A stretch of 64,000 nt of DNA from Alphaproteobacteria bacterium (GCA_024281375.1 JAJSAD010000044.1:5614-69613), one strand, 5' to 3'; positions 1-64,000 are shown, counted from the stretch's first letter. Numbers and translations are program-made. Notes: generated by a model from the sequence alone, not told the origin.

Positions 1-242
1 AGGTCACCTTCTTCCCCAGAAGTTTCTTGAGAGTGACTTTGATAATAAAGACGTCTTTCCCCCTCTGTCTCCGTTTCAGAACCACTAGAGGAATCCTTAT
101 TTTCGTAACAAGGCCTTTGAGCCGTCGGGTGCCGGTGTAAATCTTCGGGGGCAGAGCGCTTTAAAGTTGCAGAAGCATCCCCCATCAGAGTGAGGCTCAA
201 AAAAGCAGCGGAAACAGCCGTCAAAGAAATTGGCTTAAACAT
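1..242 (-). CDS. hypothetical secreted protein, N-terminal part (gene runs off the left edge)
   Basis: ATG at 242 (minus) opens a stop-free frame to position 1. The translation MFKPISLTAVSAAFLSLTLMGDASATLKR... has a signal-peptide-like N-terminus followed by a Ser/Glu/Thr-rich region. Absent from the ORF track because it is partial. Confidence 0.35.
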   Translation of the reverse strand, partial: MFKPISLTAVSAAFLSLTLMGDASATLKRSAPEDLHRHPTAQRPCYENKDSSSGSETETEGERRLYYQSHSQETSGEEGD

Positions 243-322
243 AATATGACATAGTCCTTGGTTCAAAATAATCATTAAAACAAAAGTAATGTATTGTAAA
301 AAAATATAAAGTCAAGAAAATA

Positions 323-1786
323 GTGTCTTTTTTTTTGAAATATTTGCTTTTATTAGAGAAACTCTGTCATGATTCTTCTTGTGGCACGGATTTGTGTACA
401 AAAACAGGGAGGTATGTGTTCGTGTTAGAGCAAAACCAGTCAGATGAAACACCGGAAAGTGTTAATGAGCTGCAGAAAAAAGCACTTTACGGGCGTCTTT
501 ATGTGGCCTTAAAAGCCTTGCTAAGAAAACATCAACAGAAAGAAGCTCAATACCATTGGGATAGGCACGCGCGCGCAAAACAACGGGTTCCTAAGGGTCA
601 GTGGCGGACTTGGTTAATCTTAGCAGGGCGCGGTTTTGGAAAAACACTAACAGGTGCTGAAACATTGCGCAAATGGGTGCACACAGGGAAGGCGCGCCGT
701 ATCGCTCTGATTGGAGCAACGGAAAGCGAAGTCCGAGATGTCATGGTCGAGGGGGATAGTGGTTTGCTAGCGGTCCATCCCCCCGATTTGCGACCTCAGT
801 ACGAACCGTCTAAACGGCGTATAACGTGGACAAATGGGGCTGTTGCAACGATTTTTAGTGCGGAGAACTATGAGCAATTGCGGGGGCCTCAATTCGATAC
901 GGCTTGGGTGGATGAACTCTGCAAATTTCGATCCGATCGAGAAGTGTGGGATCAGTTGAATTTTGCGTTAAGGCTTGGAAAATACCCCCGAGTGATTATC
1001 ACGACGACACCAAGGCCTACACCTCTTTTAAAAGAACTTCTTCAGGGAGAAAAGGCAGGAGAAGTCCATGTGACAACGGGAACAACCTATGAAAATTTGA
1101 AAAATCTTTCCCGCCATTTCATCCACTTTATGAGTCAGAAATACGGTGGAACAACCCTGGGTAAACAAGAGCTCGAAGGACGTATTTTAAAAGACGTTCA
1201 CGGGGCTTTGTGGACCAATGAGCTTATTGCCTCAAGCGTTATGCGACGAGAAAATATGCCGGAATTCACGCGTATTGTTGTGGCGGTTGATCCCGCTGTG
1301 ACGTGTCATGGAAAAAGCGATGAAACAGGCATTATTGTTGCGGCAAAAGATGCGGAAAATCGGGGCTATATCCTTCATGATTACAGTGGCAAATATACCC
1401 CCCATGGCTGGGCGAAAAAAGCCATTGAGGCTTTTCATCGCTTTAAGGCTGATTGTGTTGTGGCCGAAGTCAATCAAGGCGGCGATATGGTTGAAAGCAT
1501 CGTGAGAAGTGTTGAGCCTTCGACACCTTTTAAGGCGGTTCATGCGAGTCGCGGCAAGGCTTTACGGGCTGAACCTGTTCTGGCTCTTTATGAACAGGGG
1601 CGTGTGTTTCATGTCAAAGGAGGGCACCTCACAAAGCTCGAAAGCCAAATGGTGGAATATGTACCCGGTCTTTCAAAAAAGTCCCCTGATCGTTTGGATG
1701 CCCTTGTGTGGGCGTTAACGGAATTGCTCCTACCAAAGGACCTTAGTGTGACGCCAAAACTTCATGGTATCTTTGAAAAAAATTAA
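323..1786 (+). CDS. phage/GTA-type terminase large subunit (orphan)
   Basis: 487-aa ORF with a Walker-A-like LILAGRGFGKTLTGAE and overall layout of alphaproteobacterial GTA/phage large terminases (WVDELCKF, VAVDPAV...ETGIIV nuclease half). The true start is uncertain. An in-frame GTG at 422 follows a GGGAGG. Confidence 0.8.
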   Translation: MSFFLKYLLLLEKLCHDSSCGTDLCTKTGRYVFVLEQNQSDETPESVNELQKKALYGRLYVALKALLRKHQQKEAQYHWDRHARAKQRVPKGQWRTWLILAGRGFGKTLTGAETLRKWVHTGKARRIALIGATESEVRDVMVEGDSGLLAVHPPDLRPQYEPSKRRITWTNGAVATIFSAENYEQLRGPQFDTAWVDELCKFRSDREVWDQLNFALRLGKYPRVIITTTPRPTPLLKELLQGEKAGEVHVTTGTTYENLKNLSRHFIHFMSQKYGGTTLGKQELEGRILKDVHGALWTNELIASSVMRRENMPEFTRIVVAVDPAVTCHGKSDETGIIVAAKDAENRGYILHDYSGKYTPHGWAKKAIEAFHRFKADCVVAEVNQGGDMVESIVRSVEPSTPFKAVHASRGKALRAEPVLALYEQGRVFHVKGGHLTKLESQMVEYVPGLSKKSPDRLDALVWALTELLLPKDLSVTPKLHGIFEKN

Positions 1787-1827
1787 CTTTAGAAATTCCA
1801 TTAATATCTTGGAAAAATAACTTACAG

Positions 1828-2691
1828 GTGGCATCATTTTTAGGTAGCTTTATTTTAGGAAATCCTCTCATGGTGAGTGCCTCTACAACACCCATTGATC
1901 AATTTCAGGTCACTCTGAGTGATGTTGAAGAATTAAAAACGGATAACTGTTCATTGCGGAAACCTCAAGCCGTTATTGTACATTATACAGCAGGCGGTGA
2001 TAAAAGTTCCCAAGATTGGCTCACAACAGGACCTGTTAGTGCAAACTACCTCGTTAAGGGAGATGCAACAATTGCTCAAATAGTTCCCGATGGAAAGAGA
2101 GCTTGGCATTCTGGTCGTGCGTCTTGGCGAGGTTTCCCGGATTTAAATTCTGTATCTTTAGGGGTTGAAATCACAGGATATGGTTATAAAGGGCCCCATG
2201 TACCAGAGGACGTTGACCTTAGTCAATGTGTTGTGATTCCAGGATCGGATCATAGCTGGTTTCCTTTTCCCGAAGAGCAATTTCAATCCGTTTCCAAATT
2301 GTTGTTGGATTTTAGAGATCGTTGGAAAATTAAGCCCCCGCTTTTTGTTGGTCATAGTGATGTGGCTCCGGGTCGTAAGGTTGATCCCGGTCCGTTATTC
2401 CCTTGGGAGCGGCTCCATAAAGAATTTGGTATTGGGGCCTGGCCTGACCTTGAAAAAGACCTTCAACATATTGAGATGCCTTCTGCTGAGAAAGAGCTTA
2501 AATGGACTCAACTGCGCTTGCGGGATTATGGTTATGATTGCCCTTTAACGGGGGTTTTAGAGGGGGGAACAACCTCTGCGATTCAAGCTTTTCAAATGCA
2601 CTTTAGGCCTAAATTAATTGATGGAAAATCTGATGCCGAGACGCGCTTAATTCTAGCGCATCTCGTTGATCAATATCATTATGAGGATTAG
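1828..2691 (+). CDS. N-acetylmuramoyl-L-alanine amidase (Amidase_2, AmpD/AmiD-like) with C-terminal peptidoglycan-binding domain
   Basis: Motifs IVHYTAG, AWHSG, GVEI and GHSDVAPGRKVDPGPLFPW. The C-terminal LRLRDYGYDCPLTGVLEGGTTSAIQAFQMHF resembles PG_binding_1. The start is uncertain (GTG 1828 or ATG 1870). Confidence 0.85.
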   Translation: MASFLGSFILGNPLMVSASTTPIDQFQVTLSDVEELKTDNCSLRKPQAVIVHYTAGGDKSSQDWLTTGPVSANYLVKGDATIAQIVPDGKRAWHSGRASWRGFPDLNSVSLGVEITGYGYKGPHVPEDVDLSQCVVIPGSDHSWFPFPEEQFQSVSKLLLDFRDRWKIKPPLFVGHSDVAPGRKVDPGPLFPWERLHKEFGIGAWPDLEKDLQHIEMPSAEKELKWTQLRLRDYGYDCPLTGVLEGGTTSAIQAFQMHFRPKLIDGKSDAETRLILAHLVDQYHYED

Positions 2692-2713
2692 GATAAGTGC
2701 GTAATTGGAGGGC

Positions 2714-3976
2714 TTATAGACTCCAATACTGGCGTTGGTCTTCTAGGGTAATGCCGCGCCACAGGGCTTTGAGGTCTGCAATGCACCCGTCTTTTGTCGT
2801 GAGATTTTGCAACTGATCTTGACTGAGATTTTTGTAGTCGTGGTGAGGAACGCAACCTAAAAGCATGTCATAAGGCTCTAAACCATCAAGGGTCGTGAGG
2901 AGATCAATATCATAGAACTGTTTGGCTTCCTTTGGATCGGCATAAGGGTCATGGACTGAGACATTGAATCCGAGTTTTTTAAGCTCATCAATCAAGTCAA
3001 CAACCTTTGTATTGCGAAGATCAGGAACGTTTTCCTTAAAGGTTAGGCCTAAAATAAGAAGGCGTTTTTTGTTATTATCAGTCAAATTACTTAGCCTTTT
3101 GGCGATAAATTTTGCCATCCCTTCGTTGGTTTCTCGACCGGAAAGAATGACTTCTGGCTCATGGTTGAGTTCTTTTGAGAGATGGGCAAGGTAGTAGGGA
3201 TCAACACCAATACAGTGTCCTCCCACAAGACCAGGCTCAAAGGGAAGGAAGTTCCACTTGGTTTTAGCAGCCTCCAGCACATCATAAACAGAGAGGCCCA
3301 TTTGATTAAAGATCGAAGCAATTTCATTCACAAAAGCGATGTTAATGTCACGCTGGGCATTTTCAATAACTTTGGCGGCTTCGGCTGTTTTGATGTTGGC
3401 AGCCTGAAAGATATTGTTATTATTCATGGTGCCATACATTTCAGATAAAAGTGTTGTAACACCAGGAGTTTCCCCCGCAACAATCTTTGTGATTTTATCA
3501 ACGGTGTGGACTTTGTCGCCAGGGTTAATGCGCTCGGGAGAATAGCCTAGAAAGAAATCGGCCCCTTGTTTAAGACCTGAATGCTTTTCTAAAAGGGGTC
3601 CGCAAATATCTTCGGTCACGCCAGGGTAAACGGTGCTCTCAAAAACAATGATAGCCCCTTTCGAGATGACTTTTCCAAGGGTTTCGCAGGATTTCTCCAG
3701 GGGGGTGAGATCTGGCTTGTTGTCTTTTGTAATGGGCGTTGGGACCGTGACAATATAGATGTCTTTTTCATGAATTTTATTGTGGTCGGTTGTAACATGA
3801 AGAGAGGTTGTCTTTAGAGTGCTTTCATCAATTTCCGCCGTACGATCATAACCGTTTTGAAGTTATTGAATACGGTTTGCATTGATATCAAACCCAATGA
3901 CGCTATAATGCTTAGCCAAGGCGACAGCCAAGGGCAATCCAACATAGCCTAAGCCAACAACGCAAATTTTCTTCAT
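2714..3976 (-). pseudogene. nucleotide-sugar 6-dehydrogenase (UDP-glucose/GDP-mannose dehydrogenase family, TviB/WbpO-like) interrupted by an in-frame TAA
   Basis: ATG at 3976 gives MKKICVVGLGYVGLPLAVALAKHYSVIGFDINANRIQ (Rossmann GxGxxG), followed by a TAA at 3865-3863. The same frame then continues LQNGYDRTAEIDESTL...FESTVYPGVTEDICGPLLEKH into the 301-aa track ORF (2714-3619). The total is 421 codons, normal for the family. The track ORF 3616-3798 is an out-of-frame artefact. Confidence 0.8.
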
Positions 3977-4219
3977 AATACTTACTCTCTTTTAACCTGT
4001 GAATCTCAAATCTGCGGGACATCGTTTTCCTCACTTACAAAACGGTAAGCTCCGGGAACGCTGCCCTGGTTTTAAGACCCACAGATTAAAATATAGTTAG
4101 GTATTACCTAAAGGCTCTTTTAACCTATGGTTCTCAAACGAGATTCTCGCCTTGACAGGGGCTTTTGTCAAGACGACTATAGGGAAGAATTGATATTGAG
4201 AGAAAGAAATATAAAAAAT

Positions 4220-6154
4220 ATGTGTGGTATTACGGGCTTTTGGAATCATAATAAGACGCGATCAGAAGAGGAGCTGCGGTTCATTGTCAAAACAATGGCC
4301 GAGCAAATTCGCCCCCGTGGTCCCGATGATTGTGGGGAGTGGGTCGAGAGTGAACAAGGTCTGGCCTTGGGACATCGTCGCTTGTCTATTGTAGATTTAT
4401 CCCCCGCAGGACACCAACCCATGACCTCAGCGTGCGGGCGATATATCATCATTTATAATGGTGAGATTTATAATGCGCCCGATATAAAAGCGGAGATTTT
4501 AAAAGAGCATTCTCTTTCTTTTCAAGGCACCTCAGATACGGAAGCCCTCCTTGAGGGCTGTGCTCTTTGGGGGGTAAAGGCAACGGTCTCAAAATGTATT
4601 GGTATGTTTGGTTTTGCCCTTTGGGATCGGCGCGACAAAGTCCTGACCCTTGTTAGAGACCGTATGGGTATTAAGCCTCTTTATTGGGGATGGCAAGGAG
4701 AGGGCGCGTCCAAGACCTTCTTTTTTGGATCACAACTCAAGAGTTTTAAACCTCACCCTAGATGGAACCCCCAGATTGATCAAACCATTGTGACATCTTA
4801 TTTACGCTATGGTTATGTACCAGCCCCTCGGAGTATTTATCAGAATATTCATCAACTGGACCCTGGTCATATCTTGACCGTTAACGAATCAGGAACGATA
4901 AATGATGAGGCCTATTGGCGCCTTGAGGACCATGTCACAACCGCGCCCGTGCATAACGACCCAACACAGGCCCTTGATCAACTAGAAGACCTTTTAAAGG
5001 ATGCTGTGGGGCGTCGTATGGTCGCTGATGTGCCCTTGGGGGCTTTCCTATCAGGGGGTATTGATAGCTCCCTTGTGGTGTCCTTGATGCAAGCGCAATC
5101 AACGCGCCCTGTGAAGACTTTTTCCATTGGGTTTGATCAACCAGAATATAATGAGGCTCCCTATGCCAAAGCCATTGCACAGCACTTGGGGACAGATCAC
5201 ACAGAGATGTATGTCCCCGTTGAAGAGGCCGCCGATGTCATTCCTCAAATCCCTGAATTTTATGATGAGCCTTTTGCGGACTCCTCTCAAATTCCAACCT
5301 ATTTAGTCTCGAAAATGGCCCGAGAACATGTCACCGTTTCCTTATCAGGAGATGGGGGTGATGAGTTATTTACGGGCTATAATCGATATTTTTATACGCA
5401 GCAATTATGGGGAAAATTTTCCTGGATGCCAGCACCTTTAAGAAAAGCGATGGCCGCAGGAATTACAACCCTTTCCGAAGAAAGTTGGGACACCCTTGGA
5501 CGCCTGATTCCTGAAAAGCTTCGCCCGAAATACGTGGGGCAAAAAGCCCATAAGGTTGCAAAAATTATGCAACGCCCAACGGAAGAAGGGCTGTACCAAT
5601 CCCTTATTAGTCAGGCTCATACCCCGGAAAAATATTCTCTATCAGCCCAAGAAAACCCTGATTGGGAACACCTCTTAAAGCGAGATGACTTTCCTGGATT
5701 GATCGAGTATATGCAGTACCTCGATATGAAGACCTATTTGCCCAATGACATCCTCACCAAGGTGGATCGGGCGAGCATGGCCGTGAGTCTTGAGGCCCGT
5801 GTTCCTTTACTGGATCACCGTGTTGTTGAGTTCGCAGCAGCCATGCCCTTGAACCTCAAAATCAAGGACAACAAAGCGAAATGGCCCCTGCGTCAGATTT
5901 TAAATCGCTATGTTCCCTCGGAAATGGTTGAGCGTCCTAAGACAGGATTTGGGATTCCCATCCATAATTGGTTGCGAGGGCGCTTAAAAAACTGGGGGGA
6001 AGAGCTGCTGAGTGAGACGTCGTTGCGGGATACTCAAATGCTGAATCCTCATACGGTTCGGTCGTTATGGGAAGGGTATCAAAAGGGTGAAAACCAAGAA
6101 GCCTACAGCCTCTGGACCATGCTTATGCTCCAAGCGTGGCACCGGACAGTCTAG
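4220..6154 (+). CDS. asnB: asparagine synthetase (glutamine-hydrolysing), AsnB/WbpS-like amidotransferase
   Basis: MCGITGFW (Cys2 is the Ntn nucleophile, so the start is ATG 4220, not 4127). HRRLSIVDLS and the PP-loop FLSGGIDSSLVV are present. Confidence 0.9.
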   Translation: MCGITGFWNHNKTRSEEELRFIVKTMAEQIRPRGPDDCGEWVESEQGLALGHRRLSIVDLSPAGHQPMTSACGRYIIIYNGEIYNAPDIKAEILKEHSLSFQGTSDTEALLEGCALWGVKATVSKCIGMFGFALWDRRDKVLTLVRDRMGIKPLYWGWQGEGASKTFFFGSQLKSFKPHPRWNPQIDQTIVTSYLRYGYVPAPRSIYQNIHQLDPGHILTVNESGTINDEAYWRLEDHVTTAPVHNDPTQALDQLEDLLKDAVGRRMVADVPLGAFLSGGIDSSLVVSLMQAQSTRPVKTFSIGFDQPEYNEAPYAKAIAQHLGTDHTEMYVPVEEAADVIPQIPEFYDEPFADSSQIPTYLVSKMAREHVTVSLSGDGGDELFTGYNRYFYTQQLWGKFSWMPAPLRKAMAAGITTLSEESWDTLGRLIPEKLRPKYVGQKAHKVAKIMQRPTEEGLYQSLISQAHTPEKYSLSAQENPDWEHLLKRDDFPGLIEYMQYLDMKTYLPNDILTKVDRASMAVSLEARVPLLDHRVVEFAAAMPLNLKIKDNKAKWPLRQILNRYVPSEMVERPKTGFGIPIHNWLRGRLKNWGEELLSETSLRDTQMLNPHTVRSLWEGYQKGENQEAYSLWTMLMLQAWHRTV

Positions 6155-6253
6155 AGTCATTCCAAAAAATCCCAGACGTCGTCAATCGTTCCTAGATTAT
6201 AAGAGATAGTCGTCGTCCCCTCTTTCCTAGACTGGAACCTTTTTGAATTGACT
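6155..6253 (+). repeat. palindromic MITE/RPE-like element, complete copy a
   Basis: AGTCATTCCAAAAAATCCCAGACGTCGTCAATCGTTCCTAG...CCTAGACTGGAACCTTTTTGAATTGACT. The ends are imperfect inverted repeats. The copy fills the whole gap between the asnB stop (6152-6154) and the convergent dsbA-like stop (6254-6256). Related copies lie at 18481, 19018, 27397 and 27869. Confidence 0.85.
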
Positions 6254-6922
6254 CTAAGTAGAAATCTTATCAGCGATTTTTAAGATCTCATCAAGTTTTT
6301 TTGTGAGGTCTTTTGGCGTGATGCCTTTGTTAATGAGGAGGTTTTTCTCAACGCCGTTAACCTTATAAAAAAGATGAAAGGTTGGGGTGGCTTCGATATC
6401 GATGACTTGTTCGGCATTAAAGCGTTTGGCCATGATAAGCTCTTTTGTATGTTCGCAGGCTCGGGCCGCTTTGCAATCTTCGGGTGAGATACCCAGGATT
6501 TTTGCTAATGTTTCAGGAGGTTTTCCAATCCATTCTTCTTGACGTTCATAAGCAATATCCAAAAGCCCCATCCATTTATCATGGGGTTGTTTAGCCACAA
6601 GGCTCATGTATTCAACGGCTTGATAATCCAAGGGAAAGTGCTTGAAAACCATCTGCACTTTTTTAGTATCAATGTATTTTTCTTTCAGGTTTTGAAAAGC
6701 TTTGTGGTGGAAATTTGCGCAATGAGTACAGTTAATAGACGAGTACTCTACCAACATAATAGGGGCCTCATCGGTGCCTAAAACAATGTCGTCTAGCTCT
6801 GAATAAACCTGGATTTCCTCTATTTTTTGTTCAGAAACGGGTTGCTTTTCCTGTGCGGCATGAAGCGCAAAAGAAGAGAGTGACAGAGTCAGCGCAAGGA
6901 GGAGGGGACGCAATAATATCAT
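6254..6922 (-). CDS. periplasmic DsbA-family thiol:disulfide oxidoreductase
   Basis: Signal peptide MILLRPLLLALTLSLSSFALHA and the thioredoxin CxxC motif SINCTHCANFH. Confidence 0.8.
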   Translation of the reverse strand: MILLRPLLLALTLSLSSFALHAAQEKQPVSEQKIEEIQVYSELDDIVLGTDEAPIMLVEYSSINCTHCANFHHKAFQNLKEKYIDTKKVQMVFKHFPLDYQAVEYMSLVAKQPHDKWMGLLDIAYERQEEWIGKPPETLAKILGISPEDCKAARACEHTKELIMAKRFNAEQVIDIEATPTFHLFYKVNGVEKNLLINKGITPKDLTKKLDEILKIADKIST

Positions 6923-6985
6923 TATATGTAACCAATTTATAAATCATCTTTTAGTATAGGAAAAAGAGCTGTTAAAAATCAACCT

Positions 6986-7525
6986 TTATTTCCCATTGAG
7001 CATACGCTTTAAGACATTATCCTTTAAAATAAGGTGATGGTGTAAGGCCCCTAGAATATGAAGAGAAACGGAAATAGCGATAGCCCAGGCAAATCCCAGA
7101 TGAAGTTGATGACTTATGGCTGCAAATTCATGTTTTTCAAAGAAAGGGGTAATGGTGAAAAGACCGAAAAAAGAGATAGGATGCCCACCAAAACTAGACA
7201 TAATAAAGCCTGAAAAAGGCATTAAGATGATGCAAGTATAAAGAAAAAGGATATTCATATTAGCAAGGCTTGCTTGCCAATTCGGGATACTATCCGGGAG
7301 CTTGGGTTGTTTATTCATCCAGCGCCACATAAGGCGCAGAGGGACGAGGGTCAGGATAATAACGCCAAAGGCTTTGTGTTGGGCGTAGATGAACCACTTT
7401 TGATCCCCATCTTCCATAGATGTCATGATAAAGCCCGCAATAATGATCCCCAGGATAATAATTCCCATCACCCAGTGAAAGTGACGGGTAAGCGATCCAT
7501 ATGAATTTTCAGTATTTTTCAGCAT
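6986..7525 (-). CDS. cytochrome b561 family protein
   Basis: Four predicted TM helices with the conserved His pattern (RHFHWVMG, AQHKAFG, HQLHLGFAW...LHILGALHHH). Confidence 0.8.
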   Translation of the reverse strand: MLKNTENSYGSLTRHFHWVMGIIILGIIIAGFIMTSMEDGDQKWFIYAQHKAFGVIILTLVPLRLMWRWMNKQPKLPDSIPNWQASLANMNILFLYTCIILMPFSGFIMSSFGGHPISFFGLFTITPFFEKHEFAAISHQLHLGFAWAIAISVSLHILGALHHHLILKDNVLKRMLNGK

Positions 7526-7602
7526 GTTTTGAGTCCTGTTTTCTTATTATTTTAAAATAGTTTACTGCAATTATGCTCCTAAGAAAAGGGATGTGGGGTG
7601 AG

Positions 7603-8316
7603 TCATTTTTTTTGTTTTTTCCTCTTGTCATCCCATTTTAAAAATTCCGGATATCGTCGTTCTTTTATGAGAATGTCACGAAATCTTATTAGGGCTCTAG
7701 AGTGCCCTTTCTCGGCGGCAGCTTTAAAGGATTGCTCAGCTTCTTTTGTTGAGTTCTCCTGAGAAAGATAACAACCCAGGGTATATTGTGCCTCTGTGTC
7801 TCCTTGTGCGGCTGATTTTTCAATCCATTTTCTACCTTCTTCCTGTTTTCCTTCTTTAAAAAGAAGACTCGCAAAATTATATTGTGCTCTTGCAATTCCC
7901 TGATGGGCCGCTTTTTCGATGTGATCTCGTGCACCTTTTCGATCTCCTTCCTTGTATAAGATAAGAGCTAAATTATAGTGCGCCCTTGGGTCATCATGCT
8001 GAGCGGCGGCTTTAAAGTATTGTTTAGCCTCTAATAATTTCCCTTCCTTGAATAAAAACTCCCCAATTTCGTTTTCGACTTCTACGCGCTGTGAGTCGGG
8101 TAAGGCTTGAAGAATTTCTTTTATCTCTTCTTCTATTTCCTTTACATCCATTGTCGTTATTTCCTTAACATCAACGACATAGTTGCTAGAGGAGACAAAT
8201 TGAGTAGGGTGGTCATCTGGATTTTCATAGAAGTCGTCATAATTTGTACTTAAAACGTGAGGTGAAAAGAGGCTACATACCCCTAATAGCGTGAGAAATT
8301 GACATTTATTTTTCAT
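7603..8316 (-). CDS. secreted Sel1-repeat (TPR-like) protein
   Basis: Four tandem Sel1-type repeats (AAQHDDPRAHYNLALILYKEG, AAHQGIARAQYNFASLLFKEG, AAQGDTEAQYTLGCYL, AAEKGHSRAL). ATG 8316 (MKNKCQFLTLLGVCSLFS signal) is preferred over TTG 8385. Confidence 0.8.
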   Translation of the reverse strand: MKNKCQFLTLLGVCSLFSPHVLSTNYDDFYENPDDHPTQFVSSSNYVVDVKEITTMDVKEIEEEIKEILQALPDSQRVEVENEIGEFLFKEGKLLEAKQYFKAAAQHDDPRAHYNLALILYKEGDRKGARDHIEKAAHQGIARAQYNFASLLFKEGKQEEGRKWIEKSAAQGDTEAQYTLGCYLSQENSTKEAEQSFKAAAEKGHSRALIRFRDILIKERRYPEFLKWDDKRKKQKK

Positions 8317-8406
8317 AAGTAAAGTCCCTTTTTTTGTTGATTCTAGGGGAAAGGATATATGAAAAATAAAAACACTCAATGGCAAATTTTTATCAAAAGA
8401 GATAAT

Positions 8407-8685
8407 TTAAGAACCTTCTGCTCGTAATTCCTCGGCTGAAAAGAGAGAAATGCCCAGGATGAATTGTGTTATCCCTTCTGGGGTGACGGCTCTGATAAGG
8501 CCATCGTTTCCGATAAATTGACCGATAATATTCTCGGGCCTTGGGATAATATAGGCCGTTGTTGGAGGGGTATTGTGGGGTGTTTCAAAAGAGTCTTCGT
8601 GATTTTCGCCGTCTCTTTGAAAACTAAAGGCAACTAAATCACTGAAAAATAACAAAGAAAAACAAATAGATAGAATGTATTTCAT
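8407..8685 (-). CDS. small secreted hypothetical protein
   Basis: 92-aa ORF with the signal peptide MKYILSICFSLLFFSDLVA. No recognisable domain. Confidence 0.45.
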   Translation of the reverse strand: MKYILSICFSLLFFSDLVAFSFQRDGENHEDSFETPHNTPPTTAYIIPRPENIIGQFIGNDGLIRAVTPEGITQFILGISLFSAEELRAEGS

Positions 8686-8814
8686 AATAACATAACCTCT
8701 TTGTCGTTATTATTTATTGTAGACATGAAATTTGACAATTGTGAAGTTTTTTATTTTTATATTGTTTTTTGACAGATTTGATGTTATGAAGACTGAAAAA
8801 GAGTGGGTATTGTT

Positions 8815-9354
8815 ATGAATTTTTCTTTAAAGAAAACTAAATCTATTTTGTTTGCAATCATATGTTGTTCTTGTTTTACTGTGAAAGCGAGTTGTTTTGA
8901 GGATCCTTGGATTTATTCATTTTATGAAGATGATGATGAGGTGGTGATAAGGCAAACAGATATTTTCACCCCTGAGGAGAGGGAAGAGACAAGAGTTGCG
9001 GAAAGGGCTGAGAAAGAAGCCCAAGAAAATGAGACTCTAGCTCAGAAAGGTCATGCTTATCGTCTTTTAAAGGCTGGAGATTATGAAAAGGCTATTGTTA
9101 ATTATCGTGAGCTTTTAAAAACGCATCATGTTCGAGGGGAAAGAATTGTGTTCTTAAAGAACTGTGCTTATGCTTGTTTTAGAATGGGACAATTTGATTT
9201 ATCATTTGCTTATTATGGGGAGCTTTTAAATACCATCCCTGAGAAACATGCTGTTTTTTTGGTTTTGTTAGACGGTATAAGAAAAAAGGGTAATTTTAGT
9301 AAAGAAACAGTTTCTGCGGCGTGTAGCCAATACTTTTTCACAGATAATTTTTAA
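8815..9354 (+). CDS. secreted TPR-like hypothetical protein
   Basis: Signal-like MNFSLKKTKSILFAIICCSCFTVKA and TPR-like helices (AYRLLKAGDYEKAIVNYRELLK). ATG 8815 is preferred over GTG 8803. Confidence 0.55.
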   Translation: MNFSLKKTKSILFAIICCSCFTVKASCFEDPWIYSFYEDDDEVVIRQTDIFTPEEREETRVAERAEKEAQENETLAQKGHAYRLLKAGDYEKAIVNYRELLKTHHVRGERIVFLKNCAYACFRMGQFDLSFAYYGELLNTIPEKHAVFLVLLDGIRKKGNFSKETVSAACSQYFFTDNF

Positions 9355-9366
9355 GAGGATTTTGAT

Positions 9367-10038
9367 ATGTTTAAAAATATAACCCTTTCTATTTTGATGA
9401 TTTTGATGTGTTCAGGCAAAGGGCAAGCGACATTTCTGACAACTGAGCAAATGGAAGAAGCAAACAATTTATTACGAACCCTCGATACATTAAGTATTGA
9501 AATGTTGAATATTGATCCCGATGTTCAACGTATTTTAATATTTGGTGACGTTCAAGATCCCTTTCACTTTAATCCAATTTCTCCTAATCCTCTCGAAGAA
9601 ATGAAACGGGATGGATCATATGCTTATCAAATGTTACAAGAAGAACGTTTTGAAGAAGCGGGAAAGTGGTATGAAAAGGCGTTATGTTGGACAGGCGATG
9701 TGCCCGCTTCTTATGGTTACAGTGCAGGATATGTTTTTTTAAAGTTGAGGAATTTCGAGAAGTCTGTTTATTTCTATGACCTCGCGTTCAGAAAAAATCC
9801 TATAAAAGTTGGAAGCGCCCTTACCAATGCGGGTATTGCCTTTTATAACGTGAAAAATTATAAAAAAGCGACCTCCTACTTTCATCAGGCTCTTGTCTTA
9901 AGAGAAAATCTGATCAGGAGAAATACCGCTTATAGAGACAATTTTTTAAAAGCTTTTGGTTTATATCAGGGAAAATCTTATTTAGAGGCCTCAACTCTCT
10001 TTATAAAGATTTTACTTTCTATGGGAGATGATAGCTAA
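9367..10038 (+). CDS. secreted TPR-repeat protein
   Basis: Signal MFKNITLSILMILMCSGKGQA. TPR units YQMLQEERFEEAGKWYEKAL, GYVFLKLRNFEKSVYFYDLAFRKNP and AGIAFYNVKNYKKATSYFHQAL. Confidence 0.65.
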   Translation: MFKNITLSILMILMCSGKGQATFLTTEQMEEANNLLRTLDTLSIEMLNIDPDVQRILIFGDVQDPFHFNPISPNPLEEMKRDGSYAYQMLQEERFEEAGKWYEKALCWTGDVPASYGYSAGYVFLKLRNFEKSVYFYDLAFRKNPIKVGSALTNAGIAFYNVKNYKKATSYFHQALVLRENLIRRNTAYRDNFLKAFGLYQGKSYLEASTLFIKILLSMGDDS

Positions 10039-10111
10039 AAAATGCCCTAGGAGGGCAGGTGAAAAAGCGTTATACTGTCTATAAAATAAGAATAAAGTAG
10101 ATGGGTTGCCC

Positions 10112-10495
10112 ATGGAACCTCTTGAAGGTCCCCTTAGTCTGATTAAGGAATATTTCCCTGTTTTAATGTTTTTGGTTGTGGCCGTTGCTTTGTCCTGTGT
10201 GATGATCCTTATTGGTTTTTTGCGAGGCCCCCATAAGCCTGATGTTGAAAAGCTCTCGGCTTATGAATGCGGGTTTGAGCCCTTTAGCGATGCCCGTATG
10301 AAGTTCGATGTGCGCTTTTATCTGGTTGCTATTCTCTTTATTATTTTCGATCTTGAAATCGCCTTTTTGTTTCCCTGGTCCATTACCTTAGGACAACAAG
10401 GGAATCTTGGGTTTTGGTCTATGATGATCTTCCTGGGAATTCTAACAGTTGGCTTTATTTATGAATGGAAAAAGGGAGCCTTAGAATGGGAATAA
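10112..10495 (+). CDS. nuoA: NADH-quinone oxidoreductase subunit A
   Basis: ND3/NuoA signature [10 protein letters not shown]...[14 protein letters not shown] 10112 is preferred over TTG 10106. Confidence 0.9.
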
Positions 10496-11094
10496 TCAGC
10501 CCTAATAAAAAGCTCCTTTCACAGGAAAATATCCGGCCTATTAAGGCCCATAATCCTTTTGATATTATGTCTAATAAACCCAAAGACATTTCTCCCGAGG
10601 ATGTTACCCAGCACTTGCAACAAGAAACCTCTGATAAAGGCTATATCCTGGCAAAGCTTGATGAGGTAGCGGCTTGGGCTCAGGCAGGGTCTTTGTGGCC
10701 CATGACTTTTGGTCTGGCGTGTTGCGCCGTTGAAATGATGCAAACAGCGGCCAGTCGCTATGACTTAGATCGTATTGGAACGGTGTTTCGACCCAGTCCG
10801 CGTCAATCAGATTTACTCATTGTTGCAGGGACGTTGACCAATAAAATGGCGCCTGCGTTTCGCAAAGTTTATGATCAAATGGCAGAGCCTCGTTATGTGC
10901 TTTCCATGGGTTCCTGTGCCAATGGCGGGGGATACTATCACTATTCCTATGCGGTCACCAGGGGCTGTGATCGCATTGTGCCTGTAGACGTTTATGTCCC
11001 AGGATGTCCGCCAACGGCTGAGGCTCTTTTATATGGCATTATGCTGTTGCAAAAGAAGATTCGCAGCCAAGGCACACGTATGATAACACGATAG
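10486..11094 (+). CDS. nuoB: NADH-quinone oxidoreductase subunit B
   Basis: [20 protein letters not shown] and VPGCPP Fe-S ligand motifs. There is a long N-terminal extension. The start is ATG 10486 or 10465. Confidence 0.9.
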
Positions 11095-11117
11095 AAAAAC
11101 GGTAAAGATTTGAAAAA

Positions 11118-11750
11118 ATGGCAGAATCCTTAGAACAGGTTTATACAAAAATAAAAAAGCACTTTGGGGATGATGTTTTGCGCGTAAATCGCAAGGGGTT
11201 TGAGCTTTCTGTGACCGTTGAGCGTTTGAAAATTGCAGAGGTCTTAGCTTATTTAAGGGATCAAAAAGACCTCGCTTTTAAACAATTAACGGATATTTGT
11301 GGGGTTGATTATTTAGATCGCAAAGAGCGTTTTGAGGTAATCTATCATGTCCTTTCCTATAAATATAATTTACGTCTCCGTCTTAAAATACGGGCCACCG
11401 AGGAGGATTTTGTGCCGTCAATTTCTAAGGTTTTTAGTGCAGCCAATTGGTACGAGCGGGAGATTTGGGATATGTATGGTATCCGATTTGATGGCCATTC
11501 TGATTTGCGCCGCATCCTTACGGATTATGATTTCGATGGCCATCCTTTGCGTAAAGACTTCCCGCTTACGGGCTATGTAGAGCCCCGCTATGATGATGAG
11601 CAAAAACGCGTTGTGTATAATCCCGTAAAGCTTCCTCAAGAATTTAGAAATTTTGATTTCTTGAGTCCTTGGGAAGGCATGACTCCTGAGTTGATGGTTA
11701 CACTTCCAGGAGATGAAAAAGCAACCGCAGATGATAAAAAAACGGCCTAG
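11118..11750 (+). CDS. nuoC: NADH-quinone oxidoreductase subunit C
   Basis: 30-kDa subunit motifs ANWYEREIWDMYGIRFDGH and LRKDFPLTGY. Confidence 0.9.
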   Translation: MAESLEQVYTKIKKHFGDDVLRVNRKGFELSVTVERLKIAEVLAYLRDQKDLAFKQLTDICGVDYLDRKERFEVIYHVLSYKYNLRLRLKIRATEEDFVPSISKVFSAANWYEREIWDMYGIRFDGHSDLRRILTDYDFDGHPLRKDFPLTGYVEPRYDDEQKRVVYNPVKLPQEFRNFDFLSPWEGMTPELMVTLPGDEKATADDKKTA

Positions 11751-11759
11751 ATATATAAA

Positions 11760-12944
11760 ATGAGTGATCTTTCTAAAAGCGAGTCGACCTATCAATTAAA
11801 TTTCGGGCCTCAACATCCTGCGGCCCATGGCGTGTTGCGTCTTATTTTAGAGCTGGATGGCGAGGTGGTTGAGCGAGCTGATCCTCATATCGGATTTTTG
11901 CATCGAGGGACTGAAAAGCTCATCGAACATAAAACCTATATGCAAGCGGTCCCTTATTTTGATCGCTTGGATTATGTAGCTCCTATGTGTCAGGAACATG
12001 CTTTTGCCTTGGCCGTTGAAAAGCTTCTGGGCCTTGAGGTGCCGTTGCGGGCCCAATATATACGGGTACTCTTTTCTGAGATTTCAAGGCTGTTGAATCA
12101 TATCTTAAATCTGACGACCTATGCTCTTGATGTGGGGGCTATGACACCGCTGTTATGGGGGTTTGAAGAACGCGAAAAGCTTATGAGTTTTTACGAGCGC
12201 GTTTCAGGGGCGCGCATGCATGCGAACTACTTCAGGCCTGGGGGTGTGGCCCTGGATCTCCCCATTGGTTTGTTGGAGGATATCCATGCTTTCATAGAAT
12301 ATCACACCGTTTTTATTGATGATATGGAGCGTCTTTTAACGGACAATCGCATTTTTAAGCAACGCACCGTTGATATCGCTATTGTCTCGAAGGACCAAGC
12401 TTATGATTGGGGCTTTACGGGTCCTATGTTGCGTGCTTCTGGTGTGCCCTGGGACTTGCGCCGTTCCCAACCTTATGATGCGTATGACAAGATTGATTTT
12501 AAGGTGCCCACAGGAACCCATGGAGATTGTTATGATCGTTATCTCGTGCGGGTTGAAGAAATGCGCCAGAGCCTCAAAATTATGGATCAATGCTTGAAGG
12601 ATATGCCTGAGGGGCCGCACCGTACCAAAAGTGCAAAGGTTTCTCCGCCGTCACGCCATGATATGAAAAACTCTATGGAAGCGATGATTCATCATTTTAA
12701 GCTCTACACAGAAGGGTATCATGTGCCAGAAGGCGAGACTTACACAGCCGTTGAGGCCCCTAAGGGAGAATTCGGAGTGTACCTGATTTCCGATGGTTCT
12801 AATAAACCTTATCGATGTAAAATCAGAGCCCCCGGATTTGCCTTTTTACAAGGGATGGAGTTTATGGCAAAAGGGCATATGTTGGCGGATATTCCCGCGA
12901 TTATTGGCTCTATGGATATCGTCTTTGGAGAGGTTGATCGATGA
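11760..12944 (+). CDS. nuoD: NADH-quinone oxidoreductase subunit D
   Basis: 49-kDa subunit: [15 protein letters not shown] and the C-terminal GEVDR. Confidence 0.95.
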
Positions 12945-13531
12945 AACGCAATACGCTTTTAGCCCAAGAGGCTCCCTTTGTTTTTTCTGCTGAAAACCTC
13001 AAGAAACTCAAAGCTGTTCAGGCCAAATATCCCAAAGAACGACAAGCCAGTGCTGTGATGCCGGCCCTTGAGTTGGCTCAACGTCAAAATGGGGGGTGGA
13101 TTCCAAGAGAAGCCATTGAAACAATTGCAACGCTGCTTGCTATGCCCGCTATAAAAGTGTGGGAAGTGGCCAGTTTTTACACTATGTATAACCTGCAACC
13201 CATTGGGAAACATTTAATTCAAGTCTGTCGTACCACCAGTTGTTGGTTGCGCGGGGCCGATGATGTTTTGAAAGCCTGTAAAAAACACAGCGGGGCTGAT
13301 GTAGACAAAATTTCTGAGGATGGGTGTTTTTCTTTAATGGAAGTTGAATGTTTGGGAGCTTGTGTGAATGCGCCTATGGTTCAAATTAATGATGATTATT
13401 ACGAAGATTTAGACCCTGAGAAAGTGGAAAAAATTATAGAGGATTTGCGGGCCGGCAAGGATATCAAAGCGGGACCTCAGATCGATCGATTGAATTCTGC
13501 CCCCGTTGGTGGCTCTAAGACAGTGACATAA
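12941..13531 (+). CDS. nuoE: NADH-quinone oxidoreductase subunit E
   Basis: 24-kDa subunit with 2Fe-2S cysteines ([22 protein letters not shown]). The start overlaps the nuoD stop (ATGA). Confidence 0.9.
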
Positions 13532-13548
13532 ATAGGTGAACAAGATAA

Positions 13549-14814
13549 ATGCTAGACAATAAAGATCGTATTTTTCAAAACTTATATGGCCAAAATTCTT
13601 GGAGCCTTGGGGCTGCCAAAAAGCGAGGGGACTGGAAAAATACTAAGGACTTTGTCAAAAAAGGGCGGGAATGGATCGTGAATGAAGTCCTCCTTTCTGG
13701 CCTTCGGGGTCGGGGAGGGGCTGGTTTCTCAACAGGTCGTAAATGGTCTTTCATGCCAAAGGAGGCACCACTCCCGTCTTATATAGTGATTAATGCCGAT
13801 GAAAGTGAACCGGGGACTTGCAAAGATCGTGATATTATTCGTCACGAACCCCATAAGATTATCGAGGGCGCTCTTTATGCCGGTGTGGCCATTGGGGCTC
13901 ATGCCGGCTATATCTATATTCGAGGGGAATTTTTTAGGGAAGCTGAGACTTTACAAGCCGCTATTGACGAGGCTTATAAGGATGGACTTCTTGGTAAAAA
14001 TGCCGCAGGTAGTGGCTATGATTTCGACCTTTATCTCCATCGTGGCGCCGGGGCTTATATTTGTGGAGAGGAATCTGCTTTGCTCCAAAGCCTTGAAGGT
14101 AAAAAGGGCATGCCCCGCTTAAAGCCTCCTTTTCCGGCGAACTGTGGTTTATATGGCTGTCCCACAACGGTTAATAATGTTGAAACCATTGCGGTTGTGC
14201 CCACGATTTTGCGCCGCGGAGGCACCTGGTTTGGCGGCTTTGGCCGTCCTGATAATACAGGGACAAAGGTTTTTTGTATTTCAGGGCATGTGAACACTCC
14301 TTGTAATGTGGAAGAAGAAATGGGGATCCCCATGAAAACCCTCATTGAAAAACATGCTGGAGGGGTGCGAGGCGGTTGGGATAACTTATTGGCGGTGATC
14401 CCCGGAGGCTCTTCAACCCCTATGGTGACTCAGGAAATTGCAAGCGATCTTCATATGGATTTTGAAAGCCTAAGTAGAGTCGGGACGGGCCTTGGAACCG
14501 CCTCGCTTATTGTGATGGATAAATCGACGGATATTGTTGAAGCGATTGTGCGCCTCTCGCACTTTTATATGCATGAAAGTTGTGGTCAATGCACCCCATG
14601 CCGCGAAGGAACCGGTTGGGTTTGGCGGCTTTTGAAGAAAATTGGGGATGGGGAGGGGGACCTTGCGGATATCGATAAATTGGAAGAGCTCACCTATCAA
14701 ATTGAGGGTCATACCATTTGTGCGCTAGGAGATGCAGCCGCTTGGCCTGTGCAAGGTTTATTGAAACACTTTAGACCAGAGTTAGAAAGACGCGTTCGCC
14801 TGGTGGCGGCATAG
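13549..14814 (+). CDS. nuoF: NADH-quinone oxidoreductase subunit F
   Basis: [16 protein letters not shown] site, the [13 protein letters not shown] motif and the [12 protein letters not shown] 4Fe-4S site. Confidence 0.95.
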
Positions 14815-14842
14815 AAAATTAAAAAGAATATAGGTATCTTAA

Positions 14843-16933
14843 ATGCCAAAAATTACAATCGATGGACGGGAAATTGAGGTTGAGGCGGGCACAACGGTTT
14901 TGCAAGCTGCGCGTCAACTGAAAACGGAAATTCCTGTTTTTTGTTACCATGAGCGCCTAGATGTCGCGGGGAACTGCCGCATGTGCTTGGTGGAACAAGA
15001 AAATGCGCCAAAACCTATTGCGAGCTGTGCTATGCCGGTGATGGATGGCATGGTGATTCGTACCAACACGGAAAAAGTGCAAAAGGCCCGAGAAGGGGTG
15101 TTAGAATTTTTGCTGATGAACCACCCTTTGGATTGTCCTATTTGCGATCAGGGCGGGGAGTGTGATCTCCAAGACATTACAATGTCTTATGGCCGTGGGG
15201 AAAGCCGTTATGACTGCCATAAACGGGCTGTTCCTGAAAAATATATGGGGCCGTTGATTAAGACTTTTATGACCCGTTGTATTCATTGCACAAGATGCGT
15301 GCGCTTTGCAGATCGTGTGGGAGGCTCCCCAGAACTGGGGGGAGTTGCCCGTGGTGAAAATGCTGAAATCACGACTTATTTAGATGCGTCGATTAAGACA
15401 GAACTCGCCGGGAACTTGGTAGATGTCTGTCCCGTTGGCGCGTTAACATCGCGTCCGTATTCCTATCAAGGGCGTCCTTGGGAATTACGCCGCACGAACT
15501 CCATTGATGTGCATGATGCTGTGGGGAGTAATATTTCCGTGCAGACTTTTGGCATGAAAGTGCGACGGATTCTCCCTCGAGTGCACGAAGGTATTAATGA
15601 AGAATGGATTTCCGACAAAACGCGTCATGCCTGTGATGCCTTGGCTTTACAGCGTTTAGATCAGCCTTATATCAAAGAAAAAGGCAAGTTACGCCCTGCT
15701 ACTTTTGAGGAAGCTTTTTCAAAAATCGCCTCAAAGCTCAAAAAAATTGACGGCAAAAAGGTGGCGGCCCTTGCGGGTGATTTGGCGGACTGTGAATCTA
15801 TGTTGGCCCTTAAAGATTTGATGACTGGATTGGACTCACCCCATCTGGATTGTGTGATTGATAACGCTGCTTTGTCAACAAAAACGAGGGGACAGTATCT
15901 TTGCAATACACCTATTGCCGACCTTGAAAAAGTGGATTTCACGTTGATTATTGGGGCAAATATCCGAGCCGATGCCGCCATGGTTCACACGAGATTGCGC
16001 AAACGTTATCTTCAAGGGGGCTTTAAGGCTGCTTATGTTGGGGGCGCTCTTGATGTGGATCGTGACTTTACTTTTGCTTATGAAAACCTCGGGGATGATC
16101 CTGCTATTTTGGAAACTCTTTTAGCGGGAAAGCATAGTATTTCTAAAAAGCTTAAAGTGGCTAAAAATCCTATCATCATCGTGGGTTATGATGCGTTAAA
16201 ACGCTCCGATGGCAAGGCTATTCTGACAAAGGCCTCTGATATTGCACAGAAATATAAGGTCATCAAGGAAGGATGGAACGGCTTTAATGTGTTGCACAAG
16301 GCTGCATCGAGGGTAGGGGGGCTGGACCTCGGCTTTACGCCTCAGCGCGGTGGTTTTGATAAAATGAAAATCGAAAAAGCCTGTGAAAGCGGCGACATTG
16401 AGTTCCTTTATCTTCTGGGGGTTGATGACGAAATTTGTCCTACAAAAACCAAAAAGGCCTTCAAAGTTTACCAAGGTCATCACGGAGATGTGGGGGCACA
16501 TAATGCGGATGTTGTGTTACCAGGGGCTGCTTATACGGAAAAAAATGCAACTTATGTGAATCTTGAAGGACGTGTTCAGCAAACCTATTTAGCGTTGAAT
16601 TCACCGGGAGAAGCCAAAGAGGATTGGAAGATCTTACGGGCTTTGTCGGCTGTGTTGGAGGCTGCAAAAGTAGGTAAAACCTTACCTTATGAGACGTTGG
16701 AAGACGTGCGGGAGCATTTGATAAAAGTGAATCCTATTTTCAAAACATTGGACGAAATCGTCCCCGCAACGTGGGAACCTCTTGCCTCGAAGACAGCTCT
16801 CAAAAATACGAACTTTCCCCCCTCGCCCTTTGATTTTTATAGGACGAATGTGATTGCAAGGCAGTCGCCAACCATGGCAAAATGTGTGCAAGAACTCTGT
16901 CATCCTGAACCTATGGAGAAAGCCTGTGTTTGA
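14843..16933 (+). CDS. nuoG: NADH-quinone oxidoreductase subunit G
   Basis: 75-kDa subunit: [35 protein letters not shown] and [10 protein letters not shown]. Confidence 0.95.
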
Positions 16934-16934
16934 T

Positions 16935-17948
16935 ATGATTCCAACCATTTGGATAGAAAATCTGCAATATGGGGCCGTGACCTTAGGTTATGTGTTGCTC
17001 ATTGTGCTGCCTCTTATTCTGTCCGTGGCCTATCTGACCTATGCAGAACGTAAAGTCATTGGCTACATGCAACTGCGTAAAGGTCCCAATACCGTTGGTC
17101 CTTTTGGGCTCCTGCAACCCATTGCTGATGCGGTTAAGTTGATGCATAAGGAAATTATTATCCCTAGCCGTGCCAACCCGATTCTCTTTTTGATGGCACC
17201 GGTTATTACCTTTACGCTCTCGCTCATTGCGTGGTCTGTGATTCCCTTTGGGGAAGGGGTGGTGCTCTCGAATATAAACGTGGGCATCTTGTTTTTGTTT
17301 GCGGTTTCTTCCTTGGAAGTTTATGGCGTCATCATTGCGGGGTGGTCCAGTAACTCAAAATACCCCTTCTTGGGCGCTATGCGTTCAGCGGCGCAAATGG
17401 TTTCTTACGAAGTTTCCATGGGCTTTATTATTGTAAGCGTTCTCCTGTGCGTTGGATCTTTAAATATCACGGACATTGTCATGGCTCAAAAAGGGTTCTG
17501 GTTCGCTATTCCGTTATTTCCCTTAATGATTATGTTCTTTATTTCGACCCTTGCGGAAACAAATCGGGCGCCCTTTGATTTGCCCGAAGCCGAGGCTGAA
17601 CTTGTATCAGGCTATAATGTTGAATATTCGTCCATGCCTTTTGCGCTCTTTTTCCTGGGCGAATACGCCAACATGATCTTGATGAGTGCCATGACAACCA
17701 TTCTCTTTCTGGGCGGTTGGTTGCCTCCCTTTGAAATAGCGCCTTTCACTTGGGTTCCGGGATTTGTGTGGTTTGCTTTAAAAATAGCCATGGTGCTCTT
17801 TTGCTTTTTATGGGTCAGAGCGTCGTTGCCGCGTTATCGTTATGATCAATTAATGCGCTTGGGCTGGAAAGTTTTCCTGCCCTTTTCGTTGGGATGGCTC
17901 GTTTTAACGGCAAGCTTTCTTTTTTACACAGATAATTTACCGACTTAA
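16935..17948 (+). CDS. nuoH: NADH-quinone oxidoreductase subunit H
   Basis: ND1 family ([42 protein letters not shown]). The start is moved to ATG 16935, directly after the nuoG stop. The track start 16854 overlaps nuoG by 80 nt. Confidence 0.9.
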
Positions 17949-17986
17949 AGGTCAAATGCAAGACCTGGCTAAAAGGATATAGACAG

Positions 17987-18478
17987 ATGACACGTTTTTT
18001 CTACCGCCTTAAATCATTTGCCTTGCTGGATATCATTGCGGGCATGAGCCTCACCCTGAAGTATTTTTTTAAACCAAAAGTCACCTTAAATTACCCCCAT
18101 GAAAAGGGGCCTTTGAGCCCGCGTTTTCGGGCCGAACATGCATTGCGGCGTTATCCAAATGGCGAGGAACGTTGCATTTCTTGCAAGCTTTGTGAGGCTG
18201 TTTGCCCCGCACAAGCCATTACCATTGAGGCTGCTCCCCGAAAAGAAGACGGGAGTCGTCGCACGGTGCGTTACGATATTGATATGACAAAATGCATCTA
18301 TTGTGGCCTTTGCCAGGAATCCTGTCCTGTAGACTCTATCGTTGAGGGTCCCAATTATGAGTTCTCAACCTTCACAAGAGAAGAGCTCTTTTATACAAAA
18401 GACAAACTTCTCGACAATGGCGATCGCTGGGAAGAACTCCTTGCCGAAAATATCAAACGCGAAGAGCGCTATCATTAA
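17987..18478 (+). CDS. nuoI: NADH-quinone oxidoreductase subunit I
   Basis: Two ferredoxin motifs, [12 protein letters not shown] and [12 protein letters not shown]. Confidence 0.95.
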
Positions 18479-18480
18479 CT

Positions 18481-18584
18481 GTAGCCATTTCCAAAAAGTC
18501 CCCAGACGTCGTTATTGCGCTCCTCACCTATAAAAGATAGACCTCGTCGCTGATGCCTAGACTGGAACCTTTTTGGAAAGACTG
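18481..18584 (+). repeat. palindromic MITE/RPE-like element, complete copy b
   Basis: GTAGCCATTTCCAAAAAGTCCCCAGACGTCGTT...GCCTAGACTGGAACCTTTTTGGAAAGACTG. Begins 2 nt after the nuoI stop and has the same arms as copy a. Confidence 0.85.
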
Positions 18585-18620
18585 TATTTTTTTTTAAAAG
18601 TTAACAGATTAACCATTCTG

Positions 18621-18636
18621 TTAACTTTTTGTTAAC
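18621..18636 (+). promoter_or_regulatory. CtrA-type box TTAA-N7-TTAAC inside a cluster of four TTAAC pentamers (18601-18636)
   Basis: TTAACTTTTTGTTAAC. Further TTAAC pentamers start at 18601 and 18609. GTTAACAG(18600-18607)/CTGTTAAC(18618-18625) also form an 8-bp inverted repeat. Confidence 0.35.
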
Positions 18637-18638
18637 CT

Positions 18639-18995
18639 TTGAGCGATACAAAGGAGAAAGAACAGGTAGGTCCCCGAAAAAACATGACTGACACCCCAGC
18701 AGGAAACAGGAAAAAGATTGCTATAGGTGAGAATGACGTCGCTCTCATCTTTAAAGAAGACGGTCATGTGGACTTATCCTTTCCGGAGATTTCGGATGAA
18801 CATGTTCCAGAGCATGTGATGGCAGCCTTGGCTCTTTCATATGCGGTGGTGGACGAAGAGTTTTTTGCGATTATACAGGATCGCTTTGCTCAGCAAGCTG
18901 CTATGACATTGGAAGAGGAAGCTCGGGAAAGAAATGCAGCAATAAAGAAAGAGGATGGATCGGTTACAACCCCTCATTTGAAAGTTGTTTCATAA
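18639..18995 (+). CDS. hypothetical acidic protein (orphan), bracketed by inverted repeat-element copies
   Basis: 118-aa ORF from TTG 18639. ATG 18684 (MTDTPAGNRKK...) is the more likely start. No recognisable domain. Confidence 0.4.
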   Translation: MSDTKEKEQVGPRKNMTDTPAGNRKKIAIGENDVALIFKEDGHVDLSFPEISDEHVPEHVMAALALSYAVVDEEFFAIIQDRFAQQAAMTLEEEARERNAAIKKEDGSVTTPHLKVVS

Positions 18996-19017
18996 AATAA
19001 TGTTTTTAATTGCACGC

Positions 19018-19081
19018 TAGTCTAGGAAAGAGTGCCGACGACGACCCCCTTGTAGTTTAGGAACGATTGACGACGTCTGAG
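19018..19081 (-). repeat. palindromic MITE/RPE-like element, core-only copy c (inverted orientation)
   Basis: The reverse complement reads CAGACGTCGTCAATCGTTCCTAAACTACAAGGGGGTCGTCGTCGGCACTCTTTCCTAGAC. This matches the core of copy a (CAGACGTCGTCAATCGTTCCTAGATTATAAGAGATAGTCGTCGTCCCCTCTTTCCTAGAC). Confidence 0.8.
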
Positions 19082-19259
19082 GTGCTAGTAAGAACATAGT
19101 ATAAGAATAAACGGCAGGTTACAGGGTACTTACTCAACCTCGAGGGTCTTTATTGAGACCTTACGGGGTTTATTTTTGGCTTTTTGAAATGTCTATAGAT
19201 AAATTCGTGGTATTATTAAAAAGTATATTTTTCTTAAGAAGAGCAGAGTTTAAGTAAGA

Positions 19260-20606
19260 ATGTTAAAACTTTTTTTACAGGCTTCCTTATCAACATTGTG
19301 GGACAGATTGTCTTTGCAAGGTAAATGGCAGCAAGTGGCATCGGCTATTGAGGCGGATGCCCTTATCTGTAAAGACTCCTTAGATGAAGAAACCTTTCTC
19401 CAAAATCCCCTGATGCCTCAAATCATTATAGGGAAAAAAGACTCTGTTTTATCTGAATTCTCGTGTGAGATGTCTACTCTAAATGATATTCCCGTTATTT
19501 TAGAATCTCTTGAGGAGATTATAAGTAAGAGTCAGACCCTCCATAATAAAAAAATTCCCTATAAGAATGATCTTTTCCATACAGTTCTTGCTTTTATTTG
19601 GACAAGAGGGGGATATGTAAAAGCTCATCTTTCTCATACTTTAACATATGGTTATGGCTATCCTTTTATTGAGAAAATTTGTAAAATCATAACGCCGCCG
19701 CCTTGGAAACATCAAAACCAGCAGGCGTCTCCTATCGTCGGTCTTTTGAACCACCTAGAGAAATTGAAGCTTCTTTCATCCCATATCGTGGAAAGGGCAC
19801 ATTCCTGTCCATCTTGCGCAAGTTTGAATATTATCTTGAGAGATGGCTGTTCCCAGTGTCATTCTCCTCATATTAATAAACATAGTATTGTGCATCACTT
19901 CAAGTGTGCCTACCAAGCAGCTCAACATCACTTTATTCGTAATACAGACAAGATCGTTGAGTTTATCTGCCCACACTGTCATGAAGAACTGATTCATTTT
20001 GGTGTTGATTATGATAAACCCGGTGAGGTTTTCTTATGTGAAAACTGTCATTACGAAAGTTCTGATACCGTTGTGGTTGGCAGGTGCTTGAATTGCCAGT
20101 TTAGCTTTCGCTCAAATGAGACAGCTCAATGTGTGATCAAAGATTATATTTTGACGGCCCTTGGTCATCGGGCTGTGTTGAGTTTAAGTTCAGATATTTT
20201 TTCACAGATTGAAGAGCTCGCCGATGAAAAAGACCTCATTTCTTATGCTGAATTCTTGCGACATACAAAGCACTTGTCATCTTATAAAGAACGTTATGGT
20301 CTGGAAGGTTTAATCCTTTCTATACAGATTTCTCAGACCCAAGATGAGGGGCAAACATTAGAAGACGAAACTCTGCTTCGTACCATTGGAAAGACTATTT
20401 TAAGGGATACGCGCGAGGGAGATTTGATCAGTGTGCATGACGGTCATATTTTTATTTTGATGATGGGGGCTCAAGAAGACACTAAAGAACAGGCCATTGA
20501 ACATATTCAACAGCTCATTCATGAAACCTTTAATGAAGATATTTCCGATCACATCATCATTGAGGAATATATGTTAGAGAATGTTCTAAAAGATCAGGAG
20601 CATTAA
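19260..20606 (+). CDS. multi-CxxC zinc-ribbon protein with C-terminal degenerate GGDEF-like domain (I-site retained); candidate c-di-GMP receptor
   Basis: Five CxxC pairs between residues 183 and 279 (CPSC, CSQC, CPHC, CENC, CLNC). The C-terminal ~140 aa align by eye to GGDEF domains (DYILTALGHRAVL ~ D.LTGL.NRR.F). The motif TREGDLISVHDGHIFILM corresponds to RxxD-N5-GGDEF, with RxxD intact and GGDEF replaced by DGHIF. Confidence 0.6.
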   Translation: MLKLFLQASLSTLWDRLSLQGKWQQVASAIEADALICKDSLDEETFLQNPLMPQIIIGKKDSVLSEFSCEMSTLNDIPVILESLEEIISKSQTLHNKKIPYKNDLFHTVLAFIWTRGGYVKAHLSHTLTYGYGYPFIEKICKIITPPPWKHQNQQASPIVGLLNHLEKLKLLSSHIVERAHSCPSCASLNIILRDGCSQCHSPHINKHSIVHHFKCAYQAAQHHFIRNTDKIVEFICPHCHEELIHFGVDYDKPGEVFLCENCHYESSDTVVVGRCLNCQFSFRSNETAQCVIKDYILTALGHRAVLSLSSDIFSQIEELADEKDLISYAEFLRHTKHLSSYKERYGLEGLILSIQISQTQDEGQTLEDETLLRTIGKTILRDTREGDLISVHDGHIFILMMGAQEDTKEQAIEHIQQLIHETFNEDISDHIIIEEYMLENVLKDQEH

Positions 20607-21898
20607 TGGAAACGGCTTATGATTTTTTTACAAACCAAACCACTGACTCCTTTATTAGAAATTACTGGATTGTGGTTTTTGTGGAGATCCCTCGTTTTTT
20701 TATGGGGGGGCTTCTGGTTATTTTCAGTATTCTCTTTTTTAAAAGCAAAGGTCAGACACCTGAAAGGTTAAACCGGATGGGAGCACAGATATTGAAAAAA
20801 GGCGTTAGTATTATTATTGCCATGCATAACGAAGAAGAAGCCATATGCCGAGCCCTTTCTTCTTTAAATGAACTTTGTACAGAGAATAAAACAATTATCG
20901 TCGTTAATGATGGGTCGACAGATGACTCACACAACGTTTGCTTAAGCCTCAAGAAAAAAGGGTTGATCCAACATTATATTTATAATGAATCCAGAGGCGG
21001 GAAGGCTGCTGCCGTTAATTTAGGCATTAGATATGTGAAAACCGATTTTTTTGTTGTGATGGATGCGGATACTTCCTTTGATCGAGATGCCTTAAATATT
21101 GCAGCCGCTTATTTTGAAGATTCCCACGTAGGGGCCGTCGGGGGAAATTTGGCTGTTCGTAATTATAACGATAATTTAATCACACGAACACAACAAATAA
21201 ATTACCTTCTGTCTATTACGCTTGGAAGAATTGTTCGTGATATGCTTGGGTTTTACTTTGTGGCTTCTGGTGCTTTTAGTATGTATAGAACCACAGCTAT
21301 TCATCAGCTCGGCGGCTGGGGATTTGGTCCCGGTGAAGATGCTGATATTGCCATACGCCTGCGCATTGCAGGGTGGACTGTGAGATTTGCTTTTTTTGCT
21401 ACAGGACAAACGGCTGTTCCTGACAGCGCACCAGGACTCATCAAGCAGAGAATGAGGTGGGATCGATCCCTCATTCGATTAAGATATCGCAAATATCTAG
21501 GGCATGTTTTAAATCCTTTTCGAGCTTCGTTTAAACTTCCTCTGGCCCTCAGTTTTTTCGATATTTATTTCTTTACAGCTCTCCATCCTTTTTTATTCGT
21601 TGGGTTTGTCACGGAAAAAGTTGTCTTGTATGGGCCATCAGCACTCCTATTTATCATCACAACTATGTTTTTATTTTTGATTATAGATACCTTTAAAATC
21701 TTAATGGTTTTTGCGTTATTACGTTCTCAATATCATCAATACTCTTTATTGTTGTACGTTCCTTATTATACATTTTATAATATTTATTTTTTACGTTTCG
21801 TAAGACTATTTGCCGTTTGCCATGAACTTATTTTTAGGGGATCTTACAAGGATGATTATGTGCCTAAAAAAGTTAGAGATAAAATAAAAAGATATTAA
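20606..21898 (+). CDS. processive family-2 glycosyltransferase (PgaC/IcaA/NodC/BcsA-class membrane synthase)
   Basis: VNDGSTDDS, GGKAAAVNLG, the DxD motif VVMDADT, GPGEDADI and the QxxRW motif KQRMRWDRS. One N-terminal and several C-terminal TM segments. The start overlaps the upstream stop (TAATG). Confidence 0.85.
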   Translation: METAYDFFTNQTTDSFIRNYWIVVFVEIPRFFMGGLLVIFSILFFKSKGQTPERLNRMGAQILKKGVSIIIAMHNEEEAICRALSSLNELCTENKTIIVVNDGSTDDSHNVCLSLKKKGLIQHYIYNESRGGKAAAVNLGIRYVKTDFFVVMDADTSFDRDALNIAAAYFEDSHVGAVGGNLAVRNYNDNLITRTQQINYLLSITLGRIVRDMLGFYFVASGAFSMYRTTAIHQLGGWGFGPGEDADIAIRLRIAGWTVRFAFFATGQTAVPDSAPGLIKQRMRWDRSLIRLRYRKYLGHVLNPFRASFKLPLALSFFDIYFFTALHPFLFVGFVTEKVVLYGPSALLFIITTMFLFLIIDTFKILMVFALLRSQYHQYSLLLYVPYYTFYNIYFLRFVRLFAVCHELIFRGSYKDDYVPKKVRDKIKRY

Positions 21899-23062
21899 AT
21901 GAAACAGATAAATAATCAAAAAACAGCCTATAGAATTAAACGTGATAAACGGTCGTTCTCACTAAAATTTGGGCGTTACCTCTATCTCTTTGTTATTGCT
22001 CTTCTTTTTCTGTGGATTTTTCACCTAACCTTTTCCTTTTTATATTTATTAGATGGAGACGGTTTTTTGACGGCAGATAGTGAAATTGTTGCTTTTGAGT
22101 ATGACACTTCTCTGGAAACGATCCTTGTTGAGAATGGAGATGACGTTAAACAGGGGCAAGAACTTTTCAGGTATGATTCGTCTGACTATCGATTGCAGTT
22201 GGTTGATCTTCTTTTTAGACAAGTTAATCTGCTACAAGATTTTTCTGAAACGGGCGTGCATTTAAAGAAAATTGATGCCCAAATAGCCAGTACGAAAAAA
22301 TACTTAGGTGTTGCGAAAGGTATTGTGGATAAAATAAAAAAACTTGAAAAAAGGGAGTTGATATCCAATAGGCGTCGAAGCATAGAATACATGCGCTATT
22401 TTGATGCTCTCAAAGAATTTGAGGATTATACGGCGGAAAAGGGCGGTCTTTCTGCCCAGCACCATCAAATTAAGCAGAAATTACAGATGGTTGCAAAAAA
22501 TGTTACACACTTAGTGGATTCTTTTCATGAGGGGGTGGCCCGAGCCCCCATGGATGGTGTCGTTGGTGACTTAGAATTAGAACCAGGCTCTGTTGTTGAA
22601 AAATCTGAGCCTGTTTTGCGGATATTTTCAAATCTCCGTTACCTTCTTGTTTATTTTAAAAGTTCGTCTGTTTCAACAAAATTGGAGGATATTGTGATTG
22701 TTCATATTCCAGGAAAAGGATTTCATTTTGGAACGGTTGTGGACAGGGATCGTGTTGCCTCTTCAATTCCTGAAGAAATAAAACCAAAATTTCGCCCCGC
22801 AGAACGTCGCCGTGCCATGATCGTGATGATGGACCAAAAGGTTTTACGAGCGTCCCCCCTTATGAAGTCAATTCATGTCTACAAACCCATGGGCTTAGAA
22901 TCCCTTGTTGCTTTGTTTGATATTAAACGGGAGCACCACAAGGAATACAAAGCTTTCTTAAAAGAGCGCAAAAAACGTTTCGAAGATGTTCGCTCTAAAC
23001 ACTCACAATCAATGGCCGCCCTACATGATAAAGCCCGTGCTATAAAAACTTTTTCCGATTAA
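21899..23062 (+). CDS. HlyD-family periplasmic adaptor (membrane fusion protein)
   Basis: N-terminal TM helix YLYLFVIALLFLWIFHLTFSFLYLL. Split barrel-sandwich halves (VENGDDVKQGQELFRYD and RAPMDGVVGDLELEPGSVVEKSEPVLRI) flank a long coiled-coil region. The ATG directly abuts the upstream TAA. Confidence 0.8.
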   Translation: MKQINNQKTAYRIKRDKRSFSLKFGRYLYLFVIALLFLWIFHLTFSFLYLLDGDGFLTADSEIVAFEYDTSLETILVENGDDVKQGQELFRYDSSDYRLQLVDLLFRQVNLLQDFSETGVHLKKIDAQIASTKKYLGVAKGIVDKIKKLEKRELISNRRRSIEYMRYFDALKEFEDYTAEKGGLSAQHHQIKQKLQMVAKNVTHLVDSFHEGVARAPMDGVVGDLELEPGSVVEKSEPVLRIFSNLRYLLVYFKSSSVSTKLEDIVIVHIPGKGFHFGTVVDRDRVASSIPEEIKPKFRPAERRRAMIVMMDQKVLRASPLMKSIHVYKPMGLESLVALFDIKREHHKEYKAFLKERKKRFEDVRSKHSQSMAALHDKARAIKTFSD

Positions 23063-23063
23063 A

Positions 23064-23095
23064 GAATAAAAAAGAGGAGAGGGGGCTCCCTCTCC
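23064..23095 (-). terminator. rho-independent terminator (for the minus-strand gene 23138-23713; possibly bidirectional)
   Basis: Perfect 8-bp stem GGAGAGGG/CCCTCTCC (23076-23083/23088-23095) with a 4-nt loop. The A-run on the plus side is a T-run on the minus strand. Confidence 0.6.
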
Positions 23096-23137
23096 ACATC
23101 TATTTAGAAAATCCTCCGCATAAAAACAGAGAAAGGA

Positions 23138-23713
23138 TTAAGAACCGGCTTCGACTAATTCTAGAGCAGACTCTAATTTTCCGTAATTTTCTTCATTTTG
23201 CATTCTGTCATTAAAGAAGGCTCCCGTTGATTTCGTGTAAAAAACGGGTAATATTTTTGTCAACTCCGACCCTATATTGACTCCAGAGCTTATTTTCTTT
23301 TTTAAGTCTCTGAAATTCATAGGAGCACTTGTAGAACCGTTATTCTGTATCGTAGCAACAATTACTGATTTTGCTGAGCTATGAGAGACAAAGTCTTGAA
23401 TAAGACCTTCAAGGTATGTATCTTCACCAGGATGTAATCTATCTCCCCCTCTTCTTATTTTCAAGATTAAAAATAACTTTTGATTAGAAGCCTTGGCGGC
23501 CGCATCTCCAATATCGTAGGGCCCGTCCATAGTAATCTTACCCTCTTTATTAACGAATTTTGCGAAGCCTTCTTTAAAGGTCTTTACCGCATTATTTTTT
23601 TGGTCATCAAAAAAAATATTTCCAGTATTATCTACAAGCAAAGTTACATCGGGGGCAGCTGACACCGGCACTGACATAGAAAACAGAAAACCAATCAAAA
23701 CGAATAAACGCAT
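23138..23713 (-). CDS. secreted hypothetical protein
   Basis: 191-aa ORF with the signal peptide MRLFVLIGFLFSMSVPVSA. No recognisable domain. Confidence 0.5.
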   Translation of the reverse strand: MRLFVLIGFLFSMSVPVSAAPDVTLLVDNTGNIFFDDQKNNAVKTFKEGFAKFVNKEGKITMDGPYDIGDAAAKASNQKLFLILKIRRGGDRLHPGEDTYLEGLIQDFVSHSSAKSVIVATIQNNGSTSAPMNFRDLKKKISSGVNIGSELTKILPVFYTKSTGAFFNDRMQNEENYGKLESALELVEAGS

Positions 23714-23907
23714 TATTTTAACTCCTTAAGTTATTTAAATAAATTTATAATACACATATCATATTTTACCAATTAAAACCACCTACGTCAATAGGTAAAA
23801 TCACATTTATGAGCACTATATATATAGTGCAAAGGATTTTTTTACTCTTTCATTCGGCTTATTACTTTTTTTCCTCCACTTTATCCTGTATTTTTATACT
23901 TTCAATT

Positions 23908-23922
23908 TTGACAAATAGTCAA
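23908..23922. promoter_or_regulatory. palindrome TTGACAAATAGTCAA (copy 1 of an exact 16-mer)
   Basis: TTGAC-N5-GTCAA inverted repeat. The 16-mer TTGACAAATAGTCAAA is identical to the one at 27929-27944. Confidence 0.4.
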
Positions 23923-24038
23923 AAAAACAGAAGAAAAAACGAAAAGAAAAGAATGTTTCCGGCAGCGAAAAACAGCTTTTTGGGGGCTGACTTTTTGCCT
24001 CAATTCGTTATATTACAGGATATATAAGAGATATGTAT

Positions 24039-24115
24039 GTGCCCGTAGCTCAGTTGGATAGAGCACAGGATTCCTAATCCTGGGGTCGGAAGTTCGAATC
24101 TTCTCGGGCACACCA
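24039..24115 (+). tRNA. tRNA-Arg (anticodon CCT)
   Basis: GTGCCCG/CGGGCAC acceptor stem, D-arm AGCTCAGTTGGATAGAGC, anticodon loop TTCCTAA, T-arm GGAAGTTCGAATCTTCT and an encoded CCA. Confidence 0.9.
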
Positions 24116-24292
24116 CTATTCTCAATAAGTCAAATTCAAAAAAAGGGGCTTTTGCAGCATAAATGAAATATCTAAGACTTTCCTGCCATTTCTGAAGCAT
24201 TACGGGGGTGTCTTTAAAGAAAAACTCACAAATCCCAAAAAAAGGCTTTCCTTTTAAGGCTGTTTTCGCTACAAAGAAGACATCCTAAGAGT

Positions 24293-24367
24293 GGGTGTTT
24301 AGCTCAGCGGGAGAGCATCTCGTTTACACCGAGACGGTCGGGGGTTCAAATCCCTCAACACCCACCA
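24293..24367 (+). tRNA. tRNA-Val (anticodon TAC)
   Basis: GGGTGTT/AACACCC acceptor stem, anticodon loop TTTACAC, T-arm GGGGGTTCAAATCCCTC and an encoded CCA. Confidence 0.9.
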
Positions 24368-24463
24368 TTCTTTTTCTATAAATCCACCTCTATTCCCCCC
24401 GTCGACCTTATCTTAAAAACGTGTATACTTTTCTTATAGTCGTTCCAAAAAGGTTTATGATAT

Positions 24464-25840
24464 ATGCTTCGTGGTCTTTGTGAGGAAATTAGTCGTCTCA
24501 CCCCCGTCCATCCTTTTGGATTTGTGACCTCTATTGTGGGGAGTATCATTGAGGTGAGTGGCCTTCAAAAGATTGTTTCTGTTGGATCGGTATGCCGCCT
24601 TGAAAATCGAGCAGGCATTTCTTTCCCTTGTGAGGTTGTTGGCTTTAAAAACGACCAAACTCTCGTCATGGGATATGATTCTATTGATGGCCTGGGGCCT
24701 GAGTGCAAAGTCACGTATGAAGGTCACCATAATGTGATCTATCCCCATGAAAGCTGGTTAGGACGCACCCTAGATGGCTTTGGCGTGCCTATTGATTCTA
24801 AAGGGCAATTGCCTTCTGGCCCCCAATCTTATGACCTTAATGCTTCTCCTATTCCAGCCCATAAACGTCGCCTTGTGGAAAATCGCATAGACCTTGGGGT
24901 GCGGGCTATGAATACTTTTACAACCTGTTGTGCGGGACAACGCATGGGGATTTTTGCAGGCTCTGGCGTGGGTAAGTCTATCCTTTTATCGATGCTCGCA
25001 AAATTTTCCAAAGCTGAAACCATTGTCATTGGCCTCATTGGAGAGCGGGGACGTGAAGTCAAAGAATTCATTGAAAAGCACCTTGGGGAAGAGGGCATGG
25101 CAAAAAGCGTTGTGGTTGTTGCGACCTCCGATGAGCCCGCTCTCATGCGTCGCCGTGCCGCGTACACAACCCTATCCATTGCGGAATATTTTAGAGATCA
25201 AGGTAAAGAAGTCCTCTGTTTGATGGATAGTGTGACGCGTTTTGCCATGGCGTTGCGAGAAATTGGCCTTTCTATTGGGGAGCCTCCCACAACAAAGGGC
25301 TACACACCCAATGTGTTTGTAGAGCTTCCCCGGCTTCTTGAGCGTAATGGTCCTGGCAGTGATCTCCACAAACAACACCAGGGCAATATCACAGGGCTTT
25401 TCACTGTTTTGGTGGAGGGAGATGATGATAACGAGCCCATTTCTGATACCACTAGAGGCATTCTTGATGGGCATATTATGTTGGATCGTAAGATTGCGGA
25501 GCGGGGCCGTTATCCAGCCATTAATATCTTGCGCAGTATTTCAAGAACCATGCCTGACTGTAATAATGCCGAGGAATCAGAGCTCATCCAACGGGCAAGA
25601 GAGTACCTTTCCACTTACGATGATATGGAAGAACTTATTCGTCTCGGCGCGTATCGCAAGGGCTCTAACCCCAAGGTCGATGAAGCCATTCAATACTATG
25701 AACAACTGGACCCCTTTATCTCCCAAAGCAAAGATAGACAAATCACTTTTGAAGATGGTTTTGAGACTCTTGCAACGATCTTCGGCTGTCAAGAAAAGGA
25801 AAGTGAAACGACTGAAATCGTCAGCGGATTTGAAAGCTAG
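24464..25840 (+). CDS. fliI: flagellum-specific (type III secretion) ATPase FliI
   Basis: Walker A FAGSGVGKSILL, Walker B VLCLMDSVTRFA and the GSITGLFTVLVEGDD-type motif (GNITGLFTVLVEGDDDNEPI). Confidence 0.9.
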   Translation: MLRGLCEEISRLTPVHPFGFVTSIVGSIIEVSGLQKIVSVGSVCRLENRAGISFPCEVVGFKNDQTLVMGYDSIDGLGPECKVTYEGHHNVIYPHESWLGRTLDGFGVPIDSKGQLPSGPQSYDLNASPIPAHKRRLVENRIDLGVRAMNTFTTCCAGQRMGIFAGSGVGKSILLSMLAKFSKAETIVIGLIGERGREVKEFIEKHLGEEGMAKSVVVVATSDEPALMRRRAAYTTLSIAEYFRDQGKEVLCLMDSVTRFAMALREIGLSIGEPPTTKGYTPNVFVELPRLLERNGPGSDLHKQHQGNITGLFTVLVEGDDDNEPISDTTRGILDGHIMLDRKIAERGRYPAINILRSISRTMPDCNNAEESELIQRAREYLSTYDDMEELIRLGAYRKGSNPKVDEAIQYYEQLDPFISQSKDRQITFEDGFETLATIFGCQEKESETTEIVSGFES

Positions 25841-25910
25841 AATTGAATGAGTCATATATTAAAAAAGGGTTTCTTTTTGTTGATATCCTTGGCATAGTAG
25901 AATTGAAGTA

Positions 25911-26545
25911 TTGAGTTATGCGATAGATATGAAAGACGACAGTCCGAGACCGAGCTTGCAAGATGCAAGTACCATGACCTCTTCTCCTATGGTCGATTTT
26001 AGCGACCTCTCTCAACACCACGTTGATATCTTAATCCATGAATCTAAATGGAAAGACGATCTTTCTTTTGATTTTCACTCTGTTATCCATAAGTGTTTTG
26101 CTGTAACCGTGCAAGATATTGTCAAATCTAAGGCTATTTTTGAGTTGAGTATCCTTTTAACAAATGATGCAGAAAGCCAAAAACTAAACCAAGCTTATCG
26201 GCAACAAGATAAACCCACTAATGTACTCTCTTTCGAATCAGGGGAGCCCATTCAACATCTTGCGGCTCAACACCAACAGATCATAGCGGAGGAGGGGGCT
26301 CAAGTGCTTACTCCTAAAGCTATTCCCTTGGGAGATATTGCCCTTTCCTATGAAACGCTTTTGCGGGAATCACAGGAGCAAAACAAAACTTTTGAAGATC
26401 ACTTTACGCATTTGATGATTCATGGGCTTCTTCACCTTTGGGCTTTGACCATACAACGGATCTGGAGGCTGACACCATGGAAGCCCTTGAAATCAACCTT
26501 TTAAAAAAACATTTTCATCTCAATAATCCTTATAGGACACCCTAG
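25911..26545 (+). CDS. ybeY: endoribonuclease YbeY, interrupted by a 1-nt deletion in a T-run inside the catalytic His motif
   Basis: The track ORF reads HLMIHGLLHLWALTIQ... and stops at 26504. Shifting by +1 at TTT 26437-26439 gives [32 protein letters not shown]... (canonical HxxxHxxxxxH). That frame ends at TAG 26543-26545, 4 nt before the next gene. The N-terminal start is uncertain. Confidence 0.75.
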
Positions 26546-26549
26546 GAAC

Positions 26550-27398
26550 ATGGAACAACCCTCTTTATTATCACGCTTTTTGGGGCTTTTTAAAAAGAAA
26601 GAAGACAGCGATGTGCGCGAAGCTATTTCCGAGCTCATTGCCGAGAATGAAACCGATACAGACTCCTCCTTAAATGAAGAAGAAAGAGAACTTTTTAGCA
26701 ATATACTTGCTCTTCAAGAAATGACCGTTGAAGATGTTATGATCCCTCGAGCAGATATGGTGGCACTTCCTCTGGAGGCAACTTATGAGGAAACCGTTGC
26801 TCTTATGCACTCTAAGAATTATTCACGTTTTCCTATTTTTTCTGAAAAAATGGATGATATACGCGGGTTCATCCATATCAAAGACATTTCTAACGCACTT
26901 AATACCAAAGATTTTGATTGCCGTAAAATTCTGTGTCGTATTCTTTTTGTGCCAACATCTATGCCCGTGATGGATTTGCTCAGTAAAATGCGTAAAGAAC
27001 AAATTTCCATTGCTATTGTGGTGGATGAATTTGGAGGGACAGACGGTGTTGTAACGGCATGGGATATTTTGCGGGAAATCTTAGGAGATATGGATATGAC
27101 AGAACATGAAGATGTAAACGCCAAACTTATTCAAGAAGAGGGAGGCTCTTACTTAGCGGATGCGAGATACCCCATTGATGACCTTGAAGAAGAACTTGGA
27201 TTGACCTTAACCGATGCTGAGATGGAAGAAGAAGTTGATACCGTTGGGGGTCTTGTTCTTTACTTAGCGGGTCGCGTCCCTGATCGAAAAGAAGTGATTG
27301 AGCACCCTGCCGGTTTTGAATTCGAAGTCGTTGAGGCAACACCTCGGGCGCTTTTAGAAATCCGTATCTCAAAAAAAGATGCTGGAACATCAATATAG
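26550..27398 (+). CDS. corC: CBS-pair/CorC_HlyC domain protein (CorC/YbeX family)
   Basis: Two CBS domains followed by a transporter-associated C-terminal domain. The position downstream of ybeY is conserved. Confidence 0.8.
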   Translation: MEQPSLLSRFLGLFKKKEDSDVREAISELIAENETDTDSSLNEEERELFSNILALQEMTVEDVMIPRADMVALPLEATYEETVALMHSKNYSRFPIFSEKMDDIRGFIHIKDISNALNTKDFDCRKILCRILFVPTSMPVMDLLSKMRKEQISIAIVVDEFGGTDGVVTAWDILREILGDMDMTEHEDVNAKLIQEEGGSYLADARYPIDDLEEELGLTLTDAEMEEEVDTVGGLVLYLAGRVPDRKEVIEHPAGFEFEVVEATPRALLEIRISKKDAGTSI

Positions 27399-27430
27399 CC
27401 ATTCTCAAAAAGCCCCAGACATCATTCACG
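27397..27430 (+). repeat. MITE/RPE-like element, left-arm-only copy d
   Basis: AGCCATTCTCAAAAAGCCCCAGACATCATT matches the left arms of copies a and b. The corC TAG (27396-27398) sits at the element edge. Confidence 0.7.
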
Positions 27431-27666
27431 TATAAATAAAATTTAGTAACTATAATGTTTTAGTCCAGACCAGAGCTCCCGGAAAATAAACCCAATCGGG
27501 TTGAAAATTAAATTTAGAAGCCGCTAAGAGAAAAAATCAACCCGAAAGGGTTGATTTCAGATTGGAGTCCCGGCCAAGCTAAAACATCCATATCATTTTC
27601 CATAATATATATTATGCGACTTATCTATCTTAAATATGCAACTTTTCAGCACCCTCTTTATAAAGG

Positions 27667-27709
27667 CGGACATTTCCAAATTGCTCAACCGGACATTTCC
27701 AAATTGCTC
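27667..27709 (+). repeat. perfect 20-nt direct repeat, period 23
   Basis: CGGACATTTCCAAATTGCTC at 27667-27686 and again at 27690-27709. Confidence 0.9.
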
Positions 27710-27798
27710 TTACATATCCAAATAAAGTATTGAAACGTTTTTATCCAGAATATTATTCATAATCTTCTGAATGGAAATAAAAAAGTAAGCTGCAGAAG

Positions 27799-27847
27799 TG
27801 GTGTGCTCGAGAAGATTCGAACTTCCGACCCCAGGATTAGAAATCCT
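27799..27847 (-). pseudogene. tRNA-Arg 3' fragment (anticodon stem to CCA; TCT at the anticodon position)
   Basis: The minus strand reads AGGATTTCTAATCCTGGGGTCGGAAGTTCGAATCTTCTCGAGCACACCA. It differs at 2 positions from the same part of tRNA-Arg(CCT) at 24039-24115. No D-arm or 5' acceptor strand lies upstream. Confidence 0.8.
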
Positions 27848-27868
27848 CTTCTCATCACTTCTCTAGTT

Positions 27869-27914
27869 GATTCAAAAGGTTCTAGACGACGTCTGAGACC
27901 TTTTTGAATTGACT
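27869..27914 (+). repeat. MITE/RPE-like element, collapsed copy e (arms only, forms a hairpin)
   Basis: GATTCAAAAGGTTCTAGACGACGTCTGAGACCTTTTTGAATTGACT. The right arm is identical in its last 17 nt to copy a. Confidence 0.75.
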
Positions 27915-27928
27915 ATAAAAGCTTATTA

Positions 27929-27943
27929 TTGACAAATAGTCAA
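27929..27943. promoter_or_regulatory. palindrome TTGACAAATAGTCAA (copy 2), followed directly by TATAAT
   Basis: 53 nt separate the site from the ATG of the secreted protein gene at 27997. A TATAAT lies at 27945-27950. Confidence 0.45.
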
Positions 27944-27996
27944 ATATAATTCAACCTAAAAATAGGGCAACTTGCTCTAAAACAGGGAGATAGACT

Positions 27997-28632
27997 ATGA
28001 AACAAAATCTTTATTATTCAATTATATTTCTACTATCAATATCTTACACTCATTCAAGCGCCTTAAGTGACAGGGAGGCTGCTCAACTTTTAGCCGATGA
28101 AGAACTGGCTCAAAGCCTTGCCCTTGAACACCCCGTTCTTGATGGCGTTTGGATGCCGAAATCTGTTCGAGACTCCTATGCTTCTTATGATAAAGCTGTC
28201 ACAATAGGTGTGAAATTTGATATGAATGTCCATACCTTTAATGCTGTCACAGGACTAAGAACACGCTTGCCTATTCTCATGGCTAACGATATTTTTTCAG
28301 ATGAAACGAGGGGCTTTGCAGAAACACGCGCCGCTATCGAAGCCAGCGATTATTACCAAGATTTTGCAAAAAAAGCCGTGCTTGGCGCAAATCTTGATAG
28401 ATTAGCTGCTCACCTAACAACCTCAAAAATAGAAGCCAGTGAAACAGGAACAGATGTGGAAAAACTTTTGTCAAGGGTTTGGTCCCTGGGGCTTACGAAC
28501 GAAAGCTTCGCCCAACAAATCCTCATCAGTATTTGTGATAATTCTGAAACAGGGGGAGGATGTTACCAAGGACATGCCGGTCGATTAGCTCGCCTTTATG
28601 TCAATTTTTTACGCGCTCAATGGCTTGAGTAA
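27997..28632 (+). CDS. secreted hypothetical protein
   Basis: 211-aa ORF with signal-like MKQNLYYSIIFLLSISYTHSSA. No confident domain. Confidence 0.55.
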   Translation: MKQNLYYSIIFLLSISYTHSSALSDREAAQLLADEELAQSLALEHPVLDGVWMPKSVRDSYASYDKAVTIGVKFDMNVHTFNAVTGLRTRLPILMANDIFSDETRGFAETRAAIEASDYYQDFAKKAVLGANLDRLAAHLTTSKIEASETGTDVEKLLSRVWSLGLTNESFAQQILISICDNSETGGGCYQGHAGRLARLYVNFLRAQWLE

Positions 28633-28791
28633 AGACTTCCAGTACAGAAAAGGCAGGATATTTTAGGGGGGCTTGAAATCACTCACACCACTTGCTCCTT
28701 TTCCTCCCTTGAAAGTTTTGCCCTTTTATGTTTTTTATTCTTCTCCCTCCTTACCCCCCCGTGCCTTTTCCGCGCGATTTTTGACATATCG

Positions 28792-28929
28792 TCATAAATA
28801 TCGATTCGGATTTGGGGAATGTGACTCATCTCCTTCACCAAGGCGATTTTCTTCACCCAAAGAAGCATGATCTGATACAAATATTAATAATATTAAGACA
28901 GTAAAAATCTGAGAATATTTCTTCATCAT
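28792..28929 (-). CDS. possible 45-aa signal-peptide-bearing micro-ORF
   Basis: MMKKYSQIFTVLILLIFVSDHASLGEENRLGEGDESHSPNPNRYL, read by hand. It is below the ORF-track length cut-off, and no RBS was evaluated. Confidence 0.2.
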   Translation of the reverse strand: MMKKYSQIFTVLILLIFVSDHASLGEENRLGEGDESHSPNPNRYL

Positions 28930-29147
28930 AGTCGACCATTTTATTTAACGGAATAAATACTTCAGTATAATGGCATAAAACAAATAATAAATAAAGTTTT
29001 AAAAGAGGAAGTCTCACCTCTCTCCTCGTCTCTTTACATTTTCCAGCATAAAAGGCATTCTATAGACACTTAAATAATAAGAAGTCCCAAAAACAAGAGA
29101 GACCCTTTGTGTTAACATCAAATCATACCTTTCAAAAATCAAAGAAA

Positions 29148-31115
29148 ATGGCCGATGCCATTCGTGTTCTTGCTATGGATGCCGTTGAGCGGGCGCAATC
29201 AGGTCACCCGGGTATGCCCATGGGGATGGCTGATGTGGCAACGGTTTTGTTCTCTGATTTCTTAAAGTTTAACCCCAAAGATCCGACATGGTTTGACCGT
29301 GATCGCTTTATCCTTTCTGCGGGCCATGGCTCTATGTTGCTGTATGCTCTGGGATATTTGACGGGTTATAAAGAAATGACCCTTGATCAACTCAAGAACT
29401 TTCGCCAGCTTCACAGTCTCACCGATGGCCATCCGGAATATCACCCAGAACTTGGCATTGAAATGACAACCGGTCCTTTAGGACAAGGCCTTGCAACATC
29501 TGTTGGTATGGCTCTTGGAGAAGCCATCCTCAACGCGCGCACCCATGATGACCTCGTGGATCATCACACATATGTTGTGGTTGGCGATGGATGTTTGATG
29601 GAAGGCATTTCCCACGAAGCCATTTCCTTGGCAGGACACTTAAAACTGGGCAAACTTATTGTTCTTTTTGATGACAATAGAATCACTATCGATGGTCCGA
29701 CGGACCTGTCTACTAACGACAACACCCTAAAACGGTTTGAGGCTGCGGGCTGGCAAGTTCAACAAATCGACGGCCATGATCACCAAGCTATCTTTGATGC
29801 CATCACGGAAGCCAAAAACGAAGACACGCAACCATCCTTGATTGCGTGCCGTACGACCATTGCTTATGGGTCTCCGAATAAAGGAGGCACCTCAAAAGCC
29901 CATGGGTCTCCTTTAGGGGCCGAAGAAATTAAAGAAGTCCGAGCAGCATTAGGGTGGAATGCGCCAGCTTTTGAGATTCCTGATGACATTTTGGACAAAT
30001 GGCGTTCTGTTGCCGACCGCAACCGCAAGGTCTACAAAAAATGGCAGGAGAGCTATCTCGCCAGTGATTTCGATTTTAAGGCCCTTATCAATGGAGATAT
30101 TCCTGTAAATTGGAAGAGTGAGCTCTTTTCCCTCATTGAAGACTTCACAAAAACACGGCCAAAACTCGCTACCCGTCAATCTTCTGGCAAAGTCCTTGAG
30201 GTCTTAAATGAGCACCTCGATGAAATTATCGGGGGCTCTGCTGATTTATCAGGGTCAAACAATACCAAAACATCTTTTTCGACGAATATTACTCCCGAAG
30301 ATTATAGCGGTAATTATATTAACTATGGTGTTCGAGAACATGCCATGGCAGCGACCATGAATGGCCTCGCTCTTCATGGGGGCTTTATTCCCTATGGGGG
30401 CACCTTCCTGGTTTTCTCTGATTATGCACGCCCTGCTATTCGTCTCTCGGCTCTGATGAAACAACGGGTGATCTATGTGATGACCCATGATTCTATTGGC
30501 CTGGGCGAAGATGGGCCAACCCACCAACCCATCGAACACCTCGCGTCCTTACGGGCCATGCCCAACCTCAACGTCTTTCGTCCCGCTGGTGCCGTCGAAG
30601 TGGCTGAGTGCTGGATGATCGCCCTTGAAACGAAAGACACCCCTTCCCTGCTGGCGTTGTCTCGTCAAAGCGTACCAACCTTGCGCAATAATTATATGTT
30701 TGGAGAGAATCTTTCAAGCCATGGGGCTTACGTCCTTAAAGCTGCGAAAGACGCAAAAGCTTGTGATAGTTGTATCATCGCAACGGGCACAGAAGTCTCC
30801 CTTGCCCTTGAGGTTCAAAAGGTTCTCGAAGCACAAGATATTAACGTGCGCGTTGTGTCTATGCCCTGCCAAGAGCTCTTTAACCAGCAAAGCCAAGACT
30901 ATCAAAGCAAAACCCTCGGAGGCTGTCAGCATACTTTTGTGATAGAGGCTGCTTCTCCTTTTGGATGGGAGAAATATGCGACCTCCTCCCACCATATTTT
31001 TGCCATTGATACCTTTGGCGCTTCAGCCCCAGCGGGTGATCTTTATGCCCATTTTGGCCTCACCCCCGGCACCATTGCCTCAAAAATAACAGACATTCTA
31101 GAACATCCGTCATAG
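29148..31115 (+). CDS. tkt: transketolase
   Basis: SGHPGMPMG, GDGCLMEG and THDSIGLGEDGPTHQP. ATG 29148 (MADAIRVLAMDAV) is preferred over GTG 29109. Confidence 0.95.
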   Translation: MADAIRVLAMDAVERAQSGHPGMPMGMADVATVLFSDFLKFNPKDPTWFDRDRFILSAGHGSMLLYALGYLTGYKEMTLDQLKNFRQLHSLTDGHPEYHPELGIEMTTGPLGQGLATSVGMALGEAILNARTHDDLVDHHTYVVVGDGCLMEGISHEAISLAGHLKLGKLIVLFDDNRITIDGPTDLSTNDNTLKRFEAAGWQVQQIDGHDHQAIFDAITEAKNEDTQPSLIACRTTIAYGSPNKGGTSKAHGSPLGAEEIKEVRAALGWNAPAFEIPDDILDKWRSVADRNRKVYKKWQESYLASDFDFKALINGDIPVNWKSELFSLIEDFTKTRPKLATRQSSGKVLEVLNEHLDEIIGGSADLSGSNNTKTSFSTNITPEDYSGNYINYGVREHAMAATMNGLALHGGFIPYGGTFLVFSDYARPAIRLSALMKQRVIYVMTHDSIGLGEDGPTHQPIEHLASLRAMPNLNVFRPAGAVEVAECWMIALETKDTPSLLALSRQSVPTLRNNYMFGENLSSHGAYVLKAAKDAKACDSCIIATGTEVSLALEVQKVLEAQDINVRVVSMPCQELFNQQSQDYQSKTLGGCQHTFVIEAASPFGWEKYATSSHHIFAIDTFGASAPAGDLYAHFGLTPGTIASKITDILEHPS

Positions 31116-31134
31116 AAATAAGGAAGAGAGTAAC

Positions 31135-32160
31135 ATGACAACACAGCCTTTAAAAATTGCTATCAACGGTTTTGGCCGCATTGGACGCTTAGCCTTGCGA
31201 GCCCTCATGGAAAACAAGGCAACGGATATCCAAGTCGTTGCCATTAATGACCTCTCCCCTCCAAAAACAAATGCACACTTGTTCAAATATGATTCCATCC
31301 ATGGCCTTTTTCCGGGTCCTGTTGTGCTCTGTGCTGAAACGGCGAAAAGCCTTGATGTGGGCAAGGGGGAAATCAAACTCTTTCAAGAACGAGACCCTGC
31401 AAACCTCCCCTGGGGTGATCTTGGCGTGGATATTGTCTTTGAGTGTTCGGGTGCTTTCGCGTCCAAAGACGCTTCTAACGCGCACCTTAACGCAGGGGCC
31501 AAAAAGGTTATCATTTCTGCGCCCGCCCCCGGTGTCGATTTAACCGTTGTCTATGGCGTGAATCACCAAGAACTTGCTGCTGACCATGATATTATCTCCA
31601 ATGCGTCCTGTACGACCAATTGTCTTGCTCCCTTAGCGAAAGTCCTCAATGATTCCTGTGGCATTAAGCACGGCTTTATGACCACCATCCATGGATATAC
31701 AGGAGATCAACGCCTTGTAGATACTCATCATGCGGACCTCCACCGCTCACGGGCTGCGGCGATCTCGATGATTCCGACCTCCACGGGAGCCGCTAGAGCC
31801 GTTGGCCTGGTTCTCCCTGAGCTCAAAGGTAAAATTGATGGCACGGCCATTCGGGTGCCAACGCCTAATGTCTCGGTAGTGGATTTTAAATTCACGGCCA
31901 AGAAATCCACAACCGTCGAAGAAATCAACACCGCTTTAAAAGAAGCCTCCCGTGGCCCTCTCAAGACTGTTCTTGAAACCTGCGACATTCCCCTTGTGTC
32001 CATTGATTTTAACCATAATTCCCACAGCAGCATTGCAGACCTTACCCAAACCCAAGTCGTCGAAGAGACCTTTTGTCGCGTTTTATCATGGTATGATAAC
32101 GAGTGGGGATTTTCAAACCGCATGCTCGACGTAGCACGTGTTATGGGGCAATTCATTTAA
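31135..32160 (+). CDS. gap: glyceraldehyde-3-phosphate dehydrogenase
   Basis: INGFGRIGR Rossmann motif, the active site SNASCTTNCLAP and WYDNEWGFS. Confidence 0.95.
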   Translation: MTTQPLKIAINGFGRIGRLALRALMENKATDIQVVAINDLSPPKTNAHLFKYDSIHGLFPGPVVLCAETAKSLDVGKGEIKLFQERDPANLPWGDLGVDIVFECSGAFASKDASNAHLNAGAKKVIISAPAPGVDLTVVYGVNHQELAADHDIISNASCTTNCLAPLAKVLNDSCGIKHGFMTTIHGYTGDQRLVDTHHADLHRSRAAAISMIPTSTGAARAVGLVLPELKGKIDGTAIRVPTPNVSVVDFKFTAKKSTTVEEINTALKEASRGPLKTVLETCDIPLVSIDFNHNSHSSIADLTQTQVVEETFCRVLSWYDNEWGFSNRMLDVARVMGQFI

Positions 32161-32417
32161 TGGATATCATGAGCGGCATTGTTGTTTTTTTCACCTTGTG
32201 GTGGGTTGTCTTGTTTATGGCACTCCCCTTTGGAGTTCACTCGAGGGGAGCTCACTCAACGGTCACACCAGAATCTGGCCACGACCACGGAGCGCCAGAG
32301 AAATCTTACCTCAAGGTAAAACTCCTCGCAACAACCCTTGTCACGATAATCCTCTGGTTTGGCATTGATTACTTAATTAGCATCAAAATCATAAACTTTA
32401 GAGAACTAGCAGGTTAA
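32160..32417 (+). CDS. small membrane protein (DUF1467-like)
   Basis: MDIMSGIVVFFTLWWVVLFMALPFGV... with two TM helices. The ATG overlaps the gap stop (TAATG). Confidence 0.6.
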   Translation: MDIMSGIVVFFTLWWVVLFMALPFGVHSRGAHSTVTPESGHDHGAPEKSYLKVKLLATTLVTIILWFGIDYLISIKIINFRELAG

Positions 32418-32420
32418 CAG

Positions 32421-32535
32421 AAATTTCAGTCTTCTTGTTTTTCGTGCTCCGCGTCCCCTTGAATCACATAGTGTCCCATGAACCAATTCCCAAGGTCAAC
32501 ATCTTTGCAACGCTTTGAGCAAAACGGCCTAAAAG
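32421..32535 (-). repeat. partial duplicate of the yacG 3' end plus its downstream flank (direct repeat with 33371-33490)
   Basis: ~115 bp nearly identical to 33371-33490 (GTTTTTCGTGCTCCGCGTCCCCTTG[A/G]ATCACATAGTGTCC...CAAGGTCAACATCTTTGCAACGCTTTGAGCAAAA). It would encode ...FCSKRCKDVDLGNWFMGHYVIQGDAEHEKQED but lacks the 5' half of yacG. Confidence 0.9.
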
Positions 32536-32549
32536 AGCTCACAACTTCT

Positions 32550-33356
32550 TTACTTAGCATAAATAATCGGTAAAATATGTTTCAAAGTCTTATAAGTACT
32601 TTTAGTATTTTTTCGATTAAACGTAATTATATTTAAAAGCTCCATATACCCAGGAATACGATCAGAATCTATTTTACCAAGCCGCTCAATCATAAAACCA
32701 GTGCTGAGAGCCGTCATATAATCCTTTTCAAATTCCTTGACCAGAGGAACCAAAGCCTCAACAACGGTTGCTCGTTTTTCAGGGAAAACCTTGGAGAGGT
32801 AGTCAACAACATACTTATAATCCCTAATATACCTATAATCCCCTTCTGTTTCTGTTTTAAAGAGGTCTGTGAGGGGTTTTGCATTATCCACCAATTCTTG
32901 GGCAGCTCTGACAGAGCCTTGTTCCAAGAAAACCCGGAGAAGGTTTAGGGTAGCTTCGGCATCCTTTGGCTCTGGAACAACAGCCCTTAAAACCTTCATA
33001 TACCTAGGGATATCTTCAGCCTCTACTTCCTCAAGTTTCTCAATCATCAAACCAGTGTAGAGAGCCACTAGAGAATCTAATTTAAATCCTGCCTTCAATG
33101 GCACCAAAGCTTCCACAATAGGTAAAAAACAACGGGGCTCTAATTTTTCTAATTTTCTAAAAATCCTTTTTTTATCTCCTTCTTTTTCAAAATTAAAAGC
33201 ACTCATTGCGACTAAGATTTTAAGAGAAGGAGGACTTTTGCTTACCTCTTTATCACCTTCTACTAAAGAAGCCCAACTCTCACAAGAAGATAGAATGAAG
33301 AGAAAAAATAGTCCCCCCACAAGTCCCTTAAACATATTTTTCATCTCCAACATCAT
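32550..33356 (-). CDS. lipoprotein with two internal ~45-aa repeats (orphan cassette gene)
   Basis: Lipobox LFILSSC. Internal repeats IVEALVPLKAGFKLDSLVALYTGLMIEKLEEVEAEDIPRYMKVL and VVEALVPLVKEFEKDYMTALSTGFMIERLGKIDSDRIPGYMELL. Confidence 0.65.
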   Translation of the reverse strand: MMLEMKNMFKGLVGGLFFLFILSSCESWASLVEGDKEVSKSPPSLKILVAMSAFNFEKEGDKKRIFRKLEKLEPRCFLPIVEALVPLKAGFKLDSLVALYTGLMIEKLEEVEAEDIPRYMKVLRAVVPEPKDAEATLNLLRVFLEQGSVRAAQELVDNAKPLTDLFKTETEGDYRYIRDYKYVVDYLSKVFPEKRATVVEALVPLVKEFEKDYMTALSTGFMIERLGKIDSDRIPGYMELLNIITFNRKNTKSTYKTLKHILPIIYAK

Positions 33357-33381
33357 TCTGTCCTCTTCATAAATTTTTCAG

Positions 33382-33531
33382 CTAGTCTTTCTGTTTTTCG
33401 TGCTCCGCGTCCCCTTGGATCACATAGTGTCCTGTGAACCAGTTGCCAAGGTCAACATCTTTGCAACGCTTTGAGCAAAAAGGCCGAAAAACACGCACGG
33501 CTTTCTTTTTATGGCACAAAGCACAGGACAT
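33382..33531 (-). CDS. yacG: DNA gyrase inhibitor YacG (zinc finger)
   Basis: MSCALCHKKKAVRVFRPFCSKRCKDVDLGNWF with the CxxC...CxxxC pattern. ATG 33531 is preferred over 33567. Confidence 0.75.
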   Translation of the reverse strand: MSCALCHKKKAVRVFRPFCSKRCKDVDLGNWFTGHYVIQGDAEHEKQKD

Positions 33532-33566
33532 GTTAAGTTCTTTTTTCTCTGGTGATATTGTCAACA

Positions 33567-34811
33567 TTAATGATCTCCTAGAAGTTGCTTTAAAGATACT
33601 TCATCTTTACGCTTTGTCATCTCTAAAAGTCCTGACTTTGTAAAGCCCAGTACTTGCAAGGTAGAATCCTCATATCCTTTGGCCATTTTTAAAAGGGCTT
33701 TTTGGTGTTTAGCATTAGAAAGTCGGGGTAAATCAATCAAAATAATACCGCCAATTTTGCGTAAATAAAGCTGTCGAATGGATTCATTCAAGGCCATCTG
33801 AGCAAACTCAAAACGATCATTATCTGAGGTGAGCTTAACGGACCTTGTGATCTGAGAATCTCCCGGAGCCGCCGTATTCACATCAATGGCCGTGAGGGTA
33901 TGTCCTTCTTCGACTAGTAAATACCCTCCGCCCTGTAAGGGAACAAGGTCATCAAGAACACTCTCTTTATAAGAAGAAAAATCCTTTTTCCAAGAGGGTT
34001 GAAGAGTGAAGGTGAGACGACTTTTAGAAACGCCCGCTTGCTTCATCACCACAATAAGATCAGCGTTATCCGTAAAAATAGGTTCCTTGTGATTCTCGCT
34101 TAGGTAAAAAAGCCAAGGACGTTGAGGGGTGTAAAGAACTGTCCCAATTTTTTCCACCTTATCATAATGGCTTTGGAGATCAGTCCAACGCTGACGGGTT
34201 TTCTCAAGGTCTTTCAGGATATTTTGAGAACTCTGACTATAAGAACACCCTTTTAACACAAGGCCTTCTCGCTCATCGGCCACACGCCCAAGATGCTCAA
34301 GCATCTCTTTCTTCCACTCTTTATCCCGAATTTGAGCTGAAAAATTGAGGCCTTTCTTACCGGGCGTGTAATAAAGAAAACGTCCTGATAATGAAATAGC
34401 ATCGGATACTTCTGGGTTCTTGAGGATATATTTTTCTAAAAGAGGTGGGCGTTTAAGCTGTACAAAAACCTTTTCACCCTGAGTATAATTGTGACGAGGA
34501 CGCTGCAACAAGGCTGGTTTTTGAAAGCCAATATCTACCCAGAAATTAGGGCCTTCTTTTGCCTGGATGCGCCCTACATATAATGACCCCGCTAAAGGGG
34601 CTCCTTGATCCACCAAAATATGAAGGAGCTCCCCCTCTTGCACATGAAGGAGCGTCAAAGTTTCCCCCTTTTTTTCAAGGTAAATACCGTTATCCATAAA
34701 ACCTATTAGTCTTTGTTCATTAAAACCCCACCCTACAAGAAAATGACTCTTTGATAAATAGAGAATGCCCCTAGGCAAATACCGTTGAATGTTATATAAA
34801 TTATGTATCAA
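33567..34811 (-). CDS. rng: ribonuclease E/G family protein
   Basis: S1-like [21 protein letters not shown] and the catalytic-core motif [12 protein letters not shown]...GGIILIDLP. 414 aa. Confidence 0.7.
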
Positions 34812-34831
34812 AATTAAAAAGGTATTTTCCC

Positions 34832-35314
34832 ATGGCTGGATCTCTTAATAAAGTCACTCTTATTGGTAATTTGGGTCGCGACCCCGAAGTTCGTAATTCT
34901 GCCGATGGCATGAAAATCGTTCAGCTTTCTATTGCAACCTCAGAGAGTTGGAAAGACAAGGTATCTGGTGAGCGCAAGGATAAGACAGAATGGCACCGCG
35001 TTGTTATTTTTAACGAACACTTGGCGGATATTGCGGAGAAATACCTCCGTAAAGGCTCAAAAATTTATATTGAAGGGCAATTGCAAACGCGCAAGTGGAC
35101 AGATCAACAGGGCCAAGAAAAATACACAACAGAAATCGTAATACAGCGTTATCGCGGGGAACTCACCATGCTGGATGCTCGTAACGATAACGCTCCTGGT
35201 GCTGGCTCTTTTAATGCACCATCTGCTGCGGTAGCTTCTACGGGATCAGCGCAGGCAGCTACGGCAACAGCCCCTGCCCTTTCTCAAGAGCTTGAGGATG
35301 ACATTCCTTTTTAA
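34832..35314 (+). CDS. ssb: single-stranded DNA-binding protein
   Basis: OB-fold N-terminus [21 protein letters not shown], a disordered tail and the C-terminal DDIPF. Confidence 0.95.
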
Positions 35315-35381
35315 AGACCGATGAAAAAAGGACAATACCCTTACTTTCTACAAATAATAACAACGCCATAAGAGGCCTCGC

Positions 35382-38095
<2,714 letters not shown>

Positions 38096-38178
38096 TCAAG
38101 GCATAACCTCCCTTTCTTAACCTTTTCTTAACCCTTTTCTTCCTAGGATGACACGATTATAGAATAAGGAAAATTAAC

Positions 38179-38481
38179 ATGAAAAAAACAATTTTATTAA
38201 CAACAGTCTTATTGATGGGATGCTTTACAATGGAAAGCATCGCGGTAGAAGAGAACTATAAAAGAACCTGTAAAAAATGCACGAAAGAGACATCCAAACT
38301 AATGATTGGATACACTCTTCGGTGTAAATGTAAAGATTGGGATGGAAAATATGTTGATGCGGTACTCCCGGTAACTGAAGAGTGCTGGGGTGATGGTGCT
38401 CCTAAGGCAATAAACAATTGTAACGGATACCTTATCTGTACAAAAAAATGCCCAAAAAAGAAATTCTTAGGTATTTTTTAA
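38179..38481 (+). CDS. small cysteine-rich secreted protein
   Basis: 100 aa with signal MKKTILLTTVLLMGCF and 9 Cys in the mature part (CKKC, CKC, CWGD, NNCNGYLICTKKC). Confidence 0.55.
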   Translation: MKKTILLTTVLLMGCFTMESIAVEENYKRTCKKCTKETSKLMIGYTLRCKCKDWDGKYVDAVLPVTEECWGDGAPKAINNCNGYLICTKKCPKKKFLGIF

Positions 38482-38538
38482 AGTACCGCCTTGATATAAA
38501 CTCCCTCATTGGGGTCTAAGAAATTCCCAACACAAAAA

Positions 38539-38559
38539 GTGCCCCTCCTAGAGGGGTGC
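38539..38559 (+). terminator. hairpin downstream of 38179-38481 (weak terminator candidate)
   Basis: GTGCCCCTC-cta-GAGGGGTGC forms a 9-bp stem (two G:U pairs) followed by TTAT. The T-run is poor. Confidence 0.3.
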
Positions 38560-38663
38560 TTATGGCCTTTTATCAATTTCTTGTAGGGTTTGGTGGATGC
38601 GACTTAGAAGTTGTGCATCCTTCTCAAATCCCATATTTTCTTCGTCACAAATCTGTAGTAATA

Positions 38664-39260
38664 TCATATCAAGCACCCAAGCTGAAGTGTGGCCTGATTT
38701 TGACGCCCGTCATAAGCAGAATCTGCGAGAATTGTTTCGACACGAGGACACCATTTTTTCATCTTCTCACCAAGAGGAATCACCATATCTCGATCTTGAA
38801 TGCCTGCTGAAGTCACTTTTGTGGCTAAAATTAATCCAAGAGTATCAACCATAATATGACGCTTGCGCCCATTTATACACTTATAACCATCAAACCCTTT
38901 TGATATTTTTTTTCCAGACCGGCTTTTAACGGATTGACTATCTATAATAGCAACGGAAGGAGAAGAGGTTTTTCTAATGTTTGTGCGAACGTCTTGCCGA
39001 AAAGCAGACATCATTTCCTCTAAGGCACCGCTATTGCGCAATTTTCTTAGATGACCGTAAACCGTTTTCCAGTGAGGAAATTCCTTCGGCGACATCCGCC
39101 AACTACAGCCACTACGTGTCATATAGAGTATTGCATTCCAGTGTTCACGAAGGCGAGCTGAAGGCGGACGACCCTGCTTATTGTACTGATCTTTATAAAA
39201 ATAATGAAGGCGCTCCCACTGAGAATCAGTAAGGTCACTTGGGTATCTTTTTTCTTGCAT
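38664..39260 (-). mobile_element. IS5-family DDE transposase gene, 3'-decayed remnant
   Basis: The N-terminal YPSDLTDSQWERL...GRPP...NAILYMTRSGCSWRMSPKEFPHWKTVYGHLRKL region is DUF4096-like. DDE residues lie in AIIDSQSVK and ILADSAYDG. The frame ends at a TGA. The same frame continues with decayed similarity (RFVTKKIWDLRR) and another stop, and the catalytic E region is not recognisable. Confidence 0.7.
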
Positions 39261-39472
39261 ATCAATAGTTTATGATTATTTTCTATTAAATACAACCTTT
39301 TATAAGACACGTTCTGTAGGGCATCTAAAACTCTTTTTACTTTTATGCGATCATAGTTTATGGATACGGTCAACTCAAAACAAAATTACTAGATTAGTCA
39401 AAAAAATAGTTGGGTGGGGGTGCAAAATAAAGAAGAGAGGAAGTGAGGGCAGGATAAGGCATAAAAGAGAAA

Positions 39473-39547
39473 TGGTGGGTACGGCTGGGATTGAACCAGC
39501 GACCCCCACGATGTCAACGTGGTGCTCTCCCGCTGAGCTACGCACCC
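39473..39547 (-). tRNA. tRNA-Val (anticodon GAC)
   Basis: The minus strand reads GGGTGCGTAGCTCAGCGGGAGAGCACCACGTTGACATCGTGGGGGTCGCTGGTTCAATCCCAGCCGTACCCACCA. Confidence 0.9.
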
Positions 39548-39617
39548 ATTTCTTGATTCAATATATACAATGGGAAGAGATTCAATTCAAGGTGTTGTTT
39601 GAAAAAAATGAGCGTCT

Positions 39618-40604
39618 CTATGCCGTAACAGAGGCCTGAGATTGAAAAGCTGCCTGAGGGGTTGGAGAGACCAAAACAAGAGACTCTGTCTGAGGAACTT
39701 CAAGATCGAGCTCAAGGGGGGCACCAAGGGGAGCTAAGTCCACAAATTCGTAGGCTGATTTATCTTCCAAAAGCTGACGCATCAAACGATTGTTAAATTC
39801 ATGACCAATATTATGGCCCACACAACGCCCTTGAATCAGCGCGCCCGCAAGATAAAAATCTCCCATGGCATCCAGAACTTTATGACGCACCATCTCATTT
39901 TCATAACGCAGACCTTCTTTATTCATCACAGCGCCATCCTTGATCACAACGGCATTGTCCAAAGAAGAGCCCTTGGCAAGACCGGCTGCATAAAGATTTT
40001 GAGCATCCTCATAAAAACCAAAGCTACGGGCTTTTGAAATATCACCCGCAAAAGAATCCGTTGAGAACTCGTAAACATAGCTCTCAGGTTTAAGTCCTTC
40101 ACGGCCATTAAAATCAACACTCAACTCAAAGCCAAAAGTATCCGCTGGTTCAAAGCGCACCCAACGACGTTCTTCTTTAAGCGCCACTGGTTTTAAAATG
40201 CGGATAACCTTACGAGAGTCGCTTTGCTCAACCACACCGACCTGTTGAATAAGATCAACAAAAGCCGTTGCACTGCCATCCATAATAGGCATCTCAGGAC
40301 CGGACACTTTCACAAGGACATTGCTGATTTGACAAGCCGAGAGCGCTGCCATCAAGTGCTCAACCGTACTTAAGGTCACGCCATAGGAATTTCCCAAGGT
40401 TGTTGAAAAGCTTGTATCCACAACGTTTGTAATGCTGGCGATAATTTGATTTTTGTCTTTAAGGTCTGTGCGTTCGAAAATAATACCCATATTCGCCGCA
40501 AGGGGCTCCAGCTCTAAACGGGCTGGCAGACCGCTATGAACGCCAATTCCCTCGATGGAAACCGCGCTTTTCAAAGTCGTTTGGTTAGGGCAAACAGCTT
40601 GCAT
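39618..40604 (-). CDS. lpxC: UDP-3-O-acyl-N-acetylglucosamine deacetylase
   Basis: IEGIGVHSG, TVEHLMAAL, EMPIMDGSA and the HKVLDAMGDFYLAG motif. There is a ~30-aa C-terminal extension. Confidence 0.9.
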   Translation of the reverse strand: MQAVCPNQTTLKSAVSIEGIGVHSGLPARLELEPLAANMGIIFERTDLKDKNQIIASITNVVDTSFSTTLGNSYGVTLSTVEHLMAALSACQISNVLVKVSGPEMPIMDGSATAFVDLIQQVGVVEQSDSRKVIRILKPVALKEERRWVRFEPADTFGFELSVDFNGREGLKPESYVYEFSTDSFAGDISKARSFGFYEDAQNLYAAGLAKGSSLDNAVVIKDGAVMNKEGLRYENEMVRHKVLDAMGDFYLAGALIQGRCVGHNIGHEFNNRLMRQLLEDKSAYEFVDLAPLGAPLELDLEVPQTESLVLVSPTPQAAFQSQASVTA

Positions 40605-40787
40605 AAATAACTTTGCATCATTTTCTTATTCTATTATCACTATAAAACATTTTGCTCACGGCCAGCAAAGGAACAAGTATTACAAAATGTTACCTCATCC
40701 CCCCGAGACCAATACTTTTTTTTCACGTGCAATTTTGTCAAAATATTGCTATAAAGGAACATGGTAACGTGACATTGGACTTTCTTT

Positions 40788-42356
40788 ATGATCATTCAGT
40801 CTGAAACGACTGCACCCTTTACGCCTGCTTTTAGCTCCTTGCGTAAACTCTTTTGGCCCATTCATCGTCGCGAGCTTAAAAAATTCCTCCCTATGACCCT
40901 TATTATGTTTTGCGCGCTTTTCAATTACACGCTCTTGCGTAATATGAAGGATGCGCTCGTCATTACAGCCTCGGGGCCTGAGGTCCTCCCCTTCTTAAAA
41001 GCCTTTGTGATCTTGCCTTTTTCTCTACTCATTGTGGCCGGCTATGCGAAGTTATGTAATGTTTTTGACCGACAAAAAGTCTTCTATATTGTGATTTCAG
41101 TCTTTGTTGGCGTTTATATTTCCTATGCGTTGTTCATTCACCCCAATATTGAATACCTCCACATGGACCCCAAACGCCTTAAAGAGCTCCAGGAAACGTA
41201 CCCTAATTTTCAGCATTTCTTCTCGGTTATTGCCAATTGGAGCAGCAGCCTTTTTTACCTGTTTGCAGAGCTTTGGGGAGCAACGACCATCAGCCTCATG
41301 TTCTGGCAACTGGCCAACGAAATCACCCGGGTCCAAGAAGCCCGGCGTTTTTATACCATGTTCGGATTACTGGGGCACTTTGCGCTAATAGCAGCCGGAA
41401 AACTCGGGAAATCCCTTTGTGATATTCGCCATACCTCCGCGAGTGCTGATGAAGGATGGACCTATTTTATCAACTATAATATCGTGGCTATTGTGATTTC
41501 TGCTGGACTTATTATGCTCATTTATTGGTGGATGAATCACCGCGTTTTAACGGACCCGAAGTACTATGATGAATGCAATAAGATCGCGTCCAACAAAGCC
41601 ATCAAAACAAAGCTTTCCCTCGCGGAAACAATAAAATATGTTAGTCAATCTAAATACTTAGGCTATATTCTTCTTATGGTTATTGGCTATGGCCTTGCTA
41701 TGAATTTGTCAGGTATCTTGTGGAAAAAGCAGGTGCAAATTCTCTATCCCAATCCCCTTGATTATGCCAATTTTCTAGCAGAATTCGCCGTATGGGTTGG
41801 GTTCATTACCATCACCCTCATTTTTTGTCTCAAAGGAATGGTCGAGCGTTTTGGCTGGTATCGAGCCGCCATGGTCACGCCCCTTATTGTCGCGGCAACT
41901 GTCATTCCTTCCTTTATCTTTATGTTCTTTCAAGAGGACATCACTCCTCTTTGTTCCTGGACAGGTTGCACGGCGCTGACCCTTGCCGTTACCATTGGGG
42001 GAGCCCAACAAATCCTGAGCAAAAGTGGCAAATATTCCATGTTCGACCCCACAAAAGAGATGGCCTACATCCCCCTTGATCAAGAGCTCAAAATAAAAGG
42101 AAAAGCTGCTGTTGATGTTTCTGGGTATAGTCTTGCCAAAGCCAGCGGAGGCTATATCGCAGGCGCCCTCCTGGTTATCACAGCCGCAAGCGACTTGATG
42201 GTCATTGCGCCTTACTTAGCAGCCATTGTTATTGCTATTGTTATTGTGTGGATTATCGCCGTTAAGAAACTGAGTTTTCTATACCGTAGCCTTGTTAACA
42301 AAGCCAAACCCCGGGATGTACAGACCTTTACCAATCCAGAGAAAGTTATTAGATAG
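40788..42356 (+). CDS. tlc: ATP/ADP (nucleotide) translocase, Tlc/NTT family
   Basis: 522 aa and 12-TM-like. The N-terminus LRKLFWPIHRRELKKFLPMTLIMFCALFNYTLLRNMKDALVIT is typical of Rickettsia/Chlamydia NTTs. Confidence 0.9.
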   Translation: MIIQSETTAPFTPAFSSLRKLFWPIHRRELKKFLPMTLIMFCALFNYTLLRNMKDALVITASGPEVLPFLKAFVILPFSLLIVAGYAKLCNVFDRQKVFYIVISVFVGVYISYALFIHPNIEYLHMDPKRLKELQETYPNFQHFFSVIANWSSSLFYLFAELWGATTISLMFWQLANEITRVQEARRFYTMFGLLGHFALIAAGKLGKSLCDIRHTSASADEGWTYFINYNIVAIVISAGLIMLIYWWMNHRVLTDPKYYDECNKIASNKAIKTKLSLAETIKYVSQSKYLGYILLMVIGYGLAMNLSGILWKKQVQILYPNPLDYANFLAEFAVWVGFITITLIFCLKGMVERFGWYRAAMVTPLIVAATVIPSFIFMFFQEDITPLCSWTGCTALTLAVTIGGAQQILSKSGKYSMFDPTKEMAYIPLDQELKIKGKAAVDVSGYSLAKASGGYIAGALLVITAASDLMVIAPYLAAIVIAIVIVWIIAVKKLSFLYRSLVNKAKPRDVQTFTNPEKVIR

Positions 42357-42383
42357 TTTTTATGATCTCTACGATGTTACGGT

Positions 42384-42474
42384 GAGAGGTTACCACGACC
42401 CAAATAAAAATCGCTACGGCTGCTTCCTTCCGGATCTGACCGGGTTCACGAGCCATCTGCCCATGGAACCTCTC
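42384..42474 (-). ncRNA. ffs: signal recognition particle RNA (small 4.5S type)
   Basis: The minus strand contains the domain-IV consensus CCCGGTCAGATCCGGAAGGAAGCAGCC with its GGAA tetraloop. It is closed by the terminal helix GAGAGGTT...AACCTCTC. The ends are approximate. Confidence 0.85.
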
Positions 42475-42709
42475 ATTAAGAAAACTAACGATATTTGGGG
42501 GGCAACGCAAGAGGATTCTGTTTTTCTTGACTTAGACGAGGGGATGCCTTAAAAAGGATGTAAGGATTGTTGGTTAGTTTCTTAGTTTAACTCTAACAAT
42601 CTGAAAAAACTGCAAATAATTGCAGAATTAGTGTGTTTTAAAACGGGTGCCAAAAATGGGCTCATTTTAAAACCTTCTTTAGTCTAAAAAGATAGAGGAG
42701 ATAAATCTT

Positions 42710-43000
42710 ATGACATTCAAACCTTTACATGACCGCGTTCTTGTGCGTCGCATTGAGCAAGATTCTAAAACAAGTGGTGGTATTATTATTCCTGACAACG
42801 CCAAAGAAAAGCCTATTGAAGGTGAAGTGATTTCCGTTGGGTCAGGCGCCCGCGATGATTCCGGTAATATTATTGCCTTGGATGTGAAATCCGGTGATAC
42901 TATTGTCTTTGGAAAATGGTCCTGCACAGAAATCAAAGTTGATGGTGAAGACTTACTTATTATGAAAGAGTCTGATATCTTTGGAATCAAAGCCGCTTAG
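42710..43000 (+). CDS. groES: co-chaperonin GroES
   Basis: [29 protein letters not shown]... Confidence 0.95.
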
Positions 43001-43140
43001 GACCCCATCCTTTGGCGCGTGATCTTTGAAATCATCGGGAGCTCATATTCCGCACGTATACAATAGACGTTTACGGATATTTCACCCCTCGTTTTCAAAT
43101 TCACACCCCAAATCATGAAGTCCTTTTAAACAAAATTTAA

Positions 43141-44808
<1,668 letters not shown>

Positions 44809-45097
44809 TCCAACTTTCTTTCGTTTCCACCTTTTTCTTAATACAAAGCCTCGAGGTCACTCGGGGCTTTCCTACTTCAAAAAAAGAACGCGGAGATGAA
44901 GAAATCAGACAGACGCAATTTGCTATAGAGCTGAAAGATAACAAGACAGTAGTAGTAATAATTACTGCTTCCGGCGGTTCTAGCAATCCTTCCTGGCAAA
45001 AATAATAACAGATACATCAATATTTATAAAAATTTTTACCAACTACCTAATGGGTATCCATATAGTAAGAAAAATTTTTTCATATTGAACTTAATAT

Positions 45098-45112
45098 TTG
45101 ACTTATAGTCAT
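45098..45112. promoter_or_regulatory. palindrome TTGACTTATAGTCAT (variant of the TTGAC-N5-GTCAA motif), followed by TAATAT
   Basis: 52 nt separate the site from ATG 45165. The equivalent spacing at 27929/27997 is 53 nt. Confidence 0.4.
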
Positions 45113-45164
45113 TAATATGTTCTTTTATGAGGCGAAAACAACCTTTTTGAAAGATGAAAACAAT

Positions 45165-45680
45165 ATGAACAAAGTAACTTTAGCTATTATGGCTCTTCTC
45201 TTCTCCCCCCTTACAACTCTTAACGCTTCTGATATTGCACTTAAAGAAGAAAAAATTGATAGAACAACACCTCACATTACCTATGATTTTCTAACAAAAA
45301 ATGTAGATATGTCCGCACAGTTTTCCACTCTCATGATCAATGGACAAGAGTGGCATTTTCACTGGCATATGGATATAAAGGCCCCTCTTGAGGACTATTT
45401 TCCTCCGTCAGCATACACCCTCTTTGTTAACGTACATACGCCTCTCCATGCAGATGCCGCAGGAATTTATGCGAGCTATGATATTTTTACAAAGTCTAAG
45501 ATAGCGGGGAAAGTGGAAAATGCTTTGTCTCCTTTTTATCTGACTATCCCAGAAAAATGTGCATTCCCCTCCCACTCAAAGGACAAAATGTATACAACAG
45601 CAGATTTTGGTTTCAATAACCCTTTAAAAGAAAAGGCTACTTTTCCTTTCATCAACCCCAATGATGATGAATCATCTTAG
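45165..45680 (+). CDS. secreted hypothetical protein, paralog A
   Basis: Signal MNKVTLAIMALLFSPLTTLNA (start moved from 45117). Shares GQEWHFHW / P.KC..PSHSKDKMY..ADF motifs with the next gene. Confidence 0.6.
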   Translation: MNKVTLAIMALLFSPLTTLNASDIALKEEKIDRTTPHITYDFLTKNVDMSAQFSTLMINGQEWHFHWHMDIKAPLEDYFPPSAYTLFVNVHTPLHADAAGIYASYDIFTKSKIAGKVENALSPFYLTIPEKCAFPSHSKDKMYTTADFGFNNPLKEKATFPFINPNDDESS

Positions 45681-45703
45681 AACTCTCTCACCTTTTTTAC
45701 ATA

Positions 45704-45733
45704 AACGCCAGAAAAATCACTGGCGTTTTTTCT
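45704..45733 (+). terminator. rho-independent terminator
   Basis: AACGCCAG-aaaaatca-CTGGCGTT followed by TTTTTTC. Confidence 0.8.
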
Positions 45734-45815
45734 TTACTTAATAAAAATAATCTGATAAATACTTACAAAAGTGTTTTTTTGACATTTTTATTTAACTCAA
45801 TTAGGATCCCCTCAT

Positions 45816-46433
45816 ATGATTAAAATATTTACCTTATTATCCATAATAACTTTAACGACCTTCACTAGTTTTTCAGCACAGGCCTCTGCCTCAGCGTCAG
45901 CCCAAGAAGAAGCCTCTGATAGATCTTATGTTCGCCAAGCGCCCTCTATTCAATTTTCTGACCTGAAACCGGCTCATTTAGAATTTAAAGAATCTACCAT
46001 TCATCTTGGGGATCAAACATGGTGCTTGCATTGGGTGGGACAACAATATCAACCCATTACAGCCACTTACCCAGAAGGTCAATATGACATTAGTGTTAGT
46101 CTTGTTGAGGATATCGGCCTTCATTCAGCAACTTCAGGTCCTAAATTTGCGACCTATTCTATTAAAGCCATACCAAAAGATGGGTCTGTTATTAAAAATA
46201 CCTTTTTACACTTTCACTTAATGCTTCCAATGGAATGTTCTGGTCATAGTGCAGCAAAAATGTACGATAACAAAGAATTTGAAGGGTACGATGCAGATTA
46301 TGATACACCTGCTTCTGACTCAGAATCGGAATCTGACTCTAGCTCTGACGATGAAGCCGCCCAAGGTGGATATGTGGATTTCGCGGATTTAAAAAATCGT
46401 CTAAGGGATCATCGCTCTTACCCTCTTGGATGA
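45816..46433 (+). CDS. secreted hypothetical protein, paralog B, with acidic Ser/Asp tail
   Basis: Signal MIKIFTLLSIITLTTFTSFSAQA. Motifs DQTWCLHW and PMECSGHSAAKMYDNKEF, with the tail SDSESESDSSSDDE. A TTGACA-N17-TAGGAT promoter candidate lies at 45778-45806. Confidence 0.6.
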   Translation: MIKIFTLLSIITLTTFTSFSAQASASASAQEEASDRSYVRQAPSIQFSDLKPAHLEFKESTIHLGDQTWCLHWVGQQYQPITATYPEGQYDISVSLVEDIGLHSATSGPKFATYSIKAIPKDGSVIKNTFLHFHLMLPMECSGHSAAKMYDNKEFEGYDADYDTPASDSESESDSSSDDEAAQGGYVDFADLKNRLRDHRSYPLG

Positions 46434-47389
46434 GTTTTTGCATAGACCTTAGCCAAATGGCTAGGGTCTATTTTTGTATAACGCTGAGTTGTGGAGAGTG
46501 AGCTATGCCCTAAGAGTTCTTGAATAGAACGCAAATCCGCCCCTCCTTGCAACAGATGAGTTGCAAAGGAATGACGCAGCGCATGAGGCGTTGCTGTTTC
46601 CGGTAATCCCATACTCAAGCGCAGCCGCTGCAATTGACGTTGAGCAACGGCCGGATTTAAGGGCCCTCCCCGTTTTCCTATAAAAAGGGGAGCACTGGGG
46701 GTGTGTTGCTGGGGATGCAACTGAATATAATCCTCAACTCTCTCTTTTACCTGAGGTAATAAGGGGACAAGACGCTCTTTTTTACCTTTTCCTTTAATGG
46801 TAAGAAAACGCCCCCCCTCTTTCATGCCATTAATATCCAGGGAAAGAGCCTCAGAAATCCGCAATCCACACCCATATAGCAAGGCAAACAAGGCTTGATC
46901 TCGGGCCTCTACCCAAGGTTCCTGTTCCTCCAAAGAGTTTTCAGACGTCAGAGCAATGGCCTCATCTTGATTTAAGGGCCGGGGAAGGCTATCCAAGAAT
47001 TTTGCAGCTTTTAGAATAAGAATAGCTTGGTTTTCAATATTATGATGTTTTTTAAGGTATTTAAAAAAGGTCTTTAAAGATGAAACCGCTCGGGCGTTCG
47101 ATCGATGACTCCCCCCCTCCCCTAAACGATTAGCTAGAAAGCTGCGAAAATCTCGTAGATCAAGTCTCGATAGGTCATTTAGTTTGAGAGCCGTCCCTCG
47201 ATGGTCTCTTTGAAAAACACAAAAACTCTTTAAATCATGGAGGTAATTTTTCACTGTATGGTCTGAAACTCGGCGTTCGAAGACCATATTCTTAATCCAC
47301 AAGGAAATAGCTTCCCTTAAATCAGGAGCCACAAAATCATAAAAAGGAGCAAGAAGTATGTCAATGTTCATAGAAACATTATTCCACAA
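46418..47389 (-). CDS. tyrosine site-specific recombinase, XerC/XerD family
   Basis: ARDQALFALLYGCGLRISE, HALRHSFATHLLQGGADLRSIQELLGHSSLSTTQRYTKI (R-H-R-Y catalytic set). Confidence 0.85.
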   Translation of the reverse strand: MWNNVSMNIDILLAPFYDFVAPDLREAISLWIKNMVFERRVSDHTVKNYLHDLKSFCVFQRDHRGTALKLNDLSRLDLRDFRSFLANRLGEGGSHRSNARAVSSLKTFFKYLKKHHNIENQAILILKAAKFLDSLPRPLNQDEAIALTSENSLEEQEPWVEARDQALFALLYGCGLRISEALSLDINGMKEGGRFLTIKGKGKKERLVPLLPQVKERVEDYIQLHPQQHTPSAPLFIGKRGGPLNPAVAQRQLQRLRLSMGLPETATPHALRHSFATHLLQGGADLRSIQELLGHSSLSTTQRYTKIDPSHLAKVYAKTHPRG

Positions 47390-47457
47390 AAAAATCCCCC
47401 ATCAAATGGAGGATTTTCAATTCTCTGATATAAAATCAAATATATATCTATTCAGTT

Positions 47458-47489
47458 TCAAAGTGTGGGTTTTAAAACCCACAGTTTGA
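47458..47489 (-). terminator. 32-bp near-perfect palindrome after rplT (terminator candidate)
   Basis: TCAAAGTGTGGGTTTTAAAACCCACAGTTTGA has one mismatch. It lies between the rplT stop and the Xer gene start. Confidence 0.5.
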
Positions 47490-47504
47490 AGGAGGATGGG
47501 TATG

Positions 47505-47861
47505 TTATGCAGCAGCCTTTGAAGCTTGATCCACAAGAGCTTTAAAAGCACTGGGATTATGAACTGCTAGGTCAGCCATCACTTTGCGGTCCACATCAAT
47601 GCCGGCTTTTGTCACACCGTCAATGAACTTAGAGTAGGTCAAACCATGCTCACGTACAGCCGCATTAATACGTTGAATCCACAAGGCGCGGAAATTGCGT
47701 TTGCGGGTTTTACGATCACGATACGCATATTGCAAAGCCTTATCAACGGTTTGCTTGGCAACGCGATAACAATTCTTTTTCCGGCCGCTATACCCTTTGG
47801 CTAATTTTAAAACTTTCTTTTGGCGGGCGTGTGTTGCAACACCTCTGGTAGATCTGGTCAT
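47505..47861 (-). CDS. rplT: 50S ribosomal protein L20
   Basis: [30 protein letters not shown]... Confidence 0.95.
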
Positions 47862-47915
47862 TTGTCGTACTCTTTCTTAAAAATATCTCTATATATCTAG
47901 AATTATGGGGACAGC

Positions 47916-48116
47916 TTAGACGCCATAAGGCATAAATTTGCGAATTACTTTTGCGTTGGATTCACACATAATAGTGGTTCCACGAGCTTGACGAATGAAC
48001 TTTTTGCTTCTTTTGATCATTCCGTGACGCTTACCGGTCTGAGCCATTTTCAGCTTTCCCGTTGCCGTCATTTTAAAGCGCTTTTTCACGCTACTTTTTG
48101 TCTTCATCTTGGGCAT
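47916..48116 (-). CDS. rpmI: 50S ribosomal protein L35
   Basis: [31 protein letters not shown]... Confidence 0.95.
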
Positions 48117-48305
48117 TTTATCTCTCTTTCTTATAATCTAGAGTTATCATTTAAGGTGGCAATTAGGCAGCCCGATTTACAGCCATGTACCACATACGTC
48201 CCTCATACTTAACAAACTTGCACCTCAAAATCAAGACCTATTTAAAAATAACCCACAAATCCTTCACACCCATCAGTTTTCTTCTAAGAAGCTATAAGGG
48301 GCTCA

Positions 48306-48340
48306 TTCTTCTCTTCTCTTCTCTTCTCTTCTCTTTTCTC
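48306..48340 (+). repeat. pentanucleotide microsatellite (TTCTC)5 with degenerate flanking units
   Basis: Five perfect TTCTC units at 48309-48333 within a pure-pyrimidine tract. Intergenic between rpmI and the MFS gene. Confidence 0.9.
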
Positions 48341-48553
48341 TCCCTTCAAACCCTTTGTCTTCCCCACGCACTTTTTGACAAAGAGACATTTTTTATCATT
48401 ATTAATGACTATTAGTCAAAAAATTAAGAAACATGGGACGGAAGAAAAAAAAGAAAAAGGTAAAAAGTAGATGGTAAGATTTTCATGAGGTGGCCCCAGC
48501 CACAAATATAAGGGGACTAGATTTTATCTTTTTCTTTTGATAAACTTACAAAC

Positions 48554-49929
48554 ATGACCTATATAAAAAATCAACAAGATGGTACCTCCTCCCATAGTGA
48601 GAAAGCCATTCCGAACACATTAAAACAAACAATTAGGGGCTGGATGGTTGTTGCGTGCGGTGCCTTGTTTTATATGTATCAGTTCATGATTCGCGTTTCT
48701 CCTAATATTATGAATGACGAACTCATGATGACTCTCTCCATTGATGCGGCGGCTCTTGGAGGGATTATGGGCGTTTATTATTGGTCTTATACAGCCATGC
48801 AAATTCCCCTAGGCATAACCATGGATCGCTTAGGTCCCCGATTTTTCTTATGTGGCGCAGCGCTTCTCTGTTCCTTTGCCAGTTATCTTTTCGGCCATAC
48901 AACGGATGCCTTTATTGCCGGCTTTGCTCGTTTTTGATGGGGGCCGGATCGGCTTGTGGGCTTATTGGGGCTATTAAACTCGGAACCATTTGGCTCGAAC
49001 CAAAACATGTGGCTAAGGTCACCGCCATGACGATGCTTTTTGGCACAATCGGAGCGACCCTTGGTGGCGCGCCCCTCAAAATACTTCTCTTAAAAGTTGG
49101 CTTGACTCATATGATGGAAACCCTTTCATTGATTGGTGTTGCCGTTGCCATTATTATCTATTTTGTGGTCAGCAATGGACCCGACCTCGATCACCGAGAT
49201 GAACTCCCTGACCTTTATGCCAATCGAAACCCCCTGATTGATATCGTCAAAATAGTCAAAACACCTCAAGCTTGGGTTGTCGCCATTTACGGCATGATTA
49301 TGTATATCCCTATTACGACAATAGGAGTCGTCTGGGGGGTATCCTACGTCGAACATGCCGTCGAGACATCGGAAACCATTGCGGCTTCCGTGGTATCAGC
49401 CATGTTCTTAGGGGCCGCTGTGGGAAGCCCAGCATTCGCGTTTCTCTCAGATTTCCTAAAAAAACGAAAACTGCCCATGCTCCTTGGAACCATTATCACG
49501 AGCAGTGTGTGGTTCGTAATCTTCTTGGCTGATCTCCCCTTAAGCTGGCTCTATGTCCTCTTTTTTATTGCAGGTTTTGCCTACACAGCTAAGGTCCTCA
49601 CCTTTGCCAGCATTGTTGAAATTATGCCCCTAAAAATGAGCGGTATTTCTTTAGCTTTTGTCAATATGATTGTCATGACGACAGGCATTATCTTTCACCC
49701 CATTATTGGGGCTCTCATTGATTATCATTGGGATGGGCAAATGGCAGCTTCCGGCATTCCAGCCTACACCACCGAAGATTATCAATTCGCGCTTCTCATC
49801 ATTCCTATTTGTCTTATAACCTCTGTGATCGTTCTGTGGTTCATGAAAGAAACCCACCCAGAACGTAAAAAGACAGACCACAGAGTCCCCCAAGAATATG
49901 GTGCCATTATCGACACAGATGTCTTGTAA
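48554..49929 (+). CDS. MFS transporter, split by a 1-nt deletion in a T-run
   Basis: ORF A ends ...FIAGFARF-TGA (48935-48937). The next frame reads ...SFLMGAGSACGLIGAIKLG... through to 49929. One extra T in TTTTT (48931-48935) restores GFARFLMGAGSACG. Confidence 0.8.
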
Positions 49930-49956
49930 GAAGGTCTGGGAGTTTTTTTGAAAGCA

Positions 49957-50598
49957 CTATACTCCCAGGACAATACCAACATCTCGTAAGACAAGATGGC
50001 CGCTATGTTTCTTTCCTTCCTTTTTGTAGTGACCTTTTTTGGGACGATGAAACGTCACCGTGTAATCTGCTTTTATAGCCTCTCCTTTTAGATCGCCTGT
50101 GTCAGCAGAAATACCAGATGGCATATCCAAGGAGACCACTTTGGCGGGGCTATCATTCACTTTTTTAACAACTTTCAGATAAGCGCCTCGTAAATTATCT
50201 TGTAGGCCTGTGCCAAATAAGCCATCAACAATAAGCTCGTAGTGCATATAATCGACATCATTAAAATCATAAACCTTGCCGTGCCAGGCATTTCGCTCTG
50301 CTTGTGCTTCGGGAGATTGAGGCGCATCGCTGGCCGTATCCATGGCAACAGTAACCTCAAAACCAGCCTCATGGAGCAAACGCGCTGTTCCATAAGCATC
50401 ACCGCCATTGTTACCAGGACCGCATAGGACAAGAGTTTTCAGAGGCTTAAACTTATCTTGAATAAAAGCAGCACAATGCTCGGCTGCGCGTTCCATCAGT
50501 TCTAGATAAGTGCCACCGGCCTTGATGTGAACACGCTCCATGGCGCGCATTTGATCTGCTGAGACGGCTTTCTCTTCGAGGTCTTTTTTATCTGACAT
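49957..50598 (-). CDS. NAD(P)H-hydrate epimerase (YjeF N-terminal domain only)
   Basis: VLCGPGNNGGDAYGTARLL, DGLFGTGL and SLDMPSG. Confidence 0.8.
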   Translation of the reverse strand: MSDKKDLEEKAVSADQMRAMERVHIKAGGTYLELMERAAEHCAAFIQDKFKPLKTLVLCGPGNNGGDAYGTARLLHEAGFEVTVAMDTASDAPQSPEAQAERNAWHGKVYDFNDVDYMHYELIVDGLFGTGLQDNLRGAYLKVVKKVNDSPAKVVSLDMPSGISADTGDLKGEAIKADYTVTFHRPKKGHYKKEGKKHSGHLVLRDVGIVLGV

Positions 50599-50687
50599 AT
50601 TAATCTCCCCTCCTTTAATCTTAGAAGAAAAATCTTAATAAAGGATGAAAAAAATTAATAAAAACAAGGAATTCTGAAAAAGTACTC

Positions 50688-52019
50688 TTACGCAGCAGAA
50701 TTTTTCTTAGCAGCCTCTGCTTCTTCAACGATTTCAGAAAGTCTGCGATTTAATTCAATAAAGGCCTCATTAATGTCTTCTGACGTTTTAGAAATTTTTC
50801 CAGAGATTTCTTTTGTTTCCCGCGCTTTTTCATTAATCTGTTCAGCCCTTGATTTACTTTGTTCGGACTCTGCAGAAACACCTTCAATGTGATTCGCAAT
50901 GTCAGACGTTGCCGCATTTTGCTCTTCAACGGCTCCCGAAATAATCGTCGCGATTTCATTCATCTCGTTTACCGTACTATCAACAGACTTAAAAAGTTCA
51001 GCAGTTTCATTAATGTTTCCCTGAATCACTGTCACTTGACTCGTAATTTCTTCTGTTGCTTTTTCCGTTTGGTTCGCAAGATTTTTCACTTCTGAGGCCA
51101 CAACGGCAAAGCCCTTACCGGCCTCCCCTGCCCTCGCAGCTTCAATGGTTGCATTCAAAGCCAACAAGTTAGTTTGAGAGGCAATTTTGTTAATCATTTG
51201 AATGACATCGCCAATGGTTGTGGCACAGGTAACCAAATCATCAATCTTGCCCTGAGCCATTTGAGTCTTATTAACGGCTTCTCCTGTAATACCAGAGGAC
51301 CTGGCAACCTGATCACTGATTTCTTTAATGGCTTCTCCAAGCTCTTGTGAGGTCTCCACAACAGATTTGATCTTTTCTTGGCTCCGCTCAACAGCCTCAA
51401 GGTTTTCTCGGGATAAAGTTTCAATAGATCCGGATATTTTTTGAGACATATCTCCAAGGTCACTTGAGGCCCCTTGAATATTTTCTTTAGCAAAAGTAAA
51501 GGCATCGGTTATTTTAGAACTAATATCATTCAATTGGCGCTGCATGCCTTCTTCTTGACTAGAATCCATATAGGTACTCAATGCCAAATCCATATCAAGG
51601 AGGGCAGCTTTTATGGTTGCTTCAAGGGCAAGTTCTAAGTCTTTTGGATTTTTATTAAGGGCGCCCACAAGAACCTTTGCGATATTACTTAACGCAATGG
51701 CATAGCCTCCGATATACCACTGAGGTTTCAAGTCAACTTGACCATGAACCTTTCCTATTTTTATGATATTTTCAAGGTACGCTTCATTAAACTCTCCAGA
51801 AAAAAGATTAAGCCAATGTCTTCTTTGAGCCGCCTTAGGCTCAACAGTACCATTGGGGAATTTTTCGACCAAATGCTCGTAGGTCGCCACATGAGCATAA
51901 AATCCTTCTAAAATAGGGTCGATATTTTGCTCAAGAGCAGAGGCATTTTTCTTGAGAGTTTCACATAATTTTTCGTCTAGTTGAATAAAATCTAAACGTT
52001 TTTTTAGATCAATTGACAT
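50688..52019 (-). CDS. globin-coupled methyl-accepting chemotaxis protein (HemAT-like)
   Basis: The N-terminal sensor-globin-like region ([33 protein letters not shown]) contains a candidate proximal His. The C-terminal MCP signalling hairpin is [36 protein letters not shown]. Confidence 0.75.
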
Positions 52020-52072
52020 GATATTAAGCCTACATCTATTATAACTTTCCTCACTAGAGTAGGGCTTTAATA

Positions 52073-52088
52073 GTTAATAAAACATTAA
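52073..52088 (-). promoter_or_regulatory. CtrA-type box TTAA-N7-TTAAC upstream of the MCP gene
   Basis: The minus strand reads TTAATGTTTTATTAAC, ~55-70 nt upstream of ATG 52019. Confidence 0.35.
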
Positions 52089-52108
52089 AAATAGGAAGAT
52101 ATTATGAC

Positions 52109-53911
52109 TTAATTAATCGCTGTTTTCTTAATATCTTCTGGAGGGAGCTTCACACGAATATGGAGCTCCTCCAATTGTTCTGTCGACACTTGATTAGGGG
52201 CACTCATCATAAGGTCTTCAGCCTTTTGGTTCATGGGGAAAGCCACGACTTCACGCAAATTAGGCTCATCAGCAAGCAACATCACAATCCGATCCACACC
52301 CGGCGCACTGCCCCCATGGGGAGGTGCCCCATACTTCAAGGCATTAATCATACCAGAGAACTCATTTTCAACGTCTTCTTGGGAATAGCCCGCAATGGAA
52401 AAAGCTTTATACATCACATCGGTAAGGTGGTTTCGAATGGCGCCACTGGAAAGCTCGGTGCCATTGCAAACAATATCATATTGATAGGCCAAGATTTTAA
52501 GGGGATCCATTGTATTTAAGGCTTCTAAACCACCTTGGGGCATGGAAAAAGGATTATGTGAAAAATCGAGACATTGGCGTTCTTCGTCAAATTCAAACAT
52601 GGGAAAATCAACAACCCAACAGAATTTAAAGCAATTTTTCTCAATGAGGTCTAGGGCTTCTGCGATTTTTGTACGCGCCGCACCGGCGAGTTTTGCAGCC
52701 CCTGCTTCTGTATCACACACAAAGAAGACGGCATCTCCCTCCCCCATGCCAGTGATCTTTTGCAACTGAGCGATACGGGCATCATCGAGGAACTTTGCAA
52801 TGGGGCCTTTGGCTTCACCGCCTTCGGCAAAGGTAATATATCCAAGGCCTGGAGCGCCTTCATTTTGTGCCCATTTATTCATTTTATCAAAGAAGCTACG
52901 GGGTTGGGAGGCCGCGCCTTTGGCTTGAATAGCCCGCACAACAGAGCCCTTTTTTATAGCTTTTGCAAAAATAGAGAAGTCTGATCCGTCAAAAACCTCA
53001 CACACATCCTGAATAAGAAGGGGATTCCGCAAATCAGGCTTATCAGATCCATATTTTAACATGGCTTCCGCATAAGGAATCCGGGGGAAAGGTCCTGATG
53101 TCACAGAACGACCGTTGGCAAATTCCTCAAACAGGCCTCGTAACACAGGCTCAAGAGCGTCAAATACATCTTCTTGAGTAACATAGGCCATCTCAAAATC
53201 TAACTGATAGAACTCTCCGGGAGAGCGATCAGCACGGGCATCTTCATCGCGAAAACAAGGGGCGATTTGGAAATATTTATCAAAGCCCCCCATCATGAGG
53301 AGCTGTTTGAACATCTGAGGCGCTTGAGGAAGAGCGTAGAACTTCCCAGGATGCAGGCGACTTGGCACCAGAAAATCACGGGCCCCTTCAGGAGAACTGG
53401 CCGTTAAAATAGGGGTTTGCATCTCAAGAAAGCCTTGGTCCATCATACGTTGGCGCATAGAGCTAATGATCTGTGAGCGTAAAACAATATTTTTATGCAT
53501 TTTTTCACGGCGTAAATCCAAAAAGCGATACCGCAAACGCGTCTCCTCAGGAAACTCTTTGTCGCTATTCACCTGAATGGGAAGCATTTCTGCTGTGGAT
53601 TCTACCTTAACAGAGTCAGCCGCAAGTTCTATTTCTCCAGTCACCATAGCGTTATTAATGGTTTCAGCGCTCCGTTTGACAACCTTTCCGGTTACCGTGA
53701 GAACACTCTCATAACGCGCGCCCTCAGCCACGTTAAAGTCAGCATCATCCACACTCAACACGCATTGTGTTACCCCAAAATGATCCCGAAGATCGATAAA
53801 CAAAAGGTTCCCATGGTCGCGTTTACGATGGACCCAGCCACTTAGGCGGACAGTTTTCCCCTCATGGGAGGCACGAAGTTCAGCACAATTATGTGTACGG
53901 TAAGGATGCAT
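52109..53911 (-). CDS. aspS: aspartate--tRNA ligase
   Basis: 600-aa class II aaRS: [19 protein letters not shown], the GAAPHGG-like [13 protein letters not shown] motif. Confidence 0.95.
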
Positions 53912-53985
53912 GTTTCAACTTTTCTAAATATTTGTTATATTATCGTGAACTATAAATTAATTTGTGTTTAATTACCAGAGTTTCT

Positions 53986-55164
53986 ATGAGCGATCCGTAC
54001 GATTATATTAAGACCCCTAAGGGCTTGGAAGATTTTTGCACCAAAGCTACCTCTTCCCTCTTAGAAGGGGATTTCTTAACTTTCGATACAGAATTTATCC
54101 GTGAACGCACTTATGCCCCCCAGCTTTGCCTGATTCAAATCGCCACAGCCCAACAAGCAGCCATCGTTGATCCTTTAGCAGATGGTATGGATTTGCAACC
54201 TTTGCTCGATATCTTTGCCAACCACGATATAGTCAAGGTATTGCATGCCGGACGTCAAGACATTGAAATCCTTTTAGAATTGATGGAAGAGCTTCCCAAA
54301 AATATTTTTGATACACAAATAGCCGCTATGGTGTGTGGATTCGGAGAAAGTGTTGGCTATGAAACCCTTGTGAAAAAGATCACGAAAAAGGGCCTCGATA
54401 AAACGGCACGTTTTTCTAATTGGGCCCAGCGCCCTTTAAGTAAAAGACAATTAGACTATGCCATTGGTGACGTGACTCACTTGCGTGATATTTATACACA
54501 CCTTCTTAAAAAAATCGAAAAGGCTGATCGATACCACTGGATTGAAGAGGAAATGCAGGCTCTTCTAAATCCAAAGACCTATGAAGTCGACCCTATGCGC
54601 CTTCTTTTTAAATTAAAGCTGCGCACCTCAAAACCCCATGTTCTGGCGAGGGCTTTTCACCTCGTTAAGTGGCGTGAAAATCAAGCCATGGTTGACGATA
54701 AACCACGTCAAAGCATCATCCGAGACGACCTTATTGCAGAACTCGCTACGCAATATCCAAAAACAATTGATGAATTTCGTAAAACCCGTGGCATTCGGGA
54801 TCGTCTTTTGGCCCGTAAAATTGCGGAGGGCATTATAGATGTGTTGACCACAGCAAGTGCCCTTCCTCCCCAAGAGTGCCCAACGTTACCAGCTCCAATT
54901 AACGAAACGGCTATTGATCCCCTCACCCAAGATCTTTTGCGGGTTCTTTTAAAATATATTTCAGAAAAAGAAGAGGTTGCTGAAAGAATTCTTGCTCCCA
55001 GCAAAGACCTGATGGCCTTAATTCGTCACAAAAATAAAGCAGATCTTGCGTGTCTTAAAGGGTGGCGCTATGAGATTTTTGGTAAGCTGGCCCTTGAATT
55101 TATGGATGAAAAAATTGCTCTCTCTGTTAAAGATGGCAAAGTTCTATTAACGAAAAATTCTTAA
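53986..55164 (+). CDS. rnd: ribonuclease D
   Basis: DEDD exonuclease motifs (LTFDTEF, HAGRQDIE, YAIGDVTHL) plus an HRDC-like C-terminus. ATG 53986 is preferred over TTG 53962. Confidence 0.85.
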   Translation: MSDPYDYIKTPKGLEDFCTKATSSLLEGDFLTFDTEFIRERTYAPQLCLIQIATAQQAAIVDPLADGMDLQPLLDIFANHDIVKVLHAGRQDIEILLELMEELPKNIFDTQIAAMVCGFGESVGYETLVKKITKKGLDKTARFSNWAQRPLSKRQLDYAIGDVTHLRDIYTHLLKKIEKADRYHWIEEEMQALLNPKTYEVDPMRLLFKLKLRTSKPHVLARAFHLVKWRENQAMVDDKPRQSIIRDDLIAELATQYPKTIDEFRKTRGIRDRLLARKIAEGIIDVLTTASALPPQECPTLPAPINETAIDPLTQDLLRVLLKYISEKEEVAERILAPSKDLMALIRHKNKADLACLKGWRYEIFGKLALEFMDEKIALSVKDGKVLLTKNS

Positions 55165-55329
55165 AATATACCCATCCTCTTTACCTTTAAGATATTTTTT
55201 TCATTTTTTTTATTTTTTCAGCATTTCATTAATAAACTGGTAACCTTTGGTTTATAGATTAGTAGAGTAATCTTAATTTTTACTAAGCGCGTAACTGCTT
55301 TTAATTTAACCGTCTTATTGGAGGACATC

Positions 55330-55659
55330 ATGGCAAACTCAACCCTGACGCGTAATGAAATTAGCGATAAACTTTCAAGAGAAATTGGCATCCCAAAACA
55401 ACAAGCCAGTAATATTCTCGATACAACTTTAAATGAAATGATTGAAAGCCTTGCGCGGGAAGGGGAGCTAAAATTATCTGCCTTTGGTAGCTTTTCTGTC
55501 CGTCAAAAAAATGACCGTATTGGTCGTAATCCAAAAACTGGGGTTGAAGTGACCATTACCCCACGCAAAGCGATCTCTTTTAAAGCCTCCAATGCTCTTA
55601 AAGGTAAGGTTTGTAACCTTAAAAAAGTAAGAGTTACTGAGTTTAAAAAGGCGAGTTAA
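55330..55659 (+). CDS. ihfA: integration host factor subunit alpha
   Basis: LTRNEISDKLSREIGIPKQQASNILDTTLNEMIESL...GRNPKTGVEVTITPRKAISFKAS. Confidence 0.85.
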   Translation: MANSTLTRNEISDKLSREIGIPKQQASNILDTTLNEMIESLAREGELKLSAFGSFSVRQKNDRIGRNPKTGVEVTITPRKAISFKASNALKGKVCNLKKVRVTEFKKAS

Positions 55660-55663
55660 TTTA

Positions 55664-55993
55664 ATGAAATACGCTTTAAAAAAAGCACTTTTCACAGGCG
55701 TGTTAACAGCCTTATTAGGAGGATTCGCCCAAGCGGATCAGTGCCAATGTCCCGTTTTAAAAATACAGGACGTCAAAGAACTTTATGAATCAGGAAAAAC
55801 CTATGACAGTTACCGAGGCTATATCGTCTACACAAAAAGAAAAGTTACAGAGAAAGCTCGAAAAAGCATTGCAAGTGTCACCCCGCAAAGTGCGACCCGC
55901 AGCGCCGATGGGAGTTGTGTTTGCCAGTATATCGTGCGGGATAGAGCCAACCTTGAGATCGACCAATTGGGCCTTGAAAAGCTCTTGCTCTAA
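55664..55993 (+). CDS. small secreted hypothetical protein
   Basis: 109 aa with signal MKYALKKALFTGVLTALLGGFAQA and four Cys. Confidence 0.45.
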   Translation: MKYALKKALFTGVLTALLGGFAQADQCQCPVLKIQDVKELYESGKTYDSYRGYIVYTKRKVTEKARKSIASVTPQSATRSADGSCVCQYIVRDRANLEIDQLGLEKLLL

Positions 55994-56057
55994 TCAAAAC
56001 AAAGGGCCTGGTCGAGAATTCATTCCAGCCTTAGCTGGACGGAAATGATTTCCTATT

Positions 56058-58436
56058 TTAAGCCCTGATTGAAATAACTTTATTTTTCGAAATAATCTGA
56101 TTTTGCAAGTTTTCGAATATGTTTTTATGGGCCATTTCCTTCGAAATTAAGAGAAGAGTTTCCACCAAAGGAAGAGGCCTGCTGAAATAATAACCTTGGA
56201 TAAGATAACATCCCATTTCATAAAGCATATCCAGTTGCTCTTTATGTTCAATACCTTCGGCAATAACATCGATGTTTTGAGATTTTGACAAAGCAATAAT
56301 GGCCTTGATCAATTCAAGGTTTTTTGAGTCAACGGTCATTTTATCAACAAATATTTTATCAATTTTCAAATAGTCAAAATCAAACTTATTAAGATAGGAA
56401 AGACTTGAGTATCCTGTCCCAAAATCATCAATCAACACTTCTACGCCCATATTTTTTAACTTCATAAATTTGTTATAGGTTTCCTTTGTGGAATCCAATA
56501 ACAAGCTTTCTGTCACCTCTACCTTTAGGGAACTTGTTGGATTTGGTGAATTTTGAATAAGTTTCAGAATAGAGTTAAAATGCTTATCATTATGAAATTG
56601 CTTAACGGACATATTGATAGAAAAAATAGCTCCTGGATAATCAGGAAGCGTTTTTCGCAAATTTTCCATATCTCGCGAACACAACTCAAAACATTTTTTC
56701 CCTAAGTCCAAAATAAGGCCCGATGACTCTGCTAGCTTAATAAAAATCGCCGGGGGGATAGAGCCTAATTCCGGATGGTGCCACCGACACAAAGCTTCAA
56801 AATAAGCAATACGACCAGATTTAATATCAACAATAGGCTGATAATACATTTCAATATCATCTGTTTTGATCGCTTCCTCTAAATCTTTTAACATTTTTAT
56901 TTCAGAATTTATTTTCTCAACAAATTGGGAATCAAAAACACAAATACGTCCTTTACCTAATTTTTTGGCTTTATACATCGCCTTATCAGCTTTGTATAAA
57001 ATATTATCCTCTTGTTCATGGCTACTATCCAACATCAGTAAACCAATGCTTACAGAGTTCTTTACCTCCGTATTTTCAAGGTAAAAAGTCCGACAGCAAT
57101 TCTCTAAGATACGTTCAGCAATTTCATAAGCCTCTCCTTCATCCTCAACGGAATCCAGTAAAACAACAAATTCATCCCCCCCGAATCGTGATACCGTATC
57201 GCTTTGGCGCACACAAGCCGAAATGGACTTTGCGATTATTTTTAAGGTTTCATCACCCAAAGCATGTCCATGTTTATCATTAATATCTTTAAAATCATCC
57301 ACATCCAAGAAAATAACCGACGATTTATCAGAATCAATCCGTGATAAATTTTTCAGATTATGATGAAGGCGATCAACAAATAAATCTCTATTGGCAAGCC
57401 CCGTCAAAGAATCATAAAAAGCGGCATGATGAAGGGACTTAATAAATTTTTCTTGAGTCGTGAATAAATGAAGGCGTTCTAAAACAATAGACAACTGGGA
57501 TGAAAATATTTCTATAGCTTTACGAGATAATAAATGATCTTCAGTCCCTTTAAAGGAAAAAAATTCAATAACAGCAACGAGTTCATTCGAGATTTTTATA
57601 GGTATAAAGAGGCATGTTTTCACGACCTTAAAGAAAGAAGTCAATTTTTTAGATTTCTTTGAAAAATTTTCTTTCCTCAGAAAAAGACATTTACTTTTTT
57701 TACTTTTTAAGTCTTGAATTTTTGGAGAAAAGTCGCCTTCTAAATCCCTCCTATAGGTATAAATAGTATCATTTTCCTCTCCATCACTGTTAACATAGAG
57801 GTCATCCAATTTTTTTAAAAATGCGTCACTCTGTATATTATGGAAATAAGCTGCGTCCATGCCTATATAACGCAATGTTAAAAGCAACATATCAACAATA
57901 GCTTCTTTGAAATCATTATTACGGCTTGAGGCTCTAGACATATGATAAAAATAAGTGGAATGCTTCTCACGTTCATCAATATAAGAAGAAAGAGAAATGC
58001 TAATATCTATTAAAGTGCGATTTGTTATATGATTTAGGATTTTTTCTACACGTTGCGGATCTGTAGAGTGGTCTTCGAAAACTTTATTTTGCAGGTAGGT
58101 AATAATTTTTTTATAACCCAAAATATAAAGCTCTGAAGAAATATTATGCTCATCATGTTTTTGACCAATTTGTATTGATTTTTCTCGAACGACATTGATA
58201 TCAGCACTTAAGAGCAACTCTATCCAATGCTGACTTTGTTTTTGAATAAGGACCTTACGTTTAGCGGCAGAAAAATGAAATATTTTTTGTGTTTCTAAAA
58301 AATCATAAAGCTCGATCAAAGCCCCTTTGATATGTTTTTTTAAAAAATGTTCTAAAATAACATATTCATCTTTATTGCTCTCAAAATAACAAGAGTCAAT
58401 AAAATCATAGAAGCGACTCCGAGTACCGTTATTCAT
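56058..58436 (-). CDS. GGDEF-EAL protein with N-terminal sensor-globin-like and GAF-like regions
   Basis: Intact RQSD-N5-GGDEF (VRQSDTVSRFGGDEFVVLL) and intact EAL signatures (YFEALCRW, DDFGTGYSSLSYL, KIDKIFV, IAEGIE, QGYYFSRP). The N-terminus (QSQHWIELL, IQIGQKHDEHNISSELYILGY) parallels the globin region of the MCP at 50688-52019. Confidence 0.8.
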   Translation of the reverse strand: MNNGTRSRFYDFIDSCYFESNKDEYVILEHFLKKHIKGALIELYDFLETQKIFHFSAAKRKVLIQKQSQHWIELLLSADINVVREKSIQIGQKHDEHNISSELYILGYKKIITYLQNKVFEDHSTDPQRVEKILNHITNRTLIDISISLSSYIDEREKHSTYFYHMSRASSRNNDFKEAIVDMLLLTLRYIGMDAAYFHNIQSDAFLKKLDDLYVNSDGEENDTIYTYRRDLEGDFSPKIQDLKSKKSKCLFLRKENFSKKSKKLTSFFKVVKTCLFIPIKISNELVAVIEFFSFKGTEDHLLSRKAIEIFSSQLSIVLERLHLFTTQEKFIKSLHHAAFYDSLTGLANRDLFVDRLHHNLKNLSRIDSDKSSVIFLDVDDFKDINDKHGHALGDETLKIIAKSISACVRQSDTVSRFGGDEFVVLLDSVEDEGEAYEIAERILENCCRTFYLENTEVKNSVSIGLLMLDSSHEQEDNILYKADKAMYKAKKLGKGRICVFDSQFVEKINSEIKMLKDLEEAIKTDDIEMYYQPIVDIKSGRIAYFEALCRWHHPELGSIPPAIFIKLAESSGLILDLGKKCFELCSRDMENLRKTLPDYPGAIFSINMSVKQFHNDKHFNSILKLIQNSPNPTSSLKVEVTESLLLDSTKETYNKFMKLKNMGVEVLIDDFGTGYSSLSYLNKFDFDYLKIDKIFVDKMTVDSKNLELIKAIIALSKSQNIDVIAEGIEHKEQLDMLYEMGCYLIQGYYFSRPLPLVETLLLISKEMAHKNIFENLQNQIISKNKVISIRA

Positions 58437-58505
58437 TTTCTATCCCGATCAATTTCCTAACGCTACATCGTGCATATCTCCCTTTAATTTATGTCACGAA
58501 ACTCC

Positions 58506-58521
58506 TTAAAAAAGCCTTAAC
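58506..58521 (+). promoter_or_regulatory. CtrA-type box TTAA-N7-TTAAC in the divergent promoter region of the GGDEF-EAL gene
   Basis: TTAAAAAAGCCTTAAC, ~70 nt from ATG 58436 (minus) and ~105 nt from 58626 (plus). Confidence 0.35.
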
Positions 58522-58625
58522 AAATATGATTTCTTTAGAAATTTTTTCCTTAATTTTTAGACAATCCTGAAAAATAAGACTATGATTATTAAAAGCATAT
58601 GCTTTTGTACAAATGATCTTTAACG

Positions 58626-58922
58626 GTGAAGAATAAAAATGATGAAAGCACGCCAATGGGAAAAATAATTAAGATTATCTTGCTCTTTTTAGTTTTCCCC
58701 TTAGCCTATTTTATTTATCAAACGGGCGATACGGCCCTTGGTAAAGTGGGGTTGGGTTATGGCACACCAGAGTACACCTTAATGTTACTAACGGTTTTGC
58801 TCCCTATTCTAGCAGGGCTGCTTATTCTCTTTGGATTGATGAAGAGCATGCTTGTGAAATACATCCCCCCGCTTCTCCTTCTGAATATAGCTGCCATTGC
58901 CTGGCTGAAGATGAGCCTTTAA
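58626..58922 (+). CDS. small membrane protein (3 predicted TM helices)
   Basis: Hydrophobic segments IIKIILLFLVFPLAYFIY, LMLLTVLLPILAGLLILFGL and PPLLLLNIAAIAWL. The start is GTG 58626 or ATG 58656. Confidence 0.45.
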   Translation: MKNKNDESTPMGKIIKIILLFLVFPLAYFIYQTGDTALGKVGLGYGTPEYTLMLLTVLLPILAGLLILFGLMKSMLVKYIPPLLLLNIAAIAWLKMSL

Positions 58923-59185
58923 TGATGATGGTTCTGAATTTGCCTCTGTTCCTGAACGCGATCGCTATCATCCATATTTTTGCCAATATAACCTCCAAGG
59001 GCTGCCCCCCCAAGAACACCTAAACCAACACCAACGAGTCTTCCACTACCGCCACCAATTTGTGAACCAATAAGACCACCGGCAGCAGCCCCTATAAGGG
59101 TTCCCCCCGTTTGTTTGGGACCGCCTGTTTGACACCCTGCTAAGAACGCAACGGAAACAAAAATAGCTAATATCTTTTTCATCAA
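58919..59185 (-). CDS. glycine-zipper lipoprotein (17-kDa surface antigen / SlyB-Pcp family)
   Basis: Lipobox AFLAGC. Glycine zipper GTLIGAAAGGLIGSQIGGGSGRLVGVGLGVLGGAALGGYIG. Confidence 0.8.
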   Translation of the reverse strand: MMKKILAIFVSVAFLAGCQTGGPKQTGGTLIGAAAGGLIGSQIGGGSGRLVGVGLGVLGGAALGGYIGKNMDDSDRVQEQRQIQNHHH

Positions 59186-59246
59186 ATTTTCCTCCTGATA
59201 TAATTATAGTATAACACAATAGTAAAAATGATAATTAATACTTTTG

Positions 59247-59284
59247 ATTATTTGTCAAAATGTTTACAAAAATTGACAAATAAT
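59247..59284. promoter_or_regulatory. perfect 12-bp inverted repeat ATTATTTGTCAA-N14-TTGACAAATAAT
   Basis: Contains the same TTGACAAATA decamer as the 23908 and 27929 palindromes, in everted arrangement. It lies between divergent genes 58919-59185 (-) and 59387-59701 (+). Confidence 0.4.
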
Positions 59285-59386
59285 TTTAATATTTATCTGT
59301 CTTTAAGAATTTTTTTATATTTTTTTAAGAAGGACTCCCATAGTATTATAGAATAAGTTTCAAAAAATCAAAAATAAGGCCTAGAT

Positions 59387-59701
59387 ATGAAAATTAAAAT
59401 TTTACTAAGCGCTCTCCTTCTCACTAGTTTTTGTCAGGCTTCTCTCCCAGAGACAGTAGAAAATGATGTGGACAAACTCCTGCAGAGAAAAACTCTCTTC
59501 ACAGGAACGACCAATATCAAAGATTTGCTAGAGATATGGGCTCAACAGTTGAGGGAGGAAGATCCAGAACTTACGGAGGACGATGCTCTTAAACGTGCTC
59601 AACAACGGTTTGACAATTTAAAAAATATTTCCCCTCGCAATAAAGAACGCAAGCTTCCGAGAAGATTTTCTTCTCCAGCCAAAATTGAAAAAATAAAATA
59701 A
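59387..59701 (+). CDS. small secreted hypothetical protein
   Basis: 104 aa with signal MKIKILLSALLLTSFCQA and a charged helical remainder. Confidence 0.45.
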   Translation: MKIKILLSALLLTSFCQASLPETVENDVDKLLQRKTLFTGTTNIKDLLEIWAQQLREEDPELTEDDALKRAQQRFDNLKNISPRNKERKLPRRFSSPAKIEKIK

Positions 59702-59793
59702 AATAAAAATAATTTTCAAGATTTCATTGTCTTGAATTCGAAAAACCGCTATGAATTAAAGGATTATTTTACCCTTTTTTCATAGGATCGTAC

Positions 59794-61467
59794 ATGGCCG
59801 ACTATATCTATACAATGTCAGGGGTTAGCAAGACCTACCCCGGCGGCAAACAAGTCATTAAAGATATTTCTCTTTCCTTTATTCCAGGTTCCAAAATTGG
59901 GGTCATCGGGGTGAACGGTTCTGGTAAATCAAGTTTTATGAAAATTGTTGCGGGCCTTGATGAGGAATTTGGCGGTGAGGCTTGGGCGGCTGAGGGAACC
60001 ACAATGGGCTACCTTCCCCAAGAACCCGAGCTCAACCCGACGATGACAGTAAAGGAAAATATCCAAGCCGGTATTGGGGAAATCTCAGAAATTTTAAAGC
60101 GCTTTGAAGAGGTCAGCGCCAAATTTGCTGATGAAATGAGCGATGAAGAAATGAATGCTCTTATTGAAGAACAGGGGGAGCTTCAAGAAAAAATCGAGGC
60201 CGTTGAGGGCTGGGACCTCGATCGCCGTATTGAAATTGCCATGGATGCTTTGCGGTGTCCACCGGGTGATAGCTCTGTTGAGAAGCTTTCAGGCGGTGAA
60301 AAGCGCCGTGTTGCATTGTGCCGCCTTTTGATGCAACACCCTGATATTCTTCTTCTTGATGAGCCGACCAACCACTTAGATGCCGAATCTGTTGCGTGGC
60401 TGGATCAGCATCTTCAAGACTATAAGGGCATGGTGTTACTGGTCACCCACGATCGCTATTTCCTCGATAATGTTGTGGATTGGGTCCTTGAATTGGATCG
60501 CGGAGAAGGCATTCCTTTTAAGGGGAACTATTCTTCTTGGCTAGAGCAAAAACACAAACGCCTTATCCAAGAAGAAAAAGAGGAATCCAATCGTCAAAAG
60601 ACTTTGGGGCGCGAACTGGAATGGATTCGCCAATCTCCCAAAGCCCGCCAAGCCAAAAGCAAGGCTCGTATTCAGTCTTATGATCAACTATTAAATCAAG
60701 ACATCACAGAAAAACTTAAGACGGCCCAAATTATGATCCCAGCGGGCCCCCGTCTGGGAAGTAATGTTGTTGAATTTGAAAATGTCAGCAAAGCTTTTGG
60801 GGATAAATTTCTGATTGACGATCTCTCTTTTAAAATGCCTCCAGGAGCCATTGTAGGCGTTATCGGCCCCAATGGAGCGGGTAAAACAACCCTCACAAAG
60901 ATGATGACCGCCAATGATAATCCCGATGAGGGGTCTGTTGAAATTGGCGAGACCGTTAAAATGGCTTATGTTGACCAAGTGCGCGATAACCTTGATGACA
61001 CTAAAACCGTTTGGGAAGAAATTTCCGATGGCTTGGACGAAATTGAACTGGGGAAAGCTAAAATCCAAAGCCGAGCCTATTGTGGCCGCTTTAATTTTAA
61101 GGGGAGTGATCAACAAAAACGCCTCGGGCAACTTTCTGGTGGAGAGCGTAATCGAGTCCATTTGGCCAAAATCCTTAAAAGCGGTGCCAATCTCATTCTG
61201 CTGGACGAGCCAACCAACGATTTAGATGTGGATACCTTGCGAGCTCTGGAAGAAGCTCTTATTAATTTCGCGGGTTGTGCCGTTGTGGTGAGCCACGATC
61301 GCTGGTTTTTGGACCGTGTCGCGACGCACATGCTCGCCTTTGAGGGCGATAGTCATGTTGAATGGTTCGAGGGCAATTACGCCGACTATGAAATCGATCG
61401 CAAACGTCGTCTTGGGGACGACGCTCTCCGTCCAACACGCATTAAATATAAACCTCTAACGAGATAA
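59794..61467 (+). CDS. ettA: ABC-F ATPase, energy-dependent translational throttle EttA
   Basis: Two cassettes: [28 protein letters not shown] and [29 protein letters not shown]. 557 aa. Confidence 0.9.
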
Positions 61468-61471
61468 TAAT

Positions 61472-62182
61472 ATGTTAAAAAAATACGCACTCCCCCTCGC
61501 TCTTGTGTGTCTCTCCTCTTGCGCACAACTGAATTCACCACAACATAAGGCCCTTACGATGACAGCCCCTATCCAAGAAAACCCTGATTACGTTGTGATT
61601 AATAATGAAGAACAATCGGAAGACCAACGCGCCGTTTTAAGAACACCTGCTCAAAAGGTTCGTTTTCCCCTCAATAAGGAGGATAAGAGATTATTGGATA
61701 TTCTCGTTACAAAATATGACGGCGAAGAAAATATTGCGGGCCTGGCTGCCCCCCAAGTGGGTATCCCTAAACAAATGATTGTCTTTGCGGCTCTCGATGA
61801 TCCAGAACTTAAAAAATGGCGACCCGATTTAGTGCAAACCATGGATAAAACCATTTGGATCAACCCAACGTACGACGGTATTGGAGACGATAAACACGAA
61901 GATTACGAAGGATGTTTTTCTGTCCATGATCTTGCGGGCCCCGTGAAACGTTTCACAAAGATTCGCTACGCGGCAACTCTGCCAGATGGCACAAATGTTA
62001 CAGGAGAAGCCGAAGGATTTCTCGCCCGTATCATCCAACATGAAGTTGATCACCTGAATAGTACCCTTTGTATTGACCTTATGCCTAAAGATAAAATCTT
62101 GACCCTTGAGGAGTACCGACAAATGCGGGCTGATCGCGTAGAGGCATCATCTGATGACGACAGTAATCAAGAGCCTTCTTAG
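61472..62182 (+). CDS. def: peptide deformylase with N-terminal lipoprotein-type signal and acidic C-terminal tail
   Basis: PDF motifs GLAAPQVG, EGCFSV and QHEVDHL. The N-terminus MLKKYALPLALVCLSSC matches a lipobox. 236 aa, against the usual ~170. Confidence 0.8.
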   Translation: MLKKYALPLALVCLSSCAQLNSPQHKALTMTAPIQENPDYVVINNEEQSEDQRAVLRTPAQKVRFPLNKEDKRLLDILVTKYDGEENIAGLAAPQVGIPKQMIVFAALDDPELKKWRPDLVQTMDKTIWINPTYDGIGDDKHEDYEGCFSVHDLAGPVKRFTKIRYAATLPDGTNVTGEAEGFLARIIQHEVDHLNSTLCIDLMPKDKILTLEEYRQMRADRVEASSDDDSNQEPS

Positions 62183-62220
62183 ATATCTTTATAACATGAA
62201 CGCGTTCTATAGAGCTCTTT

Positions 62221-63021
62221 CTAAACAGCTTTAGCCTTTGGAGCTTCAGGAGAAAGAGGGGCACCGTCTTTAGGAGAAGACTTTTCAGAAGCAGCCTTTT
62301 CTTTGGCCTTCCCACTAGAAACGGGATTACCAAATTCATCTTCATCGCGGGGTTCGCGCAAGACATAGCCTCGTCCCCAAACGGTTTCGATGTAGTTCTT
62401 TCCATCTAAATAATCGGCCAATTTCTTACGAAGCTTACACACAAATACGTCGATAATTTTGAATTCAGGCTCTTCCATACCACCGTAGAGGTGATTCAAG
62501 AATACTTCTTTGGACAAGGTCGCCCCTTTACGAATGGCAAGAAGTTCAAGGATAGCATACTCACGGCCCGTTAGACGAACTGGTTCTCCTTTAGCTTCAA
62601 CGGTTTTGGTATTGAGATCAATTTTCAGTTCTCCAACGGTAATAAGAGAATTGGAATGCCCTTGGGAACGACGGATGATAGCACGCACACGGGCCACAAC
62701 TTCCTCTTTATTAAAGGGCTTTGTAATATAGTCATCTGCCCCAAAACCAAGGCCTTTAATTTTATCATCAATATCCGCCAAGCCCGATAAAATAAGAACT
62801 GGAGTGGCAACGCGCACAGCCCGCAGACGGCGTAAAATTTCATATCCATCAATATCCGGGAGCATTAAATCAAGAATAATAAGATCATATTCATAGTGAC
62901 GTGCGATTTCTAAACCATCTTCACCGATGGCTGTCGTATCACAAACAAACCCTTCCGACTTTAAAGAAAGCTGAAGAGTTTTTGCTGTTGCTTGATCGTC
63001 TTCAATTACAAGAACACGCAT
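62221..63021 (-). CDS. ctrA: cell-cycle response regulator CtrA (OmpR family) with a Lys/Glu/Pro-rich C-terminal extension
   Basis: MRVLVIEDD...[22 protein letters not shown]...[29 protein letters not shown]. Winged helix [12 protein letters not shown]...[14 protein letters not shown]. ~40 extra C-terminal residues. Confidence 0.85.
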
Positions 63022-63083
63022 ATCGCCACCTATTATTTTTTATTATTTGTAACACTTCCTATAGTATCATAGGTTAATAATTA

Positions 63084-63099
63084 TTAACAATACATTAAC
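63084..63099 (+). promoter_or_regulatory. CtrA-type box TTAA-N7-TTAAC upstream of ctrA
   Basis: TTAACAATACATTAAC, ~65-80 nt upstream of the ctrA ATG (63021, minus). Confidence 0.4.
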
Positions 63100-63267
63100 A
63101 AACATTATATTTTTTGTCTTAATGTCATTAATAGCGCTCTAACACCTTGGTTTTAATGAGTTCAACTTTTAGCAAGAAACAACCACAGTCCTTTCTTCAA
63201 AAATCATTGTCTTTTAATCTGTACTCTATATGATAAGAGCGATCAGGGAAAGGAGGACATAAAGTCT

Positions 63268-63981
63268 ATGTTAAAAACAACATATCATAAAACTCTTAGG
63301 GCTTTTAGCCTTGTTGAGCTCGCCATTGCCCTTGTTATTATCGGCCTCCTCATTGGTGCCGTCCTAAAGGGACAAGAGCTTTTAGCCAGTGCCCGACTTA
63401 AAACCATCATCACTCAGCTCAATCAATATCGTCTCGCCACAAATACCTTTGTGGATCGTTATGGTTCCTTGCCGGGCGACTATGACAAGGCCTCTTCCTA
63501 TATTAAAGAGGACCTGAAAAATGGTAATAATAATGGCATGATTGAGGGATTAGGTTTGTCGGCAGGCGGCGGTAATTTTGATCATGAAGCCACGTCCTTT
63601 TGGGCGCATCTTGCGGCCGCAGAGCTTATCCCAGATCCAGGCACCTCAACCAATAGCGGCAGTACGATCTCTTTTGACGCGGGGGCTCCTGCTACCAAAA
63701 TAGGCGGTGGTATTACAATTGCCCATACACCTCTCAAAGACCTGAATGGTCATTGGTTTATCATCGGCTCTCAAAATGGCACAAGAAATAATGCCGCCCT
63801 TCTGACCCCTCTTGAAACATTGAGTCTTGCCAAGAAAATGGATACGGAAGACCCCTTTTCAGGAAGCGTCCAAATGCGCAATGGTACACAAACAAGCGGA
63901 AATTCTTTGTGTCTTAAAGCCAATAATATTTTAAATACGAGTAATAAAAACCCTGCCTGTGTGATGTATGTCAAACTTTAA
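63268..63981 (+). CDS. prepilin-type N-terminal methylation-domain protein (type IV pilin / pseudopilin-like)
   Basis: KTLRAFSLVELAIALVIIGLLIGAVLKG is a class III signal with Glu at +5 (Ala instead of Gly at -1). 237 aa with a C-terminal Cys pair. Confidence 0.75.
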   Translation: MLKTTYHKTLRAFSLVELAIALVIIGLLIGAVLKGQELLASARLKTIITQLNQYRLATNTFVDRYGSLPGDYDKASSYIKEDLKNGNNNGMIEGLGLSAGGGNFDHEATSFWAHLAAAELIPDPGTSTNSGSTISFDAGAPATKIGGGITIAHTPLKDLNGHWFIIGSQNGTRNNAALLTPLETLSLAKKMDTEDPFSGSVQMRNGTQTSGNSLCLKANNILNTSNKNPACVMYVKL

Positions 63982-64000
63982 GATTTCTTCTTTTCTAACA

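Follow-up and report, generated by a model that had tools for sequence, protein, structure and literature searches.

The question raised by this locus is whether a predicted globin-containing GGDEF-EAL protein of 792 residues makes cyclic di-GMP (c-di-GMP), degrades it, or does either according to the gas bound by its sensor domain. The conversion of gas levels into lifestyle decisions by bacteria has been well studied with globin-coupled c-di-GMP enzymes as a model, and an earlier note on this DNA had compared the protein with the globin-coupled diguanylate cyclases of the DosC/HemDGC type and regarded it as the likely c-di-GMP source for a gene cassette at 19260–23062. We analysed the gene in the whole stretch of DNA available, 64,000 nt (hereafter the window). 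An identical protein (P0001) is present in NCBI on a 99,151-bp contig. Domain profiling, which the note had proposed as a check, found the Protoglobin, GGDEF and EAL domains above the Pfam cutoffs, and the reading frame and its domains are arranged as follows:

56058–58436, minus strand: target ORF, ATG start, 792 aa, uninterrupted over 2,379 bp, with the order sensor globin, GAF, GGDEF, EAL
57966–58355, minus strand: Protoglobin domain (PF11563), aa 28–157, Pfam 37.2 bits against a cutoff of 25
57459–57914, minus strand: predicted GAF-fold middle domain, aa ~175–326, from sub-threshold Pfam matches of relatives and AF2/Foldseek
56949–57422, minus strand: GGDEF diguanylate cyclase domain, aa 339–496, Pfam 147 bits, A-site and I-site intact
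56175–56885, minus strand: EAL phosphodiesterase domain, aa 518–754, Pfam 241 bits, catalytic motifs all intact

The note had described both catalytic domains as intact, and Pfam, regular-expression searches and a structure-based alignment all agreed. The GGDEF domain contains the segment RQSD-TVSRF-GGDEF (410–423), in which the RxxD of the I-site (RQSD, 410–413) stands five residues ahead of the A-site (GGDEF, 419–423), and the metal- and substrate-binding motifs DVDDFKDIND (378) and GHALGD (390). The EAL domain retains EALCR (547), SINMS (606), EVTE (640), DDFGTGYSS (670), LKID (690), EGIE (727) and QGY (747). In three relatives (P0002, P0123 and P0126) the GGDEF and EAL motifs are likewise all intact. 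Among solved structures, the best match of residues 331–792 was the GGDEF-EAL part of MorA from P. aeruginosa (4rnh, E 5.7e-88), with which GGDEF, EALxR, N, ExxE, DDFGTGYSS, KxD, EGxE and QGY all align; MorA differs in being a membrane protein with PAS sensors and without a globin or GAF domain.

Many GGDEF-EAL proteins with intact motifs act as phosphodiesterases only. The present enzyme could similarly be a one-way phosphodiesterase in practice, in which the GGDEF domain would be no more than an allosteric module binding GTP or c-di-GMP, while the globin and GAF domains gate the EAL domain, following the logic of DosP with a globin in place of the heme-PAS domain. In NCBIfam it is most similar to phosphodiesterases (Tlr1612-family, DibA, GepA, PdeR-like and DosP), but all of these scores are far under the equivalog cutoffs. 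DosP structures are also among the best PDB matches of the GGDEF-EAL part, yet the best match, MorA, keeps both motifs intact, and MorA has both diguanylate cyclase (DGC) and phosphodiesterase (PDE) activity. The A-site, the metal and substrate residues and the I-site of the GGDEF domain are intact and conserved family-wide, whereas regulatory GGDEF domains of the DosP type are degenerate. We consider a purely hydrolytic enzyme unlikely, even with the added argument that the O2-bound form of the globin-coupled enzyme DcpG is the PDE-active one (PMC10882959).

Whether the enzyme can respond to a gas depends on its N-terminal module, which is rare: only 3 matches below 1e-10 were found among 1.84 billion representatives. 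The Protoglobin match of the target covers positions 25–157 of the 158 in the profile. When the N-terminal 335 aa were compared with the PDB by phmmer, no match at E≤1 was obtained from the single sequence, and a family profile (A1) was needed to reach the solved globins. With this profile, heme-containing globin-coupled sensor (GCS) structures ranked first (HemAT 1or4 at 1.4e-15), and Tyr44 (position B10) and His94 (F8) of the target aligned with Tyr70 and His123 of HemAT. Both residues are kept in the target and in 4/4 full-length family members, and the positions invariant in A1 are Y44, Q67, H70, W71, G91, H94, Y104, Y108 and D144. The note had also seen a parallel with the globin region of the chemoreceptor (MCP) encoded in the window; the segments QSQHWIELL and IGQKHDEHNISSELYILGY are indeed present, and BLASTP aligned the two globins with 25% identity over 95 aa (E 8e-6).

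An AF2 model of the globin alone (pLDDT 84.9, pTM 0.79) pointed in the same direction. Its top 24 Foldseek matches in the PDB were all heme GCS globins (AfGcHK, DosC, BpeGReg, GsGCS, HemAT and AvGReg), with TM scores of 0.44–0.82, or 0.64–0.82 when one AvGReg chain (4uii_B) is left aside; the scores were 0.77/0.82 for DosC 4zvb and 0.76/0.80 for AfGcHK 5ohe. Two local departures were seen: the residue ahead of Tyr B10 (B9) is Leu in the target and Phe in DosC, and the Trp of the common G-helix motif P(R/K)WY is replaced by Leu. Taken by its profile match, its heme-ligand positions and its predicted fold, the N-terminus is a globin of the globin-coupled sensor type, and it would be expected to bind heme and sense a gas.

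Non-heme sensors with a globin fold exist, namely RsbR, the fatty-acid-binding globins and photoglobin (PMC8717448). The N-terminal domain could be such a sensor or a mere dimerisation module resembling RsbR or the fatty-acid-binding globins, in which case any ligand sensing would fall to the GAF domain. The weakness of the single-sequence Protoglobin match, the phmmer result and the strong divergence of the module would fit this reading, as would the decay of the heme residues in some family members (Cys at B10 in P0125, and Gln at F8 in the single-domain globin P0128). The non-heme globins pXO1-118 and RsbR do appear in the fold search, but at lower ranks. Because His F8 and Tyr B10 are kept in the target and heme GCS structures match best in both the profile and the fold comparisons, we rate a photoglobin-, RsbR- or fatty-acid-binding-like identity as improbable.

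The region between the globin and the GGDEF domain was not matched by any Pfam profile at E≤10 when taken in isolation from the target. The corresponding regions of relatives gave matches to GAF, GAF_2 and GAF_3 at E 0.004–0.05 (12–18 bits, under cutoffs of 22–29). An AF2 model of 340 aa had a pLDDT of 77, with 66–89 in the alpha/beta middle region, and is of medium confidence, having been built from just 5 sequences. The 13 best Foldseek matches of this model and most of the 38 at E≤1e-3 were GAF-containing structures, among them PDE5A (3lfv), the GAF domain of NifA (8jrc, TMt 0.66) and 3p01 (TMt 0.66); for the single GAF domains 3p01, 8jrc, 3hcy and 5m82, TMt was 0.64–0.67. GAF-plus-helix proteins dominated this search to the point that no globins were returned, and the separate globin-only model was needed for the comparison given above. 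The structure of the DosC middle domain (4zvc) was absent among the fold matches of the 340-aa model. The GAF label given in the note thus has no Pfam support in the target itself, but the sub-threshold matches of the relatives and the fold search support a GAF fold for aa ~175–326, unlike the helical middle domain of the DosC type. In the model, a long helix (aa 127–172) connects the globin to this domain.

These features bear on the class to which the enzyme was assigned. The target resembles the cyclases DosC/EcGReg, BpeGReg, HemDGC and AvGReg in having a sensor globin that carries Tyr at B10 and His at F8 and whose predicted fold superposes on DosC 4zvb and BpeGReg, and a GGDEF domain of apparently active type with an I-site. 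To this extent the DosC/HemDGC assignment stands; it fails for the remainder of the protein. In the globin-coupled cyclases the middle domain is helical, and a His-Lys pair in a pi-helix (His223/Lys224 in EcGReg) is essential for activity (PMC5549716), whereas the middle domain of the target is predicted to have a GAF fold. In addition, the GGDEF domain is terminal in the DosC group, without an EAL domain, and is followed by a complete one (241 bits) in the target.

The closer analogue is DcpG of Paenibacillus dendritiformis, which acts as a PDE in its Fe(II)-O2 form and as a DGC in its Fe(II)-NO form (PMC10882959; PMC10118264) and was the only bifunctional globin-GGDEF-EAL enzyme found in the literature searched. 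Both proteins have an N-terminal sensor globin followed by GGDEF and then EAL, with the two sets of catalytic motifs intact. The target differs in the GAF-fold domain of ~150 aa between globin and GGDEF, and in its origin, a Holosporales-like alphaproteobacterium as opposed to a Firmicute; the two were compared by domain architecture, and close sequence relatedness is unlikely, given that just 3 relatives of the N-terminal module fall below 1e-10 in the representative library. No Protoglobin-GGDEF-EAL protein outside the small family of the target was present among the best 120 of 3,418 full-length matches, nor in the N-terminal search. With an active-looking EAL domain and an analogue that is a PDE or a DGC depending on its ligand, the enzyme should not be called simply a c-di-GMP source, as it had been. 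We favour, with a probability of roughly 0.6, the reading that it is a DcpG-like bifunctional c-di-GMP synthase and hydrolase regulated by a heme-bound gas, with an added GAF relay or sensor, and that it belongs to the CtrA regulon. The enzyme type is already known; this version has in addition a predicted GAF sensor domain and a conserved CtrA promoter box.

As a DcpG-like enzyme, the protein would be soluble and probably dimeric, and would use heme to sense a gas and adjust how much c-di-GMP is made relative to how much is hydrolysed. His94 would hold the heme iron, at which O2, NO or CO would bind, Tyr44 would lie on the distal side, and the resulting conformational change would travel down the long helix to the GAF domain, which may be a dimeric relay or the binder of a second ligand. 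From there the signal would reach a GGDEF domain predicted to be catalytically competent, with RxxD product feedback, and an EAL domain predicted to be competent as well, giving a ligand-dependent DGC/PDE switch, as in DcpG, rather than a pure cyclase. The GAF domain stands in place of the canonical helical transducer, and the enzyme can therefore be seen as a natural experiment in the passing of a heme signal to a pair of catalytic domains with opposite effects. Downstream targets may include flagellar motility and the cassette considered below.

The composition of the gene was the next feature to be interpreted. It was described in the note as strongly AT-rich, and its GC content (0.329) proved to be the lowest of the 56 ORFs in the window (mean 0.434, sd 0.040, z about −2.6). 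One could suppose that the gene arrived by horizontal transfer and is now decaying, a passenger without a current role. Its genomic context departs from the PGM_PMM/HAMP-kinase context conserved in all marine relatives, one relative (L007) is truncated to the globin plus a partial GAF domain, and other parts of the window contain split ORFs resembling pseudogenes, as well as IS fragments. Against this, the frame is uninterrupted over its whole length with every catalytic and heme-ligand residue kept, the promoter box is conserved, and the homologue at locus L001 is also AT-richer than its own flanks (GC 0.355 vs 0.414). The last observation indicates that the low GC is a property of the gene family and not a sign of recent transfer, and the view of the gene as a decaying passenger appears highly improbable.

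The promoter region supplied the second part of the preferred reading. The note had pointed out a CtrA-type box there, and the case for it is stronger than had been supposed, the box being kept in every orthologous promoter and ctrA lying in the window, 4 kb from the target. The relevant features are:

58506–58521, plus strand: CtrA-type box TTAAAAAAGCCTTAAC (TTAA-N7-TTAAC), 70–85 nt upstream of the target ATG
62221–63021, minus strand: ctrA, OmpR-family response regulator with REC and Trans_reg_C domains, NCBIfam NF045991 at 372.4 bits (cutoff 350)
63084–63098, plus strand: TTAA-N7-TTAA box, 63–77 nt upstream of ctrA, a candidate autoregulatory site
50688–52019, minus strand: globin-MCP, HemAT-like and soluble, Protoglobin and MCPsignal at 121.7 and 113.7 bits
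52074–52088, plus strand: TTAA-N7-TTAA box, 55–69 nt upstream of the globin-MCP start

The letters TTAAAAAAGCCTTAA (58506–58520), or with the following C 58506–58521, are the most conserved block of the target promoter region and invariant in the alignment of orthologous promoters. A TTAA-N7-TTAAC box lies 57–92 nt upstream in every full-length homologue recovered, that is, at 7/7 loci (L001, L002, L003, L006, L008, L009 and L010). For the distant homologue P0126 the upstream box is the sole match in 7 kb, where 0.09 are expected. Matches to the box are short AT-rich strings, and only the exact motif limited to intergenic DNA, together with conservation across species, was informative: the window-wide count of TTAA-N7-TTAA was not significant (7 vs 3.7 expected) and the count with one mismatch was at expectation (68 vs 70.7), but 6/7 exact boxes fall in the intergenic 13.6% of the window, where 1.42 would be expected (P about 0.001). 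A scan for sigma-70 promoters and terminators around the target was uninformative (15 matches vs 11.7 expected). CtrA probably controls transcription of the target through the conserved box, and this would place the enzyme in one regulon with the HemAT-like aerotaxis receptor and ctrA itself. The globin-MCP, which like the target has a CtrA-type box upstream, shares with HemAT of B. subtilis and with the target the sensor-globin family and the aligned heme-ligand residues, but its output is MCP signalling (aerotaxis) and not c-di-GMP turnover, and the identity between the two globins of the window is just 25%. The conserved box offers a testable link between cell-cycle or developmental control, c-di-GMP and oxygen sensing, the last being common to the enzyme and the chemoreceptor. 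The sequence directly shows the order of the domains, the integrity of their motifs, the rarity of the N-terminal module, the conservation of the box and the presence of ctrA, and structure prediction gives the folds; heme binding, the gas sensed, the direction of regulation, the binding of CtrA and the downstream targets of the enzyme are what we infer.

The cassette for which the enzyme had been proposed as a source is located as follows:

19260–23062, plus strand: candidate effector cassette encoding a 448-aa TackOD1 protein, a PgaC/IcaA-like processive GT2 and an HlyD/MFP-like protein

Its first protein had been described as a degenerate-GGDEF receptor. Pfam labels it TackOD1, a Cys-rich domain of unknown function (PMC5847659), and the local match of its tail to the GGDEF HMM is marginal (E 0.004), but the tail reads REGD-x5-DGHIF, and both homologues keep its R385-x-x-D388 unchanged; this RxxD may bind c-di-GMP. 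In having a degenerate GGDEF-like tail whose RxxD precedes the former GGDEF position by five residues, and in being encoded beside the processive PgaC/IcaA-like GT2 and the MFP-like protein, it resembles the degenerate-GGDEF I-site receptors of the PelD and PssE type, which work with synthase-dependent EPS systems and from which it differs by the TackOD1 domain in place of GAF or TM regions and by the marginal GGDEF similarity.

The target might be the dedicated c-di-GMP source of this cassette, with O2 or NO sensing by the globin leading to c-di-GMP, which would occupy the I-site of the degenerate-GGDEF protein and activate the GT2. The target is the sole GGDEF/EAL protein in the 64-kb window, in which no PilZ protein was found, and the TackOD1 tail is the second-best GGDEF match there. 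The order of the three cassette genes is conserved, and target and cassette are both below the window-average GC. TTAA-N7-TTAA boxes stand directly upstream of the cassette at two related loci (L004 and L005), and ORF 18639, the one ahead of the cassette in the window, has a cluster of four TTAAC half-sites upstream, making co-regulation with the target possible; the 265-bp region upstream of the cassette itself, however, holds just a half-site. The two units are 33 kb apart in separate operons, the genome beyond the window may encode PleD-type or other cyclases, and the intact EAL domain means that the enzyme may lower c-di-GMP instead of supplying it. Only two full-length homologues of the cassette were found among 5.8 billion clusters, in records without any homologue of the target: the records or genomes that contain relatives of the target (L001–L003, L006–L010) are not those with relatives of the cassette (L004, L005), and co-inheritance was thus not seen. 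The failure to find both in one MAG is a weak negative result, as MAGs are incomplete and the search was limited by word matching. A link between target and cassette is plausible, while a dedicated supply seems possible but doubtful. An exopolysaccharide cassette fed by the target would, if confirmed, form a compact second-messenger circuit, which is at present hypothetical; the reading that we favour is the bifunctional, DcpG-like enzyme in the CtrA regulon.

A still wider reading would make the target a member of a very rare, previously undescribed family of bifunctional c-di-GMP enzymes with two sensors, a heme globin and a GAF domain, found only in alphaproteobacteria that resemble Holosporales and live inside cells or with protists, and firmly wired to the cell-cycle and developmental regulator CtrA. 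An ATP-parasitic symbiont would then read the O2 or NO of its host cell and, by way of c-di-GMP, switch between a motile, aerotactic state and a polysaccharide state, the latter through a likewise undescribed TackOD1/degenerate-GGDEF receptor that controls a PNAG-like synthase. As a whole we hold this scenario to be speculative and rather unlikely. The Holosporales are a lineage of protist symbionts that live as energy parasites, and a full-text literature search for Holosporales together with diguanylate cyclase yielded only passing mentions. The best reading of the host is an uncultured Holosporales-like alphaproteobacterium, related to endosymbionts of amoebae and apparently importing host ATP: the window encodes a TLC ATP/ADP translocase, its GroEL is closest to those of Ca. 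Paracaedimonas acanthamoebae, Holosporales and Nucleicultrix, and relatives of the target gene are present in a Holosporales MAG.

The gene at 56058-58436 had been read in an earlier note as a globin-like/GAF-GGDEF-EAL enzyme, and profile searches bore out this anatomy. Its product is identical to an NCBI protein (P0001) encoded on a 99,151-bp contig. Three Pfam domains were called, all exceeding their gathering scores, and the GAF domain was recognized from the fold and from sub-threshold matches of relatives:
56058-58436, minus strand, target ORF, ATG start, 792 aa
aa 28-157, Protoglobin, 37.2 bits (cutoff 25)
aa 339-496, GGDEF, 147 bits
aa 518-754, EAL, 241 bits
A motif scan found all the GGDEF, I-site and EAL motifs that had been described as intact. 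Between the I-site and the A-site (RQSD-TVSRF-GGDEF, 410-423) lie five residues, as is canonical, and the metal/substrate motifs DVDDFKDIND and GHALGD are present. The EAL catalytic set is complete (EALCR 547, SINMS 606, EVTE 640, DDFGTGYSS 670, LKID 690, EGIE 727 and QGY 747). The top solved match for the catalytic part was the Pseudomonas aeruginosa MorA GGDEF-EAL structure (4rnh, E 5.7e-88), to which the GGDEF and EAL motifs correspond column for column. The strong AT-richness seen earlier by eye is also real, the gene being the extreme of the 56 window ORFs (GC 0.329; mean 0.434, SD 0.040). Because a homologue in a marine locus (L001) is likewise AT-richer than its flanks (0.355 vs 0.414), the low GC looks like a trait of the family and not proof of recent transfer.

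An exhaustive HMMER search of 1.84 billion representative proteins with the N-terminal 335 aa returned 20 matches at E≤1e-3. Three of them fell below 1e-10: P0002, from a TARA ocean scaffold, P0125, a fragment, and P0126, a 782-aa protein of the same architecture with 24% identity in this region; the others were ordinary sensor globins. Judged by this search, the N-terminal region is highly unusual. Tyr44, Gln67, His70, Trp71, Gly91, His94, Tyr104, Tyr108 and Asp144 were invariant in an alignment of the N-terminus with these sensor globins. The profile of this alignment matched four solved structures (HemAT 1or4, 1.4e-15; Vibrio GCS 7o0i; GsGCS 2w31; AfGcHK 5ohe) and placed Tyr44 on HemAT Tyr70 (distal B10) and His94 on HemAT His123 (proximal F8). 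For an AlphaFold model of aa 1-160 (pLDDT 84.9, pTM 0.79), the 24 best PDB matches were all heme sensor globins; AfGcHK (TM 0.76/0.80), DosC 4zvb (TM 0.77/0.82, rmsd 2.6 Å), BpeGReg, GsGCS and HemAT were among the best, and the non-heme globin-fold sensors pXO1-118, pXO2-61 and RsbR ranked below the heme globins. The profile matches, residue alignment and predicted fold together support the assignment as a globin with retained heme-ligand residues, and we infer that the domain binds heme. Both N-terminal strings quoted in the earlier note are present, and the parallel it drew with the globin of the window's MCP was recovered in a within-window comparison (25% identity over 95 aa, E 8e-6):
50688-52019, minus strand, HemAT-type MCP (Protoglobin 121.7 bits, MCPsignal 113.7 bits)
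P0125 (316 aa; 89-1039 of locus L007) is a naturally truncated relative comprising only the globin and a partial GAF, with Cys in place of Tyr at B10. Its gene has the HAMP/HisKA kinase neighbour known from the full-length relatives, and P0125 would be a copy in decay or else a sensor working on its own.

Residues of about 160-335 gave no match to Pfam. The equivalent regions of three relatives (P0002, P0123 and P0126) showed sub-threshold GAF, GAF_2 and GAF_3 matches (E 0.004-0.05), which in P0126 cover almost the whole profile. A model of the N-terminal 340 aa (pLDDT 77.2, pTM 0.66) consists of a long helix (aa 127-172), an alpha/beta unit (strands 195-200, 213-216, 251-253, 272-282 and 285-295) and an exit helix (aa 305-326). 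In a Foldseek search with this model, the 13 top-ranked matches were all GAF-containing structures, as were most of the 38 with E≤1e-3; they include the GAFs of PDE5A (3lfv), NifA (8jrc, TMt 0.66), cyanobacteriochromes and phytochromes, and 3p01 (TMt 0.66-0.67). On the strength of the relatives' matches and the predicted fold, we read the middle domain as a divergent GAF. A helical middle domain with an essential pi-helix His-Lys is defining for DosC/BpeGReg-type enzymes (PMC5549716); the target's middle domain, as predicted, is of another type. The analogy with DosC/HemDGC enzymes drawn previously needs adjusting: the sensor-globin fold stands, but two features that define the family are absent, since a predicted GAF takes the place of the helical middle domain and the GGDEF, followed by EAL, is not the only output. 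The target should not be filed under that family.

A published precedent for a globin-GGDEF-EAL enzyme is DcpG from Paenibacillus dendritiformis, which is PDE-active in the Fe(II)-O2 form and DGC-active in the Fe(II)-NO form, its ligands working by shifting which domain dimerises (PMC10882959; PMC10118264). In the target, a cytoplasmic input module of heme globin and GAF would stand ahead of two intact, opposing catalytic domains, with the GAF acting as a dimeric relay or a second input. From this architecture and the DcpG precedent, we favor, with a probability of roughly 0.6, a switch between DGC and PDE activity that depends on the ligand and is subject to product feedback through the I-site; its mode of action would resemble that of DcpG-type bifunctional sensors. 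The individual components and the mechanism in general are well known; the globin-GAF-GGDEF-EAL arrangement, the extremely rare N-terminal module and a conserved CtrA box go beyond the known kind.

The full CtrA consensus is TTAA-N7-TTAAC. The window has seven exact TTAA-N7-TTAA matches where 3.7 would be expected, a count not significant alone. Six of the seven are intergenic, compared with 1.42 expected from dinucleotide shuffles of intergenic DNA (13.6% of the window; P about 0.001), and the seventh overlaps a doubtful TTG start. The boxes and the regulator gene, which sits 4 kb from the target, include:
58506-58520, box of the target, 70-84 nt upstream of ATG
52074-52088, box preceding the globin-MCP gene
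43126, box preceding groEL
box preceding ORF 18639
63084-63098, box 63-77 nt upstream of ctrA
62221-63021, minus strand, ctrA, response regulator (NCBIfam CtrA equivalog, 372.4 bits vs cutoff 350)
By its position, the ctrA box suggests autoregulation, as in Caulobacter. The target box, whose presence in the promoter region had been noticed earlier, reads TTAA-N7-TTAAC on the strand opposite the gene. It is kept 57-92 nt upstream of the start in all seven loci with full-length homologues (L001, L002, L003, L006, L008, L009 and L010), and the longest invariant block in the alignment of the upstream regions is TTTGTTAA.G.TTT.TTAAGG. In the distant L006 locus, 7 kb contain no match besides this one (0.09 expected). 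Together, the intergenic enrichment, the positions and the conservation provide good comparative evidence that the box is a functional cis-element, presumably bound by CtrA, and that the two globin sensors are co-regulated.

The earlier note further proposed that the target is the likely c-di-GMP source for a three-gene cassette, a module found in the same gene order in only two other places:
19260-23062, plus strand, cassette of the window
L004 3639-7385, related module
L005 6001-9846, related module
18639-18995, unannotated ORF (118 aa) just upstream of the window cassette
The first protein (448 aa) carries the Pfam label TackOD1, a Cys-rich metal-binding domain of unknown function (PMC5847659). 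The second, a processive GT2, resembles PgaC/IcaA most closely (147.6 bits, short of the equivalog cutoff), and the third is HlyD/MFP-like. In the tail of the TackOD1 protein (REGD-LISVH-DGHIF), RxxD stands exactly five residues before the degenerate GGDEF position; the tail is the second-best window match to a locally built GGDEF HMM (E 0.004), and R385, D388, G395 and F398 are invariant in both full-length homologues, the only two found. From its sequence, the protein can reasonably be read as a putative I-site receptor resembling PelD/PssE. That the target specifically feeds this cassette through c-di-GMP is a hypothesis worth testing, which we nevertheless consider doubtful. In its favor, the 64-kb window showed no GGDEF/EAL protein besides the target and no PilZ protein, and in both L004 and L005 the cassette is preceded by CtrA-type boxes (TTAA-N7-TTAA, then GAAAATTT). 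In the window, four TTAAC half-sites (gTTAACagaTTAACcattctgTTAACtttttgTTAACc) cluster at 18601-18637, directly upstream of ORF 18639, as a candidate strong CtrA site, but the immediate upstream region of the cassette itself has only a half-site. Moreover, the cassette lies 33 kb from the target, homologues of the two were recovered from non-overlapping records, and the net activity of the target may be that of a phosphodiesterase.

In all marine relatives, the target homologue is flanked by a divergent PGM_PMM-family mutase (~450 aa) and a convergent HAMP-HisKA kinase (~540-556 aa), the mutase being identified in L008-L010 and the HAMP-HisKA-HATPase kinase in L001 and L007-L009; the ~450-aa gene of L001 gave no Pfam call and the flanking genes of L003 are unannotated:
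L001 4284-9845, L003 2755-8375 and L008 8050-13729, marine neighbourhoods
In the window, the neighbours are an HU-family gene with small ORFs on one side and a lipoprotein gene on the other; therefore, the genomic location is not conserved.

The window also encodes a nuo operon, FliI, a 17-kDa-antigen-type glycine-zipper lipoprotein, CtrA and a translocase:
40788-42356, plus strand, TLC ATP/ADP translocase (537 bits)
This hallmark of energy parasitism coexists with nuo genes, FliI and an aerotaxis receptor. The closest GroEL proteins are from Ca. Paracaedimonas acanthamoebae (84%), 'Holosporales bacterium' (81%) and Ca. Nucleicultrix amoebiphila (80%), and genomic relatives of the target were found in 'Holosporales bacterium UBA9215' and an uncultured alphaproteobacterial MAG. 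These findings mark the host as an uncultured, energy-parasitic alphaproteobacterium that is Holosporales-like and probably protist-associated.

Several other features were observed in the window:
35382-37586 and 37532-38095, plus strand, GyrA/ParC-type topoisomerase subunit split over two overlapping ORFs (DNA_topoisoIV and GyrA_C, then more GyrA_C blades): frameshift, pseudogene or assembly error
48554-48937 and 48781-49929, plus strand, MFS transporter split over two overlapping ORFs, possibly another frameshift or pseudogene
38664-39260, minus strand, truncated IS4/IS5-family transposase (DUF4096 and partial DDE_Tnp_1)
46418-47389, minus strand, tyrosine recombinase (Phage_integrase and SAM-like)
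38117-38131, TTAA-N7-TTAA box near these transposase/recombinase genes
323-2691, plus strand, T4-type large terminase (Terminase_6N/6C), then N-acetylmuramoyl-L-alanine amidase with PG-binding domain; the pair, at the edge of the window, is left over from a prophage or gene-transfer agent
2714-3619, minus strand, UDP-glucose/GDP-mannose dehydrogenase ORF, as called apparently missing most of its N-terminal NAD-binding domain, either a mis-called start or a truncated gene
8803-10038 and 7603-8385, three clustered TPR-repeat proteins upstream of the nuo operon, whose low GC (0.35-0.38) is an odd composition common to the target and the cassette
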